Of a DNA stretch of 64,000 nt, positions 1 through 64,000 are shown in pieces. Location: positions 496,001-560,000 of the forward strand of contig CP145410.1 in NCBI GenBank assembly GCA_036867785.1. The letters run 5' to 3'. Both the position numbers and the translations under genes were made by a program. Each line of letters opens with the position of its first letter. Position 1 is the stretch's first letter. Source of the DNA: Plasmodiophora brassicae. Its lineage: Eukaryota. Below the pieces are notes generated by a model. That model saw nothing but the letters and a program-made list of their open reading frames with translations, was not told the DNA's origin and searched no databases.

Positions 1-640
1 CAGTGGGACGGATACCTCCGCGTAATACCTTGATCTTGCGCTTGGTTCCTTTCGTTCCTTTGGCGTATGTGTCTTGTAGCCCATAGTCGTCGATTAGCTC
101 ATCGAACTTGGCGAAGAAAGACGTGACACGTTCCTCAATACTCTTGATTGACAGGTTCATGACCACTGTCTTCGTGAGAAGCGCCTTGATGTCTGTCGAA
201 CTCTCGACATCAGCCTCCCTGCGTTGGACTGACCTCAAGTAGCTCATGATGTCGCCATCCGTGATCGTGCTGGCGGGTTGACGTAGGCGATATTTCGACA
301 TCCCTCTGAGGACGTCCTCGGTAATGCATGACTTCACCGTTGGCGGATGAATATCCTCCTTGTAGATCAGTCGGCGCTCGTTAACGATCTCGACGTGTTT
401 CCTATATTTCTTGAGGAAATCGTTAATTCCGTCCTTGGCCGTAAGGCTCAGGGTACGTAGGATGGGCGGTTTCAAAGGCATAAAGATCGGGCTCTTACCG
501 TGCAGGTTTGTTGACTGAAGCCCTCGATCGATTTCGTCATCTGTCGACGATTCATGCTCCTTGGCCTCGGCGTCGGAGTTGGTCCTGGCGTCGTCCTCCA
601 TCTGTAGACGAACGGGCGCTCTGCGGCCACCTCCTGCCAT
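1..640 (-). mobile_element. Gag-like ORF of a Ty3/gypsy-type LTR retrotransposon (5' part; continues off the left edge)
   Basis: ATG at 640 opens a stop-free, intron-free frame to position 1 (MAGGGRR...PLKPPILRTL...DFLKKYRKHVEIVNER...PPTVKSCI...ITDGDIMSYL...MNLSIKSIEERVTSFFAKFDELIDDYGL). This pattern is typical of protist/oomycete gypsy Gag. It is absent from the ORF track because no stop lies in the window. Confidence 0.6.
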
Positions 641-742
641 TAAGTGAGTTCGTTTGCTTGGGGCTCTTTGCGCAAGAAGCTTCTGTGCTAACGCCGCCGC
701 TGCCCACTACGGGGGCGGTCGGTCGCAAGAGTCGGCGCCTGG

Positions 743-922
743 TGATATAACGAACTGATGTATTTGGACAGGATCGTCACAGCAAGGGCCGCTGCGGGGT
801 CGAGTACGGTCATGATCATGTGACCGGGTGGCAGCAGCATCTGAGCAGCATCATCTGAGTACTGGTACTCTGGATGAACACTGTCACCGGTGGCATCCTT
901 CTTGCAGGGTCAGGGTATTACA
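743..922 (-). repeat. Possible 5' LTR of the gag element at 1-640
   Basis: On the minus strand the segment starts TGTAATA and ends TATATCA (TG...CA), about 100 bp upstream of the gag ATG. The partner LTR is not in the window, so this is unverified. Confidence 0.25.
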
Positions 923-1529
923 GCACCAAACCGCTCATCAGTTGGCTGACGTTAAAGGCCAAGGCCAAGCCCAGGGCCAAGGACCGATCCAAGAACTTTC
1001 CCGACGTTCAGCGCGTCGACCCTGCCATCGGCCCTGACAGCTTTCGCCATCACCTCCATTGTCATCTCTTTCTGAATAAAGCAACTCTGAATCGAGCATA
1101 TTGTTGATGTCATCTCTGTAGAACTACAGCGGCCGTGTGGCGACCTGTCCTTGTCGGCGCGCGTTGTAGTCTGCAGTAAGCGTGTAACCAAATCGACTAC
1201 CCTAGGTAATTGCCATTCTTCTTTAGCTAAGGTTACTAAGGTCAGAAGTACTGTCTCCTCGTCCTGCTCACTTCATGAACACGCAAATGAAGAGCCCTTC
1301 AACATTGGGAATATCATCGAAAACATGGGCAAAGTCGTTCTTGCTGTCCACTTCGTTTTCAGGCAGTGCCAAGTGTGCAATGCGAACTGGGATAATACTG
1401 GCGGTAACCAGTGTAATTTACCGCAAGTCTTATGGTTTAGTATGAGACCGCCTGATCCTTGCGAAGCAGCGCTCGTCATCGATTAGGCGTTATCAATATT
1501 GAACAGCAGCGCACGTGATCTCTCCAAGT

Positions 1530-2291
1530 TGTCACGACTCTACGACGACGCGTTGACCGACTGCAGTCGGTCCCCGCTCGCACGGACTTTATTCCGGCGC
1601 CGACCTGCTATGTCGACGCCTGACACTACGACTGTCCTCGTTGTGGTTCGACGAGTTTTGCCGCTTCGCTGACGCGGATCCGACGTCAACGGCACCGCTG
1701 TCGAATGCGGCCAGGAGCCATAGCCACGTACAGCTTCAGCGCCACGCCGCCCAGGCTCGACGCCAACAGGCTCCTGGCCGCATTCGACAGCGGTGCCGTT
1801 GACGTCGGATCCGCGTCAGCGAAGCGGCAAAACTCGTCGAGCCACGTCGTCGCAGACACCGGATCGACCGAGTCATCGCCCGTGAACGTGTGCAGCCGGA
1901 CTGGTGTCGAGTACGATATGGTCGACAAGGGCGCCGGTGGTCGATCAGGATCAATGGTTTCGGTCTTGGGGACGATGGACGGGCTGGCGGCGACCTGCGC
2001 CAAGATCTCAGCGCGCTGCTGCCGGAGCATGGCGTCGATGTCGGCGCGCTGTGCCTGGAGCGCCTCCGCTACGATCGCCGCGATCGTGCTGGTCAGCGCC
2101 GATACGGGTGTGTTCAATGGCTCCTCTTGGTCGGGGTCCTGGTGATCGCGGTTGCGTTGGGTTCCACGAGTGTCCATGGTGACAGTCGGTCAAACTGTCA
2201 CGACTATACGACGACGCGTTGACCGACTGCCGTCGGTCCCCGCTCGCACGGACTTTATTCCGGCGCCGACCTGCTATGTCGACGCCTGACA
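1530..2291 (-). mobile_element. Miniature (TRIM-like) LTR retroelement with 96-bp LTRs and a truncated gag
   Basis: Direct repeats at 1530-1625 and 2196-2291 (94/96 identical), each TGTCA...TGACA. Internal minus ORF 1686-2177 has the Gag-like motif LHTFTGDD...ATTWLDEFCRFA. No pol and no exact target-site duplication. Confidence 0.85.
1643..1845. repeat. 77-bp inverted repeat (fold-back) inside the mini-element
   Basis: 1643-1719 is the reverse complement of 1769-1845 with one mismatch; the loop is 49 nt. Confidence 0.9.
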
Positions 2292-2905
2292 GTACAAGTG
2301 GGGCCAAACTGGACGGACTCGAATCGCACCCGCGCGTAAACGGAGACCCCGATGTACGGCCGTTCACGCTTTTGCTTTCAAGGCCTCCCATAAAGGCCCA
2401 GTGGTCCAGCCAAGGCAATTAACCAACCCGCCTTCTTACGTCGGATGGTACACCAGCTGAATTTAATATACTCACAGACAGTATATTTTACTGACGACAT
2501 TGGCCGTGCCCTTATCCCATCGCATTAAAGATGGCGCCCAGCTCATGACAGGGGCGAAGCCCGAATGAGGCTTGCAGGCACCGGCGCCCAACGAACGTTG
2601 CAGGACGCGCGCATGCGGCTGTGTCTGGTCGGTATCGCCCACAACGTTCAACGGCGTCATCGACCCCAGTCCCGCAGTTTGACGTCCATGAGAGCCCATC
2701 GTTGAAATACCGGTGCCGTCAAACAGCATTTGGGCTGGAAGCCGGTGCCTCAAGTGGGTCCGCCATGCCCATGCCCCATGTTCCCAGCCCAAGGTGGCCT
2801 GCACGAAACGAAAGTCCGCGCGGACTCCGCACAGTCCGTGCGGAGTCCGTTGCATCTCGTCTCCCTTTCGACAAGCAGTCGTTCGAAAGTCAGCGTTCCC
2901 GCATC

Positions 2906-4870
2906 ATGAAATACGTTCTGGTGTCTGGAGGTGTTGTCTCTGGTCTTGGTAAAGGCATAACAGCATCGTCGATTGGCGTGCTGCTTCAGGCGTGTAAACT
3001 GAAGGTGGGGCCCGTATGTTTCATGGTCGGGTGTTGCAGACGCTGAGGTTGGCCCGGCAGGTCACATCCATTAAAATCGATCCGTACCTCAACAAGGATG
3101 CTGGCACGATGTCACCTTATGAGCATGGTGAGGTTTACGTTCTCGACGATGGCGGCGAAGCTGATCTAGACCTCGGCAACTACGAGTACTGCCTTCTCAT
3201 GTTGCCTTCCGCATTTGATTGTACTGAATACGTATTACAGACGGTTCCTTGACATATCGCTGACAAAGGACCACAACATCACAACTGGAAAGATCTACGA
3301 CCTTGTTATTTCTCGTGAGCGACGTGGCGATTATCTCGGTAAGACTGTCCAGGTGGTTCCTCACGCGACGGACGCCATTCAGGATTGGATCGAGCGCATT
3401 GCTGTGAAAGGCGTCAAGAATAACGACTCTCAAGACACCATTCCTGATGTCTGCATTATCGAACTTGGAGGAACGGTCGGCGATATCGAATCAATGGTAT
3501 TCATTGAGGCGCTCCGCCAGTTCCAGTACAAAGTCGGGCGCGACAATTTCTGCCACGTCCACGTCAGTCTCGTTCCGGTGGTCGGCGCTTCCGGCGAGCA
3601 GAAGTCAAAGCCGATTCAGCACTCCGTTCGTGAACTTCGTGCGGGTGGCCTGAGCCCCGACATCATCGTCTGCCGAAGCTCAGAGGCCCTGAACCGATCC
3701 GTCCAGCAGAAGATCTCCCTGTTCTGCATGGTGCCATCGTCGCATGTCCTTTCAGTCCCCGATGTGTCGAACCTGTACCATGTTCCTCTTGCACTCATGG
3801 AGCAGCGACTCCCGTCACTGATCCTGTCCTGCCTGCGGTTCAACGTGATGCCGCCTGATGACATGCTTCAGTGGCGTACGCTCGCCAGCAAGGTCGACAA
3901 TGTCAACCAGCCGGTGACGATCGGGATTGTTGGCAAGTACACGGGCATGTCCGACTCCTACCTGTCCGTCATCAAGGCGCTGACGCATTCAGCGATCACA
4001 TCCGACCTCAAGCTCTCCATCGTGTGGATCGACAGTTCCGATCTCGAAGCGTCTACGCAAGCCTCCAACCCGAACCAGCACGAATCGGCATGGAACAGCC
4101 TTCGCAGCGTCGATGGCATTCTGATCCCCGGCGGATTCGGCAACCGGGGTGTCGAAGGCAAGATCCTGGCCGCCAGGTACGCCCGCGAATACAAGGTGCC
4201 GTTCCTGGGCATATGCCTCGGCATGCAGGTCATGGTGATCGAGTTCGCGCGTCACGTTGCTGGCCTACGGGACGCGACAAGCAGCGAGTTCGACGAGTTC
4301 GCCGACCACCCTGTCGTCATGTTCATGCCGGAGATCAGCACGACGCACATGGGCGGCACCATGCGCCTGGGCAGTCGTATCACACGTATCCAACCGGATT
4401 CCCTGGCCTTCCAGCTCTACATGGGTCACACAGAGATCGCGGAACGACATCGTCACCGATACGAGGTGAACCCGAAGTACATCGGCAAGCTGACTGATGC
4501 TGGACTTCGGTTCAGCGGCCAGGATCTTCTGGCAGAGCGTATGGAAATCGCTGAGCTCGAAGATCACCCGTTCTACTTTGGAACGCAGTTCCACCCCGAG
4601 TTCCTGTCGCGTCCGTTCGCGCCGTCGCCGCCGTTCATCGGGTTTGTGCAGGCGGCCTCGAAGCAATTCACGCGCGTCAACCCTGCCCCTGCCCCCATCC
4701 CTGCAGGAGGTGCATCGACGGTTGACAGTGCACGCCCAGCGAAGCACCCCTCAATGGATGTCACGCGCCTAGCCAAGAACCGCTCCGAATTTGCCCTCTC
4801 TGCTGCCTCCAGCAAGTCCAGTGAACCTGTGGAAGCATCGGCAGTCGTCGATCAGCGCGAACAATTGTGA
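2906..4870 (+). CDS. CTPS: CTP synthase
   Basis: [47 protein letters not shown] and the GATase motifs GICLGMQ, RHRHRYE, QFHPE. GT-AG introns at 3005-3060 and 3186-3240. Confidence 0.97.
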
Positions 4871-4970
4871 TACATATCGGCCTACTACTGTTCAACAGTC
4901 GTTCCCTAATCCTGATAACGATCCCTGCTGGATTGTAGAGTCGATGGACACAACAGAAAGCCATAGCAGC

Positions 4971-5487
4971 GAAAGAGGCCGACCGCTGCCGAAAGACAAG
5001 CACATCCTGCGGTTCTTGGTTGCCCTGTGGAACCGGATCAAGGGCGGCGTTGACGTATACAGCAGACACTTGAAGAACCTACATACATTTCCGCCACTCA
5101 TCGCTGAATCCCGTCCAAGCGATCTGACTCAGGATCCTGATGACTCTCGTTTACAACGCCTACCAGTCGCACACCATGTGTCACGTAATTCGACATCCAA
5201 TGCGATGCAACCCTTGACTAACAAACACTTATAAGGTTAACGACTTCCTAACGAACGAACGAGCGTGCCAAACGTTCCACATGGTGTGCGACTGGTAGAC
5301 GTTGTAAACGAGAGTCATCAGGATCCTGAGTCAGATCGCTTGGACGAGGTTCAGCGATGAGTGGCGGAAATGTATGTAGGTTCTTCAAGTGTCTGCTGTA
5401 TACGTAAACGCCGCCCTTGATCCGGTTCCACAGGGCAACCAAGAACCGCAGGATGTGCTTGCCTTTCGACAGCGGTCGGCCTCTTTC
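4971..5487. repeat. 210-bp inverted duplication of the transposase C-terminal catalytic segment
   Basis: 4971-5180 is the reverse complement of 5278-5487 with about 6 mismatches. The 97-nt spacer contains TTAA (5237-5240). Confidence 0.9.
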
Positions 5488-7095
5488 CATCACAGCAGCA
5501 GCGACTGACGTGCTGTCGCGTCATCAATCGCGTGTCCGAATTGATCTTCATCGAACTTAGGCACAGGTTCGTCGCCGTAAATCCACAATGGGTGTCGTCC
5601 GCGGATGAACGACAGACTTGATAGATAGCGCGCGCGATCTTCCAGATTATTCTGGACGTGTACAAATTTGATATGATGCTGGTCGTCGATGCGATGCAGA
5701 AAAGCCAGTCGTCCAGGCCACCACACGACATATCATGGATAAGCTGGCCCCGATAAGATCGATCGGGAACGGCGGTGTCTTGACGTGCGCGTCTTAAATT
5801 CCATTCCAGAAAGAAAAGTTCCTCTTTGGGGACAGTGCAGGACAGCCACTAGGTTCTGGCGAGAACGCTGCTTCATGTTGCCGACGATGGCACAGAAGTC
5901 CGTCCTGCTTGTGGCATACAACCTTCAGACCATTGCCATGTCTTTCCACAAACTGGCGAATCTCATGTTCAACGTCGCGTTCAGCATAATAGCGTCGCGC
6001 TGCCCAATAGGCACAACGGCTGCCACTCTCAGAGATTGAAGTTGGCGATTTGTCAATGACCTGCCCGAACGTAAAACGCATCGATCTAGACCTACTTGTC
6101 GTTCCAACAACATCCGACCCTTGCGCCAGAGCGGCGCGCCTGGTCTCATCGCCATTGTACCCACGATCGCGGGCGATGATGTTCGAGATGACCGCATTGG
6201 ACGCCATAGATGCCCTCGCAAGTGATCGCGATAATGTTTCCATGCAATCCGCCACCGTTTCATTCCTGGCCGCCACGTGTCCGCCAAGATAGAGGCCCGA
6301 CGTGACTGATACCATGCTGTGCACGACGCCAGCCCTGTGCATGATCAAAGTTAGTGTCGGATCTAATCTCTTTTGAGGACAACATACCCTTTGACCGGAT
6401 TCTTCTGATACTGTAACCCTGCCACATCAACCTGAGCATTGGACGACCATCGAAGATGATCGTCATCAGCACTGATAATGGACCAGTCCGGTACGAATCC
6501 AATAGAAGCACACAAACGCCTGACGATATCCAGGACGTGAGCGACATCCTGATCATGAGTCAGCGGAACTTTCCAGTCGCCCACGTCACGTTGCTTATGG
6601 CGGCCCCCAAGCGCTTTCAAGATGGCGGTATAGCGCTCGTGGCCGGGACAGCCCGCTCGCTTGCAATTGACGAACTTTGCGCTGGGGAAGTACCTCGATG
6701 GTGTGCACTGATAGAATGCCAGATCCAGTTCCACGGCAACGAAAGCCAGAAGTCCGGGACCGGTGGCCTTCAGGCCATCGGCGAAACGGTTAATGAACGC
6801 CAGCATCGGAAAGAATTTGGGAAGAGAGCCATATCTGAACGTGCTGGAAGGCGGGCACGTTTTTGGGCGAACGAACCCTACCAGGGAGTCGCTGAAGAAT
6901 CCTCTGGATGACCTTTTCCTGCTCGTTGCAGGCATGTTGTAACAGGAACTTATCCACGTCGTCAATGCGCAGTGTGCATGCCAGTTCGGATGTGTTGACG
7001 GGAGCACATGTTTTTGGACGAGCATCGAAATCGACGCTTATAGACCCGCCGACAGCAGCAAGGAAGTTGTCCAGATCGAAATCGCTGTCAGACAT
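5248..7095 (-). pseudogene. Decayed piggyBac-like (DDD) transposase
   Basis: Frameshifted minus-strand pieces carry piggyBac-type motifs in order: IISADDDH (first Asp), IIARDRGY (second Asp), VVGTTSR, and LWNRIKGGV[D/Y]VYSR (the YN..GGVD equivalent). Confidence 0.6.
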
Positions 7096-7160
7096 TTGCG
7101 AACACCTCGCGCGAGCAATGTCCTGGCGTAATTAGCGTGTATAATAACTGCATAGCGTTA

Positions 7161-7665
7161 GTTTCCCATTAGTGTTACTAACACTAATTGAATTCCACCT
7201 CCAGCCGACCATACCTTCTATAAGCTACCACACATGCATGCGCATGCCCGACTTGTGCCTGACTTGCCTCCCGGAGCATACAACTTCCGATTCCGGACAA
7301 ACTCACGGTTGCTAGGTCTCTCAGGACGAGGGCCACTCGGTGCTAGCAATGTCGGTCTTTTCCGCATCCCCGATCGTAGCCGCGTTTGCTCGCGCACAGA
7401 CTATCTCCATGAAGTTGCAGGCTGCTGACGCTGCGCAGTTCGTCAGCGAGCGCCGCGACATCCGGTTTGGCTTATCGCTCTACGCCGCAAGATTCTGGCA
7501 CGAGAAGCAGCTGCGACGAATTGTGGTCGCCTTCTGACACTACTTAGGGTGAAATTTGAATAGTGTTAGTCACAGTATTTATTTTAGCTTGTGAATAGTG
7601 TTAGTTCCCTGTGGTCTGACCTATCGGAGAAGGTTGTTTCCAATTAATGTGACACACACTAATTG
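7161..7665. repeat. AT-rich palindromic/inverted sub-terminal-like repeats (possible TIR element end or MITE)
   Basis: Related palindromes at 7161-7190 and 7636-7665. TGAATAGTGTTAGT occurs twice (7557-7570, 7592-7605). 7178-7199 and 7548-7569 are inverted, 18/22 identical. Confidence 0.5.
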
Positions 7666-7695
7666 CGGTAATGAGGTTACACCATTGGGCACCGT

Positions 7696-8088
7696 TCAGT
7701 TGACGATGTATGTCTTGTGCATGGTGGTAAGCAGACGGCGCAGGCTCATTTGCTCGTTGTGGATTGACTGTAGCGCAGTGTCAAGATCGTCAAGGCGCTG
7801 TAGCACTTTGACTAAAAGCCCCTGGACGCTTTCTTCCTCAGTCGAAGCAGCCGAAGATGTGGTTGACGACCCGGGCAGCACAGCGGCTGTCTGGTCATTC
7901 TGATCGATGACCGAATCGACGGGATCAATCGTGGACAAGAGATGCTTGAACGCAACGCTGCGTCGAACGTGACTCTCGCGTGCCAAGTGCATGTTCAGCG
8001 TCCGCCGCACACTCAGACGGGCGTTACATGCTCGACACAGGAACCCGCCATCTTCAAGCTCAATAAGCATGCTCTGATCGAATGGCAT
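7696..8088 (-). CDS. Small C2H2 (U1/jazz-type) zinc-finger protein with a C-terminal coiled coil
   Basis: From the ATG at 8088: FLCRACNARLSVRRTLNMHLARESHVRR (C-x2-C...H-x5-H), then heptad-like LLVKVLQRLDDLDTALQSIHNEQMSLRRLL. Confidence 0.6.
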   Translation of the reverse strand: MPFDQSMLIELEDGGFLCRACNARLSVRRTLNMHLARESHVRRSVAFKHLLSTIDPVDSVIDQNDQTAAVLPGSSTTSSAASTEEESVQGLLVKVLQRLDDLDTALQSIHNEQMSLRRLLTTMHKTYIVN

Positions 8089-8258
8089 GGCGAAATCAAA
8101 GTGGCATCGGCCCAGACCCAGATCCGCCGACGACACCACGTGAAAAAAAGAGAGACTCGCATGAAGAACGAGTGCGAGACTGCGCATGACAGAATGTGCG
8201 ACACTGTGCCGGTGGGGCCCATAATTTTTGCCCCACACTGTGCACGTTGCGGGGGTGC

Positions 8259-8264
8259 AAAAAA
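8259..8264 (-). terminator. RNA polymerase III oligo-T terminator of tRNA-Gly
   Basis: T6 run on the minus strand about 10 nt downstream of the tRNA 3' end. Confidence 0.7.
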
Positions 8265-8273
8265 GTGAACGAA

Positions 8274-8344
8274 TGCGCCTGCCGGGAATCGAACCCGGAC
8301 CAAGTCGTTGGCAACGACCCATTGTACCATTCAACCACAGGCGC
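8274..8344 (-). tRNA. tRNA-Gly (GCC)
   Basis: 71-nt cloverleaf: acceptor GCGCCTG/CAGGCGC+A, D arm GTTG-AATGGTA-CAAT, anticodon arm GGTCG-TTGCCAA-CGACT, T arm CCGGG-TTCGATT-CCCGG. Confidence 0.95.
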
Positions 8345-8510
8345 TGACGTTGTTGACGATGCAGTTGGAAGTCCAGTCAGACAGAATACGCCATGGCTGC
8401 AATGCGGATTTATGCTTCTGCCAGTTCAGATCCTGATCAGTCCTGTTTCCAGATCTACGTGATGCGGGGAGCATTGTACGTTGAAATAGTGTATCGCAAG
8501 GTTGATAACG

Positions 8511-8960
8511 TCAAATTTCATGCGTTTCGGATTGATATTCACTGTATGTCCGCCATTGGGCAGGCTCCGATTTCCGATAAGACGGCGGGTTGCTCATCTG
8601 ACGTGGACCATCTCGACTGAACAAACTGAAGGGGCTATGCGAATGTCCGCTCCAGGGATTGTTGGATGAAGGCGCTGATGCAGGCGCTGGTGACGGCGGG
8701 GGACCATTGAAGAAACGCGTTCTGAAACCCCTGTCAAACGGATCTGCCATCTGCATCAGACTGTCGAAGAGATCCAGCTCGTCGCGCGCGCCCATGTCCA
8801 ACACGGGATTATCGCCGGGGCAGTGCCGGTACACCTTCCGCACCGTGCGGCACCGCATCACGCCATGCTCGTCCGGCTCGCAGACCCGCTCCTGAACATG
8901 CGTCATGAAACAGCCCGCATCGCGGCCCGCGCCGCCTTCGCCAACGCCATCGTCGTTCAT
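8511..8960 (-). CDS. Hypothetical 149-aa protein with an N-terminal 4-Cys module (loosely like plant Mal d 1/Fra a 1-associated protein)
   Basis: ATG-started ORF: CFMTHVQERVCEPDEHGVMRCRTVRKVYRHCPG followed by a Pro/Ser/Phe-rich tail. The family resemblance is from memory only. Confidence 0.5.
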   Translation of the reverse strand: MNDDGVGEGGAGRDAGCFMTHVQERVCEPDEHGVMRCRTVRKVYRHCPGDNPVLDMGARDELDLFDSLMQMADPFDRGFRTRFFNGPPPSPAPASAPSSNNPWSGHSHSPFSLFSRDGPRQMSNPPSYRKSEPAQWRTYSEYQSETHEI

Positions 8961-9210
8961 GCCGCTCGCACTTCAAAAAGAGCAATGGCCGTCTGCGACG
9001 AGGCCGCACCTGCGGGCGGGCGGCGTAACGTTGGCCTCGAGTGCGCCGCTGGCTGGGCACCGTTCCGGAACACAGCAGCGCGTAACGGAAACCGGCGGCC
9101 CTGTACAGTGTTCTGGAAGATCACCTCGTAGTGACTGGTGCTCGCGGATCCGGTTGATGCATACAGCATAACGTGCAGAAGCAGCGGGGCGCGGGACCCG
9201 GGGCGCGTCG

Positions 9211-10157
9211 ATGACGGGGTCGCACTACAGGTCGGGGCCACCGGCGGCGTCCTCGGCGATGCAGGCGGAGCTACGCGGAGAGTTTGCCAACCTGCTGAAG
9301 AATCACACGGAATCGGTGACGAAAGAGTGCCAGGCACGGCAGGCGAAGATTGACGACGCGATTGCGATCCTGGAGGCGCGTGTACGAACGTTATGCGCCG
9401 GGCAGCGACAGCAGCAGCAGCAACAGCACAGCGTGGCAATTGGGTCGACGGCGACGGTCGGGTCCCACGCTTGGCCGCCAGCGGGCGTTATGGGCCTTGG
9501 ATGCACGATGCTTATGGTCGGATGGATCAGCATGATCAAAAGCGACACGGCGTTCATTCAGGGGGCCACCAGCTCCGCCCTACTGCTCGGTGGTACCACC
9601 CAGCTGTTAGCAGGGATCTGGGAAGCCTACAGAAACCATACCTTCCCAGCGACGACGTTCCTCTCATACGGTTCGCTGTGGCTCGGCCTCGGTACGCCAG
9701 CAATCGTAGTACTTGTTCAACCTGAGCTGACAGCTGCCCTCCAGGCGTTATCCAGTCGACAGCGAAGATCGTCCTGTTCTCGAGTTCCGGGTCGCCAGGT
9801 ATCGCGGCCCTGTACTGTATCTGGGCGGTCTTCTCGATCTGTCTGTTCTTCCCAAGTCTTCGCGTGTCGCGTGCACTGTCGATCCTCTTCTCCATGATGG
9901 TCCTGTCGTTCCTCCTGATGGCGTGGGGCGAGTTCGACATCGCAGCGAACGTCGCCGCTGGGTCGATCGCCGCCGTCTGCGGCATGATCGCGCTGTACAC
10001 CGGATTCGCTCTCCTGATGAACGAGATCTGGTGCGAGGACGCCGTCCCACTGGGCAAGTTCCAGGACCATACGGCCATGGCCCCAACCCTGGCCAGACCT
10101 GTCAACGCCGACCTGAGCTTCCTCCAGTCCAGCAGCGTTTCCAGCTCGCAGCCGTAA
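9211..10157 (+). CDS. GPR1/FUN34/YaaH (SatP) acetate/succinate channel with an N-terminal coiled coil
   Basis: GGTTQLLAGIWEAYRNHTFPATTFLSYGSLWL and ALYTGFALLMNE...VPLG. Intron 9692-9744 joins the two ORFs in frame. The start could be 9211 or 9259. Confidence 0.85.
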
Positions 10158-10247
10158 TACAGTAGATCGGCCGATCTGGAGAACGCAACGCCTACAAACA
10201 TAGCCGCCGCCTGCCAATTGCGAGAAACGCATGAACGAGGGGCTGTC

Positions 10248-11795
10248 ATGCAGGGCGGGCGCGCTCGGTACTTCGAGAACCCCTACGTCAGCAACGCCGT
10301 CCAGTTCAATCGCCTGCGTAACCGGGTCGACATGGCGTCGCACGGCATCCAGGTGAGCGTCCTGGAACGCGCCGTCACGCTGCTCGAGGTCGTCCACAAT
10401 GGCGTCGTCGACTCGCTGTCAGCGATCTGCAACCCGGCCGTCACGGTCGAGCCGGGCGTCGAGCGCACGCTCGGCCTGCATCTCTATACGGGGACGCTGG
10501 CCGGGTTCGCGTTCACGGTCGATCGCCTGGCCCAGACCCTGCGTCGCCTGCGAACCCCGCTCCAACAGGAATTCGACATGGGCAGCATCCTGGGCAAGCT
10601 GAACGCGTTCAAATGTGTGTTCCGCCCCGTTCTGCCGCCCACGAACCGCGTCTGGACTGAGGTCGTCCCCGACGACGACAGTTTTGAAATGGCGCATCAT
10701 GCACGGCAGCAAACGATCGATACGACGATCGACAAGATGACGTCGCTGGCCGAACAAGTCTACGGGTTGTGCATTGCCGCTGAAGACCACCTTCGAGGCG
10801 CACATCGGGCCAGTGGACACAGCGGAACGCGCATGAACACGTTCCTGGAAGGCGACCTGGGCGTTCGAGCCTGCCTCCATGCGGTCATGTCGAAACGCGC
10901 TGGAAGCCACCCTCATCGGCTCGTTTCCGAACACGCTGAACGCCGATGGGTGCAGGAAGCGAAGGCTGCCATCGAGGTCGCCGAACGCAGCGGCGCTCGC
11001 CGCCACCACGATGAACTCCTGTACGGCCGCGCCGGCGTCCTGTACTCGCTTCTATACGCGGCGCGCTCTGGATCCTACGACAACGTGGTCGACGACGGCA
11101 TCCAGTCGATCAGCGAGATTATCCTGCAGTCTGGTCGGGCCGTTGCCCGGGACCTGGGCTCGGACTGGCCGCTGGCCTACGAGTTCCACGACAAGCAGTA
11201 CCTTGGTGCGGCTCATGGCCTCGCCGGCATCGTGTACGTTCTTCTGCACGTCCGTCTGAAAGACGAGCGCCTGGATCGCGATGTGATGGACGTCGCGGAG
11301 CGCTGCCTGAATCGCATGGTCAGCCACCTGCAACTCTCGACCGGGAACTTCCCGTCGAAGGTGTACGCGCGGGCTGACAGCCGTCGGGAAGGCGATCTGG
11401 TGCAGTGGTGCCATGGGGCACCTGGCATTGTGCCCTTGCTGTGTCGCGTGCGGGCCAGCGAGTCCAGGATGCCGGCGGCGATATCGTCGGCCTTGGACCA
11501 TATCTGGCAACGCGGGCTGCTGACTAAAGGCGTTGGTCTGTGCCATGGCATCGCCGGTAACGGGTATGCGTTCCTGCATGGGATGCAATTCCCGGACAGG
11601 CGGGTCGACTGCCTGGTCAAGGCGGTGGCGTTCGCCGAGTTCGCCTGGGATAACATTGACGCGCTGCTCGACGTTCCTGACCATCCGCTATCGCTCATGG
11701 AGGGCGTCGCCGGATTCGTCTGCTTCCTCCTCGACCTGGTCCTCGTTCTCGCTGGCGACCGCATGATCGGGTTTCCCGGATTCGACCTGACGTGA
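10248..11795 (+). CDS. LANCL: LanC-like protein (LANCL/GCR2 family)
   Basis: RYFENP, ELLYGRAG, YLGAAHGLAG, VQWCHGAPG, GLCHGIAGN, SLMEG and terminal FPGFDL. The Zn ligands (Cys, Cys, His) are intact. Intronless. Confidence 0.93.
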   Translation: MQGGRARYFENPYVSNAVQFNRLRNRVDMASHGIQVSVLERAVTLLEVVHNGVVDSLSAICNPAVTVEPGVERTLGLHLYTGTLAGFAFTVDRLAQTLRRLRTPLQQEFDMGSILGKLNAFKCVFRPVLPPTNRVWTEVVPDDDSFEMAHHARQQTIDTTIDKMTSLAEQVYGLCIAAEDHLRGAHRASGHSGTRMNTFLEGDLGVRACLHAVMSKRAGSHPHRLVSEHAERRWVQEAKAAIEVAERSGARRHHDELLYGRAGVLYSLLYAARSGSYDNVVDDGIQSISEIILQSGRAVARDLGSDWPLAYEFHDKQYLGAAHGLAGIVYVLLHVRLKDERLDRDVMDVAERCLNRMVSHLQLSTGNFPSKVYARADSRREGDLVQWCHGAPGIVPLLCRVRASESRMPAAISSALDHIWQRGLLTKGVGLCHGIAGNGYAFLHGMQFPDRRVDCLVKAVAFAEFAWDNIDALLDVPDHPLSLMEGVAGFVCFLLDLVLVLAGDRMIGFPGFDLT

Positions 11796-11975
11796 CGTCG
11801 AGAAACAATGGCAGTATGTAAAGCGTTTCCGGTGTTGTTCGCACGACCCAGTTGTGGGGGTCGCTCTGGGAACCCAACCGGGTGGCACCGCCGCCCTGAC
11901 TGCGACGACTGTGCCAGGTCGGCACGACAAAGGGGGACGGATCAGCGTTGTCGACAGGGTATCCGTGTGGGGCGA

Positions 11976-12743
11976 ATGGACATCATCTTTGCGTTGATCG
12001 CACGCGGCACCAAAGTCCTGGCCGAGTGCACGAAGGAGAACCACAAAGGCAACTTCAGCGACGTCGGCCAGCGCATCCTGCGGCGCGTCAAGTGGCCTGG
12101 TCGAGAACCAGGCGCCGCTGGTTCGCGTAGGATGACCTTCACGAATCAATCGTACGTCGTCGGATAACGTCGGCAATGAATGCGACTTAACGAGCACGTC
12201 CAGGTTCTCGTTTCACATTCTGGCGCGGGAAGGCATCGCATTCATGTGCATGACAAAGTCGCAGACGGGTCGGCACCTGCCGTTCGACTTTCTCGATCAG
12301 GTGTCGAAGCATTACTTTAAGGAATACGGGGGCGGAGCCGGCGGCGAAGGGTCGTGCCACCTGCCCAGCATGCTGCGTCGGTGTATGAAGACGCTGGCCA
12401 TGTCCGACGAGTTCATGCGGATCGACAGCATGAACCGGGAGCTGGACGACGTCGCCGAAACCATGCGCCTGAACATCGAGTCCGTCGTCGACCGAGGCGA
12501 GAAGATCTCACTGCTGGTCGAGAAGACCGACAGCCTGAGCATGTCGAGCCGCCTGTTCAGACGCCAGTCGAGACTGGTCTGGTTCCGGTCCCTGCTGCGA
12601 CGTTACAAGACACGGATCCTGATGGCTGTCGTCGTCCTGGTACGCCTAAACAGTCTGCTGCGCCCCCCGCGGGAAGCTGTGACCAATGGTGAATCTTCCA
12701 GGTGCTGCTAGGCCTGTTCTACGCCTACATATCGGCTCTATGA
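11976..12743 (+). CDS. VAMP7: VAMP7-like longin R-SNARE
   Basis: Longin start IIFALIARGTKVLAE, SNARE motif NIESVVDRGEKISLLVEKTDSL, C-terminal TM. Two short introns (~12152-12203, ~12640-12701); stop TGA at 12741-12743. Confidence 0.85.
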
Positions 12744-12820
12744 GGGCGGGGAAGGATCGGCAAACGAGTATAATAATCGAATTCGGTTAGCATGGGGACA
12801 GTAATGCAGGCAGCACGGCG

Positions 12821-13062
12821 CTAGTGGAGCCGTGGTTGTTGATGCTGAACGGGCGTGCCGGGCGCGATGTAGCCGATGCGTTCCGCTGCTGATTTCGTCT
12901 GGCGGGTCCCCGTCGGCGTCGTCCGCTGCGCCTCCGCACCGCGACACGCGTCCAGCTCGTGCACATCTGCCACCAGCTGTCCGTTAGCACGACCGACCGC
13001 GGGGCGTAACCGCGCTCACCTTCAGCGCTGAGCTCGATGCGCGTCGGCTTGCGCTTCAACAT
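12821..13062 (-). CDS. CDC26: Anaphase-promoting complex subunit CDC26
   Basis: MLKRKPTRIEL N-terminus. Intron 12967-13019 gives ...SAEDVHELDA...AERIGY..., which contains the CDC26 RIGY motif. Confidence 0.8.
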
Positions 13063-13511
13063 TGCGGACGGTGCGTCGCTTGGCTTTAATCGGCGACCGC
13101 GCACCCCGCCCTGGAAGGTATCGCCCCAGAAGGTGGTCGACTTGACTTCGTTACCCCCGAATTGGATCCTCGGAGACGATGACCCAGGCGCGCGAGCACC
13201 CTCCTCCTGTGTCCATGTGCCCCCGCATCCCATGAACGTTCTGATCAACGCCGATCGTCAGATTGCCTTGACGTGCATCATCGGTCGGACAGTGATAAAT
13301 AAGTTGTATTGCGAGTGATGTATGGCACTGGGGTACGTGGGATCAGCAGCAAACACGTACAGCAACGACGCGGTCAGGCTACGGCGAATAACACGCGACA
13401 CGACACGGGGGTGCAACTGGCGCCAGGGCGGGCGTTGTTGTTTTCGTTGTATTGGCCAGGGAACGGAATGTCGTCGGCGCTCTTCTTCAACACGTTGTCG
13501 TCCGGGAGCAA

Positions 13512-14027
13512 TCAGTATCGGCCAGGGCTGCGATCGCGGTACCGAGGCGAGCGTGAGCGACTGTAGTCACGACGGTGGTTATCGCGGTCGTCGTAGCCAC
13601 CAGCGCGACCACCGCGGCGATCGTCGTAACGATCGCGGTCGTCGTAGTAGCGGTCACGGTCGTCGTAGCGATCGCGGTTGTCGTATCGGTCGCGACCGTC
13701 GGAACCGCGGTCACGATCGTCTCTGCCACGGTCTCGGTCGCGATCACGTCGCCCGTACTTGGCTTCCTGGACGCCGATTTTGTTGCCGTGAAGTTCCGTG
13801 CCATCGGCTTCCAGCGCCGCATCCGCATGCGCCTTCTCGACGAACCTGACGAAGCCGAACGTCTTGTAGCCGCTGCGCGAGTTGCGGTCCCGCGGGATGT
13901 ACACGTCGCCGACTTCGCCGTAACCCTTGAAGAGCGCATTGAGGTCATCCGGCGTCGTGTCCTCCGTCAAGTTGTTGACGAGGATGCTGTGGTAGCGCGA
14001 CAGGTCCGGCGGCGGCCCGCGAAACAT
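13512..14027 (-). CDS. SRSF2: SR splicing factor SC35/SRSF2-like
   Basis: RRM with GEVGDVYIPRDR and FGFVRF, VQEAKYGR, then an RD/RS-rich tail. Confidence 0.9.
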   Translation of the reverse strand: MFRGPPPDLSRYHSILVNNLTEDTTPDDLNALFKGYGEVGDVYIPRDRNSRSGYKTFGFVRFVEKAHADAALEADGTELHGNKIGVQEAKYGRRDRDRDRGRDDRDRGSDGRDRYDNRDRYDDRDRYYDDRDRYDDRRGGRAGGYDDRDNHRRDYSRSRSPRYRDRSPGRY

Positions 14028-14176
14028 TGCTGCGACGACGACAGTCGACTATCCAACAATGACTCCCTGCGGACTCCGCCACGGACCTCCTCGTTTGGTG
14101 GGGGCCACCACATCATCGCTCCTCTCCCATCGCATCGCGTCGACAGACTGCCACGCGCTGTATAACATTCTCTTCT

Positions 14177-15454
14177 CTAATGCCCGGAAGTGTCCCGTCC
14201 CGCGTGATGGGCGGTGTGTGGTGTCGGTCCGTTGAGAAGGCGGTCGGCACGGCCCAAATCCCATCTGCAGAAGCAGGTCTTGCACGGGACGCTGTCGACG
14301 CCGTTGACGCGATGACGGACGCTGTCCATCATGGTTTGCACTTCATGGTCGAAGCGTCGCAGGCGGTTGCGCACGGCCACCAGACAGGTTGCCACGTTCA
14401 GCACTTGGCAGTTCCTGACGTAGACCTTGCGTCGTGCCTGCCAGTACGCGTGCTCCCTCCGCCACACCTCATCGATCCTTGTCTTCGTCTTGTTGGTCCC
14501 CTTCGCCTCTCGCGTTTCCGCCTTTTCTTCTGCCTTCCGTCCATATTTCCTGTGATGATTTCGTTCGCCTTCGCTTGACACGTCCACGATCCTGTCGATG
14601 TTGTCGTCGTCGTCGTCGTTCCGGGCGTGCGATTTCGCCCCTAATCTTCGTGGCAGCACGCCCTCGCTCATGGTCCGCTGACATCCGGCCAATGATGCCG
14701 ATCGACGGAGCGTGGTGGGGTGACCAGCTGGTACCGATGGCCTGGAAGGCCGACGAGGTCGTGTACTTTGGATCAACGTCAGGATGGATGGCTTCGGACG
14801 TTGTGCTGCTGACGCCGCACGTCGCCCTCGACGGATCCTGTGCTTGCCATCGACCAGCACATAATCGTCAACGATCAGGTCGGCCTTCAGACCACGATGG
14901 TCTTTGCTTCGTGGGACCCGTTTCTTCGATTTGGCATCGGGCGGAGGTGGCGGCACCGGTTGCGGTGGCGTTGTCACCGTCCGACTGGAACACGACGCCG
15001 ATTCGGCCTCATCGTGGTCAACGTCGATCTGGTGAGGGTCATCGACAGCCCGACTGGTCGGGTCATCCAGGAATTCGCCAATGCGGTCAGCGAGTCGGGT
15101 GGACGACTGTAGCGCGTTAACGGCAGCGGGTACAGGTCCTTGGCCGCGTCCCGCCAGCCAATCATCCGGCCATTGTTCCGACCACGGGTCAACGTCTGGG
15201 CCTTTCGCGGTGACGCAGGCGTGGAACTGCTCCCAAGGCGGCGACTCCGACGTGAACAGGTGCGCCGGTACCCGCGCGTCCAGCTGTTGCTCGATGGCGT
15301 CCTGAAGCGCGTCCAGACGGCGTCCCATGCGCCCGTCCGTGTCACCGAACAATGCCGGTCGTCGTGGGCGACCCCCGAGATCAACCGACTGCAGAGTTCG
15401 TCTTGGGCGACCCGCGTACATGCCGACGTTGCTCAGCACCCGACCACGGCGCAT
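14177..15454 (-). CDS. Hypothetical low-complexity protein (425 aa)
   Basis: Long ATG-started ORF filling the gap between the SR gene and the dynein 3' end. No recognisable domain. Confidence 0.5.
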   Translation of the reverse strand: MRRGRVLSNVGMYAGRPRRTLQSVDLGGRPRRPALFGDTDGRMGRRLDALQDAIEQQLDARVPAHLFTSESPPWEQFHACVTAKGPDVDPWSEQWPDDWLAGRGQGPVPAAVNALQSSTRLADRIGEFLDDPTSRAVDDPHQIDVDHDEAESASCSSRTVTTPPQPVPPPPPDAKSKKRVPRSKDHRGLKADLIVDDYVLVDGKHRIRRGRRAASAAQRPKPSILTLIQSTRPRRPSRPSVPAGHPTTLRRSASLAGCQRTMSEGVLPRRLGAKSHARNDDDDDNIDRIVDVSSEGERNHHRKYGRKAEEKAETREAKGTNKTKTRIDEVWRREHAYWQARRKVYVRNCQVLNVATCLVAVRNRLRRFDHEVQTMMDSVRHRVNGVDSVPCKTCFCRWDLGRADRLLNGPTPHTAHHAGRDTSGH

Positions 15455-15595
15455 GCCTGAGATGGTACTGGATCATGATGCCAGATCTTCATTTGAAGAA
15501 TCTCCCCCTGGTGCGCCCGCATCCTTCCCTTGCTATGCGCCCACCTGGTTGGGTGAACCTCGCTCGATCCCACAGTTTATTATGCTGTTGCGCCT

Positions 15596-18500
15596 TCAGA
15601 CGTCCAGTTGAGTGATTAGAGCGACACCACGCTGGACCCAGTGCGAGGACGGCTGCTCCGTCGGTAGGCGGATCGACATGACGAAATTCGTCGAATGGCC
15701 TGTCGTCGAGAGCGTCCCCCGACGTTCAGTGGTTTTGTACACCGGGCAGTCGTACTTTGCTCCTGGCTTGATGTCCACAGATCGCTGTGGGCGTAACCAG
15801 ATGATGGGCGCCAACGAAAACAGGACTTTCGGCTGGGATTCGACCAGGACGTTCGTCTGTGCGTCCCACTGAGCGGCTTCGAGGAACAGCCCGTGGATGT
15901 AGGCGCCGTCGGCCGGGCGGACAATGGACGGGTCCGATGGGTCGCGGTTGACGAACTCGAAATCGAAGCTGATCTCATCGATCGGGATCGTGTACCGACG
16001 CGAGTAATTCTACACACACACACACACGTGAAGCGGTTAGCGGGTCCAGGTCGTCGACACGACGGGCGCGTCCTGTACCTGAAGGACGCCGGTCAGGAAC
16101 GACTGCGTGAAGAAGAACCCGGAGATCCAGAAGACGTTCGGCGCGGACCCGGTCTGGACCCATTTCTGGAAGTTGTTCAGCCGGGCGACCAGATCGCTGA
16201 CGTAGCTGGACAGCGGCTTCAGCGTCGGGTACGACACCGCCAGCCACCGCCTCGGCACGCATCCGTCGAACAGCGCATCGCCGATCTGCTCCAGGTCGGC
16301 GGACATGACGACCAGGCCAACTGCGCACCGCGAATGGTCAAAGCCCGGACGACGCCGCATTTGACGGCCGAACCATCGCACCGAGCGCTTTTTGCAGATC
16401 GCTGAGCGAACTGCGGACGACCGCCACGAGGCGGTTGTACCGGATGACCTCCTGGCACAGGACCGTGTTCATGCTCTCCTTGTACGTCACCGGGAACCGC
16501 TCCTGGACCTTGTCCAGGTCGAACGGCGTCGGGACCTTCGACAGGATGTCGGCGGCTATCGCGCCGACGATCTCCTCCTGCCGCGTTCCCGGTCAGCCAG
16601 TGCGCGCCCCCAGCGGTACCCGACGTCGTTGCGCCCGACCTTTGATTTGGTCCCCGCTGACGACGTCCGCGCCTGCGTCTGGAGAATCGAGCGGAACAGC
16701 TGGGCGGTCTCGTTCCGCTCCTTGGTGATGTCGGCGTTGTCGTGCAGGCCGAACGCCTCCGGTCGGGCGACGCTTGGCAGGCCCTTGACATGTTCGATGT
16801 ACGACGTGTAATCCCCGGCGTCTGGCACCTGAACGCGATACCGTCAGCTGCGAACCGCATCGGGCGTCGCGCCTGGAGGCCCAACCAGGTACACTCCCGA
16901 CTCCGACAGCGGTGTTCCCCTGGCGAACACATTCGGGGACACGAACCGGGACAGGATATCCGTCAGGGTGCGGCGATCCCAGTCGTCAGTGACGCGCCCG
17001 CCGTAATTGCACTGCCCGACCAGGTACTGGATCGCCTTGAACGGGATCGCGTCGACGGATTCCGCTCGCCCCACGAACATGTGCAACTGCCGGACGCTGA
17101 TCCTCAGGTCGCTCTCGTTGAACTCGTAGGGGATGTTCCACCCCAGCGGCCCGAACATGCGACGCTCCTGAACCAGGGCGTGGAAGAAACACAGCCCGTA
17201 GAGCATCGACATCCTGGCGCCGAGGGTCAGCGGGTGGTGGGGCAACGACGCGGAACGACGCGGCTAACCATTGGGGTTGATGGTTCGACCCGCCAAAGAA
17301 CTCAGGGTCGCAAATCGGGTCCCGCGAGTACGACCCGAGCAGGTTGGCGCGAAGGCCCTTGGGCGGTTCGTTCGTCATCTTGATGCCCCGCTGGAGGATG
17401 GAGACCGGGAACCGGTCGCTCGGGTACGACGTCAGCCACAGGCGGTAGTCGGCGTGCGTGCTGGTCGACGTCGTCGTCTCGACGATGCGCTCCAGCGTTG
17501 GCATCCACGAGATCGCCAGGTGGCAGTTCTGCAGGATCACCCAGGTGCCACGTGCCTGCGCCACTTCAATCATGGATGCCGCCAGCGGGCCCTGGTATAC
17601 ACATCAGTGCCGAAACCCGGCTGGGCGTTCCTGTCGCGGCAGTACCTGGCCCTGCCCCAGCGATATCGACTCGAGACGCGTGCCGAACCCGTTGTCGGCT
17701 GCGAACTTCAGCAAGCTCGAGTACGGGTCCTGACGGGGGAGCCTCAGTTCTGGTGGGGTGCGTCTACCCCGTTTGTGAGCCAACGCACCGATCCTGGCGA
17801 CAGGATGAACATGAGGGGGATCGTCGGATCCGAATCGCGGAATGCGGCGCCGAGATCGAACGGAGGCGCCTCCACGAACCGCTGCCCGAGGCGGTCGCCG
17901 ACAAAGTCGCGTACGGCGGGGAACACCTTGTCCGGGCGAAGGCAACGCAGTATCAACATCTTCTGGAACGAATCCAGCGCTGTGCCGACGTCAACGTAGG
18001 GCGAGAACGACAACGACGCGGTCGGCCACTGACATGTTTGCAATTCACCAGGCAGGTGCGTCTGGTGCGGTTCGAACGCGTCGTACACGCGTTTCCAGTC
18101 GGCGCTGTACTCGCCGAACGTGGTCGCCAGGCTAGCGAACGCGGGCAACGATGATGATAGGCGGCACAGGTCGGACCAGACGGAATCCTGTAGCCAGTCG
18201 GGGCAGGGATTGCTCGACGCGGGCCCGTCCGAATCCACAGCAATGCCTCCTGTGCGGCACGCCGCCCAGTTAACGCAACGATAAGGACGGGACGAACAGG
18301 CGCAGCAGACCGGTCAGCAGGAACCGCCACTCGTCCTGGCGGATCTTGCCGGCGCTCCTGAGGATGTTGACGGCCAGCAGGAAGGAGAACAGGAGCTTGT
18401 CCTTCTCGAAGAGCGATCGGCAGACGGCGCAGTACAGGGCGTACGTGCAGTAGTCGTTCAGGTTCTGCAGGCGCGTCTCGAGGACCGGCGACGGTTCGCT

Positions 18501-21500
18501 GGACGTGATCGACTTCTGGAACAGGGCGATGAACCAGCCCAGCGAGTACTGGTACATCGGGTCGATGTTGGCCAGGTCGGCAATGCAGAAGAACAGGATC
18601 GACGAATGCACGGCGACGGGTTTGTATCCCAGGCGGGCCACATCAATCTCCTTTTCCGTCTTGTCCGAGATGGCCTGCTTCTCGGCAATGTCGTTGGAGA
18701 CCTGCTTCGAAGCGGACAGCACCTGGATGGCGCTCTCGTCATCCAGGATGCTGCCCTGGGTCGACGACAGGATCTTCAGGATCTCGTCCTCGATGTCCTT
18801 CAGTTTCTTCCTGTTCTCGGCGCTCTGCATGATCAGGCGGTTCTTCTCGGTCTGGAGCTCGGGGCGCTCCCGAGCGACGACCAGGCCCAGGAGCTGATCC
18901 TCGAGGCCGTCCGGCGTGATCATGAAGTTCAGCAACGTGATCTTGGTGGACAGCTCGGGCAGGTAGTGCGGGTTCCGCATCTTCGACGTGATGTAGAACC
19001 GGAACGCGTCCGAGTACTCGACCTCGGCGTCGCCCAGCTTGATCATCTCGATACCGCCCTTGCGGTACGTCTGCTTTAGCAGGACCGGCTCCAGCAGCGG
19101 GTCCAGCTCCTCCCCGACGTTCTCCAGCAAACAAGGCACCCCGAATTGGATTGCACCTGGCACCGATTTGTCAGCGCTGGGCCGGGTGTGCCCATGCGGT
19201 TTCGGGGCCCACCTTCCAGACGTCGACCGAAGTCGGGGTCGGTGAGCTTGCAGATGACGAGCTTGCGTTCCCGCTCCATGTTCTTGATCCAGATGTTTGC
19301 CTGGCCCTGCGGGTCGATCATCAGCGGCCACCGGCGCGCCTTGTCGATGATGATGGCGTTGTCGATCGAGAACGCGTCGTTCGGCAACCCATCCAGCGTC
19401 CACTGGCGAATTCGAACCGGATCCCCTAACGGCCACGGTCACAGACCAGACACCCTAGCAGGAGAGAGGACAGGCCACTACCGAGGGCGCCGGCTAGCGA
19501 GAATCGTTCAGCGCAGGTGAGGCCCAGGGACCGGCACGCGTTCGCCCACTCCTCGGTGCACGATGATCGGAAGGCGGCGGTGAAAGCGCCCAGATAGGCG
19601 ATGACGCCCGCCGACAGGATGATGTCGCCGGTCAGGTTCGCGTACTGGACGCCCAGTGCATGGGCGGCGTCCGTCCACCTGTCCTTCTCGCCGCCCAGGC
19701 CGCCGATCAGCTGCTGCGCCCGGACCAGCTTCTTCCCGCACAGGTCGACCTGCGCCTCCAGGTCGCTCTTCTTCTGCTGCATCCTCGACAGCGTCGAGTT
19801 CAGACCGGCCAGCTTCGTCTCCACTGTGTTCAGCTCGGCCTGCTTCGCCAGCAACCCCTACGACGCCGCCCTGTTTGAACCGTCCCCGACCGCCTCTGCA
19901 TTCGCGTCGCGTTACCTTCTCCACGACGGCGTACTCGGCCTTGGCCTGTTCCAGGCGTTCGCGCTTGGGGCGGATGGCGTTGGCGACTTCGTCGTACTGG
20001 TACATGGCGCGCACCCAGGAGCACAGGCCGAACGCCGCCTTGGACGCCTTCTTCACCGACGCCGGGTCGAACAGCGGGTTGTCGATGTACGTGGCGATCT
20101 TCTTGATGATGTCGCGCGGGATGTTGTCCTTGTCGTACGACGACAGCGTCGTCAGCAGTTTCGGGTCGCTCAGCAGCTTCTTCTTGGCCGGGTCCCAGTA
20201 GTCTTTGACCATCTTGCCTGTGCTGTCCGGCGATCTCGTCGGCGGGATGTTCATCATGACGCAGACGGCCTCCATGACGACCAGGACGCCGGCCGGCGGC
20301 GATTTCATGGCTTTGACCTCGACCAGGTCGTTCTTGGTCAACGTGTTCAGGGCGGCAATGGCCGCCTCCAGGATCGGCATGGCCTGGGCCAGGTCGGCGC
20401 CGCATTCGTCCGCGATCTGCTTGGCGGCGCTGGCCTTCTCGTTGGCGACGATCTCCTCCTGCTTCACCAGCGACCGGATCTGCTCGGCGTCGCGCGTCTC
20501 CTTGTCGACCTGGACGATCATCTCGTCGGTCTCGACGCCCGTCCTAATCAGGACCGGGCGCAGCTCCTCCAGCTCCTGCAACATGTTCTTCACCTGGCTC
20601 GCCGTCGTCGCCAGCACCTGCAGCCCGCCTTCGTACCGCTGCTTCGTCGACACGATCTGGCGGCGACGTTCCGCCAGCAACGATTTGAACGCGGTTATCA
20701 GCTCCAGGTACGACGACGGCGTCACGTAGTACCGGCGGCGAAGCTCCTGGTGGAATCGGACGGCCAGATCGTCGGTGCTTTGATGGAACTGAACGCAGAG
20801 CTTGACGCAGGACGCGCGAGTCGCCTCGGGCAGGTCGACGTCGGCGATGAACTCACGCGCCACACTCTCTGTGCCCATCGACAACGTCGTCAGCAGTGCT
20901 ATACGAAGGTTCGCCGCCGGTTCGCGGTGTACCGAGCGCGTTCGTCGGCCACTTCTGGAACCAGTCGATCGTGCAGCAGTTGACCAGGGACGGGAACATT
21001 CGCAGGCGATTGCGCAGAGCGTCCCCGACGGGCGACATGCAGAGCGCCAGGTGGAGGTTCTCGCGTACCATTTCCGTGAAGAACGCCATGCACTGGGCGG
21101 GCGTGCCGTCTTCGCGTCGCGCGCGCTTGTACGCCGGCTGCAGGTTCGTGGAGATCTCGGCGCGCTCCTCGACGCCGAACAGGTTCGGGACCTCGCCCGA
21201 GTTCAGGATGCCGTTGATGTCCTCGAGGAACGCCTCCTTCTTGATCTGCGAGTCAGTGAACAGGAACACGGTCGGCTCCTGCTTCTCGCCGGCCCAGCGC
21301 AGGACGCGCTTCAGGTCTTCGCGCCACTCGTTCATCCCGTACGTCTTGTTCATCTCGACCTGGAACAGGCGGTACCCGGCGACGTACGCCGCTAGCCGCG
21401 TCAGCGACTGGCGCCCTGTGCCACCAACGCCAACGAGCAAGGCGTGCCCGAACGGTTGCTTCAGCACCCGCGATATCCTCGAGACGTGCTCCAGCGCGAA

Positions 21501-24500
21501 CCGAAACAGGACGAGGCGCATCGGCGACCCGAACTCCTGGTTATAGTTCTCCAGCTGCGCCGCGAACACGTTCCGCATGGCGACCGCGTCGAGGACCTCC
21601 TGGTACGGGCGCGCGCCCGCCGACGATTTCGTCATGAAGTGCCCGTACATCAGGCCCCGAATCTCGTCCAGCGTGTCGACGACGCCATCGCCGTTGTTGT
21701 CGAGCCGGGCCAGGCATGCGTCGAAGTTCACCTTCAGGGTCGACTCGGCCGTCGTGCGCACCCACCCGAGGAACTTGAGCGCGTCCCCGTCATCAATCAG
21801 GCGGTCGGCGAACACGCGGTGCACTTCATGGACCCAGAGCCGCACGAACGCCATGCCGTCCGGGAAATCGTCGGCCCTGGACATGCACAGGCCGCGGATG
21901 ACGCTGGCCAGATCGCGCAGGTTGAACGTGTAGTGGGATCGCGCCGGCGTCGGCAGCAACTCGGCGGTGGCCGTCTTGAACAGCGCCCTGGTCGCATCGA
22001 CGATCGCCCCGACCAGGCCAACGACGCCGCTGGCGAACCCTTTCCCTGCGCGTGCGCGTGCTGTCAGCGAACGGCGGGCCGTCGTCATCGGCAGGAACGC
22101 CGACCTAAGTGCCAGTGCAGGATGGCGGTGAAGATCGTCGTCAGACTGGCGTCATCGAACGGCGTCATGGTGACGTGCGAGAAGTGCCTCGTCAGGCGCG
22201 ACGTGATCGGGTTACGCCCGCCACCGGGTGGCCCCATGGCGCACACCACCGTCGTGTCCAGCATGGTCCGGAACGACGCGTCGCCGACATCGTACCTGGC
22301 ACGCGCACACGGCGGGTCAGTCGCGCCCGGCACGCACGCACATACGCGCGCGCGGTGCGTGTGTGCCGCTGCACGCACCATCCGCCGTGGTCCAGGAACT
22401 GTCGCAGCAGCTCCAGCGGCGGCTGCGCGCCGAATTGCTCCGGCTTTGGCATGTTCAGGTCGTCGATGAAGATCACGCAGGTGCGGTTGCCTGGCGGGCC
22501 GTACACGCCTTTCCGTTTGCGATCCTGCGCGTCCGATCAGCGTCCGAAGGTGCCGGGAGGCGGTTGTCCCCCGTACGAGTTTGGCGTCGATGATCTCCCG
22601 GGTCTGGGACGCCGACGTCTGCGCCGAGAAGCTGATGACGAGCGGCGCGTATGCGTCCTTGTTCATGGCGGCCAGCGCCTTGGTGATGTAGGCGGACTTG
22701 CCGGTGCCGGTCGGGCCGACGAACAGGCCCGGGATGCGCGCCCGGGCGAACAGCTGGGTCAGGATCGTGTACCGCGCCGAGTCGATGGTCGGCACGATGA
22801 TCTCCTGGATGCGGGCGTTCGCCTCGATGCGGAATTCGGACGACGACCCCATCATGGACGACCAGGGCACCCAGCCGCCCGCGTTCCACGCGTAATCGTA
22901 GACGGATCCCTTGTCGGGCAACCTCATGTGCTACCAGGCCGTCACGTCCGGAACGTGGCAACACGATCAACGAAACCGACCTGGGACTTGCTGTTGGCCG
23001 GGTCGCTGCAGATCTCGCGGACGTGGTTGTTGAACAGGGCCCGGCCGTTCTCGTCCACTGACGCGCCAATCGACCAGACCAGAGCGAACACAAAGTACCC
23101 TTCGACGTCCTTCGGCGCTGTGATTGACAAGGTTCAGTGCGCGCACCGGGACATTGAGGCAACCTGTACGAACTCGCTGGGGCGTGCTGGGTGGCCTCTG
23201 TCAGAAGGACCTTGTACATGCGGAGCAACGCAGTCGCGAGGTTCATATCGCTTGTCGGCGAGTATTCAACACACTTCCGGCGAACGAGCTTCGACAACGG
23301 GTTTAGTGGGGGCTGGCGTCGCGTGCTGTGATGCAGCATACCTCGAGCGACGTGGGAATGAAGCGCTTGACGAGATTCTGGAAGGCGGTGGCGTTCAAGA
23401 CTTCCGTGGGCATCGCCGATTGCCACGAGTCGATCAACGGCTGAACGCCGAGCGATTGCGGCTCCAGGAACACCATACCGCATCGCGACACCGTTGCGGG
23501 CGACGCCACTGCCAGGTCGGCGACCTGAGCGTCAACCGTCAGGATCCCAGCCGGGCGTCAAACACAGAGACCCCGGGGCTTGCCTCGAAGATCATGTTCA
23601 TCGTCGACGACATTTGGATAATCTCGCCCGACATGAGACACAGCTTCTTGTTGTCATCCAGCACCGTGTTCATGTTCTCGATCCACAACGTGTCGACAGG
23701 GCCGTCAAACATAACCTGGCCATACATTACATCTGACGGAAACTGGCGGGGACCAGCTCGCACCCACTAACCCATTTCCGGGCTTCCGTCTCAGCAGCGG
23801 CGAGCCGCCGGAAATGAACGGACAGCAGCCCGTCCTTCCATTCATGGGACACGGGATCGAACTGGCCTGCACCCGCCGGTCAGCTCTGCGGAACATGGTC
23901 GATGTTGCACCCGCTGGGCGTACCGTATATTTCGTTGAGGGTGATCGATTTGGGGTTCAGCGTGACCAGTTCGACGGGTTCCGCGCTGATGTCCGACAGC
24001 GCCCCGGCCAGGACGCGTATGGCCGACGTCTTCCCCGAGAAGGGCTGCCCGACCAGCATCAGCCCGTGCCGCACCTTAATCATCTCGTGGAGCTGAAGGA
24101 TCTGCGCGCACACACGGTTCAGCCAGAAGGAGACACACGACATCATCTGTCGCACCTTCTCGAGGAACTCAGGGACAGGCCGCAGGTTGCGCTTGGCCAA
24201 GTTGGCCTGGATCGCGGGCATCAGCGTCGAGTAGTCGCTGACCGGGCGGGCGACACCCGGGAACAGGTCGCCAATGATGCCGACGAACAGGGGAATGTCC
24301 TGCGACAGGAACTTGGGCAGGTTGACGTCGTTGATCGAACGCAGCATCAGGCGGTTCTCGTCCTCGGTCGGCTCTAGACGCTTCAGGTTGCCGGCGGCAG
24401 TCAGGACGGCCTTCACCGCCCTCATGCCGTAATCGTAATGGTCCTGCGAAGACAGCTGCTCGCTGCACAGCTTGTATGTGGCCACAATCTTACGCGCCAG

Positions 24501-27500
24501 GGCGCGCGCCTCCACGAACCCGCACGAGTACAACGTGATCTCGGCGATCATCTCATAGTTGGGCACCATCATGGCCACCGTCCTGAACAGCGACTTCAGG
24601 TTATCCGGCAGCTCCGATCGTCCGGCGTAACCCGGGTTCATCGTGATGAACACGTTGCACGACAGGCGCAGGCGGATCTCGGTGCCCTCGAATCGGAAAT
24701 GGTGGGCCTTGGCGGCAACCGCCCGCTGGATGCTCAGCACCTGCTGCGCGACAACGGACAGCACTTCCAGGTCGATCCGGTTGAACTCGTCGAAGCAGGA
24801 CCAGGCGCCGCTCGACGCCAGGCCTTTGAAGAACTTGGACATGGCCAGGTAGTCCAGCCCGTCGGAGCAGTTGAACACGACGCATTGGATGGCCATGGCC
24901 TTGGCCAGGTCCTTGACCGTTTCCGTCTTACCCGTACCGGCAGGGCCTTCGGGTGCCCCGCCCAGGTTGAACTGGATCGCGCCCATCAGCGTTCGGTAGC
25001 ACCGATCCGTCAGCGGCGTGATGACCAGACGGTCTGAGTTGCCCAGGTACTCGAACCCGTACGCCAGGTCGGAATTGATGATGCGGACCTTGACCGTGTC
25101 CTCGAACCAGTAGTACCTCAGCTGCGACGTCCACTCGAAATCGGTGATCTGTTCACTCGTGAATCTGTCTCGCCCCACGACCGACCCCATGCGGCCGCTG
25201 TTACCTGCGAGACGTTCGCCTTGACAAGAGCCTGGAGGGTATCACGGGCGTGAACATCGATGACGACGAGAGCGCCCAGGGTACGACGCTGCAGGCGGGT
25301 CAGCTGGCCGCGAACCAACGCGACAATCTTCTGCAGGTGCTCGTTGGACTCGTCGAGGAACGCTTTCAGCGTGCCCGACATGCCGCCGTTGTTGCCGGCG
25401 ATGGCTTTCTCGACGAGGGACGTCCAGAAGATCTGGCTGACGGCCAGGACGACCTGCCCGGGCCAGTTCAAGACCCACTGCTCCCTGGATTCGTTCGCGT
25501 ACGCCACCATGGCGTTCGACACGCTTGCCTTCACGCTCGCGAACATCAACGTTTCGACATCGCTGAGCCAGCGCTCGACGGCCCCGTTTGCATCCTTCGG
25601 GTTCATCGTCGACGTCAACGCCAGCCTCTCCCCTAACCATCATCATCATCAACATCGATATTGGATCACGCGCGCGCGTTCACGCATGTCTCGGTACCTT
25701 CGGGGGAGAACAGGGCGGTCACATCGAGGTTCTCCTGGAACTCCAGCTTGGAGACCCCTTCGAAGCACTTCTTCAGGTGCGGCTGGACACGTGTTGGATC
25801 CTTCGTTTCGGCCAGGATCTCGAGCAGCTCGTTATCGGACAGGAAGAAGAACCTGGCCAGCATGGGTCAGCGCTTATGGTTGCAATGGATCTGTCAGTGA
25901 TGGACCTCGGGAAGAAGAGCCGTTTGGTCTCCAGGTACTGGTTCAACCCGGCCTGGATCTTGTCGAGCATGGCGCGTGCTGACGTGAGCGACTCGAGCAG
26001 GTTGGGTATCCTGGAGACGGCCAGGGCCTGTGGCGTGATCTCGACCTCCGACATGATCGTGCGCCAGGCCGTGTCGACCTGCCGGAACAGGTTGCCCTCT
26101 TCGGGCATCTGCTTCATGATGTCGTCCGACGAGAATATCGGCTCCAGGTACAGCCAGGTCGTTTGCACCTGCAGCCAGTTGTCGATCACGTCCTGCATCG
26201 TCACCAGCCAGGACTCCCACTCCCGAATCTGCTCCTCGAACGCCTTGGCGAAACTCGACCCCTTCATCGTCTGCGTCTTCACGATGTGGTCGTCCAGCAG
26301 GGTCTGAATTTCCTCGATCCCAGACCCGACCAGGATCGAAGTGCCCGTGTCGCGGTACGACGTGATGGCGAACAGCACCGGGTTCCACTCCTTCTTCATG
26401 GCGTCCAGCGTCTTCTCGATCGAGTACTCCTTGGACGCCGTCTCCGACACCATCTGCAGCTGGTCCAGCGACTTGGCAACGCCCATGTCGACGAACCTGG
26501 TCAGCGACGTGTGGTCGTCCGGGCGCAGGTCGAACCCGACGATCTCCGAGATCGCCGCCCAGTGCCGGGGACGCAGGCCCGGGTTGCACAGCACCTCCAC
26601 CAGCGGGATGTGGACCTTGAACGCCTCCAGCGACGTCTTGATATGGACGGCCACAGAGCCAGCCGAAACAGTGAGTTGCTTCGACAGCTTCAGGGCCGTC
26701 CTCCACATCGTGTCGCACTTCGATTTGACCTGGGGACGGTGTGTAAACGTATTCGCTGGACGACGGACGTCCCAGGCAGGCGAACCTGTTCGGCGTTCAG
26801 GGAGAAGACGGGGCCGTCCACCCATTGCGTGTGGTTCTGCCTGAATTCGGACACGAGCGTCCAGAGGTCCTCGTACGGCGTCAATTGCTCCTTGGCCTGG
26901 TCGAGCAGGTTGAATTGTGTGACAGGGATGCCCAGGAGCTCGTCCTGCTCCTGAATGCGCTTGCATTCCTCGGCTGTCCATGCACGATCAGCAACAGCGT
27001 CGTGCGATGCAGGCGTCACCGTTACTGGCGGCATGCAGGTTCTCCCGAACGTTCTTGATGATGGTGTTGAACTCGACTTCGCGTTTGAGGTCGGTGAACT
27101 CGGCAAAGTCGGCGATCTGGGCGGCGTACGATTCGAGGAGCTTGTTGAACTTCTCCTTGCGGTCCTCGAACTGGCCCTCCATCTTGCGGCGTTCGGCCAT
27201 GAGCTGGGCGTCGGCCTCGACGATGATGGCGTCGAACTTGTGCACCCAGCCGAACGTCGACCCGATATGCGACAGGACGTCGTCGTTCACCAGGTGCCCG
27301 CATTCGAACAGGAACCGCAACTCTTCGACCGCATACGCACAGTCGTTCATCAGGCGCTTCAGCGTCGTCTGCTTGAACGTATTCGAATATCGCACCAGGT
27401 CGACCAGTTCCTATTCGTTGCACATCAGTCCACGGCCGCTCGACCGCAACGGGCCTGCCGAGACCTTGGAATTCAATGGCTTCTTCAGGAGAATGGCAGC

Positions 27501-30500
27501 AACGGTTTTGAACTCATCACAGATGACAACGTTGTGCTCGATGTTTCGCGTCGCAATGTAGGACAAGATCTACATTGGACAGGATTGAATATGCTCTACC
27601 GGTACGTTACCATTCACATCGCAGCACGAACCTGTTTGCTGCATTCGACCAGCTTGCTGACCAGAAGTTCGTTGATCTTCGCACAGTCGAGCGACAGCAA
27701 CCGGCACTGCACAACGGCGCGTGTCCTGTTCTCCAGATCGTCCGTCATCGACCGGAACGACTGGATCCGCTCCCTGAAGTCGTCCAGCGTCCGCGTTTGC
27801 GTCACGTAATCGGACAGGCGCTGCGACTCGTCCAGCAGGTACGAGTACTCGTCGTACAGGTTGACGACGTTGCCGGCGGAAGCCACACATTCGCGAAACA
27901 CGCGTACGATGTCGTCCCGCAGGGCCAGGACTTTGGCGTCGTCGACCTTGAAGGTCAGGTTCTTCGGGTTCTCCAGCAGCGGGAACAGTTTCGTCTCGAT
28001 GCGCGGGATCCCATCCAGCCCGACCAGGATCGCGTCGAAGATGCGGCACAGGGCAGCCTCGATCTCGCCCGGCATCGTCTACAAACGGCGCCCTGCCGTT
28101 AGCCCACACGAAACGGCCGCCCCCTTCGGGACGCACGACCTGGAACTGGATCTTGCGGCGCTGGACCACGATTTTGATGTTGAAGACCGGGGGCGGGACG
28201 GTGTGGTCAGTGGGCGCCCGGACGGTCAGGATGGACGGTGCAGTCCCAGTCGCGAACTGCACGTCGGGGACGTCGATGTAACGCGTGATGAACGCGTGCA
28301 GCTCCTTCGCACTCGACTCGACGATGCTGCGCAGCAGGTTCGTCATCAGCGCGGCGATCGACTCGAAGAACGTGGCGGATCGCTCCGCGTCCTTGTCGAG
28401 GCGCCCGCGGAACACGTCCTCGACCTCGCGCATCTGGGCGCGCGCACGTTCAACGACGTGCTCGTGCCGCTGGCGAACCGAACCAGGTACCCAGTTGTTG
28501 GAGAAGTTGCCCAGCTGATCCTTGATGTGCGCCTTCTGCATCGCCTCGTAGTCCTGGATCGACATGGGCAGCGCCGATTTCGGTGGCACCGCCACCAGCG
28601 ACAGGTTCTCGTACTGGGCCCACAGCTTCTGAATGGCCACTGCCGCGTAATTCACTGGGACAACGATTACCAAATGGCTGTGCGCACAGACAGTGGGGGC
28701 GTTGGGTACCAGTGAACAGGTTCTTGTCGAGGTGGACCCAGGCGTGCTGGATGGGCTCCCGCCAGGTGATCGGTGGGCATGGCTGCGACTTGCACCTGCC
28801 CCAATCGACAACGGCTCGCGGCGGCGGGTCTGCGATATCAAGTCGTGAGCGCTCCTGGGGAGACCTATCCCGAGCAGGTGAGTGGACCACGACACGATCC
28901 GCGCCATATAGACAATGGGTGGTTCACCGAAGGACATAGTCAAGGATGGCGCGCCGGCCGCTCAGCTCGTAGTCTTTGCGCATCTCGGCCAGCATCTCAG
29001 CAAGTCGTGCCTGCGGGCGTGTCAGGCGCGACCAGCGAAATCAGTGCATGGATTAGGTTACCTCAATACGGGCCTGCTGGACGGCGGATACGTCCATGTT
29101 CAGAAGGCGGAGAACGTTATCGACCCACGTCCTCTTAATCGGGACCAGGTCTTCAACGCCGACGCCATGCTCGACGTAATGCTGATGGAGCAATTAGCGT
29201 GAAGATAATGTTTCGTGTCAAGCATACATTGAATCGCCTCTGGCTCTCGGTGATGTCGGACGGTCCAGAGGATGTATCGTCGATGGTCACCGACCGCAGG
29301 GCCGGTTTCGTCGTCTGCTCCACTGGGTCGCTGCGGACCCGTGCCCGACTCAGCCTATTCGACGACATCGTCCAGCGTCCCACCTAGCAGGCCGTTAACG
29401 CAATCGCCGTCGACAACACCGCAGTTGTTGTCAACGAACCTCGGGCGTGTAGAATCCAGCAACCTTGGCGCTTAACGAAATGTCAGCATGGCCGTTCGTG
29501 AACGTCGCCGAACGCGTCCGGCTGAAATTATCCAGCAATGGCGGATAGAGTTCCTGTCGCAGACGTTCACAACCCAGACGCGGCCACGGTCCCAGGTCAG
29601 GTCCAACCTGGTGCTGCTGCGGAAGGTCCCTGATTCTAGGTGGAGACGGGGACCGAGCACCGACCCGTAAGCGGGATGGGGACGTGGGCGACCCGGACCG
29701 CCTCGGGACGGCCCTTGTTGACAAGTTCCCGTGACGAAGTGCCCGGAAGCCTTCCGGGCTCATCTCCCCTCCCGGTTGCTGGGCATGCATCCCCACACGT
29801 TCGGCCAAGGATGACAACCCGACTACCAGTGCGTTGAAACCAATTACAACGAGATGGGAACTCATCGACGCGGCGATTGCGTACCTTGCGACTTGGATCC
29901 CAGGTACGAGTACTTGGCGCGTTTCTGTCGGTGCTCTAAGGCGAGCTTGGCGCGTTCTTCAGCGAGCGCTTTCTCGGCCGACGTGCGGTCGGCATCGGCA
30001 CTGTGCACCAGCAGGTCGACTTTGCGGTCCTCGGCGACGAGCGACGCGAACCCGAAATCGATGATGCACTGGTGGCGGCCGGCGATCACCTCGCCGAGCC
30101 TCTGGAACAGGTGCGACAACGCGATACGTAGCGTGTCGTCTGACAGCGCTGAGTACTTCAGCAGCGCCGATGGGTACATCTTGACGGCCGACGCGACGTC
30201 TTTCTCGAGGATCGTCTGCCCGTCTCGCAACTCCAGGCCGTACTTGTCGACGAAGGGCCTGTAGAAGTAGAACGCGGGTTCCCCGCCCATGGAGGTGTCG
30301 GACGCGTTCGAGTGCTGCAGAAAGACGCCGATGGGTGGGATGGAGAAGGAATTGCCCATGGAGTACTGCCTAGCGGCCCACTGCGTCATGGCCGACCAGG
30401 CGTCCGCATAGGAGCGGCTGTTGATGAGGTTGGTCAGGCGCAAGGCGCCACGGGGCGTGGTGATGTACCGGCCAACGCATTCGCTGACCAGGGTTTCAGC

Positions 30501-30539
30501 GGTCAGCATCCGACCGGCGCCAGGTCGGGCGTCTGCCAT
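15596..30539 (-). CDS. Axonemal inner-arm dynein heavy chain (DNAH7/DNAH3/DNAH12 class), multi-exon; the 5' end may include the HU-CCDC81-like exon
   Basis: P-loops [24 protein letters not shown] and GVGGTGRQS. Also CFDEFNRI, stalk/MTBD, and the C-terminal CPVYKT...TGHSTNFV...[14 protein letters not shown]7-type N-terminal block HYVEHGV...[19 protein letters not shown] lies near 28930-29180. The start is 30539 if fused, otherwise ~29763. Confidence 0.95.
29862..30539 (-). CDS. CCDC81-like tandem HU-domain region (probable first exon of the dynein gene)
   Basis: [27 protein letters not shown]...[15 protein letters not shown] and [12 protein letters not shown]...[16 protein letters not shown] resemble the two HU-CCDC81 repeats. 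Donor CAAG|GTACGC at 29884. Confidence 0.6.
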   Translation of the reverse strand: MADARPGAGRMLTAETLVSECVGRYITTPRGALRLTNLINSRSYADAWSAMTQWAARQYSMGNSFSIPPIGVFLQHSNASDTSMGGEPAFYFYRPFVDKYGLELRDGQTILEKDVASAVKMYPSALLKYSALSDDTLRIALSHLFQRLGEVIAGRHQCIIDFGFASLVAEDRKVDLLVHSADADRTSAEKALAEERAKLALEHRQKRAKYSYLGSKSQGTQSPRR

Positions 30540-30698
30540 AGGGCCAACGAGGCCAGTATGACCGCAAAGACGAGCAGCGACCCTGACTCGCAGTGTCAGT
30601 GACCCGGTTGCGACCACCCTCTCCATGTTTGGCGCGCGGCACGCACGACTCTGCAACGTACGTTGATAGGTGTCTTTTATACGATATGTTAGCAGGGT

Positions 30699-32027
30699 CT
30701 ATGACGACTGGGGGACGAACTCTTCCGGCGAGGTCAAGGCATCGAGCGGCGACGCGTTGTTCTTCTCGTACAGCGCAATGATCTTGTCGGGATCCGAGCG
30801 CGCCCGGCGCTCCAGGTCGTCTCGTATGGCTGGGAACGCCTCGATCGTCTTGGCTTGATTTTTCCTGTCAGAAGCGAGTCAGCGCTGACGCCCAAATGAA
30901 CACGAGGTTACGCACCAGGTCAGGAACATGTCGTAGAACAGGGCCTGATGGAGAGTGCACATTGTATCCACGACAGAATCCCGCTTCGCGCATAGCCAAT
31001 AGAGGCGCGCCTCGCGAAGCACGCGCAGGCAAATGCCAGTGAAGTTCAACGATACGACTGCAAACGGGAAGCTCTGCATCGGAGAAGACGTTAGGTCGAT
31101 CGCGACCACCAGCTGAGCGGCACCATTCATACCTGCCTCTCGTCTCGCGACAAGGCGAATATCCGAGTGAGCAGAGTCGTCGACGACTTGAGGAAGGCCA
31201 CGATTTGGAGGAGGCCGAACATGCCCGATCCTCTCAGGTCGGTCCCAGGGTCGTTTCCCTGAAAGCCGACAACCTCCCAATGGCTTCCATATCGAGGGCA
31301 CGGCTCCGTTTGGCCCGTCAGCCGTCTGTACACCGTCTGGATGATGCGCTCATGCACTTCCACCGATGTATCCAGCTGCTGAAGCGCCATGTAGAATACG
31401 GCGTCTCGTTCCTTCCTCATTTGCTCGGAGCGGAACTCTGGAGGGCCACACAGCTGATAGCGCATGCGGGTGAACCATGACAGCTGCCGAAAATCGTATC
31501 GCTGGATGCTTGGATTCGGATCGCGAACCAGGTCCATCAATGCCGACCTGGCTTCGATGTATCCGATAGGCGTCCATCGGTCCTTAGGTCTCAATGCGGC
31601 CGCCCCTGATCTGGCCTGCCGTTCAGCGTCTTCTTGCGCCACCTGAACGGTTGTCAACGACCAATGCACGGCGACTGATGTCGTCGACACTGACTTTCTC
31701 CCTGAACTCGTTAACAGCGTCCCATTCATTCACCCCTGCAGGAGAAGGGCCCGGTACGTCGGCGAGTGGGCCCGTTTCTGCGGGCGGCTTGTCGTATGCT
31801 GATATGACACGTTGCGCCGCGAGGTTCGCCTCGTGGGTGTTCAGGTCGGCAGACGTAATAGGCGCGATTGCTGCACTGGCCGGTTCGACAACGCCAGTCG
31901 GCGGTTCCGCAAGGCCCTTGTCCATCGCATCCGTCTGCCGGGTTCCAACGCCATCCCAGACGTCAAACTCATCTTCCGCAGCCTGTTCGACCTGATTCGG
32001 TCCCGACGGCTCGTCCGCGGCGGACAT
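30699..32027 (-). CDS. ELMO/CED-12 domain protein (ELMOD3-like ARF/ARL GAP)
   Basis: WEVVGFQGNDPGTDLRGSGMFGLLQ and FPFAVVSLNFT. Several short introns; stop TAG at 30701-30699. Confidence 0.88.
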
Positions 32028-32245
32028 CGTCTCAGGCCGCCGATCGTCGTCGTGCAGTGGCAGTCACAGCAACAGGAGGCGGCAAGGGCCCCGCCTGGAC
32101 AATTCTCCGAGGCTGCATTCTCACATCGTGAAGTGCGCGCCGCCGCCTACACCATAGATGACGTTGGCGGGCTGCACAAGCTGCAGCCTGCACTGGACGG
32201 CGCCGTCACGACTGCGAGCTGCAGGTCGAAATCTCCGTGGCTGCG

Positions 32246-34609
32246 ATGACGATCAAGGTCGTTCCTCTCGGGGCCGGCCAGGATGTCGGGCGGAGCTGCA
32301 TCTTGGTCTGCATGGGCGGCAAGAACATCATGTTCGACGCCGGTATCCGCCCAGGAATGCGCTCCCGGCCACTAGTTGACGCTCCGGACAGGTATGCATG
32401 CCGGGTTCGATGACCATCGCCGATTCCCGAACTTTGATTTCATATCGAAATCGGCTGATCTAACGCCCTACTTGGACTGCGTCATAATCAGTCATTTGTA
32501 CGACGTTTTGACTTTGTTCAATGGTCGTTGCTGACACACTATGAAGTCATCTGGACCACTGTGGCGCGCTGCCGTTCTTCAGCGAGGTCAGAGGGTATTC
32601 CGGCCCCATCATCATGACGTATCCGACCAAGGCGATCTGCCCCATTCTCCTGGAGGACTACCGGAAGATCGCTGTTGAGAAGGCGGGTACGACGTCAGGG
32701 ATGTTCAGCGCGGACGATGTGCGGAAATGCATGACGAAGGTGACGGCTGTGTCGCTGCACGAGACGATCCAGTGCGGGGGTATCGAGATTACTGCATATT
32801 ACGCTGGCCACGTACTCGGAGCGGCCATGTTCCACGTACGAGTCGGCGAGCAGAGCGTCCTGTACTCTGGTGATTACAACATGACGCCCGACCGGCACTT
32901 GGGTGCGTTCGTGTTCAGGGTTTACTCGATCTTGATTGTAACCTGTATGACGGTATACGTGCATAGGTGCTGCCTCTGTACCGTGCTTGATGCCCGATGT
33001 GCTTATCACCGAATCGACGTATGCAACCACGATCCGTGACTCGAAGCGCCTTCGAGAGCGGCAACTTCTTCAGCAGATTACCGAGTGCGTTTCCCAAGGT
33101 GGCAAGGTCCTCATTCCTGTCTTCGCGCTCGGTATGGCCGAGACGTCACGATGATGACGATGTCGCCCCTGCTAACTAACAGCTGTCTGTCGGTGCTTAG
33201 GGCGCGCACAGGAATTGCTCATATTGGTTGAAACGTACTGGGAGCGTATGAAACTGGATGTCCCTGTATATTTCAGCCAGGGACTGTCCGCCCGTGCCAA
33301 CCAGTACTACAAACTGTTCATCAGCTGGACAAGCCAGAAAATCAAGGAGACGTTTCTGGAGAAGAACATGTTTGAATTCCGGCACATCCAGGTAATTGTG
33401 TCGTATTCGGATGTGCCGTTATATCAGCAACCTTATACGTTTGCGTATACAGCCGTTTGACAAGTCGTTCACAACAGCGTATTCGCAGGAAGGTCTCATT
33501 GTCAAGTAGCCCTAACTTACCATGCGATACAGGCCTGGTCCCATGGTCGTCTTCGCGACTCCTGGCATGCTACATGCCGGCCAATCACTCGAAATATTCA
33601 AGGCATGGTGCGACGACGAGAAGAACTTGGTCATCCTACCTGGATACTGTGTGGCGGGTACAGTCGGAAACAGAGTGCTTGCTGGACAGAAGCAGATCCG
33701 TGTCGATAGGCTGACAACCATCGACGTCAACTGTAAAGTGTCCAAAGTATCCTTTTCGGCCCACGCTGACTCCAAAGGTGATTTCGTCCAGCGCAGAATC
33801 GGAATGTGCAGGGCACTGACTCCTCCTCCTGCGCAGGCATATTACAGTTGATCAAAGAGGTGAAGCCTCGGAACGTTGTGCTCGTTCATGGAGAGCGTTC
33901 TAAAATGTAATATTTGCTGTGCCCGTCGGGTGCTGGTCGCTTACTACTGTCTCCGGTCAGGAATGTTCTGGCTCAAAAGATCGAAATGGGGATGGGGACA
34001 CCGTGTTTCTTCCCAGCGAACGGCACTGTGGTAACCATTTCTGCCGGTGGGCGGGTTCCCGTTCTGATTTCCAACGACATTCTTGAGCGGATGCGTGACC
34101 GTCTCGAAGATTCCAGCGTAAACTGCGCCTCATTTCGTCTTCGAGCGCTCCCTAACTATTGTCTGAAGCATGATGCTGCCGTTGTTGACGGTGTCTTAAT
34201 ATCTGGGCTGTCTCAACAGCTGCGACTGGTTACCGTCGAGGAGTCGGTGTCAACGATTCGTTTACCTTCGCATTGTGTTCAGTTCCAGATCTCGATACCA
34301 CTGCCACCGGCTCTCACTAAGGCGCAGCAATCGGACATATCGCTTCTAGCAATGCTGTCGAATGGGATCGCAACGTAGGGATCCGATGCTCCTAGCGATG
34401 CCGCCCCCTTCTGACTCTTCGCATGTGTCAGCCGTTATCGCGGCAAACCCGCCGTGACAGCAAGCGACTTCAAGGTAGAGTCAATTCGGGTTGCGTACAG
34501 TGCCGATGGCGATGCACTTGACGTATCGTGGGACTACCGGGACGAGATGGTGGCGACCTGCGTCCGACAGTTGATTAACGATGCCATACGCATGCATGTA
34601 ACCCAATAG
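32246..34609 (+). CDS. INTS11: Integrator subunit 11 (CPSF3-like beta-CASP nuclease)
   Basis: [64 protein letters not shown] and C-terminal VSWDYRDE. Many short introns. Confidence 0.95.
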
Positions 34610-35088
34610 AAACTATGCCACGTATCTCCGTTGTGCCCCGCGAGCGTATGTCAGTCCACTGAAAAGGGAATAGCCGTCTGTTTCATTTCCAATGAAGAGC
34701 GCCTGTCAATACCGGCCAGCCGTGGCACTATGGATGCATGGACATCTCCGCCACGAGGTGCTTCTCGGCAACGTGGTGGTTTTGTGAAGAATGGGGACAG
34801 ATACGCATAGTGAGGTGGTGCTTCTTCAAAAACGAATAAGCGTCGCTTCCCGGGCGCACGTCGATTTCTTTCCAAACTCAGGTTACAGTTGACACACACG
34901 TACGTGCTGAGCTGTTGGAGCGAAACTCCTGACGAAAGTGTTACAGGACAAAGGCGAACTGGGGGGGGGTCGGTCAAGTCGACTCGACTCCTAGCGCCTG
35001 ATGACGCGCCCAGATTACGTCGCGGGGTCCGATCAGGGTCAGTATAGCGGTCGCCGTACGGGGCAACGTGAAGGCGGGCACGATCGCT

Positions 35089-35778
35089 ATGACGGCAGCA
35101 ATCATCGCCCATCGGCGTCTAATGCACGCTGCCGGACAAGCGCTAGCGGGGCAGCATCGCCTCGGGCCTGTACATATGAACCGGCGCGTTCGTCGTGTGC
35201 ACAGCGGGCGCCCGATGACCGGGTCAGGGCGACAAGTCAGTGGAGTGGCGCTATCGCCCAACATTCGTCTCGACGAGCGAGGCAAACTCAAGTATCGATC
35301 ACCTATCGCTTGTCGAGACAGTCTCCCTGACGACCGCTGTCGTAGGTACCATCTGTCGTCGACCGCTGTCGAGTATTGCAACAGGGTCGCTGAGACGCTC
35401 CGAAAGGATCAGCACGGGTTCGTCGTTGACATCTGTCAGCGGACGCGATTGCACTGGGCCCTCCAGCTGCATGATTCGCCAGCGCCGCAGGGCAACAACG
35501 AGGCGCAGTCGATGCTGTCGTTCACGTCCTGGCTGAAATCGTCGGCCTGCTCGGTGCCGGGCGTCACAGAAGACAAGCTGATCGGCGATATCGCCATATC
35601 GAACCTGAACGAGGAGCAGGCGTCGCTGCTCCTGCACGACACCTGGCAGGTGCCCAGGTGGAACCAGGAGATCGTCGCCCTGCGCTACAAAGTGAAACTC
35701 ATACGCCTGTACTGGCTGATGGGTACGGGCGCCGGCAAGGCGACGCTGTACCAGTCCCCGGTCAACGTCTTCTGCTGA
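35089..35778 (+). CDS. Hypothetical protein
   Basis: Open frame of ~230 aa with coding-like codon usage in its 3' half. No recognised domain; start uncertain. Confidence 0.4.
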   Translation: MTAAIIAHRRLMHAAGQALAGQHRLGPVHMNRRVRRVHSGRPMTGSGRQVSGVALSPNIRLDERGKLKYRSPIACRDSLPDDRCRRYHLSSTAVEYCNRVAETLRKDQHGFVVDICQRTRLHWALQLHDSPAPQGNNEAQSMLSFTSWLKSSACSVPGVTEDKLIGDIAISNLNEEQASLLLHDTWQVPRWNQEIVALRYKVKLIRLYWLMGTGAGKATLYQSPVNVFC

Positions 35779-35820
35779 CTGACGACGACCGCTCTGTTAA
35801 TAACAGCGAACGCCCCCTTG

Positions 35821-37203
35821 TCATGGGCCATGAATGGGCACCACCGCGTCGTTGGTCCTCGTCGTCGTGCAGTGCAGGAAGTCGAGCTCGTTCTCCTTCT
35901 GCAGGAATCGCTCCCAAGGGCCGCCATGGCCGGCGCCGACGTACCTGGCGAACGTGTCCTTTCGCATCAGCTGCAGGACCTCCGCCCTGGCGACGTCAAA
36001 CGTGTCCGGTCGAATCGTCGGGTCGGCGGTGGCCGCTCGTAACGCGCCGGCGCTAACGTTCACCGTCTGCGCCGAATGATCCGACACGAGGAACGTCTTC
36101 CGGATCTGCTCCCCGTCGAGCCGGCGTCGATCCTCGGGCAGATGCGGCCAGTTCCGCTCGAACTTTCGGACGGCTTCCCAGAACAGCAGGTTCTCGGTGC
36201 TGAACTCGAGCGTCGCCGCCCTCATCATCATGTCGTAGCCGTCGCGCGTCCCGAGGAACTTCTCGAACAACGACGCCGGCACGCCCGACTCGTCGAGCAG
36301 CGCCTGGCGTTCGGTGGCGTGCTGGTACAGGGGGACGACGACCAGCTCGAACTGGACGTAGGGCGTGGCGATGCCGATCGGGATCACGTAGATGATCCCG
36401 GCGATCGTCACCGTGTCGTGCCAGGCGCGGACGGACCCGAAGTACAGGGCCAGGCCGACCAGGATGACCAGGTGCGTCACCCGGTGGCACAGGTCGATGC
36501 GCCGGAACGACCGGACGATGCCCAGCGAATCGCTCGCCGTCTTCCGCAGGTACCGGATCAGTGGAGCAATGTAGGCGGCAAACACGACGAGTCGCATGGT
36601 CAGGACCGCCAGGTACACGGTGCCGGGGCGCCCGCCGTCCAGCACGGTCGCGTAGAACGGCCCCTGGAGCTGGTCGTGGTACACGACGACGACCAGCAGC
36701 AGCGGCCACTGCCAGATCGTGTTCAGCGCCAGGAACAGGAGCTCAACTCGGACGCTGTTCAGGTACGTGTGCGCCTCGAACCACGACCGCCCGCTGCGCT
36801 CAGCGCTGCCGGCGGGCGCCACCCGCGCCGACGTGGACCCGTCGAGCATTGTCTTCCGTCGGGGGCGTCGCGCGTCCCGCTCCCGATGCAGGTTGAACAG
36901 GAAGAAGTAGTTCCAGACGAGGACGACGATCGCGTCCAGGGCCAGGCCCATGAACGCGAAGTGCCAGGCGATGACCTGCCAGGCGGCGACCCTGTCCGGG
37001 TACACGAACGCGACGACGTTGCTGGACGTGAACGCGAGCGCGCACGCGAAGAAGAAGCAGGTCGTGTGGGGGCGCCGCGCCGACACGCATCGCGACGACC
37101 GGCGGGTCGCCCAGAACAGGATGACGGCGGGGACCATCATCGCCCCACAGGCGAGCCCGGTCCCGCCCACGACCGACGCCACGATGTACACCGGCGGCCA
37201 CAT
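35821..37203 (-). CDS. Seven-transmembrane RGS protein (7TM-RGS)
   Basis: About seven hydrophobic helices, then an RGS box (FEKFL...EFSTENLLFWEAVRKFE...VNVS...FDVARAEVLQLMRKDTFARY). Intronless. Confidence 0.88.
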   Translation of the reverse strand: MWPPVYIVASVVGGTGLACGAMMVPAVILFWATRRSSRCVSARRPHTTCFFFACALAFTSSNVVAFVYPDRVAAWQVIAWHFAFMGLALDAIVVLVWNYFFLFNLHRERDARRPRRKTMLDGSTSARVAPAGSAERSGRSWFEAHTYLNSVRVELLFLALNTIWQWPLLLVVVVYHDQLQGPFYATVLDGGRPGTVYLAVLTMRLVVFAAYIAPLIRYLRKTASDSLGIVRSFRRIDLCHRVTHLVILVGLALYFGSVRAWHDTVTIAGIIYVIPIGIATPYVQFELVVVPLYQHATERQALLDESGVPASLFEKFLGTRDGYDMMMRAATLEFSTENLLFWEAVRKFERNWPHLPEDRRRLDGEQIRKTFLVSDHSAQTVNVSAGALRAATADPTIRPDTFDVARAEVLQLMRKDTFARYVGAGHGGPWERFLQKENELDFLHCTTTRTNDAVVPIHGP

Positions 37204-37318
37204 CGGAATCGGGGGCTGGGTGCGGCGGCACGATCGTCCCCTCCAGGCGGGTCCATGGCCGGTCACGTGATGTGCCCCCGGCGGCGCGTGCCACCCCGCG
37301 AATAGGTATCTGCCGTCG

Positions 37319-38776
37319 ATGCCAGCAGCGACGACGACGATCACGGTCGTGCTGGGTCGAGCAACGGCCCGTGTCGCATTCGACCCCGGGACCTGCCCCG
37401 TTCTGCAACCGCCGCGCCTCTGGGCGGCGCTCGACTTCGACGCCGCCCAGATCGAGTTCCTGCGCGTGACCGGCCTGCGCCCGGTCGGCCACCCGGTGCC
37501 GATCGCGGCCGTGCCGATGAGGTTCGTCGGGCAGGCCCTTCAGCGGTGCGACGAGAGCGTGGCGGAGGTGACGGGCGTTCCAACGAGCGGGCTGAACGAC
37601 GGCGAGACGTACGAGGTCGTCGTCCGGGACACGCGCGACCTGCTCGCCGAGAGGCTGACGGACGAGCAGCGGCGCCAGATCGACCTGATCTGGGCGACGG
37701 TCGCCGCCGATGGCGAGTACAGCGTGCCTGTCGGTGTCGTCCTGGAGCGGGTGCGCGCGTTCGAGATGGACCTGCTGCGCGAGTCGGTTCAGGGCCGACC
37801 CGATCGACGCGACCTGCTCGAGCGCCTGTTCGAGCAGAAGGTGGAGCAGGAGCTGGCCCTGTGGCGGACGTTCGACGTGCGCCGCACCGGGTACATCAGC
37901 AGGGACGACCTGGTCCTGGGCGTCGGCCCGATCATCCGCATTCGATCCGGCCTGGCGGATCTCGACGACCCGAACGTCATCGCGTCCGTCGCCCAGTACG
38001 ACGACAATCATCGATGGTCCCCGATGCCCTCCTATGGTTGCCATCGAGCCGGCGACGACGACCATGGGCAGACGTCGGCACCTACCGGGCAACAGCAACC
38101 ACGAAGCGGACCCGCTGCCCCTGTCGGCAACGACGACGACGACGACGTGGAACCGTTCGCTGTGGAGGCCAGCGCTGGGCGCCAGACCCGACATGGCGCC
38201 AGCACTGGCGTATCCATCATGGACCAGCAGCGTCCTTCGGGGCGGGTCGATGTGCAAACGCAGACGAGCCCGGTGAACGGAAACAGTGACGACGACGACG
38301 ACGACGACGATGACGATGACGACGATGGCCAGGACGAGGCGGCGGCGACAGAGACGGAGACGGCGTCGGAAAGCGTACCTGGATTGGATCGCGTAAGGCG
38401 TAAGGTGGTTCGTGTGGTGATCTGTCGGCCTGGGTCGTGGTGGAACGCGAGAACGATCAAACGGGTTATGCTCCTGCATTCGTCACCGGACATGAGCGCG
38501 CATGCCATCTGGTATAAGAAGCCGAGCAAGACCTGGGAGCACTGCGAGTACATCCCGGTGGAGCGCATTACGCGCGTCGTCTTGGGACCCGGCGAGTTCC
38601 CCGGGAACGAGTCGAGCAGCATCCAGGATGGTGCCCGCGACGGGTTCCACTTCACCATCGAGTACGCGTCCGGGAGCGGCGACGACGACCGCGAGCACCT
38701 ACACGTGTCCATGAAGCGGGAGCGAGATCGGGACGCCTGGTGCAACGCGCTCCGTCACCTCATCCAGCAACGATAA
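37319..38776 (+). CDS. EF-hand plus C-terminal PH-domain protein with a poly-Asp linker
   Basis: EF-hand-like FDVRRTGYISRDDL; (GAC/GAT)n Asp run at ~38288-38326; PLC/Mcp5-type PH signature IPVERITRVVLG...FTIEY...LHV...RDAWCNALRHLI. Confidence 0.7.
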   Translation: MPAATTTITVVLGRATARVAFDPGTCPVLQPPRLWAALDFDAAQIEFLRVTGLRPVGHPVPIAAVPMRFVGQALQRCDESVAEVTGVPTSGLNDGETYEVVVRDTRDLLAERLTDEQRRQIDLIWATVAADGEYSVPVGVVLERVRAFEMDLLRESVQGRPDRRDLLERLFEQKVEQELALWRTFDVRRTGYISRDDLVLGVGPIIRIRSGLADLDDPNVIASVAQYDDNHRWSPMPSYGCHRAGDDDHGQTSAPTGQQQPRSGPAAPVGNDDDDDVEPFAVEASAGRQTRHGASTGVSIMDQQRPSGRVDVQTQTSPVNGNSDDDDDDDDDDDDDGQDEAAATETETASESVPGLDRVRRKVVRVVICRPGSWWNARTIKRVMLLHSSPDMSAHAIWYKKPSKTWEHCEYIPVERITRVVLGPGEFPGNESSSIQDGARDGFHFTIEYASGSGDDDREHLHVSMKRERDRDAWCNALRHLIQQR

Positions 38777-39187
38777 ATTTCAATACGGCGTTGCACACTG
38801 TCGCCTTCGACATGTTCTGTTATCTAGCGACAGGGTCGGTTGCCCTTCCCAGCGTTCAGCAGTGAGGCGCGGATGAAAGCGGGCGTGCTCCGATCGGGAG
38901 GCCTCACGTGCGCTGACTCAAACTAGACGCGTCAGACCCTCCGGAGTACCTAACACGCCGATCCTGATGATCAGAACGTCCCGGGTCAGCCTGGCGTCAC
39001 AATCCTCTGGCCCGGCTACCTACGTAGGCTTTGCTGACAACGTGTTTGCGCTGCCACTGGTCAACAGCAGCGACGTTTGTGAATATACGCGCTCTCGACA
39101 CGGGCACACAACGATTGGGAACAATCGATCCGACAGGCGAGTTTAGATCTAACGACCATCGTGGACGTTGATGGGAATGCGCATCAG

Positions 39188-42100
39188 CTACGGTTGTATG
39201 GGGAAGAACGTGCCAATGTTCAGCGACATGTGGCGCTGCTCCCGATCCTCGATCTTGCGGATGCGGACCTGCTTGAACGGGCCGAAGCATTCGCCATCGA
39301 CAACGACCCGGAACGACTGGTCTTCGCGGGCCGTCGTCAGTTTCATGTAGTTGACGTGCTGGAGCGGCTCCTGGATCAGGAACGCGTACCGGTTCTTCAG
39401 CTTCGCTTTGTGCTCTGATACCTTCGCAAACACCTGCGACACGGTCAGCAGGCAGTCGGCGTGACACATCTGAACGATCCGAACCTCGAGCCAGGGGTCT
39501 TTCGGGTTGGGCGGGAACGCCGGGTCGTCGGCCGACGGGATGTTCGAAATCGAGATGCGATCGAACGGGATGGACTCCTCGGCGGCCATGCTCTGGCGTC
39601 GTTGCACGTCATCGACGCACGGCTGGCCGGCAAGGTCGACCCTCGTCATTTGCAGGTTCAGCTCCAGCGGCACGTAGTTGAAGTCCTGCAGGGGCAGTAT
39701 TAGGGCGCGCGCACATATACATACAGAACCAGATCCACGAGGCGCCCGCGCGTCACCTTGTCACGGAACACTTCCTTGACATCGCGCAACGTGGCCATGA
39801 CGCCTTCACGACCCAGGTTCTTGAACAGCATGGCGGTGGCCACACGACCGATCTCCGCCCGCTCCACCAGCGGGATAATGAGATCAGGGGCGCCTTCCTC
39901 GACGGTCACGCGCCTCCATCCTGGCCATTACCACGACGGTTAGCAGGCCTTCCATATACCGAGGCGCTGCCTACACCACAGTACCTTCTATCTGGAACAG
40001 CTTGATCTGAAGAGAATATTCTGCTTCGCGAACGTAACTCTCGACGTTGGACTGTAAGAGTGCCCCGAACGGGGACAGCGGTTCCTCGGGTTTGAGTTCG
40101 TTGAACGTCGGCTCCTCCTCCGACATGGTCGGCACGAGGAACTGTCGCGACACCATGGGCACGTACAGCTGCCTGTTGTACCAGCTGTCGTACCGGGCAA
40201 TGTACGACGCCAGGATGCTGTTCCGGAACGGGACCAGGAAGAACCTGGACGACCACGTTAGCGCTTCGTACGGCGGCGGCTGGGCGTGCGTCGTTGTCCA
40301 ACCGAAGAGCGATGCCTTTAAGCGGTTCGCTCTGGCGTTGCATAAGCTCGACGTAAGCGGTAGCCACTTGGTGGATGATGGAGTCGGAACCGGCAATGCA
40401 CACGCGGACCTCGACAGGGTCCTGCGAGTCGGCGAACGCTTCGTACAGACGGAGGACCTTCTCGACACGATCAAGCAATGGCGTCTTCGGGAACGGCGTG
40501 CACCTGGGCGGCCAGTCATTCGCGTGCGTCGACAGCGAGGACGCAGGATGCCATTGTCGGGTCGGCGTACCCGAGCTGTTGAATGACTTCAGGCGTCGGG
40601 AACATGTAGTCCCTGGCGACCAGCCAGTGCAGGTGGGCGATCTCCGGCAACGATGGCATGAGGTTGGCGGCGAGAACAGGCGGCAGCGACAGATCGCTCG
40701 CAATGCGCTTCGCCTCGTTGGATCGGGCAATCTTCGTGAATTGGGCCCTGATCAGCGCGAAGTTTCGCTCCCGATGCGAAACGGCGTCCTCGGGCGATCT
40801 GTACATCGGCGACCGTTGGTCCCTCCCCGGTACAGAACGAGCGAACCTTGGCCCCTACATGTCGAGCGATTCCTGCAGGATGTTGACGGTTTGCCCGAAC
40901 AACAAGATGACATCCTCCTCGGTCAGCTTGTATACGTCGTTCGGGTCGATGGGCGCACTTGGCGAATGAATGATATCTGCCGCCATCAATCAGCAACAAT
41001 TGCAGGCCGCTGATGAGCGTTATCGTTCGGTACTGAGTAGGAGAAGGGCCTGCACCTCTGTGGACAGGCCCGATGCGAACACCTTGTTCTCGCCGTCAAT
41101 GTACAGGTCGGCGCTGTACAATCCGACCAGATGGGCGAAGTTGCTCGACAGGCTGCAGACGCTATCGATGACGTAAAAGATGGGCCGAGACCTTGGATTG
41201 CCCATTCAGGTCGGCATCGAGGACGCTGTCTCGCGCTCTGCAACGTACCGTTGGACCTGGGTGAGTTTGACGGAGCTCGTTTCTGGGACGCGACTTTCGG
41301 CGGCGAACCGCTCCAGAACTGTGTTGCCCGGTGCAAGCATCTCCTGCTTCAGCATCAGCAGCACTCGGCGTGCCACCTGCCGTACACGTCAGCATGGACC
41401 GTACATTATTGCACGGGGCATGGGAGGAACCAGAGAATATGGCGTCGGCCATGAGAAGAATGGTGACACGCGGTCGATGGCCGTTTGCAGAAAGGGCCCT
41501 GTAGGCGCTCGCCACTGCGCGATTAGACCGGTCAGTGCCCCATCTCAGTCGAGCCCGGATAGCTCGCGATCTGACATAGGACAGCATCGACCGAAGTAGG
41601 TGCAGAAGCGCCAGGAGCGAGTGCTGCTGCTCCATGCTCGACGGCTGCGATCGAATCGCTTGTAGCTGGGCCAGCACGATATCGAACACACGCAGGCGCG
41701 CATTCTAACTCTCACCGATCAGCATCGTCAACAGGACGACGTGCTGTCACGTCTTGACCTTCTCCTTACACTGCTGCAGAAGGTACGTGTAGACGAAAGG
41801 GAACGATTGGGACGGGAAGTCCTGTCGATGCAGTGTCGGGACGACCTCCTGCGTCAGGATCTTGAAGACCTGGCGGGGCGTATCCTCAGCGTTCGATTAC
41901 GGCGGCACGAGCGCCGGTCTCAGGGTGAACCTCTCGAGAATGCATAATATGGACGTTCGAGACAAGGCCGTCGAGGGCGTCCTTGTCCTCGCAGAGCTTG
42001 GCGGTGAGGATGGAGACGACTTCCGGGTACCCGGCCACGTAGGCGTCCTTCCGGAACGCTTCGATATGCGAACTCCAATTCATGACCACCTTCTTCAGCA

Positions 42101-42486
42101 GCGTATCCGGGCGGATATCCACGAACAGGCCCAGGAACAGGATCGAGTTCAGGAGGCTCTGCAGCGGGTAATCGGGCAGTTTCCTACCCAGATCAGTGCT
42201 GATCTGTGTGCACGACGCGACGTCAGAAACGCAGCCAGACCGGTTCGCAGTTGCCGCCACCTACCTCGACAAAGGTCTTGATGAACAGGCGCATGATGAG
42301 AACGGCTTCCCGGTTGTTCTCCGTGGACGTGATCTCCCTGAAGAAGATATCGTATTCGTGGCGGGACAGCATGCCGCCGCGGGCGCCGATGAACGTGTCG
42401 AACAGGTCCTGGACGGACAGGCCCATGGTCTTCATCGCCTTCTGGCTCAGCATGCCCGGGTTCCGGGTCGACACCATCGACGTCAT
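39188..42486 (-). CDS. PI3K regulatory subunit p101/PIK3R5-like protein (multi-exon)
   Basis: Spliced FSWPTPYSL|VARRVLLMLKQEMLAPG (intron 41377-41430). Also VRVCIAGSDSIIHQVATAY, FFLVP...LASYIARYDSWYNR, SYVREAEYSLQIKLFQIE and terminal LNIGTFFP. These blocks recall p101 in the same order. Confidence 0.6.
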
Positions 42487-42741
42487 CGCCGACCGACGAT
42501 GAGCGCCTGCGCTGACGACCAGGCACTGTGACGTAGCCCACAGGTACTATTCGACGTGCGACGTCGTGCACGATGCCGCTCGTCCGGCAAACGGCCGCGT
42601 GATTGGACGCTGCGGCCCATACCCTGTTGTTGTTGCTGGGTCTCCCCTCCTCGACCAAAGCGCAGTTTCAACTTGGAAACAGAAATAGCCTGGGGCTCCA
42701 TCAGCGAGCTGGTTGTCCAGGGCCGGAACGAAACCGCAGCA

Positions 42742-44755
42742 ATGGTCGATGGTAGGACGGCGCTGACGGGTACTGCCGCCCTGGCCATGTCGGTGCCGGA
42801 CCGGGAGGATCGTCGCCTAGTCGGCCTGGTGGCGCCCGCGGTCCAGAGCCGTGCCCTGCAGGTCCAGCGCTGCCTCCGGTACCTGGACGCCATCGACGAC
42901 AGGTTGCAGCGGTTCGCCTTCATGCAACGCTTGCACGTACGCGCGCGCGGGCTGTGTCTCCGGATCGCTGGTCAAACGTACTGAGTGGCGACGTTCGTCG
43001 TCGGTGTAGTCCAGCGATGTCGACCTGTTCTACATGCTGCTGATGACGCACCCGGACACGATCCTGCCTATCGTGTACACGCCTGCCGTCGGCCTGGCCT
43101 GCCAGCAATGGTCACACATGTACTTTGAACCGCAAGGCCTGTACGTGCCAATCTCGGCGCGCGGTGCGGTTCGCAAGGTCGTTGACAACTGGCCCGGCGA
43201 CGAGGTCGACGTGGTCGTCTTCACCGACGGCGGTCGCATCCTGGGCCTCGGAGGTATATGCTGGCTGGATCCGACGCACACGTTCGTTGTTCAGTGACGC
43301 GCGACGATCGCGTTAGACCTTGGCGCGAACGGCATGGGCATCCCGATTGGCAAGCTGGCCCTGTACGTCGCGTTTGCGGGTATCAGCCCGCGTCGCGTCC
43401 TGCCCGTCTGCCTGGACGTCGGCACCGACAATGAGCAGCTGCTGAACGACGACCTGTACATCGGGTTGAAGCAGAGGCGGTCGGCGACGTCGTTCGAGGA
43501 GTACGACGCGTTCGTTGGCGAGTTCATGGATGCGATGGCGGACCGGTTCGGTCGCACGACGCTGATGCAATTCGAGGATTTCGGTACGCAGACGGCGTTA
43601 TACCTGCTGGGCAAGTATCGGTCGCGCTTCACGACGTTCAACGACGATGTCCAAGGGACGGCCGTCATGACGCTTGCAGGCGTCATGTCGTCCCTGCCAC
43701 TCCTGGCCAGTCCTCATCTACACGAGCAACGCATCGTGTTCTTTGGAGCGGGATCCGCCGGCATTGGCATCGCCGACATGATCAGCAAGGCGATCTCTGT
43801 TTCTGGTAAGCCAGGGTTGCCGGCTATCAGGTCCGACGTTCCTAATCGGGGCGATGCAGGTGGCATATCGTTTGAAGAGGCACGACGGCGCGTGTGGGCG
43901 GTCGACTCGCGCGGGTTAATCGTCGCCAATCGTCCCGGGCGCCCTCTCGAACCGTACAAGCAAGGGTACGCTCACGAACACGAGCACATAAAGGACCTGC
44001 TCGACATCGTCAATGCGATCCGACCCAGTATCCTGATCGGCGTGTCGTCGCAGGTCGTTACTGTTAGCACCGGATCCATCCTAGGCAGGCGTAACTGACG
44101 TCGTTTCGCTAGGCGGGTGCGTTCAATGAGCAGATCCTGGCTGCCATGGCGATGATCAACAAGCGGCCCGTCGTGTTCGCGCTCAGCAATCCGACGTCGC
44201 AGTCGGAGTGCACGGCCGAGATGGCGATCGTGCACACCGAAGGCCGGGCGTTGTTCGCGTCCGGTAGCCCGTTCCCGCCTGTCACGTATCGCGGCAAGGA
44301 GTTCGATACGAGCCAGGCCAACAACGTGTACGGTTTCGCTGCCTGTTTGGGGGACTCGGATGGCGCGTGTTACTGAGTTCGCCTCCGGTTAGCTATGTGT
44401 TTCCTGGCATCGGGCTCGGTGCTCTGGCAAGCCAGGCGCTGCAGATCAGCGATGACATGATGGTTGTCGCTGCGAAAGCACTGTCATCGTTGGTCACCGA
44501 TGCGGACAGGGAGCGCGGCAACCTGTTCCCGCCGATGGACGGCCTGAGAAGAGTGTCGGCGCGCATTGGCACGGCCGTCGCTGAGGCGGCGTTCCGCAGG
44601 TAACGTGCTGTCGGGTACGGGTATGGCCAACGTATCTAGGGATGACGGTTTGTCGCAGCGGCTTGGCGTCTATTCCGCGCCCCGACGACGTTTCGCTTGC
44701 TGTGCGCCGTACGATGGTCTACGACCCGACTCAGTGCCTAGTCAGCAAGATGTAA
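42742..44755 (+). CDS. NAD(P)-dependent malic enzyme
   Basis: [63 protein letters not shown] and YVFPGIGLG. The last intron (44600-44658) gives the C-terminus ...[13 protein letters not shown]. Confidence 0.95.
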
Positions 44756-44948
44756 TTCGTTCACCGAAAGTGCACCACATGACATCGCCTCCTCCCTCTA
44801 TCGATACATGCAACGTACGTTACCAGTGGTAACGGTGCGACCGTTTGAGCAAGCAACGTCGCCTGCATCGTAGCCGATTCTCGAAGCGACGTTTAAAGAC
44901 AGGGTTACCTAATTGGTTCTGCTGCTGCTGCTGCCCTTTACTGCACAT

Positions 44949-46693
44949 TTACATGGTGAACGTAAAGCCCTGATGGTGGAAACGGACGTTGGTCGAGTGG
45001 AACCCATGGAAGGGATTGCCGCCATGGCCTTGCGGTTCATTGACGTCTTCGCCGCGATCATATCGAGCTTTCGTCTCAGGGTTGGACAGAGCGTCGTGCG
45101 CTTCCGAAATGTCTCTGTACATTTTCTGTGCGTGCTCGGTTTCTTTCTCAGATTTACCAACGTTCTGTGCTGATGTCAGAAACGCTCCACCAGTGCATAC
45201 GCTAGCAGACCCTGTCAGGGTGGTATTTCGCCGCCAGCTTCCTGAACGCTTTCTTGATCTCGGTGCCGTCGGCGTACTTTCTGATACCGAGGATCTTGTA
45301 GTAGTCCTTCCTCTTGGACTTCTTTAACTCCAATTCGGATCTTTGGCAGGCATCGTGTATCGACTGGTCGTTCGAAAGATGCTGTTTGGCCTGCACAGTG
45401 TGTCATAAATCGCTTGAGAACCATTGGATGCTGAAGGCACTGTACCGCGTTGCATTGCTTGACGGATTCCTCATACCGTTCCAATTGAATGTTGGCATCC
45501 ATTGTTAGCCTCCACGCTTCAGACAATCCTTGGTCTATGTCTAAGCATGAGCGACAAGCAGAAAGTGCATCCTCGAACCGATGCATCTGCCAGAGGATCA
45601 GCGTCATATCAAGAATGCGAAGAGTATTGTACCTTGGAGAACGCCCGACAGAGCTTCAGATGTATGTCCTTTTGTACACCTGGGCGGGGATGGCCCTTAA
45701 TGGACGACGCCAATGATGACTCGACTTCTAACGCCTCTTGGTACGATTCAACCGCAGCTTCCGCATTCCCGTCGGCGAGCTCAGAATCGGCGAACGATAT
45801 CGCCTTTTCGAGTTTCCTAGAAAATCGGGATACGTTAGCAGACGCGACAAACCATACGGGGAAGCCACATGACCAGACCTCAACTGTTTGTGGAAATGCT
45901 TCATCTCCTTATGTTCGGGATCCAACCGCAGCCCTTGCTTGAAATGCTTAAGTGCCATGTCATCCTCACCCAATTCATAAAATGCTTTGCCACGAAGCAG
46001 AAGGCCTCCCTATTGTACCCTCGAATTTCAGCAACCAGCACTGGACTCAAACGTGTACGGTATTATCGTACGATGTTATTCCCATCTGCTTTGAGCAGTG
46101 AACCGGCAGCCACAAGAACCTCTTGATATTGCTTCCGACCATAAAGGCATTGCGCCAGCAAGTACCAGCACTGCGTATCATGGGAAGCCACTTCCGTCAC
46201 TTCATTCAAACCAGGAATTGCCTGCTCGCAGGAGTGCTTTGACAATTCGATCGCTGCGGATCGTGTTTTCGACAGCTTGACCAGATTTCCACCGCGGACG
46301 GCGTCTGACGCGTCCTTCATATCAGGCTTCAATTGCAGCACTTGCTGGTAATCAAGCAGAGACCCCTGACAGCATCGACCCCCGTCAGAGGTTCCCATGC
46401 ACAAACTACCCCCAGCGTAATAACGACGTTACGTTGAAGTCCCCAACACGCGCCTTGTTCTTTGCTCGGTGCAGGAATCCTTCAACAAAGTCCGGGTTGA
46501 GCTTGATCGCCTGATCCAGCTCGCCGATCGCGGCCGGGATGCGCATCTTCGCGACAAGGCCGGCCGCTGCCCGAAAATGGTCCTTGTACGTCATCGCCGG
46601 CGTCGGCGCCGACCTAGCTGAGCAGAGCAGGCCGCTGTCGGACCATAGTGCCATCAGCACTGCCCATGACGTCGCCCAGAGCATCATGGCCAT
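44949..46693 (-). CDS. DNAJC3: DnaJ homolog subfamily C member 3 (P58IPK-like; signal peptide, TPRs, J domain)
   Basis: Hydrophobic N-terminus, TPRs ([16 protein letters not shown]), [13 protein letters not shown]...YHPD and a GGNPF...FTFTM end. Multi-exon. Confidence 0.88.
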
Positions 46694-47056
46694 GAACCCG
46701 CCGGGGGCCACCCGGCTTTGATGGGTCCGGCAAAAGAAGACGCCGTCGCGGACACTGGTTTTGCCCAGGCCACGGCCCACGGGACGGCCTTCCAAACAGT
46801 CACCATTCCTCACTCCTCAGAGGACGCGCTTGACGTTGTGGTCATTGAACCCCCGATTGGATCAGAAAGTTCGTCGGGGGCACTAGCCACATGCGAAATT
46901 CACAGAGGTTCTCCAGAGACCACATACTGCGAATCGGACAGGGTACGTCTGATGTTTTATGGAAGAGTGTGATGGCAACGGCAGTGCTGTCAGCGGGAAT
47001 GGTCTACGGGCAACATATGGCACGTCAGTAAAACGACAAGGGACAAGATGGTCTAT

Positions 47057-48010
47057 TCACGAAGGTGTACCTGGCAGCGGTGGCGGGGGCGGCGGGGGCG
47101 GTACAGCGCCCCTGCTCGGAGGAGGCGATACACTTGGCATTCCGATGGGTGGAGGAGGGGGCGGAGGGGTAACATGGTCGAAGGACAATCTTTGAGGTTC
47201 AGGTGGTTGAAACGCAGTCGCCACAGACGCCCGGTTTGTGTACTTTCTGCCTGACGCAGGTGTACGGGCGGCTGACGAGACGGCAGGTGGGGGACCTGGC
47301 ATCGATACTTGAGGTGGTGGGCCTGGGGCGGCAACCGCAGGAGGTTGACCGGGAGCCCCAACCATGGGCGGCTGGCCAGGAGCCGAAACCACAGGTGGTG
47401 GGCCCGGCGGCTGAACCGCCAATCCCGCTGAATCCATAAACGAAGGCTGGCGTAGAGACATCCTTTGCGCCGGTGCCTGGTCGGATGATGTGCTGGTTCC
47501 CGATATGCCGATATCGTCGAGCTGCGTATAGTCAGGGCGCCACCGATCGTGACGCTCCAGCGGGAGCAGTGAATCGTCGGCAATGCGAACGCGAAGCTTG
47601 CCGACCTTCTGGACGGGGCGCTGCTTTGTGGATTGCAGGCGTGGGCTTTGGAGCTGTCTGGCAGAGCGCACCCTGTTCTGCATCAGCTCGACCTGCTGGA
47701 CGAGGTCGTCGAGCGCGCGTTCGTGCAGGTCCAGGAATTCGGTCATTCGCATGGAGCAGTTCAGAACGTGGTCGGCAATGGCCTCGAGCGTCGTACGCGC
47801 ATATCCATGGGCGCTCTCGACGATCCGGGCGCGTTCGTCGCGAGGCGCGCGCTGCTCGAGGCTTCCGGCGTACGAGCTCAGCACGAACTGGCCGACCTGC
47901 GCCGAATACGACTCGTTCTGCAGCAGGTTCGCTAGGTCGGATCGGAACCTATCCGCGAATTCCCGCCCAGCCGCCAGGGCCACGGCCGCGTCCGACTCGG
48001 CGTCCGCCAT
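47057..48010 (-). CDS. ABI: Abl-interactor (ABI)-like WAVE complex subunit
   Basis: N-terminal helical YARTTLEAIADHV...FLDLHERALDDL, DYTQLDDIG motif and a polyproline C-terminus. No SH3. Confidence 0.75.
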   Translation of the reverse strand: MADAESDAAVALAAGREFADRFRSDLANLLQNESYSAQVGQFVLSSYAGSLEQRAPRDERARIVESAHGYARTTLEAIADHVLNCSMRMTEFLDLHERALDDLVQQVELMQNRVRSARQLQSPRLQSTKQRPVQKVGKLRVRIADDSLLPLERHDRWRPDYTQLDDIGISGTSTSSDQAPAQRMSLRQPSFMDSAGLAVQPPGPPPVVSAPGQPPMVGAPGQPPAVAAPGPPPQVSMPGPPPAVSSAARTPASGRKYTNRASVATAFQPPEPQRLSFDHVTPPPPPPPIGMPSVSPPPSRGAVPPPPPPPPLPGTPS

Positions 48011-48267
48011 TGGGGCCTTTGCACCTCACAGCGCTGCCCTCGGCTGGCTGAATGTGATGCCGACCTCTCACGGGACGTCGTCTGCTTGGGCTGTTGGCCA
48101 CCCTTGTTTCGTTTCAAACGCGGACTCGGCCGGACACGCTTCCCGAAAATAGAATTGCCCAAGTTGAACCGCTTCCGGATGGTAGAACCCCCGGCAACTG
48201 GGTTGACAGGCAGGATCCTCCGTTCCCACAACGTACACAGGCGTGTGTGTAGAGATTCGGTCGCGAA

Positions 48268-48627
48268 CTACAAGGTAACCATTTCGATTCGTTGAGCGGG
48301 TACCGGGACGCTGTGGAGCTGGATGCCGTTCATGTTGTCGATATGGTGTTCGGGTTCCTGGACGGCGGGCAGCACCTTTGGGGGAGTTGCCTTGGTCTTG
48401 GACCGCCGCATGACGCGGATGTGGATCGTCCCGACGACGAGCAACGCTAGCATCAGCGCAATCTGGACCGGCCAGAGCACCTGCGGGACGAACAGTGATG
48501 CGAACTCGACCAGTGCGGCTAGCAGACTCAGCCAGAAGTACGTCTTGACGAACCGGCTCCCGTCTTTGCAGTTGGACCCGGTGATGACGGCGACGATGAC
48601 AGCGACGGCCAGGATCCGTTCGTCCAT
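48268..48627 (-). CDS. Small hypothetical membrane protein (about three TM segments)
   Basis: From the ATG at 48627 there are three hydrophobic stretches. It may have further upstream sequence. Confidence 0.4.
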   Translation of the reverse strand: MDERILAVAVIVAVITGSNCKDGSRFVKTYFWLSLLAALVEFASLFVPQVLWPVQIALMLALLVVGTIHIRVMRRSKTKATPPKVLPAVQEPEHHIDNMNGIQLHSVPVPAQRIEMVTL

Positions 48628-49017
48628 TGTTGCTGACCGGCCCGAGTCGTCGCGGGCGAACGTTCGGAGTTCGGACACCCCCGGCGTCCCGCCCGAGCGG
48701 TTCCACTTCCGAACCGCTCTGCTGAAGTTCATCAGTACAGGCTTCGCTGGTGCTCGCAACGAACTCGGGTCGTACGTCGCCTCGGTACAGGAACTCGTGT
48801 AGGGCGTAGCACGCCATCGTTCCATTCGGCACACCTGCCCATTGTCAAGGCATCGTTGTGCGCAGTACAGGTTGACGACACAGGGACTGCCGTCGCCGTA
48901 GTCAACAACGACAGCGACGGGGGGCGCACGAAGCGCAAACTACTGAGCGACATCGCCCATCTGCTGCGGATTGCGGGCGGCGCAGTCGCGGCATGACCGA
49001 TTATTGACGTCTCGTCC

Positions 49018-50111
49018 ATGGATCCTCCGTCGTCGCGGACCGTCGTGGATGGCATCGCCGTTGACGAATACGCTGTCGCCCCGTCGCCGCTCCGCCAGTC
49101 AGCGTCCGGATCGTCGTCCTCGCTGCTGCCGCAGTTGCGGCCCGCTGATCTGCCGATGACGAAAGGGCGGCCGCCGCTGATCCAATGCGACACCTGCCTG
49201 AAGTGGCGCGTCGTCGATGGGCCCGTTGAGGGCCTGCCCTCCACCTGGTCCTGCGGCGACTGCGCTGTCGGCGAAGACGACTGGGCGATCAAGGCGTCCG
49301 CCATCGTCGGGTTCGATCGACTCGACCCGATTCCATCCAAGCCTCTTGTCGTCCACATTAACCGAGCCAGCGGTACGGCCGCCAGGCGCTCCCCGAATGA
49401 TGCATGGACTGACTGCAGGGGCAATCATCAGGTACTGTCGTGGGTTCATCGGCACGGGGAGGCCGGCCTGCGGGCGCGACGGAATCGGGATGGCAGGTTC
49501 CAGAGGCGTTTCTCGGCACCGCTGAACGGCAGGCCTGGTACGAGCAGCTGGAACGCGCGTTCAACGACAAAGGCAAACTGCCCAGGTCGTTTCCGCGTTG
49601 CGGCAATGCCGATGGTAATGGCATTGCTCTGCTGGTTCGTTGTCCAGTACTGATGTCTGGTCCAGTGGATCTATACGGGCTGAACGAGGAAGTGGAGAAG
49701 CTCGGCGGCGTGCAGAAGGTGACTGCTGACAAACTGTGGGGGAGTGTCGCGAAAGCTTTGGGCATGGATGTCCCACCTTACAAACTTCGATCCTTGTTTG
49801 AACGGGTTCTTGGGGTCCTGCACGAAGATGCCATCGAAGCGCAACGGCAACAGGCGAATGGGGAACGGCTAGCTAGGAAAAGACCAAGAACGGAGGCGCC
49901 GGTCACCCTAGAACGATTGCAAGATCTGGTCATGGACATTAACGATCGTTTGTCGGCTGTGGAAGCGTTTATGGCTCGGGTCGACGTCCTCAACGACCTG
50001 CGCGCACGCATCGAGTCGTTGTCAAGGACGATTCACGACCAGACAGCTGTCATGAACGAGCTCGTGCCGGAGCTCGAGGACGCGCCGCTCGCATCGCTTC
50101 AGTTTTCCTAA
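49018..50111 (+). CDS. CW zinc-finger plus ARID DNA-binding domain protein
   Basis: IQCDTCLKWR...LPSTWSC (zf-CW); VDLYGLNEEVEKLGGVQKVTADKLWGSVAKALG (ARID); C-terminal coiled coil. Introns near 49373-49431 and 49616-49666. Confidence 0.8.
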
Positions 50112-50168
50112 CAAAGAGATCGCATGGGCGGCTCAAATCACTAAACCTATTGCCAGCCAGATCAGGGG

Positions 50169-50663
50169 TCATTTAATGTATATGTCGGCCTTGGCCAGCT
50201 GTAGGGCAAGTTCCCCATTGGAATATGCTTCCAGCAGATCCGACGACCCGCCAATGCTCTGCCCAGCGATGAAGATATTGGGGACCGTCGATTGTGTTGT
50301 CATCTCGAACAGCGTGTCCTGGATCTCGTTCCCGTTCGCGTGCTGGTTCAGCTCAACCGCCGTATAAGGGATATTCAGCTGCCCAAGCATAGACTTCGCA
50401 CGTGCACAATACCTGTGTGGCTCTCGTTGAAACAACCAGGAGAAAGTTCTACATTGCCAGCTCGCTTACCCGCACGTCGTCTTGCTGAAAACAACCACTT
50501 TGTTACGCGAGATCGTATCCTCGATGAACGCGCGAGCAGGGGGCGCGGCTAACGCACACCTCGATTAGAAAGGGCATGCGGGTCTGCGTTCTTCGAACGA
50601 TCATATGTGCCCACCATCGGCGGAGAACGGGCGACGGCCACCCCAGAGCAGGACCCGCAGCAT
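50169..50663 (-). CDS. Dithiol glutaredoxin with a putative mitochondrial presequence
   Basis: Spliced MLRVLLWGGRRPFSAD|A...VVVFSKTTCG|YCARAK...TVPNIFIAGQSIGGS. The CGYC active site is split by an intron. Confidence 0.88.
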
Positions 50664-50758
50664 GATCCCGGCCCTGAGCAACACGCGCGGCGTCCGCACC
50701 GGCGACACGACTGACGCAAACCGCAAGCCGCTGCGGAACGGGAGATGGCAACATTGGT

Positions 50759-51079
50759 TTATCGCAACAAGTCATTAGACGGTCCATCGTGCCTGTCGAA
50801 GTCGTTGTTATCCGTGGACTTCCTCGCTGTTGCGAATGATAAATCAGGCGACGAACGGAATTGCATAAGGAACGCGACGAATACAGCTGCGATGAGGATT
50901 GCGAGGAGCGTCGGGTTCGACATATCTGAGGACGTGGCCCTCGCTGGAAAGAGTGACGCCGACGACGCATGCGATACGCCGTTGACAACGAGGTCGTGCG
51001 ACTCTACGTTGCCAACGATTTGCTCGCTGCGGAGGGCGCTCGCAACCATACCCAGGATGCAACTGCAGAACTGATCCAT
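50759..51079 (-). CDS. Small single-pass membrane protein (SMIM14-like?)
   Basis: MDQFCSCI N-terminus, one TM segment (LLAILIAAVFVAFLMQF) and an acidic tail. Weak resemblance only. Confidence 0.35.
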   Translation of the reverse strand: MDQFCSCILGMVASALRSEQIVGNVESHDLVVNGVSHASSASLFPARATSSDMSNPTLLAILIAAVFVAFLMQFRSSPDLSFATARKSTDNNDFDRHDGPSNDLLR

Positions 51080-51330
51080 TACGACAGTGATGATTGTCCT
51101 ACAGGGCTGGACTAGGTAGCGGGCAAGCGCGCACAGTCGGGGCGTGAATCACGCCGTTAGGAGGGAGAATCGGTCAGTGAGTCAACAAGTGCGCGTGGTT
51201 CCAGACACTACTTAGGTCTAGCAGGGTCCCCCGTGCCGATACCGGTGCCCAGAGTTTCGAGAAGATTCGCGGCGCTTGCATGCGACGAATCTGATCGCGA
51301 TCGTACCTGTCCATAGAGGCAGCGGATCAA

Positions 51331-51903
51331 ATGACATCGCGGGATGTAACTGTGGACCTGGAGCGGATTGTTGCCAGCCTGCGCGCAGAGCAATGGGCGC
51401 TGCGCGAAATGACAGAGAATGCAACACCGTTCGAACTCAGCTACTTGATTCGCCATCACTGGCGACCAAGGTCGGCACCAGCCTATGCGGTTGAAGGGAC
51501 CCTATTACAGCAGGGAGAGAGGCTCAAGCGGATCGTCGACAAAGACGGTCCTCGTTGGCAAGCGCCCGTCCAGGTGCCGCCTTTGCGGGTCCAGGGAGTG
51601 GCAATCGGCATCTATCCTGATGGGTCTTCACGACGGCCGAAGAGGTCTCCTCAGTGCGATGCATCAGATGTGGACTTGGTAAAGAAGAAGCGAGGTTTGA
51701 TCGACGTGGATGCTGCCCTGTTCAACTTGTACAACCTGAGACGAATTCAAAGCGAGTGTAAAGCAATAGAACAGCAGCGGACCGCGCCGCTGAACGTGGC
51801 TGCGACCAGCGTGACGGAAGCGGCCCTCCGTCTGCTACGAAAGCAACAGGCGTTGATCGAGAAGGCATTGTCCCGACGGCAACAACACAAGGACTCGGCA
51901 TAA
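51331..51903 (+). CDS. Hypothetical protein (190 aa)
   Basis: ATG-started ORF converging on RPN6, with a helical C-terminus. Confidence 0.5.
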   Translation: MTSRDVTVDLERIVASLRAEQWALREMTENATPFELSYLIRHHWRPRSAPAYAVEGTLLQQGERLKRIVDKDGPRWQAPVQVPPLRVQGVAIGIYPDGSSRRPKRSPQCDASDVDLVKKKRGLIDVDAALFNLYNLRRIQSECKAIEQQRTAPLNVAATSVTEAALRLLRKQQALIEKALSRRQQHKDSA

Positions 51904-51939
51904 AGACGGTGTATTTCAGGTACCAATGAGCGTGTCGCG

Positions 51940-53755
51940 TCAGCTTGAGTGGTGTGGAGATAGCCGCCGCGCTTTCTCGTATAGACGATCCGTGACCACG
52001 TTGAGCTCCTTGATCGTTTGGATGGCAGATTCATAGGCCTTGTCAACCACTGCAGAATCATACACGATCACGTTGCCGGCGCCTTGATCTAGGATGCCAT
52101 TAAACGACCCGTCGAGGATCATCTCGCTTAACTTAGCTGCACACCAAGAATCAGTCCCTTTTCACAGCATGGCCGAAACGCAGCATACCTTGAACGCGCT
52201 CGATCGGGAGGTCGATAAGCTTTGCAACGTGGGCAATTTGAACGACAGAAAACGGGTCAAGAATGCGGATCAAATTCTGGACATTGCGTAAACTCGCGTT
52301 TGAGAGACAGGCACACCATTTGCGGCTAACCTGTTCCAACAATTTCTCGTACAGTCCGTTGATATGCGACGCAATGATGGAGTCACCAGTTAGCTGAGGA
52401 GCATACTTGGTCAACATTTCCTGGAACATCTTCAAGGATCGCTTCTTGTGGGCCTCTGCGACTGATCGAAGCGCCTCAATTTCGACCCCGGCATACTTCA
52501 CACCGGATTTGCCGTGAATGATCGAGTACCTATTCAGCGAGTCATGATGCGAATACATTAACCAAAGTGTTGCAATACGCACACGTCGCCGGTCTCGCCA
52601 GTCATGATCTTCGACAGAAGCATGTACTTGAGGATGATAACCGCATTCTTTGGGTCGTTGACAGTGTTATATGATTCGAAGGCCTCGTAGAAGTATGAAA
52701 ACCTGGTACTATGTCAGAGCGAGTACGACACTCGACTCGATTGAGTTACGCCGTCTTGAAGTCGCTTTCCTCTGAGCAGATGATACCGGCTTGCCGGTCA
52801 ATCTCCGCCTATCCATGACGGTTAGGCACAATTGTTATGACTTTCACCATACATTCAAGCTGACCTGTAAAACTGGAGGACAATAAATGGCATTCGATGC
52901 CGCTCGGGCAGACGTTAAAGCAGCTTTCGCCTTCGGAATATTCTCAAGAGCGTGGTGGATACGGCTTTCGACGAGCAGAATCTCGACAAGCAGTAGCTTG
53001 TCGTCAAGTTTCTTAACCTGCGACGCGCATGAGGTTAGCCACCAACGGGGCGTTCCGAATGAAGACTCCGTTCTCACTTCGACAACTAGCGAATCGATTA
53101 TCGCTAGGGCCTCCTTGTATTTTCGAAGAGCCAACAGGTACGACGCGTATCGTGACTCTAAACGCTGACGCAGCATCGTACGTTTTTCAGCCTTGCACCA
53201 TTCAATTGCCTCAACACATATCTGGGTCGGGTGTGTCAGAAATTCTATCGCACGCCCAAAACATTGGTGTGCTTCGTACGTCGGCTTGAAGGGCGGTACA
53301 TTCCGGGATCTCCCCAATGGAGTCGATAATCTTCCTCACTGAGAGCAGGATTAATGACAGCATTTACTCAAAACCCAAACACGCCTTACCGATCTTTGCG
53401 GTCTTGGCTTTCGTGGTCGAATCGAAGAAGTTTCGAAGCTGTTTGATGAGCTGCCGCAATTCATCCGCCTTTCGCAATGCAACGAGGCATTCACAGAGTC
53501 GGTAGATAGACAACTCCCTTACTTTGACATCGTCATTCAGCTCGCCTTCTACAAACGAAACGCCATTAAGCGCTGGCATCCGCCCATCACCACCGCGTTC
53601 GCCCCACCTGCAAATATGATCGTCCGGAACTTGGCAGCCGCTGCCTTCGGGTCGGCCTTCATCTGCGCGATGCCATCTGCGTACGTGAGATGCTCGACGG
53701 ATTCCTCCTCCATGGCATCGTCGCCCGCGGCCGGGCGGTTCTTGTCGACGGCCAT
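51940..53755 (-). CDS. PSMD11: 26S proteasome lid subunit RPN6
   Basis: [54 protein letters not shown] and PCI domain [16 protein letters not shown]. Multi-exon. Confidence 0.95.
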
Positions 53756-53891
53756 TACACACAGCGATAGTCCCGCCCAAAAACTGATGTCGCCGGGTTG
53801 GCCAACGCACCTCGAACTTTTCCGCAGGTCACGGTACCGTACACATTGCCCAGCCAGGGCGTGTACCGTGCACAGATAGAATGGTGATTCA

Positions 53892-54170
53892 ATGCCCGGA
53901 AGCCAGTGGCGGTTTGACTGTAGTAGTGAGTCATCGTCGATATTATTGGGGCAGACAGGCAGGGTTGCAGGTGGGCATCAGCGTTGTGACGTCGGGACAG
54001 GTCTGTCCCATTCGCCAAATGCTTCGTCGATGAGCGTGTTGCAGGAATTCCGACGTTGGGCGTGCTGTATAGCATGTTTCACGATCTGTATCAAGATATG
54101 CTGTTGCTGCTGTTGGTGCGACGATAACGACGACGGCAAAGGCACCAGGGCGGACGCGTACAACCACTAA
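53892..54170 (+). CDS. Small cysteine-string/CYSTM-like protein
   Basis: The ORF ends EFRRWACCIACFTICIKICCCCCWCDDNDDGKGTRADAYNH. The 5' structure is uncertain. Confidence 0.4.
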   Translation: MPGSQWRFDCSSESSSILLGQTGRVAGGHQRCDVGTGLSHSPNASSMSVLQEFRRWACCIACFTICIKICCCCCWCDDNDDGKGTRADAYNH

Positions 54171-54203
54171 AACAGACGTCTAGTTTGTACATTACCCCAA
54201 CGT

Positions 54204-54416
54204 CTAGACATTAAACCCCTCCTTGCGCAGGCACGCCAGATGCGTCCGGATCACCTCCTGGCACGCGTCTTCGCCGTTCTCCAGCACGCACCGATCCCGC
54301 GCCTCCCTGGTCTCCGGGCACGCACAGCATATCCTCTTGCCGGCCGCGTTCGTCGTTGGACAGGGCGTCTTGCTCGACTCTGGCGCCGCCGTCGCGCCTG
54401 GCGCCTCCGTCGTCAT
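54204..54416 (-). CDS. COX17: Cytochrome c oxidase copper chaperone
   Basis: KRICCACPETREARDRC...C...H..CLRKEGF, a twin CX9C pattern. Confidence 0.95.
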   Translation of the reverse strand: MTTEAPGATAAPESSKTPCPTTNAAGKRICCACPETREARDRCVLENGEDACQEVIRTHLACLRKEGFNV

Positions 54417-54613
54417 TGCAGTTTCAGTTTGCCCCGCGCAGTGCAATCGTCACTGGTCACCAACGGCGGGTCCCCCGAGCGAAAACCCCGACAGGAAGAA
54501 CCGGCGCTCTGCCGCTCAAGTGCGGTAACGCGATTGCGAATCCCCGGTCCGGGGCACTGGGCGGGACCGCTGTCTGGGGCGGTCGACTGTAGTTGGCCAG
54601 TGCTGCCACCATC

Positions 54614-55098
54614 ATGGACCTCATTTCGCAGATCCAGAGCTTCGTGCGCACGCTGGCCTCGTCGCTGGCCCACACGGTCGAGTATTTCCAGGCGCAGTCG
54701 CCGAGCGTGCCGGCCGACTACCGCGAGTTCGACACCGACGCGCTGCGGGACCGTGCGGATAACTTGTTCAAACTGTTTGCTGACAGTAGGCTGTCTGCGT
54801 GCTATCGATGTCCCGGCGTGATCTGACGTTCGTGGTTCTCCTCGTACAGCCGATACGCTGATGGCATCGTTGCCTGCAGAGTTCCCGTCCGAAGACGAGC
54901 AAATCCGACTCATTGCAGAGCTTAGTGAGGAGAACGATAAGCTTGGTGTCGAGCTAGAGCAGGCCTTAGCGTCGTCTGGTGAGAATGGCACGCTACTGGA
55001 TATCGTGACAATAACACGTATCGATAGAGACGTGGCGCCAACGACTGTCGACAGTTCTGGAAGACGTGGCCGAGCAACAATTCAAGACATATACATAA
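54614..55098 (+). CDS. MED21: Mediator subunit 21
   Basis: MDLISQIQ..., DTLMASLP...SEDEQIRLIAELSEEN and last exon ETWRQRLSTVLEDVAEQQFKTYT*. Two introns. Confidence 0.85.
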
Positions 55099-55164
55099 CG
55101 GCTGTAGCAACTGCGTTTCGACATCCCTGAAAGCGTTTATATCTCGTTATGGGTTTCGGCGTTA

Positions 55165-56216
55165 TTACCGACAACTCGAGGTGGCTAGTAGGCTTGCCTT
55201 GCGCTTCCTCATCGCTGTCAGTGCCAGGAGACGGAACGCTGACAAGAACGTGGCAAGGGGACCTGTCGTCCAGGTCCGCCAGCTCTTTAGGGCGGCCGTG
55301 CTGAATGGCGCCAAATGGAATGCGCGATTGATGAGCGTTTCCAAAGCCGAGGGCCGGCCTGGCTGCTGCGCTATGTTCCTCTGCATCCATATCGCCAAGT
55401 CGGCGAGCGTCAGGTCGCCATCGGCAACTGCGACTTGGACGAACGTTGAGCATATCACATAGGTAAGTACACATTCAGGAGCGATGCCCAAGGTGACCAA
55501 CGTGCTGACGTCCGCTATGGGATCCAGGGCTGCCACGTATGCTCGAGTGTCCTTGCTGAACGGGATCCTCGCCTGTCGCCAGCTCGACCAGCAGAAGAAG
55601 GCGTCGCTGAGTTGTGCCCAGCTCGGCATCGAGAACCCATGGTCGATCGGCGCCAGGCTGACTTTGAGCTTCGATGCGCCCGGTGGTCGCCGTTCAACAA
55701 GAAGGTTGCCCTCGTGACGATCGAGGTTGAAGATGCGACAGTCCAGCAGCCCGATGCTGTGCACTTGCTCGACGTCGAACACTGTCGATCCACAGTCCTC
55801 CGCCGTGCAATCGTACCGAACGTATTCGCTTAGGGCGCCAAGCTCCCTGACCTGCCCGCTCCCGTTCGTCACTTGCATGACGCCGACGACAAGGTCGACC
55901 CGAGGCACGCCAGCCCGACGACAGTGGTCCACGAGGTATGCCGCACGCTCCTTGAGCACCGCATCTGGATCCACATGAATACTCTAGTGACGACGACGAC
56001 TATGGGCTTACCGCCGACGACGATGCCGTGCTTCACAGCGGATGGCTGCCCGATTTCCGTTCGCTGCTGAACGCCTTCCTCCGATGCCGGTTTGAAGATG
56101 TATTCAGTGGGCGCGCTTTCCGGCGTCGATTTCAGGTTCGCAAGATAGACGCCAGATAGCCCTTCGCGCCCATTGGATAGGCGTCGGGCTCGCAGCTCGA
56201 CGACCGGCGTCGTCAT
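55165..56216 (-). CDS. Type II phosphatidylinositol 4-kinase (plant PI4K-gamma-like)
   Basis: GLSGVY...IFKPASEE, ERAAYLVDH, LDCRIFNLDRHEGN and PIDHGFSMP. One intron near 55970-56030. Confidence 0.88.
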
Positions 56217-56326
56217 ATGTCGTACGCCGGCGCCCGTTGACGCTTATGACGGTGCGGCGGGAGATAATCGTTATGCCCCCACTGGTACGGCGCTGTCAAA
56301 CCCATCGCCACCAGGGGCGACGTTTA

Positions 56327-57984
56327 TTAGAGCTCGTTCAGCGACCGGCGAACATTGTCGAAGATCTCGTCGGTCAGGGTGGCGACGTTGTCCGCGACGA
56401 CAGTGCTGTACAGGGCAGACAGGAACACGCCGTTGCGTTCTATATGATGGAATATGTGCTCCCCGCCCGCCATCGTCAGCTGGGCTACGCCGTTCTTCCC
56501 ATGCACCTCCCTGTCGAACGTGTTAGGTCGACATCCGTCTGGGCGAGCGTATGACAATTGGTACTGTGCTGTGGCGAAGAACCAGTGGAACGCTTTCGCC
56601 ATGGTCTCGTTCTGGTTGTTCTCGAGTCGGAATGCGGGCGCGACGACTTTCCCTTTCTGTGAATCGTAGTACAGGAAGGCGAGCGTGTCGAGGCCTGAGT
56701 ACGATGTCAGCGAGACGTGGATTGAGAACGTGATGACGGCCAGGGTGGGACCGGTGTAATTTCGCAGAAGGATGGGCATGTTGTCCTTGGGCAGATGGTA
56801 GACTTCGTCTTCGAGGCTGACTTCGAAGTTCTCGATGTACGGAACGAGCTCGCTGAACGCGGACACGATGTGTGTGAAGACGCACAGCACCATGTTGTTG
56901 ATGCGGAGCAAGACCTGTTGTATGGCCACGTTCAGCCATGGTGTACCCCGTCTGACACAAGCCGATGTACCATGTTCTGGGCCCGGCCGTCGACGTACAC
57001 CGGGATGCATCGTATGACGCTGTTATTCATGGGCCTGGCTGCGATCTGGCGACGTCCCCGACGTCAGACCCCGAGGCGGTGTGTGAGCACCCAGTGCCAA
57101 CCGACGTGCTGTAGCAGCATCTTTGTCTGGTGCACATCCGATCGCCTGTGCATAACCGCATCGCCGATAACCAGTGCCGACCCGTAGACGTTGTGGTTTT
57201 CTTCCAGACTCGACAGGAGCCTGGTCGAAGGTCAGTCGCCGTGTTATTATGAGGTGCTATCGTCGCGGGACAGACCGATCCAAGACGGCGGTCGCTCTCG
57301 AATTCAACGGGATACAGGGGACGCCGTTGACGAACAGGGCCAGCTCGTTCTGGCGCTTGAGCACGTCGCGCACGATGTCGGCAATGCTCTCGAAGATGGT
57401 CGTATCCTGCGAGACGGAGTCGAACTTGCCAATGTAGAAGACGATCGTGTCCCGAACGGCGTCGATGGCCATTCGCAACGACTATGGTCTACGCGTGAGC
57501 GCGGTCGGGGCAACGCCGTGCTCCTAGACGGTACGAACCGAAGGTGGCACACCTCGTGCGCCTTGAGCGATCAGCAGGAAAGTCCCCATGTCGTAGAACT
57601 GGAAGTACAGGTCACCAAGGACGAGTTCGGTGACGATGTTCTCGTCGTGACCAGCGTCGCTCTAGTCCTGGGTCATCCTCTGGGCAATGTCCCGACTTAT
57701 CGTACGAACCTTGGCAGCACCCGGCTGTCCCGGTTCGCTGTTGGTATTGGCGGCCTCGCGCCTGGCGTTCTCTGCCTCCTTGTTCCGATGAGTGAAGGAG
57801 AACAGGGTAGATGACGCCGCCTTCAGCCCTTGCATGAACTCGAAGCCCAGCGGCCGGCCGTTGTCTAGTCGGCAGCGGTCACGTTAGACCCACAATGCGG
57901 CTACGTGGGATGTGTGCTGCCATTACAGCTGGCACTGAACAGGCATTTGCCTGTGCGATGGTACACGAAGAAGTTGTCGAGCAT
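56327..57984 (-). CDS. FUZ/MON1/HPS1-family tri-longin protein (Fuzzy-like)
   Basis: Spliced MLDNFFVYHRTGKCLFSAS|YNGRPLGFEFMQGL...AIDAVRDTIVFYIG (longin 1), GSALVIGDAV...IRCIPVYVDG (longin 2) and AFLYYD... (longin 3). Confidence 0.55.
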
Positions 57985-58095
57985 TAGCGCCACCTGCTTC
58001 GAACCTATAATGGCATGTGTACGCTCAGCGATCGCCGACCGTTAGAGCGGCCGTTGCCCCAAGCAGGCTGAGCGCGATTTTATTGACCACACATC

Positions 58096-60168
58096 TTACG
58101 TGACGGAAGTCGGATCAGGAACAGCGGGGTTGTCCTCGAATAGGCTGCGGGCGGATGCACGCTGGTTGTCTAGCCGTTTGAATGTGAACCCCTCGAAGGC
58201 TGGCTCCTCGCACGGTTCGCCTTCACGTTGTTCGCTTTCATCACCGAACGTCTGGAAATGAGACGTGTCCGTTGGAGAAAGAAGCTTGGGTACAACCGGC
58301 GGGCGCATGTTCCTCACGTTATTCCAATCAAACCTAACACGTAGCGAGTTCACTGAAGCTCCGCAGGTGCCCAATACACGTATGGCGCCTACCCTTCGAA
58401 GAACCGGTGCCGCTTAATGCCTGTGAAATCGAGTCGTTTGTCTGCGCGGCACAGCAGTCGCCTGATCAAATCGACATCCGGTCGGGAGCGGTCGAACCCA
58501 TCTGGGAACGTCAACGACTCCCGGTAGGAAAGTATCTTCTTGCATGTCTTCACCGCCGTATCGGCACAGAATGGCGGGTACCCGATCAAACTGCTCCGAC
58601 GATCAGTGTTTCGCCCATACGGACGTAAACGTAAACCGCCGTCTACACTGACCATTCGTACATGATGATGCCGAGAGACCACCAGTCGCACCTGTCAGAT
58701 CACCCTCATCAGACGCATTACGAGAGACAAATCCAGGGTGGCAGCGTACCGCTGGTCGTATCCATGAGATAACAGGACTTCAGGTGCGATATCTGTCTCT
58801 CGTCAGAACGAGGCAATGCACGTAACGACATTGATAAATACAGTCGGGGGTCCCAACGGTGGAGTAGACGAGTTCGCGATCGCGTTTAGACCGAATGGAG
58901 TGTCTGAGACCAGGATCCGCTGGCGCCGCTCCCGGTGCGTGCTCACCCTCGGCGAGAACCTGGGCACGAAGTTCCATGATTGTTGCATCTTCGTTCCGTT
59001 TCAGCGTCGTGCACAGGCCAAAATCAGTTAGCTTGATATGCCCATTCCCATCGATTAGACAGTTGTCAGGTTTCAGGTCTCTGCGCGACAGCAACTGAAC
59101 ACAAGGCCTTGAAATGGGGCGTGCCGAACCTACCGGTGCATGTAATTCAACTGGTGAACCGACTGCAGCGCCAGAGCAATCTCGGCGATATAGAAGCGAG
59201 TCTCACTCTGTGCGTTTGGCGAATCAGCTCTGAGAGACAGTGCTGGAAACACGAAGTACCAACAGCAGATAGCGTCCCGCGGTTGATTAGGAGCGACAAG
59301 AGATCGCCACCAGGAACGTACTCCAGACAAAGGTAGAGGCACTTGACATCCTATAGGGGACGGGGTCAATGTCCTCTACTAGTGAAGCGCGCGTTAAGCC
59401 GCATACTTGAAACGAGTAAAGCAGCTTGACAACCCAGCTATTATCAGCTAAAGCGAGCAGGTTCCTTTCAGCCATGATGTGAGACACCTAGCTAAAGTCA
59501 AGGCTGATGCCAACAAGTCCAAGCGTAGACCATAGGTCACCTGATTTCTTCGCAACTATAGAGGGAACCAAATTCAGCGTTTGCACCCAGAGAGCTGATT
59601 AACAATTCAGCAAACCATCTCAGATTTCAGCATCGTCTTCATTGCAAAGACCCGGCCAGTGACCTTCTCACGTACAAGAGCGACCTGGCACATCCGCCGT
59701 TTAAGAACGAGCGGGCCAACAATAGAGAGCATACTGCCGACCTCTCCAAAGCCTCCGCGACCGATTGTACGTTGGCGGTCGAAGTCATCGATGCAGATTT
59801 TCTTCTTGGAAATCATTTCGTCGATGTCGCGTGGGCTTAGATCGTTCTCTTTCTCATCGATCTTCGACGCCATCATGTTCGAGAGCTCGTCGTTCAGCCC
59901 GATTCTTGCTAGGGCATCTTCCATTAAGTGCCGTTTCTTCGACCGTCGTTTAACGGCTACCGCTCTCGACCGCACATGCCTATTTGCAGGGCAAGTTAAA
60001 CTGAGGAACCGCAAACTTGAGAAATGACGGGACATACCTCTCAAGCAGCGATGTCGCTTCGTCATTCAGTAAATGGTGGTGTTTCTCAGTACCAGCACCA
60101 CCAGTTGATGGCACCACATAGAGGTTGCCGTTGGCATTATCTGGACCGGCGCTATAGCAACACCCCAT
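58096..60168 (-). CDS. NDR/LATS-family (STK38-like) AGC kinase
   Basis: [43 protein letters not shown] and hydrophobic motif FEGFTFKR. The N-terminal MGCC exon is spliced in frame via intron 59980-60037. Confidence 0.92.
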
Positions 60169-60468
60169 TACAATTATATGCACGAAAGCCCAGCACTGAC
60201 GAGCAGCGACAACAAACGTCTGTGTCTGGACCGTGGGACATGATGTCTAGACTGTCGACTCGAAGAGGTGCCTCACATCTGCGCAGCCCTCTACTCCCAA
60301 ACACACGAGCCAGTTCTGTACATGACACCGCCTTTGCTGGTCGTCGATCATCATCGACAGCGAACTCCCGTACGTTCCGCAAGTGTCGCATATCCTCGAC
60401 GATCCCATGTGTGCCCAGGGAGTTGAAATGTAATCAGAATATGGGAGCCGGGATTGCAAACGCCGACG

Positions 60469-61091
60469 TCAGCCCGATTCAATCACGAGATTGGCGTACT
60501 GAACAGTGCACCCAGTTCGGATGATCCCGATGGAGGCGGGTACCCTGGACTTCAGTTCGTTGTGATCTTCCCACACAATCGGACACCCGGTGGCTTCAAG
60601 TTCGCGCATGAACGGCTCCACCACCTCCTGTCCAACGACGTTAGTAAGTCAGCAACTCCAGCGGAGAGAAGCGACGGCATGCCTCTCCAGGGTTGCTCGA
60701 TCTCAGCTGCGTGGCGACGAATATTCGTGCAATCTTGAAATTGCAGCGCAGCGCCTGAAGAACATCGAGCACAGAAGGAACATCGTCGACAAGCCTTTCA
60801 CAATGTGGGTGCCAGACATTAGCCCCGACATGTAAGCGCTTACGAGATATCGATCGTTTCAGGGCCCTTGTTGAAATACGGGAACCCTCTATTGCATCAC
60901 AGACCATAAATGCCGGGGAAATGGGTAAGCGAAGAACGCCCCATTACCGGTCTGCAATCACGAGCGTATTCGTATGACGGACACGTGCGATCAGCGATAA
61001 GATGGCGGGGTTCAGGATCCCGTTTTCGATCTGCACTCTGACTGCGTCAGTTGACGCCACCACCAGTCGGGTCACACCCAGCTCAAACCAT
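60469..61091 (-). CDS. rbsD: RbsD/FucU-family D-ribose pyranase/mutarotase (five exons, 133 aa)
   Basis: Exons 61089-61091, 60948-61030, 60844-60888, 60683-60794 and 60469-60627 splice to MIENGILNPAILSLIARVRHTNTLVIADRGFP...IDISLVDDVPSVLDVL...EDHNELKSRV...IIRTGCTVQYANLVIESG. Confidence 0.85.
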
Positions 61092-61253
61092 TCTTCGGGA
61101 TGAGGCGCCTACTGAATAGGAGTACAATACGTACCGCTCCGGACGCCGAATCTCCAAAACGGACCCGATGACGGCAGGTGCACTGCCGCCCGCCACCGAT
61201 TTTACGTCCTGCGACCAGAGAAGCTTCCCATCGCAAACGCCAATACAAGGGTG

Positions 61254-62334
61254 CTATGTATTACTGTGATCAGGAATCCGGCAGCAGCAGATGTAGACAA
61301 AGTGGTCAGGATGGGATAGGTGCCGGCAAAGTCTCTCGATGGGCGTATCGCCGGGTAGCACAATGCCATGGACAGAGAACTTGAACGGCAGTGACGTGAT
61401 GTCAGCGTCGTTGACGACGTGCTGGAATGCGGTGGAGATGGTCCATTCCTTAGTGGCTGATATTGGACGTTGGTAGCATCGGATACCCCCTGCGCGCGTT
61501 CGCAGGTCAGGTTCTTGCTCCTCGCGAACCATAATGAAACGGACAGGAAGTCGTCTGGACGATCGCGTCGCCAGGGCTGGCTGGACTATGGACTCCTCGT
61601 TGGCAACGTCTGAAATGCTATATGTAAGAAAATAATAGCGAGGTTCAAACCATGCGATTAACCTTCGACGCACGATCGCCATAAAGCATGCAACTCTGCC
61701 GATGATAGGTCCATAACAGGGTTTGTAGTGCCGCATTGCATGAAGAAGGCCTGCACAGGATAGACTCAGTGCACGAAGATCGGCATTTCGATCTTAAGTA
61801 CCTGTTTCAGCGAATGGATGAAGTGGAACTCGCCGGGGCATTTGCCAAGGGACGACGTAACGGGACGCATGACACATTGGGCCGGGAATCCAGAGAAATG
61901 AACAACGAGTCGATACGGCAAGATACCTGCTCGGTCGCCGGATGATCCCGCTTGGCAGTCGAACAGAACGCCTACTGGGTACTGCCATTGCAGAGGACCC
62001 AGAACAGAGCACTCCAGCCAAACATCACGGGACCCGTCAGCGACATGCTCTAAACGACTCCTTCAATCGCTGGTCAGAAATGAAACAGCATAAGCGTCCT
62101 GACTGGCGAACGAATCGATCAGGTCGGGAATATAATGAAGAAAGGTGGCGGTACGTCGAACGAGAACCTACACACATACGGTCAGGTATGGCAACCAAAC
62201 GAAGCGAGCGCGACCCGCACTACATATGTTGGCTCGGGCGGGCCGACCGATGTCAGATCCAATGATGATAGCTCAAAGCGGACAGGAATGTGCCCCCGAC
62301 GAACCCGACTGCCAATCGCAGCCGCATCGTCCAT
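61254..62334 (-). CDS. ATG5: Autophagy protein 5
   Basis: VRRGHIPVRFEL N-terminus, conjugation Lys in FIHSLKQ|A, RLPVRF and C-terminal VHGIVLPGDTPIERLCRHLSHPDHFVYI. Multi-exon. Confidence 0.88.
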
Positions 62335-62731
62335 CACCGCCGGACTGGCATCTTCCGATCGGCCCCGAACTCCGTCCATGGGAAGCAGTGCTATGTACAT
62401 AGGTAGGTGGAACGCGAAAGCGATTATTTACCTACCTAACCTTCCCAGATGCATTTCGTATTGGCATCCCTGTATTCAGCACGCTTCTGGCAAATATGCC
62501 GAAATCTAGCGCTTGTTTATTGCACAACCATCGCTAAGGGGTTGCTCGAATGTCCCGTTCAGCGGGTATGCAAGAAAGGCAGACGCCCATCGTCCAGACA
62601 TCTCTCAAATTTGTCGGCACAGCACTAGAGGGGACGTAACAGACCGCATTCCGTTTCGTTAGTGAATACAATACATACTAGGGATATTTATGAGGGCGAA
62701 GTTGCAGCTAGATACTTCAAGGTGAACAAAG

Positions 62732-64000
62732 TCATTCCTGGGGTTTCGTGTTGCGCTTCCGTTTGCGGGCCGGGGCATCGTCCAGGGACGCTTGATCATG
62801 GAGACGAATACCTCTGACTTCATCTGTAAGGTGGGCGATCGCGATCTCTTGTTGGGCGCATTTCGTCCTCAGGTGATCGCGCTCATTCTTGACGACCTCG
62901 AGCTCCTCCTTGACCTGAGCGAGGCCCACTTCAGAAGGCGACTGACGAAGTCTGGCAGCTTGTAGACGCTGCACGTAGATCTCATGGGCAGCCAGATCAT
63001 CCCAGTCGTAAATCCAATCTAACGAAGCAGGCTTATAACGAGGAAAGCGCAGGAAACGTCCAAATGTTCAAACCGTATTCATAGCCTACACGTGGCTGTT
63101 AGCGATACCCCGATAGGATACATCGAATCGCAAACCCACTAGACCTTGCTTCCGAAAGAGAGAATCGAAAAGGCTCTTGAGAAAGAAGTAGTCAGGCTTC
63201 TCGGTGAACGAAAGCTTAGAGCAGTACTTCAGGTACGTAGCAAACTCGTCTGTATAGTAACCAAAAGAATAAATGAGTGAAACCTGATCGCTGAGGACGG
63301 CTTACGAGGCGAATCTTTGCAAAGCTCATCGATTGAAGTTTCCAGTTTCTTCTTGCCAATCTTGTCGTACTTCTCCTGTTTGGTTGCTGCCTTCAAGCCT
63401 TGCCAAGGAAGGGAACCCCGACTGAAATACATGAGCATGTACCCCAGCGACTCCAGGTCGTCTCGTCGCCCCTGCTCAGAGCCGTTGTGGGTGTTGATGC
63501 TTGCATAGCGTGGCGTTCCGGTCAGCTTCTTGTTCGTTTTGAAAGGGATATGCCGCCTTGTCTTAACATCGCGATACCGTTTGCATAGACCCATATCCAC
63601 CATGTATATGACGTGAGAATCGACAGGGTGGGACCCGACCAGGAAATTATCCGGCTTGATGTCGCGATGTAGGAAGAAGTTGCCATGGAGGTATTCTATT
63701 CTATCAATCTAAAATTGGCAGATTACCAACCGGTACACAAGTGTAGCAGATTCGAACGTACGAGCTGGATTGCTATCATTAAGATTGTCTTCATAGAGAA
63801 ACATCTCTGCCACGATGCAGTTATCAGATCAGCACATGACGAAAACCTCCACACGTAATACGGAGCAGATGTTGAATAAACTTTCAAGGCTTTGGCCAAG
63901 CAGGTCCATAATCATGACATTGTGATGAGATGTGACCCCGAAGTAGTGCACCTTGGGAACTCCCATGCCCTTCTTTATTGCACCATACACCTTGTACTCG
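62732..64000 (-). CDS. Casein kinase I (3' part; 5' end beyond the window) with a coiled-coil tail
   Basis: [42 protein letters not shown] and LPWQGLKA. Confidence 0.95.

Follow-up and report, generated by a model that had tools for sequence, protein, structure and literature searches.

A distant, non-animal relative of p101/p84 in Plasmodiophora brassicae and its probable role as a PI3K adaptor

We describe a gene of the clubroot parasite Plasmodiophora brassicae whose product, the public protein P0001, is a distant, unpublished, non-animal branch of p101/p84, the adaptors that link PI3Kγ to signals from G proteins. The protein is almost certainly homologous to vertebrate p101/p84 along its whole length, with the same fold, and the explanation that best accounts for it as a whole is that of a non-catalytic p101/p84-type scaffold working as a PI3K adaptor, to which we give a probability of about 0.6. 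Taken by itself, and judged from sequence conservation, the PI3K-adaptor function appears somewhat better than an even bet; responsiveness to Gβγ, which we judge lower than the adaptor function, is doubtful.

Gene structure and transcripts

The gene lies on the minus strand of the window, that is, the whole stretch of 64,000 nucleotides analysed (contig CP145410.1, positions 496,001 to 560,000). Its model was built from the six-frame translation of positions 38600-43200, joining open minus-strand segments through GT..AG introns, and comprises 14 exons (42486..39188) encoding a product of 840 amino acids. The ATG at 42486 and the stop codon at 39190-39188 coincide with the limits that an earlier note on this DNA had given. 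A search with the last exon retrieved a single public protein, P0001, to which the 14-exon translation is identical letter for letter and which public records name 'unnamed protein product'. Unless stated otherwise, each exon listed below is supported by the gene model, spliced contigs and the match to P0001.

42265..42486, minus strand: exon 1, with the ATG at 42486 (gene model, P0001 match and the contig joint 42203/42265)
41931..42203, minus strand: exon 2
41759..41869, minus strand: exon 3
41576..41704, minus strand: exon 4
41431..41514, minus strand: exon 5, with the W267 codon at 41451-41449
41249..41376, minus strand: exon 6
41034..41191, minus strand: exon 7
40859..40976, minus strand: exon 8
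40571..40798, minus strand: exon 9
40303..40503, minus strand: exon 10, with the VRVCIAGSDS... block and a degenerate GGDGT site (also Pfam and motif alignment)
39985..40244, minus strand: exon 11, with the FFLVP..ARYDSWYNR block (also conservation)
39757..39920, minus strand: exon 12
39485..39685, minus strand: exon 13 (homologue spacing, spliced contigs and P0001 match)
39188..39433, minus strand: exon 14, with the stop at 39190-39188 (homologue spacing, spliced contigs and P0001 match)

All 13 introns are of the GT..AG type and measure 51-71 nt. Intron 13 (39484-39434, 51 nt) would add 17 residues if read through. In 55 relatives, the spacing from the PWLE motif to the QHV motif agrees with P0001 and not with this read-through, and contigs from public runs omit exactly 39484-39434; homologue motif spacing and spliced contigs therefore ruled out a 13-exon model of 857 residues.

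The gene is transcribed and spliced, with spliced copies in three independent data sets (X1-X3). These come from three studies, for which RNA as the run type is a guess, and we relied on the spliced joints alone: 13 of 13 are present in X2, 13 of 13 in X3 and 12 of 13 in X1, all with CT..AC ends on the plus strand. Run X15 has this stretch with its introns in place and differs from it at single bases.

Homology to p101 and p84

Searched exhaustively with phmmer, a set of 1.84 billion representatives yielded 360 proteins at E<=1e-3, of which 212 reached <=1e-10 and 78 reached <=1e-30. Many of these proteins are 800-950 residues long and align end to end with P0001 at 24-31% identity. From the best 150 of these 360 hits we took 55 full-length relatives (at least 755 residues, down to P0103; fragments and later hits were left out), which together with P0001 form the alignment A1. 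Word-indexed homologue searches with P0001 and with A1 returned nothing beyond P0001 itself and one fish p101.

The earlier note had read the gene as a p101-like PI3K adaptor from four blocks, all of which are present in the spliced product: FSWPTPYSLVARRVLLMLKQEMLAPG at residues 265-290, which straddles the exon 5/6 junction and exists after splicing only, VRVCIAGSDSIIHQVATAY at residues 516-534, FFLVP..LASYIARYDSWYNR at residues 552-575, and LNIGTFF at residues 830-836. Because the four blocks lie within or beside the most conserved 15-residue windows of the 56-member alignment, we do not attribute them to chance.

The whole of P0001 matches the Pfam family PI3K_1B_p101 (PF10486) in two stretches, with 40.4 bits against a gathering cutoff of 23 (E 1.2e-10), the best of them placing residues 230-292 on profile positions 71-136. 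Among the single exons, only exon 10 gave matches, which were weak ties (Pacs-1, E 0.0083; p101, E 0.026); single exons are too short to decide. A true fish p101 (P0152) reaches 1516 bits with the same profile, indicating that P0001 is a distant branch of p101/p84. At E<=0.001, PF10486 was found in 41 of the 56 members of A1 (best E 1.1e-15) and missed by the other 15, Pacs-1 was found in 13 and DAGK_cat in three; no canonical vertebrate p101 is among these 56 proteins.

Comparison with sequences of known structure gave the same picture. With P0001 alone against all PDB sequences, p101 chains were the sole matches (E 0.011), in two collinear pieces that pair residues 233-301 with p101 85-153 and residues 510-560 with p101 511-566. 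The A1 profile matched p101 (E 7.1e-27) along three stretches in collinear order (p101 48-264, 502-566 and 600-876), which run from the N-terminal helices to the C-terminus, and p84 at E 2.8e-15, with the next PDB sequence at E 0.32. Likewise, hhalign of A1 against fish p101 P0152 gave a probability of 98.9% (E 1e-17, 556 columns), and the nearest clusters in the ESM Atlas were PIK3R6/p101 (0.92, 15 of 30 hits), with one PACS cluster at 0.82.

Predicted structure and domain layout

An AlphaFold2 model of P0001 computed with A1 has a mean pLDDT of 90.3 and a pTM of 0.92, and consists of helices only at residues 15-300, a mixed alpha/beta region with a helical insert at 305-625, and a beta-rich region at 627-834. 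When the PDB was searched with this model by Foldseek, p84 (8aj8_B, E 2.4e-18, target TM 0.70) and seven p101 chains occupied ranks 1-8, followed by sphingosine kinase 1, NAD kinases, YegS and DgkB at E 4e-7 and weaker. The p101 reading of the earlier note thus drew support from the Pfam profile above its cutoff, from the collinear profile match to p101/p84 and from the top structural matches.

VIA-align was run on 975 of Foldseek's top chains; its alignments begin at residue 148/149 of the model, and identity to p101/p84 in the structural alignments (Foldseek, VIA-align) is 13-18%. In the model, a helical solenoid, an alpha/beta barrel and a beta-sandwich are predicted in one chain, as in p101/p84, and the two-domain alpha/beta plus beta-sandwich fold of DAGK/SphK/NADK-like kinases is predicted as well. 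This layout mirrors the description of p101 in the accessible text of its structural paper, in which the helical solenoid is followed by an alpha/beta barrel and a beta-sandwich like those of DAG kinase, YegS and SphK1, with the catalytic residues absent (PMC8397274). The predicted parts map onto the gene as follows.

41985..42486, minus strand: residues 1-147, additional helical stretch at the N-terminus that the solved p101/p84 chains do not have (AlphaFold2 model, VIA-align)
41296..41984, minus strand: residues 148-300, predicted helical solenoid corresponding to the p110γ-binding N-terminal helices of p101, WPxPY loop included (alignments, profile, conservation)
41460-41326, introns included, minus strand: residues 264-290, WPxPY loop region within the solenoid part
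40022..41295, minus strand: residues 301-625, predicted DAGK/SphK/NAD-kinase-like alpha/beta domain with a helical insert and a degenerate catalytic motif, GSDS (model, Foldseek, VIA-align, motifs)
39191..40021, minus strand: residues 626-840, predicted beta-sandwich corresponding to the Gβγ-binding domain of p101, with a conserved C-terminal TFFP strand (profile, model, VIA-align, conservation)

Contact surface and proposed partner

According to the accessible text of a structural preprint, p101 and p84 bind p110γ mainly through the α3-α4 and α5-α6 loops; cation-π pairs join p110γ R362 with p101 Y75 and R359 with W115, a position at which p84 has Leu (bioRxiv 10.1101/2022.07.29.502076). In the PDB sequence search, W115 (the Trp of TWPVPY) was aligned with W267 of P0001 (FSWPTPY), and the equivalent Trp is kept in 54 of 56 A1 members, P0001 included. 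The WPxPY loop and the next helix are among the best-conserved stretches of the alignment (W 54/56, P 51/56, P 55/56, E 55/56 and G 54/56). In the profile alignment, the counterpart of Y75 lies within a loop that aligns poorly and is not conserved. We infer a PI3K as the probable partner mainly because the surface that holds the catalytic subunit appears conserved.

The supplement of a clubroot study lists two P. brassicae PI3Ks, PlasB_04559 (KEGG K00922) and PlasB_04589, for which it gives homologues from amoebozoans and haptophytes; the assignment of the two to class I is an annotation of that supplement (PMC6282348). A PI3_PI4_kinase open reading frame in the window, at 55168-55983, was set aside as a partner; it matches part of the kinase profile only. 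Its motifs look like those of a type II PI4K.

To contact Gβγ, p101 uses a flexible loop in its C-terminal domain, absent in p84, that inserts R712/L713 into Gβ according to the accessible text (PMC10187307). The residues of P0001 aligned with this loop (about 663-695) form a helical insert of lower model confidence whose sequence is unconserved across the family. For a C-terminal proline contact like that of p101 we make no claim, Pro being at the end of only three of the 56 A1 relatives.

We propose that P0001 would be a scaffold of four parts: the extension (1-147), the solenoid (148-300), a dead DAG/sphingosine-kinase-like domain (301-625) and the beta-sandwich (626-840). As in p101/p84, the conserved-Trp loop, with W267 in the place of p101 W115, would serve as a clamp on a Plasmodiophora class I-type PI3K catalytic subunit, gripping its C2 domain and the linkers on either side. 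The C-terminal beta-sandwich would then help to recruit this PI3K to membranes, perhaps upon a Gβγ signal.

Alternatively, P0001 could be a true p101/p84 homologue whose partner is not a PI3K. It would then represent an ancient general adaptor or membrane-binding module, with recruitment of p110γ being later and animal-specific. We consider this unlikely but worth serious weight. The available part of a phylogenetic study puts the origin of p101/p87 in vertebrates, long after that of class I/II PI3Ks (PMC4617754); identity to p101/p84 is just 13-18%, Y75 and the Gβ-binding loop of p101 are unconserved, and the 147 extra N-terminal residues could carry another interface. The related C-terminal region of PACS is, moreover, without a defined function in the accessible text on PACS1 (bioRxiv 10.1101/2025.11.05.686565). 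Conversely, the strongly conserved solenoid loop (WPxPY...E..PG) is the catalytic-subunit interface in p101, contact Trp included, and class I-type PI3Ks are reported in the P. brassicae supplement (PMC6282348).

The PI3K-adaptor reading, which we prefer, also has observations counted against it. To the low identity, the unconserved Y75 and R712/L713 regions and the additional N-terminal residues are added the 15 of 56 relatives that miss PF10486 and the lack in P0001 of the long disordered linkers of p101.

PACS-type and kinase readings

The UniRef cluster name, which begins 'Phosphofurin acidic c...', suggests a trafficking adaptor of the PACS (phosphofurin acidic cluster sorting) type, a reading that we consider highly improbable. 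The earlier note had pointed to a PACS-like C-terminal part as its alternative assignment. The resemblance held: Pfam Pacs-1 (PF10254) matches residues 509-666 with 32 bits, above its cutoff of 25, and the Pacs-1 matches among the A1 relatives and the PACS cluster of the ESM Atlas point the same way. The assignment is disfavoured by the limits of the match, profile positions 70-212 of 413, and by the predicted structure. PACS1 is divided, in the accessible text, into atrophin-related, cargo-binding (FBR), middle and C-terminal regions, of which the FBR is a beta-sandwich of eight strands resembling a C2 domain and the C-terminal one has no known function (bioRxiv 10.1101/2025.11.05.686565), whereas residues 1-300 of P0001 are predicted to be all helical, carry the WPxPY loop of p101, and contain no FBR-like beta-sandwich in the AlphaFold2 model. 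A parallel between PACS-WDR37 and p101-Gβ was dropped, since WDR37 binds the FBR of PACS1 and not its C-terminal region according to the same text. Exon 10, in the part of the alpha/beta core in question, is matched by the p101 profile as well, and no solved PACS C-terminal region was among the matches of either PDB search (sequence or fold). We read the Pacs-1 match as the PACS C-terminal region having the same dead kinase-like core, and not as P0001 being a PACS protein.

Among the presumed kinase motifs, VDGE is retained in P0001, its D805 being invariant across A1, and DAGK_cat (PF00781) has no match on P0001 even at E<=1. One relative, P0061, combines a p101-type solenoid (E 1.5e-10) with a DAGK_cat match of 27.2 bits (cutoff 23.6), and P0064, P0051 and P0093 have weaker DAGK_cat matches; all four carry GGDGT. 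Since some relatives retain kinase motifs, the ancestral role of the family may be enzymatic rather than that of an adaptor. That P0001 itself has lipid-kinase activity, as a member of the diacylglycerol/sphingosine-kinase superfamily, is extremely improbable, given its GSDS where P0061 and P0064 have GGDGT, its IDSVCSLSS where they have an N..S..G[KR]-type first strand, and that p101, of the same fold, is deemed inactive by its authors in the accessible text (PMC8397274).

Evolutionary implications

A 2015 phylogenetic study of PI3K subunits places the origin of p101/p87 (p84) in vertebrates in its available part (PMC4617754), and P0001 is therefore regarded as a distant non-animal branch. 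In the full-text literature searched, which most subscription journals lie outside, no non-animal p101 homologue is described, that study being, in its available part, the sole relevant paper. As the Pfam match on P0001 is already stored in public databases, novelty here means 'not described in the papers searched' and not 'unseen'.

According to the accessible text of PMC6563779, no regulatory subunits are known for the class I catalytic subunits that Dictyostelium and Entamoeba possess. P0001, a member of a family of hundreds of sequence clusters, is a candidate for this protist regulatory-subunit puzzle. More tentatively, p101-type adaptors might be ancient and have been with class I/II-type PI3Ks since near the eukaryote root. 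P0001 would then supply the regulatory subunit that is 'missing' for the class I PI3Ks of protists, with a Trp-loop clamp and membrane/G-protein coupling, and the relatives that keep GGDGT/DGE and pass the DAGK_cat cutoff would be surviving intermediates. If this were true, these relatives would point to an active lipid kinase with a solenoid as the ancestor of both the adaptor and the PACS C-terminal region.

The family links three groups that are usually handled separately, namely p101/p84, the PACS C-terminal region and DAGK/sphingosine-kinase-like enzymes. For clubroot biology, P0001 would be an added component of the PI3K pathway, which the available part of a study with a class I PI3K inhibitor linked to plasmodial growth (PMC6282348).

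Comparison with known systems

The closest known system is p101 (PIK3R5; PDB 7MEZ chain B and 8SO9-8SOE), the regulatory subunit of class IB PI3Kγ, with 16-18% identity to P0001. P0001 differs from it by 147 additional N-terminal residues, by having none of its long unresolved linkers (311-512 and others), and in that Y75 and the R712/L713 Gβ-binding loop are not recognisably conserved; the host of p101 is a vertebrate, whereas that of P0001 is a rhizarian protist. The A1 profile matches p84/p87 (PIK3R6; PDB 8AJ8 chain B) more weakly than p101 (E 2.8e-15 versus 7.1e-27), and the contact-Trp position is Leu in p84 but Trp in p101 and the protist family, which places the family closer to p101 at this residue.

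PACS1 and PACS2 have in their C-terminal region the alpha/beta core motifs common with P0001 (the V..V.G.D... strand-helix and the F..P...A.Y....D..Y block). In PACS1, however, the core is preceded by the atrophin-related region, the FBR and the middle region, where P0001 has a p101-type solenoid. Sphingosine kinase 1, YegS, DgkB and NAD kinases, unlike P0001, are without an N-terminal solenoid, and the nucleotide-binding motifs of the DAGK/NADK-like kinases are degenerate in P0001.

Genomic surroundings of the p101-like gene

On the 5' side of the p101-like gene, a malic-enzyme gene (43298-44095) lies nearby on the plus strand. The spliced contig of the p101-like gene from public run X3 extends 362 nt further than window position 42600, indicating either a long 5' UTR or an overlap of neighbouring transcripts in the assembly.

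The 3' end converges with a 501-aa ORF (37271-38776, plus strand), which contains a long poly-Asp run and gave no match to Pfam at E ≤ 1e-5; its C-terminal stretch was PH-domain-like, as judged by eye. Farther out in the same direction, roughly 1.6 kb from where the p101-like gene ends and separated from it by a single gene, a minus-strand ORF (35824-37539) carries a regulator of G-protein signalling (RGS) domain (E 2e-9). Gene order is weak evidence in eukaryotes, and the RGS-domain ORF fits the theme, though its position carries little weight.

A match to PI3_PI4_kinase (E 6.7e-16, profile positions 62-210 of 241) was found in a minus-strand ORF (55168-55983) approximately 13 kb away from the p101-like gene. 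Its DRHxGN...IDHG motifs appear to be those of a type II PI4K-like kinase and not of a class I PI3K. The window also contains the following genes:

3170-4867 (+), CTP synthase
10158-11792 (+), LanC-like
12136-12708 (+), longin-synaptobrevin SNARE
~17000-27000 (-), dynein heavy chain, a large gene with AAA_6, AAA_7, AAA_8, AAA_9, MT stalk and DHC_N2
31130-31729 (-), ELMO/CED-12
61257-61793 (-), ATG5

Sequence variation in run X15

The unspliced contigs of run X15 differed from window 39107-42600 at 33 listed positions, plus one 1-nt deletion. These differences are mostly intronic or scattered through exons, a pattern consistent with X15 deriving from another strain of the same organism.

Relatives with kinase motifs

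Four full-length relatives of the p101-like protein (P0061, P0064, P0051 and P0093) combine a p101-type N-terminal solenoid with near-canonical motifs of diacylglycerol and sphingosine kinases, namely GGDGT, an N..S..G[KR]-type first strand and DGE. In P0061, the Pfam domain DAGK_cat scored 27.2 bits, above the cutoff of 23.6. These four proteins may be active kinases, and they may also represent evolutionary intermediates between lipid kinases and p101.

Follow-up and report, generated by a model that had tools for sequence, protein, structure and literature searches.

The closest described systems to the gene reported here belong to a single Pfam family, PF05025 (RbsD_FucU). They are canonical RbsD, the D-ribose pyranase (E. 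coli b3748; PDB 1ogc from B. subtilis; PDB 3p12; profile NF008761), and, in the same family, FucU (E. coli b2804; profile NF011949) together with FUOM (PDB 2wcu, deposited as “protein FucU homolog”). Animal FUOM presumably sits in the FucU branch, in agreement with the PDB naming, the tree presented below containing no animal sequence. Database annotation of E. coli RbsD gives catalytic or sugar-binding roles to His20, Asp28, His106 and Tyr128-Asn130; a literature search on the active site of RbsD pyranase found no mechanism paper. That protists take up bacterial genes, which later gain introns, is documented in general. In the literature on ribose pyranase and horizontal gene transfer, bacterial cases alone were found, searches for ribose pyranase in eukaryotes yielded no eukaryotic gene, and none linked Plasmodiophora with RbsD. 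The words “ribose” and “pyranase” are also absent from the main text of two P. brassicae genome papers (PMC4815078, PMC6823432), the gene lists of which sit in supplements.

It is in Plasmodiophora brassicae, a rhizarian protist and the clubroot parasite, that the present gene is found. The organism was identified through a CTP synthase that is 100% identical to one bearing this species name. The window analysed is a 64,000-nucleotide stretch of its genome, and every feature given below with coordinates lies on the minus strand. An earlier note, made from the letters alone, had proposed an overlooked, intron-split, bacterial-type RbsD in a protist, and the host is indeed one. Taken jointly, the likely picture is of a genuine gene in the nucleus of P. 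brassicae that is transcribed, that encodes a 133-residue protein of the RbsD/FucU family, and whose history began in bacteria.

The gene runs from 61091 to 60469, where five exons splice to 402 nt, that is 133 codons and a TGA, with no internal stop. The start codon ATG (61089..61091, with an A at -3) makes up the sole coding bases of exon 1, and the methionine that it encodes lines up with M1 in the bacterial homologues. Intron 1 (61031..61088; 58 nt, GT..AG, phase 0) separates it from exon 2 (60948..61030; 83 nt), which carries the N-terminal motif with His20 and Asp28. Intron 2 (60889..60947; 59 nt, GT..AG, phase 2), exon 3 (60844..60888; 45 nt, within the end-to-end alignment described below) and intron 3 (60795..60843; 49 nt, GT..AG, phase 2) follow. 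Exon 4 (60683..60794; 112 nt) encodes Gln73, where the family has Glu. Intron 4 (60628..60682; 55 nt) is bounded by GC..AG and has a TACTAAC 14 nt ahead of its acceptor; its junction can slide by up to 3 places, GC..AG being the sole reading of spliceosomal form. The coding part of exon 5 (60469..60627; 52 codons and TGA) encodes His103, Lys107, Arg118, Tyr125 and Asn127, as well as Cys121, at a site otherwise taken by Asp or Glu in the family. Beyond it, the 3′ untranslated region extends at least over 60418..60468, 60418 being the start of one assembled contig (from run X8).

Sequencing runs support this model. One contig each in X1, X4 and X8, which come from three studies, skips exactly 58, 59, 49 and 55 nt and shows no other difference, so that the junction 61089|61030 and the three others are all observed in assembled contigs of three runs; that X1-X14 are RNA libraries is guessed, none of the runs found being recorded as RNA. 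The DNA-like run X15 contains the stretch unspliced and in one piece, intron 1 included. The sequence is identical across four runs, with no other letters, and the stretch or part of it is present in 20 runs from 11 studies, of which 15 have at least half of the sampled words. The five-exon frame of 133 residues that the earlier note had read is borne out in this way. The spliced contigs also fuse the RbsD-like gene with its upstream neighbour, ATG5, and run from 61089 to past 61500 without splicing. The putative 5′ leader of exon 1 (61092..61253) is the spacer between the stop of ATG5 and the start codon; it contains a 9-codon upstream ORF, read from the sequence, which starts near 61232. In the frame of the ATG, a stop is reached at 61253 without another ATG in between, and since the contigs are unspliced upstream, the coding part of exon 1 must be the ATG alone. 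According to PMC4471660, a P. brassicae gene has on average 4 introns of 60 bp; the four introns of 49–59 nt, called host-style in the earlier note, match this figure.

The genomic setting is that of a eukaryotic chromosome. Upstream lies the last coding exon of ATG5, with its UblB domain (61254..61793; Pfam PF04106, E 4.5e-11), and downstream a protein kinase exon (59607..60065), recognised in the ORF translation by its GxGxxG..AMK motif. This downstream piece has no Pfam match, and its subtype looks NDR/Cbk1-like by eye. Elsewhere in the window are dynein heavy chain, RGS and LanC-like genes, all eukaryotic. Its spliceosomal introns and eukaryotic surroundings mark the gene as integrated in that chromosome. 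Its GC (54%) and GC3 (65%) fall inside the range of the neighbouring genes and fail to separate it from them, so that composition is no evidence either way. No sugar-transport or catabolic gene adjoins it, its flanks being ATG5 and the kinase. A word search with exon 5 of a protein collection, restricted to entries of 92–2000 aa, gave one candidate and no match, in a collection that does include the P. brassicae CTP synthase. The gene seems to be missing there at these lengths, as it was from the ORF track of the earlier note, although a shorter, mis-annotated model of 29–91 aa may be present.

The alignments that place the protein in the RbsD/FucU family are far beyond chance. Scored as single exons against PF05025, which has a cut-off of 25 bits, exon 2 matches profile positions 4–28 (E 7.8e-5, 23.6 bits) and exon 5 positions 92–136 (E 2.3e-4, 22.1 bits); each falls slightly below the cut-off, and the two matches are collinear. 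Residues 1–133 of the spliced protein align with residues 1–129 of bacterial PF05025 carriers, with E down to 1e-50. Against the D-ribose pyranase profile NF008761, an equivalog with a cut-off of 93 bits, the protein was likewise scored exon by exon, the matches being collinear and each below the cut-off: positions 4–28 for exon 2 (16.9 bits), 45–78 for exon 4 (E 0.037, 14.3 bits) and 98–136 for exon 5 (E 2.3e-5, 24.7 bits). Exon 5 also matches the D-ribose pyranase PDB 3p12 (E 0.013), and the exon peptides have no match to the FucU profile NF011949. On locally built HMMs, the spliced protein scores 170.5 bits with the model of the bacterial subfamily described below, 88.9 with that of canonical RbsD and 24.4 with the FucU one. 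By way of scale, a divergent bacterial member held out of the training set (L126) scores 168.3 bits on the subfamily HMM, and E. coli RbsD 200.5 bits on the canonical RbsD one. Identity is 29.5% to E. coli RbsD and 23% to E. coli FucU.

The bacterial homologues have the same leaning. The best PDB matches of one of them (P0124) are RbsD entries (E 1e-16 to 2e-14, vs 3e-6 for FucU). Four full-length homologues score 85.7–90.7 bits on NF008761, with some genome matches at 94–96.5, and subfamily members reach 18–26 bits on the FucU profile NF011949, for which the cut-off is 141. The earlier note had placed the protein in the RbsD/FucU family and nearer to bacterial RbsD than to fucose mutarotase, and both placements stand on these scores. 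Its more specific label, “ribose pyranase”, fares less well: the sequence is indeed RbsD-like, but the substrate name is doubtful, most subfamily scores being below 93 bits and the bacterial genes having fucose-gene neighbours.

Where, then, did the gene come from? Its sampled relatives are bacterial RbsD/FucU-family proteins of 125–140 aa from Verrucomicrobiota, Acidobacteriota, Chloroflexota and Planctomycetota, and those that carry names, from Limisphaera, Anaerolineae and Armatimonadetes, are bacterial as well. The first 45 matches listed are 51–58% identical over residues 1–133 of the window protein, and the top identity, 60%, is to an Acidobacteriaceae sequence. From 357 confirmed genome matches, 80 loci were kept, all with bacterial record titles: 79 are labelled Verrucomicrobiota, Acidobacteriota, Planctomycetota, Chloroflexota, Lentisphaerae, Armatimonadota or Bifidobacteriaceae (the last for L019 and L022), and one (L034) is titled “bacterium” and nothing finer. 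Look-alike clusters in the Atlas are 97–100% Bacteria, which serves as a lead. A metagenome scan with exon 5 gave at least 9 loci, with 50–62% identity among the matches listed, and no close relative among these.

A tree of 63 rows and 132 columns, containing no eukaryotic RbsD/FucU sequences, was built to place the protein. Its canonical RbsD sequences were drawn from plasmid records; a survey of Verrucomicrobiota yielded FucU orthologues, and one with NF008761 in the same phylum mostly gave subfamily members. The subfamily and the window protein form one clade (support 100/100) on a long stem, and within the free tree the window protein groups with Acidobacteriota (85/87). Its own branch is long, 1.52 vs a median of 0.46, and the AU test kept the alternative in which the subfamily clade is made of bacteria only, with the window protein outside (p 0.58; 4.6 log-likelihood units better). 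These sequence relationships make it likely that the gene came from bacteria by horizontal transfer. As the tree holds no eukaryotic family members and the sister placement is kept by the AU test, the transfer is a strong candidate and not a demonstration. The earlier note had suggested just such an old transfer from bacteria; the part that stands is that the nearest sampled relatives are all bacterial, while nesting among them as opposed to a sister position is left undecided by the AU test. In the history that seems most likely, the phytomyxid lineage would have received the gene from a soil or rhizosphere bacterium, and the gene would then have taken on the host's architecture, with four introns of about 55 nt, a host-like composition and a eukaryotic start context.

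The alternative that survives best makes the gene an ancient one of eukaryotes or Rhizaria, passed down vertically and lost from most lineages, or else one received from another eukaryote, its likeness to bacteria reflecting a shared ancient origin or thin sampling. The sister position permitted by the AU test, the long branch, and an intron density fully that of the host together with a host-like composition, which fit a long residence, would all agree with it. Against this, identity is about 51–60% to several bacterial phyla vs the much lower value for canonical E. coli RbsD, and the subfamily clade with its full support stands on a long stem. Moreover, the 120 best relatives of one bacterial homologue (P0029) include no named eukaryotic protein, and an exhaustive phmmer search with exon 5 gave 46 matches at E ≤0.001, none above 68% identity and mostly short metagenomic fragments, from a collection clustered at 50% identity in which relatives may hide behind bacterial representatives. 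One fragment (P0041), the homology of which begins exactly at the exon 3/4 boundary, was suspected for that reason to be an orthologue from a eukaryote that shares the intron, but it groups with the bacterial-genome sequence L126 (99/95) and was rejected. This alternative is considered unlikely, and transfer from bacteria is the reading retained in what follows.

The chemistry of the protein can be approached through its residues and through the bacterial neighbourhoods of its subfamily. His20, Asp28, His103, Lys107, Arg118, Tyr125 and Asn127 are kept, and match His20, Asp28, His106, Lys110, Arg121, Tyr128 and Asn130 of E. coli; the equivalent of catalytic His20, already picked out in the earlier note, is present in the alignment, and so is Asp28. 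By analogy with the family, His20 would act as general acid/base, and Asp28, His103, Lys107, Tyr125 and Asn127 would hold a free monosaccharide, the protein being a putative cytosolic enzyme that speeds ring or anomeric interconversion towards the form accepted by a downstream kinase or isomerase. Of which sugar? The immediate neighbours (within 600 nt) of the 80 bacterial loci are 145 proteins, 122 of which were scanned against family libraries. A FucP-like permease cluster adjoins the subfamily gene in 16 loci, and TIGR00885 fucP matches 13 of the 122 scanned neighbours (best E 2.6e-116). L-fucose isomerase matches 3 to 5 neighbours, and an alpha-L-fucosidase occurs once. The neighbours that recur most often are FucP-like permeases and fucose isomerase, and the 25 commonest families of these scanned neighbours include no ribokinase. 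Sequence speaks for D-ribose, and the bacterial neighbourhoods of the subfamily for L-fucose or a related sugar. A fucose-type substrate has, in our judgement, about an even chance, ribose is possible at a clearly lower probability, and some other sugar would be rather unlikely. With an RbsD-like sequence and fucose-gene neighbourhoods in bacteria, the hedge “ribose or fucose” of the earlier note remains apt. Literature searches linking P. brassicae to fucose, to ribokinase or to fucokinase found no paper that mentions the parasite.

Is the protein still an enzyme of this kind? Out of 65 columns with at least 90% conservation in the subfamily, 51 are kept and 14 differ. Two of the changes touch acidic residues. 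Gln73, at the A-x-E-F site of the subfamily, stands where Glu occurs in 100% of 205 subfamily members and 90% of 10 canonical RbsD sequences, and Cys121, at the IRTG-D-T site, where Asp occurs in 94% of the same 205 members and Glu in 90% of canonical RbsD. With 14 columns divergent, these two replacements included, activity may be altered or lost. In the extreme case, the gene would be expressed while its product is no longer a mutarotase or pyranase, having turned into a protein that binds sugar or has a regulatory part, or into a relic in decay. The loss of a near-invariant Glu and of a conserved Asp/Glu fits such a fate, as does a terminal branch about three times the median length. The frame is nonetheless intact over five exons and identical in four runs, His20 and all of the sugar-binding residues named above are kept along with most of the conserved columns, and on the subfamily HMM the protein scores as high as a divergent bacterial member. 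Complete loss of the activity is accordingly judged improbable, and we continue to regard the protein as a probable sugar-handling member of the family.

As for the idea that the genome record is contaminated by bacteria or misassembled, to which the bacterial nearest relatives might point, it is for practical purposes already refuted by contigs from which four spliceosomal introns have been removed and which continue into flanking eukaryotic genes, the gene sitting between ATG5 and the NDR-like kinase and recurring, whole or in part, in 20 runs of 11 studies, with a top bacterial identity of just about 60%, so that its probability is negligible.

A bolder account can be offered tentatively, although we think it unlikely to hold in full. 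An RbsD-like, fucose-linked bacterial enzyme would have been captured by phytomyxids and have gained four introns, with Glu replaced by Gln73 and Asp by Cys121, and would now act on sugar anomers as a retuned enzyme, or else sense sugars, helping an obligate intracellular parasite of plants to channel L-fucose or ribose from its host into salvage; the subfamily itself would then amount to a second kind of fucose mutarotase that has gone unrecognised.

Current views are not overturned by these results. What they add is a protein-coding gene that the protein sets based on a crop pathogen's genome seem to lack, and a case, verified in transcript-like contigs, of a bacterial-type gene with the whole intron layout of a protist gene, down to a start codon set apart by an intron and a GC-AG intron. 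Acquired sugar-handling genes are also candidates for a part in the exploitation of host carbohydrates by an obligate biotroph. Finally, if the tie between this RbsD-like bacterial subfamily and fucose genes is true, many “D-ribose pyranase” entries in databases may be mislabelled.

How does the gene compare with the systems from which we started? Its nearest counterpart is a bacterial subfamily of about 129–131 aa (WP_165107836.1 from Limisphaera ngatamarikiensis; an Anaerolineae “RbsD/FucU family protein”), similar in length and aligned with it from end to end. This subfamily occurs in Verrucomicrobiota, Acidobacteriota, Chloroflexota, Planctomycetota and Armatimonadota. By its sequences it appears distinct and RbsD-like and, apart from the window protein, is known here from bacteria alone. 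The two have in common the motifs GILNP..L..ARVRHTN.LVIADRGFP at the N-terminus and IRTG.T.QYAN at the C-terminus. They differ in that the window gene is nuclear, with four spliceosomal introns, small insertions and a long branch, and that its protein has Gln for an invariant Glu and Cys for Asp. Canonical RbsD belongs to the same family and probably has the same fold; seven key residues are matched, and its structures are the best solved matches for the subfamily. The bacterial subfamily, however, lacks the adjacent rbsK/rbsACB genes, whereas rbsK adjoins rbsD in 6 of 9 canonical loci. FucU and FUOM, which share the Pfam family, may be analogous in function, the bacterial subfamily being often found beside genes for a FucP-like permease, FucI and fucosidase, yet FucU forms a distant and separate clade (support 100/100) on a long stem.

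The gene lies on the minus strand at 61091-60469 and is made up of five exons, placed by sequence and a coordinate script: the coding part of exon 1 (61091-61089), exon 2 (61030-60948), exon 3 (60888-60844), exon 4 (60794-60683) and exon 5 (60627-60469), all on the minus strand. Once spliced, the coding sequence is 402 nt in length: 133 codons uninterrupted by a stop, then TGA. The introns measure 58, 59, 49 and 55 nt. The first three are of the GT..AG type and the fourth is GC..AG, with a TACTAAC box just 5′ of its acceptor; its junction can slide by up to 3 nt, GC..AG being the sole placement with a spliceosomal form. Contigs assembled from the sequencing runs X1, X4 and X8 (one contig each, from three studies with three organism labels) show no mismatch to the window outside the introns, and skip 61031-61088, 60889-60947, 60795-60843 and 55 nt at 60627/8-60681/2. 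Although the RNA library type of these three runs is a guess, four exact GT/GC..AG excisions make an mRNA-like pattern, while run X15 carries the entire stretch unspliced in a single piece. The intron-split gene proposed in the earlier note, with its five exons, open frame of 133 codons, ATG-only first exon and single GC-AG intron, is thus borne out, and the four predicted introns are exactly those that the presumed RNA contigs lack. Exon 1 contributes only its ATG to the coding sequence. Upstream of it, the same frame runs back to a stop at 61253 without a further ATG, the contigs show no splicing from 61089 to past 61500, and in alignment the initiating Met falls on Met1 of the bacterial homologues.

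A 566-aa ORF (3170-4870) has 100% identity to a P. brassicae protein that NCBI and UniRef both name CTP synthase. This identifies the host as the clubroot pathogen, a rhizarian and thus, as the earlier note said, a protist. Directly upstream, 163 nt from the start codon, is the end of the last ATG5 exon (61254, minus strand), and an ORF downstream is a kinase exon, also on the minus strand. Elsewhere in the window are a very long dynein heavy chain occupying much of 17000-29000 on the minus strand (AAA_6, AAA_8 and microtubule-binding stalk domains), a LanC-like protein (10158-11795) and an RGS-domain protein (35821-37539). Contamination is excluded because the X1 and X4 contigs run unbroken from the gene through its flanking eukaryotic neighbours. 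Coding GC (54%) and GC3 (65%) fall inside the range of the adjacent genes. The assembled contigs join the gene to ATG5 (61089-61800), which overlapping untranslated regions or read-through transcription may explain; a 9-codon upstream ORF also lies between the two genes, starting near 61232.

The gene seems to be unannotated among the proteins of 92-2000 aa in a 5.8-billion-cluster collection, as a word search with exon 5 found no shared words there, in a collection that does contain the P. brassicae CTP synthase. A full-text literature search found no link between RbsD or ribose pyranase and Plasmodiophora or any eukaryote, and the words “ribose” and “pyranase” are absent from the main text of the P. 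brassicae genome papers PMC4815078 and PMC6823432.

Curated family libraries were searched with single exons, and the spliced protein was compared by local alignment and local HMMs. The Pfam RbsD_FucU profile is matched by exon 2 (profile positions 4-28) and exon 5 (92-136), while exons 2, 4 and 5 match NCBIfam NF008761, D-ribose pyranase, collinearly at 4-28, 45-78 and 98-136. FucU models gave no match to the exon peptides in the exon-by-exon NCBIfam search, and among solved structures exon 5 is best matched by the D-ribose pyranase 3p12. Exon 5 was also run exhaustively through phmmer against 1.84 billion cluster representatives. The 46 matches all have 68% identity or less, in a library where any sequence with 50% identity or more to a bacterial representative is hidden behind it. 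One matched protein, P0029, is full-length (131 aa) with an N-terminus that almost repeats exon 2; 7994 of 8000 scored candidates are its relatives, a lower bound, and those with names are RbsD/FucU family proteins from Anaerolineae and Armatimonadetes. Another cluster contains WP_165107836.1 (Limisphaera). Residues 1-133 of the spliced protein align with 1-129 of bacterial homologues (E down to 1e-50; 51-58% identity in the first 45 rows listed), so that the proposed RbsD/FucU membership holds end to end; identity is 29.5% to E. coli RbsD and 23% to E. coli FucU. The protein scores 170.5 bits on a local HMM of its bacterial subfamily (205 sequences), close to a divergent bacterial member outside the training set (168.3 bits), 88.9 bits on canonical RbsD (10 sequences) and 24.4 bits on FucU (31 sequences). 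The metagenomic protein P0037 (103 aa) ends in 50 residues of RbsD-subfamily sequence, and its N-terminal half looks by eye like a LAGLIDADG homing-endonuclease fragment; a mobile element may have interrupted this gene.

Of the phylogeny called for by the earlier note, the bacterial RbsD and FucU part was built with IQ-TREE (LG+C20, careful search) from 63 rows and 132 columns: the window protein, the P0041 fragment, 32 subfamily representatives (<72% identity, from 205), 12 sequences from genome searches (10 subfamily members and two divergent RbsD-like ones, L122 and L123), 10 canonical RbsD and 7 FucU (6 of 30 fetched, plus E. coli). FucU forms a clade (100/100), as does, at the end of a long stem, the RbsD-like subfamily including the window protein and P0041 (100/100). 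There the window protein groups with three Acidobacteriota sequences (85/87), and its end branch measures 1.52 where the median is 0.46. A bacteria-only subfamily clade without the window protein is not rejected by the AU test (p 0.58) and is 4.6 log units better. Membership of the subfamily is therefore firm, while the tree allows a position either nested in the bacteria or sister to them. P0041, whose homology begins at the exon 3/4 boundary, was considered as a eukaryotic orthologue and rejected: it pairs with a bacterial genome sequence (99/95).

All labelled relatives are bacterial, spread over several soil and freshwater phyla (357 genome matches were confirmed and 80 loci kept). Bacteria make up 97-100% of the Atlas look-alike clusters, a lead only, and the best identity in a metagenome scan was 62% among the matches listed. 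The gene is thus probably of bacterial origin. The proposed bacteria-to-eukaryote transfer agrees with these relatives but falls short of proof, since the AU test, on a tree that sets the protein among bacterial sequences, allows the sister position. A full set of introns and a base composition like the host's suggest that a transfer would not be recent. The picture is one of a bacterial-type metabolic gene in a protist, with introns gained since.

In an alignment with 205 members of the subfamily and 10 canonical RbsD, the window protein retains His20, Asp28, His103 (E. coli His106), Lys107, Arg118, Tyr125 and Asn127. His20 is presumably the proton donor, as in E. coli RbsD, and we assume that the others bind sugar. 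Of the 65 columns with at least 90% conservation in the subfamily, the window protein matches 51; the most notable departures are Gln73 (Glu in 100% of the subfamily and 90% of RbsD) and Cys121 (Asp in 94% of the subfamily, Glu in 90% of RbsD). Four full-length subfamily members score 85.7-90.7 bits on the NF008761 equivalog (cut-off 93) and 18-26 bits on the FucU model, and the nearest solved structures are RbsD. By sequence, the substrate would be ribose, but the bacterial gene neighbourhood says otherwise. The protein is for this reason a predicted sugar pyranase/mutarotase whose specificity is unsettled, a fucose-type sugar being slightly more probable than ribose; its product would, in a eukaryote, go to a salvage kinase. 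Of the earlier name “RbsD ribose pyranase”, the RbsD part stands on the HMM scores, while the ribose label sits poorly with fucose-type neighbours.

These neighbours (the nearest long ORF per side, within 600 nt) amount to 145 proteins in the 80 loci, most of which carry the subfamily gene at about 5001-5387; 122 were scanned, leaving out 6 of more than 800 aa and the last 17 by a size limit. The FucP L-fucose:H+ symporter model is matched by 13 of the 122 (best E 2.6e-116), and a similarity cluster of FucP-like permeases adjoins the gene in 16 of the 80 loci. In Acidobacteriota loci the permease gene precedes the subfamily gene on the same strand, either overlapping it or no more than 31 nt away; it is convergent in loci titled Verrucomicrobiota or Bifidobacteriaceae and in the Candidatus Acidoferrum locus L016. 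In Anaerolineae loci, a sugar-binding protein and L-fucose isomerase flank the gene. Phosphoglucomutase/phosphomannomutase (8/122, in 8 of the 80 loci) is upstream on the same strand and operon-like, ending 7-23 nt before the gene in L006, L008, L016, L019, L022, L033 and L047, and 265 nt before it in L028. Sugar-binding proteins (6/122), fucose isomerase domains (3 to 5/122) and GH43 (4/122) are also present, and an alpha-L-fucosidase adjoins the gene in one locus. The loci L019 and L022 are titled “uncultured Bifidobacteriaceae”, a label that is probably wrong; the genome of L019 (G124) came from the phylum set that also supplied the Verrucomicrobia genome G001.

Many subfamily proteins carry the name “D-ribose pyranase” in source annotations. 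In the verrucomicrobial Luteolibacter sp. LG18, a gene annotated as “rbsD” adjoins lguG of the L-glucose/L-galactose pathway (PMC12632266), which may again point to L-galacto-type sugars as substrates of such proteins. The most useful by-product of the analysis is the possible tie between a large bacterial “RbsD” subfamily and fucose genes. Ribokinase is not among the 25 commonest families of the 122 scanned neighbours, whereas in canonical rbsD loci rbsK is adjacent in six of the nine fetched.
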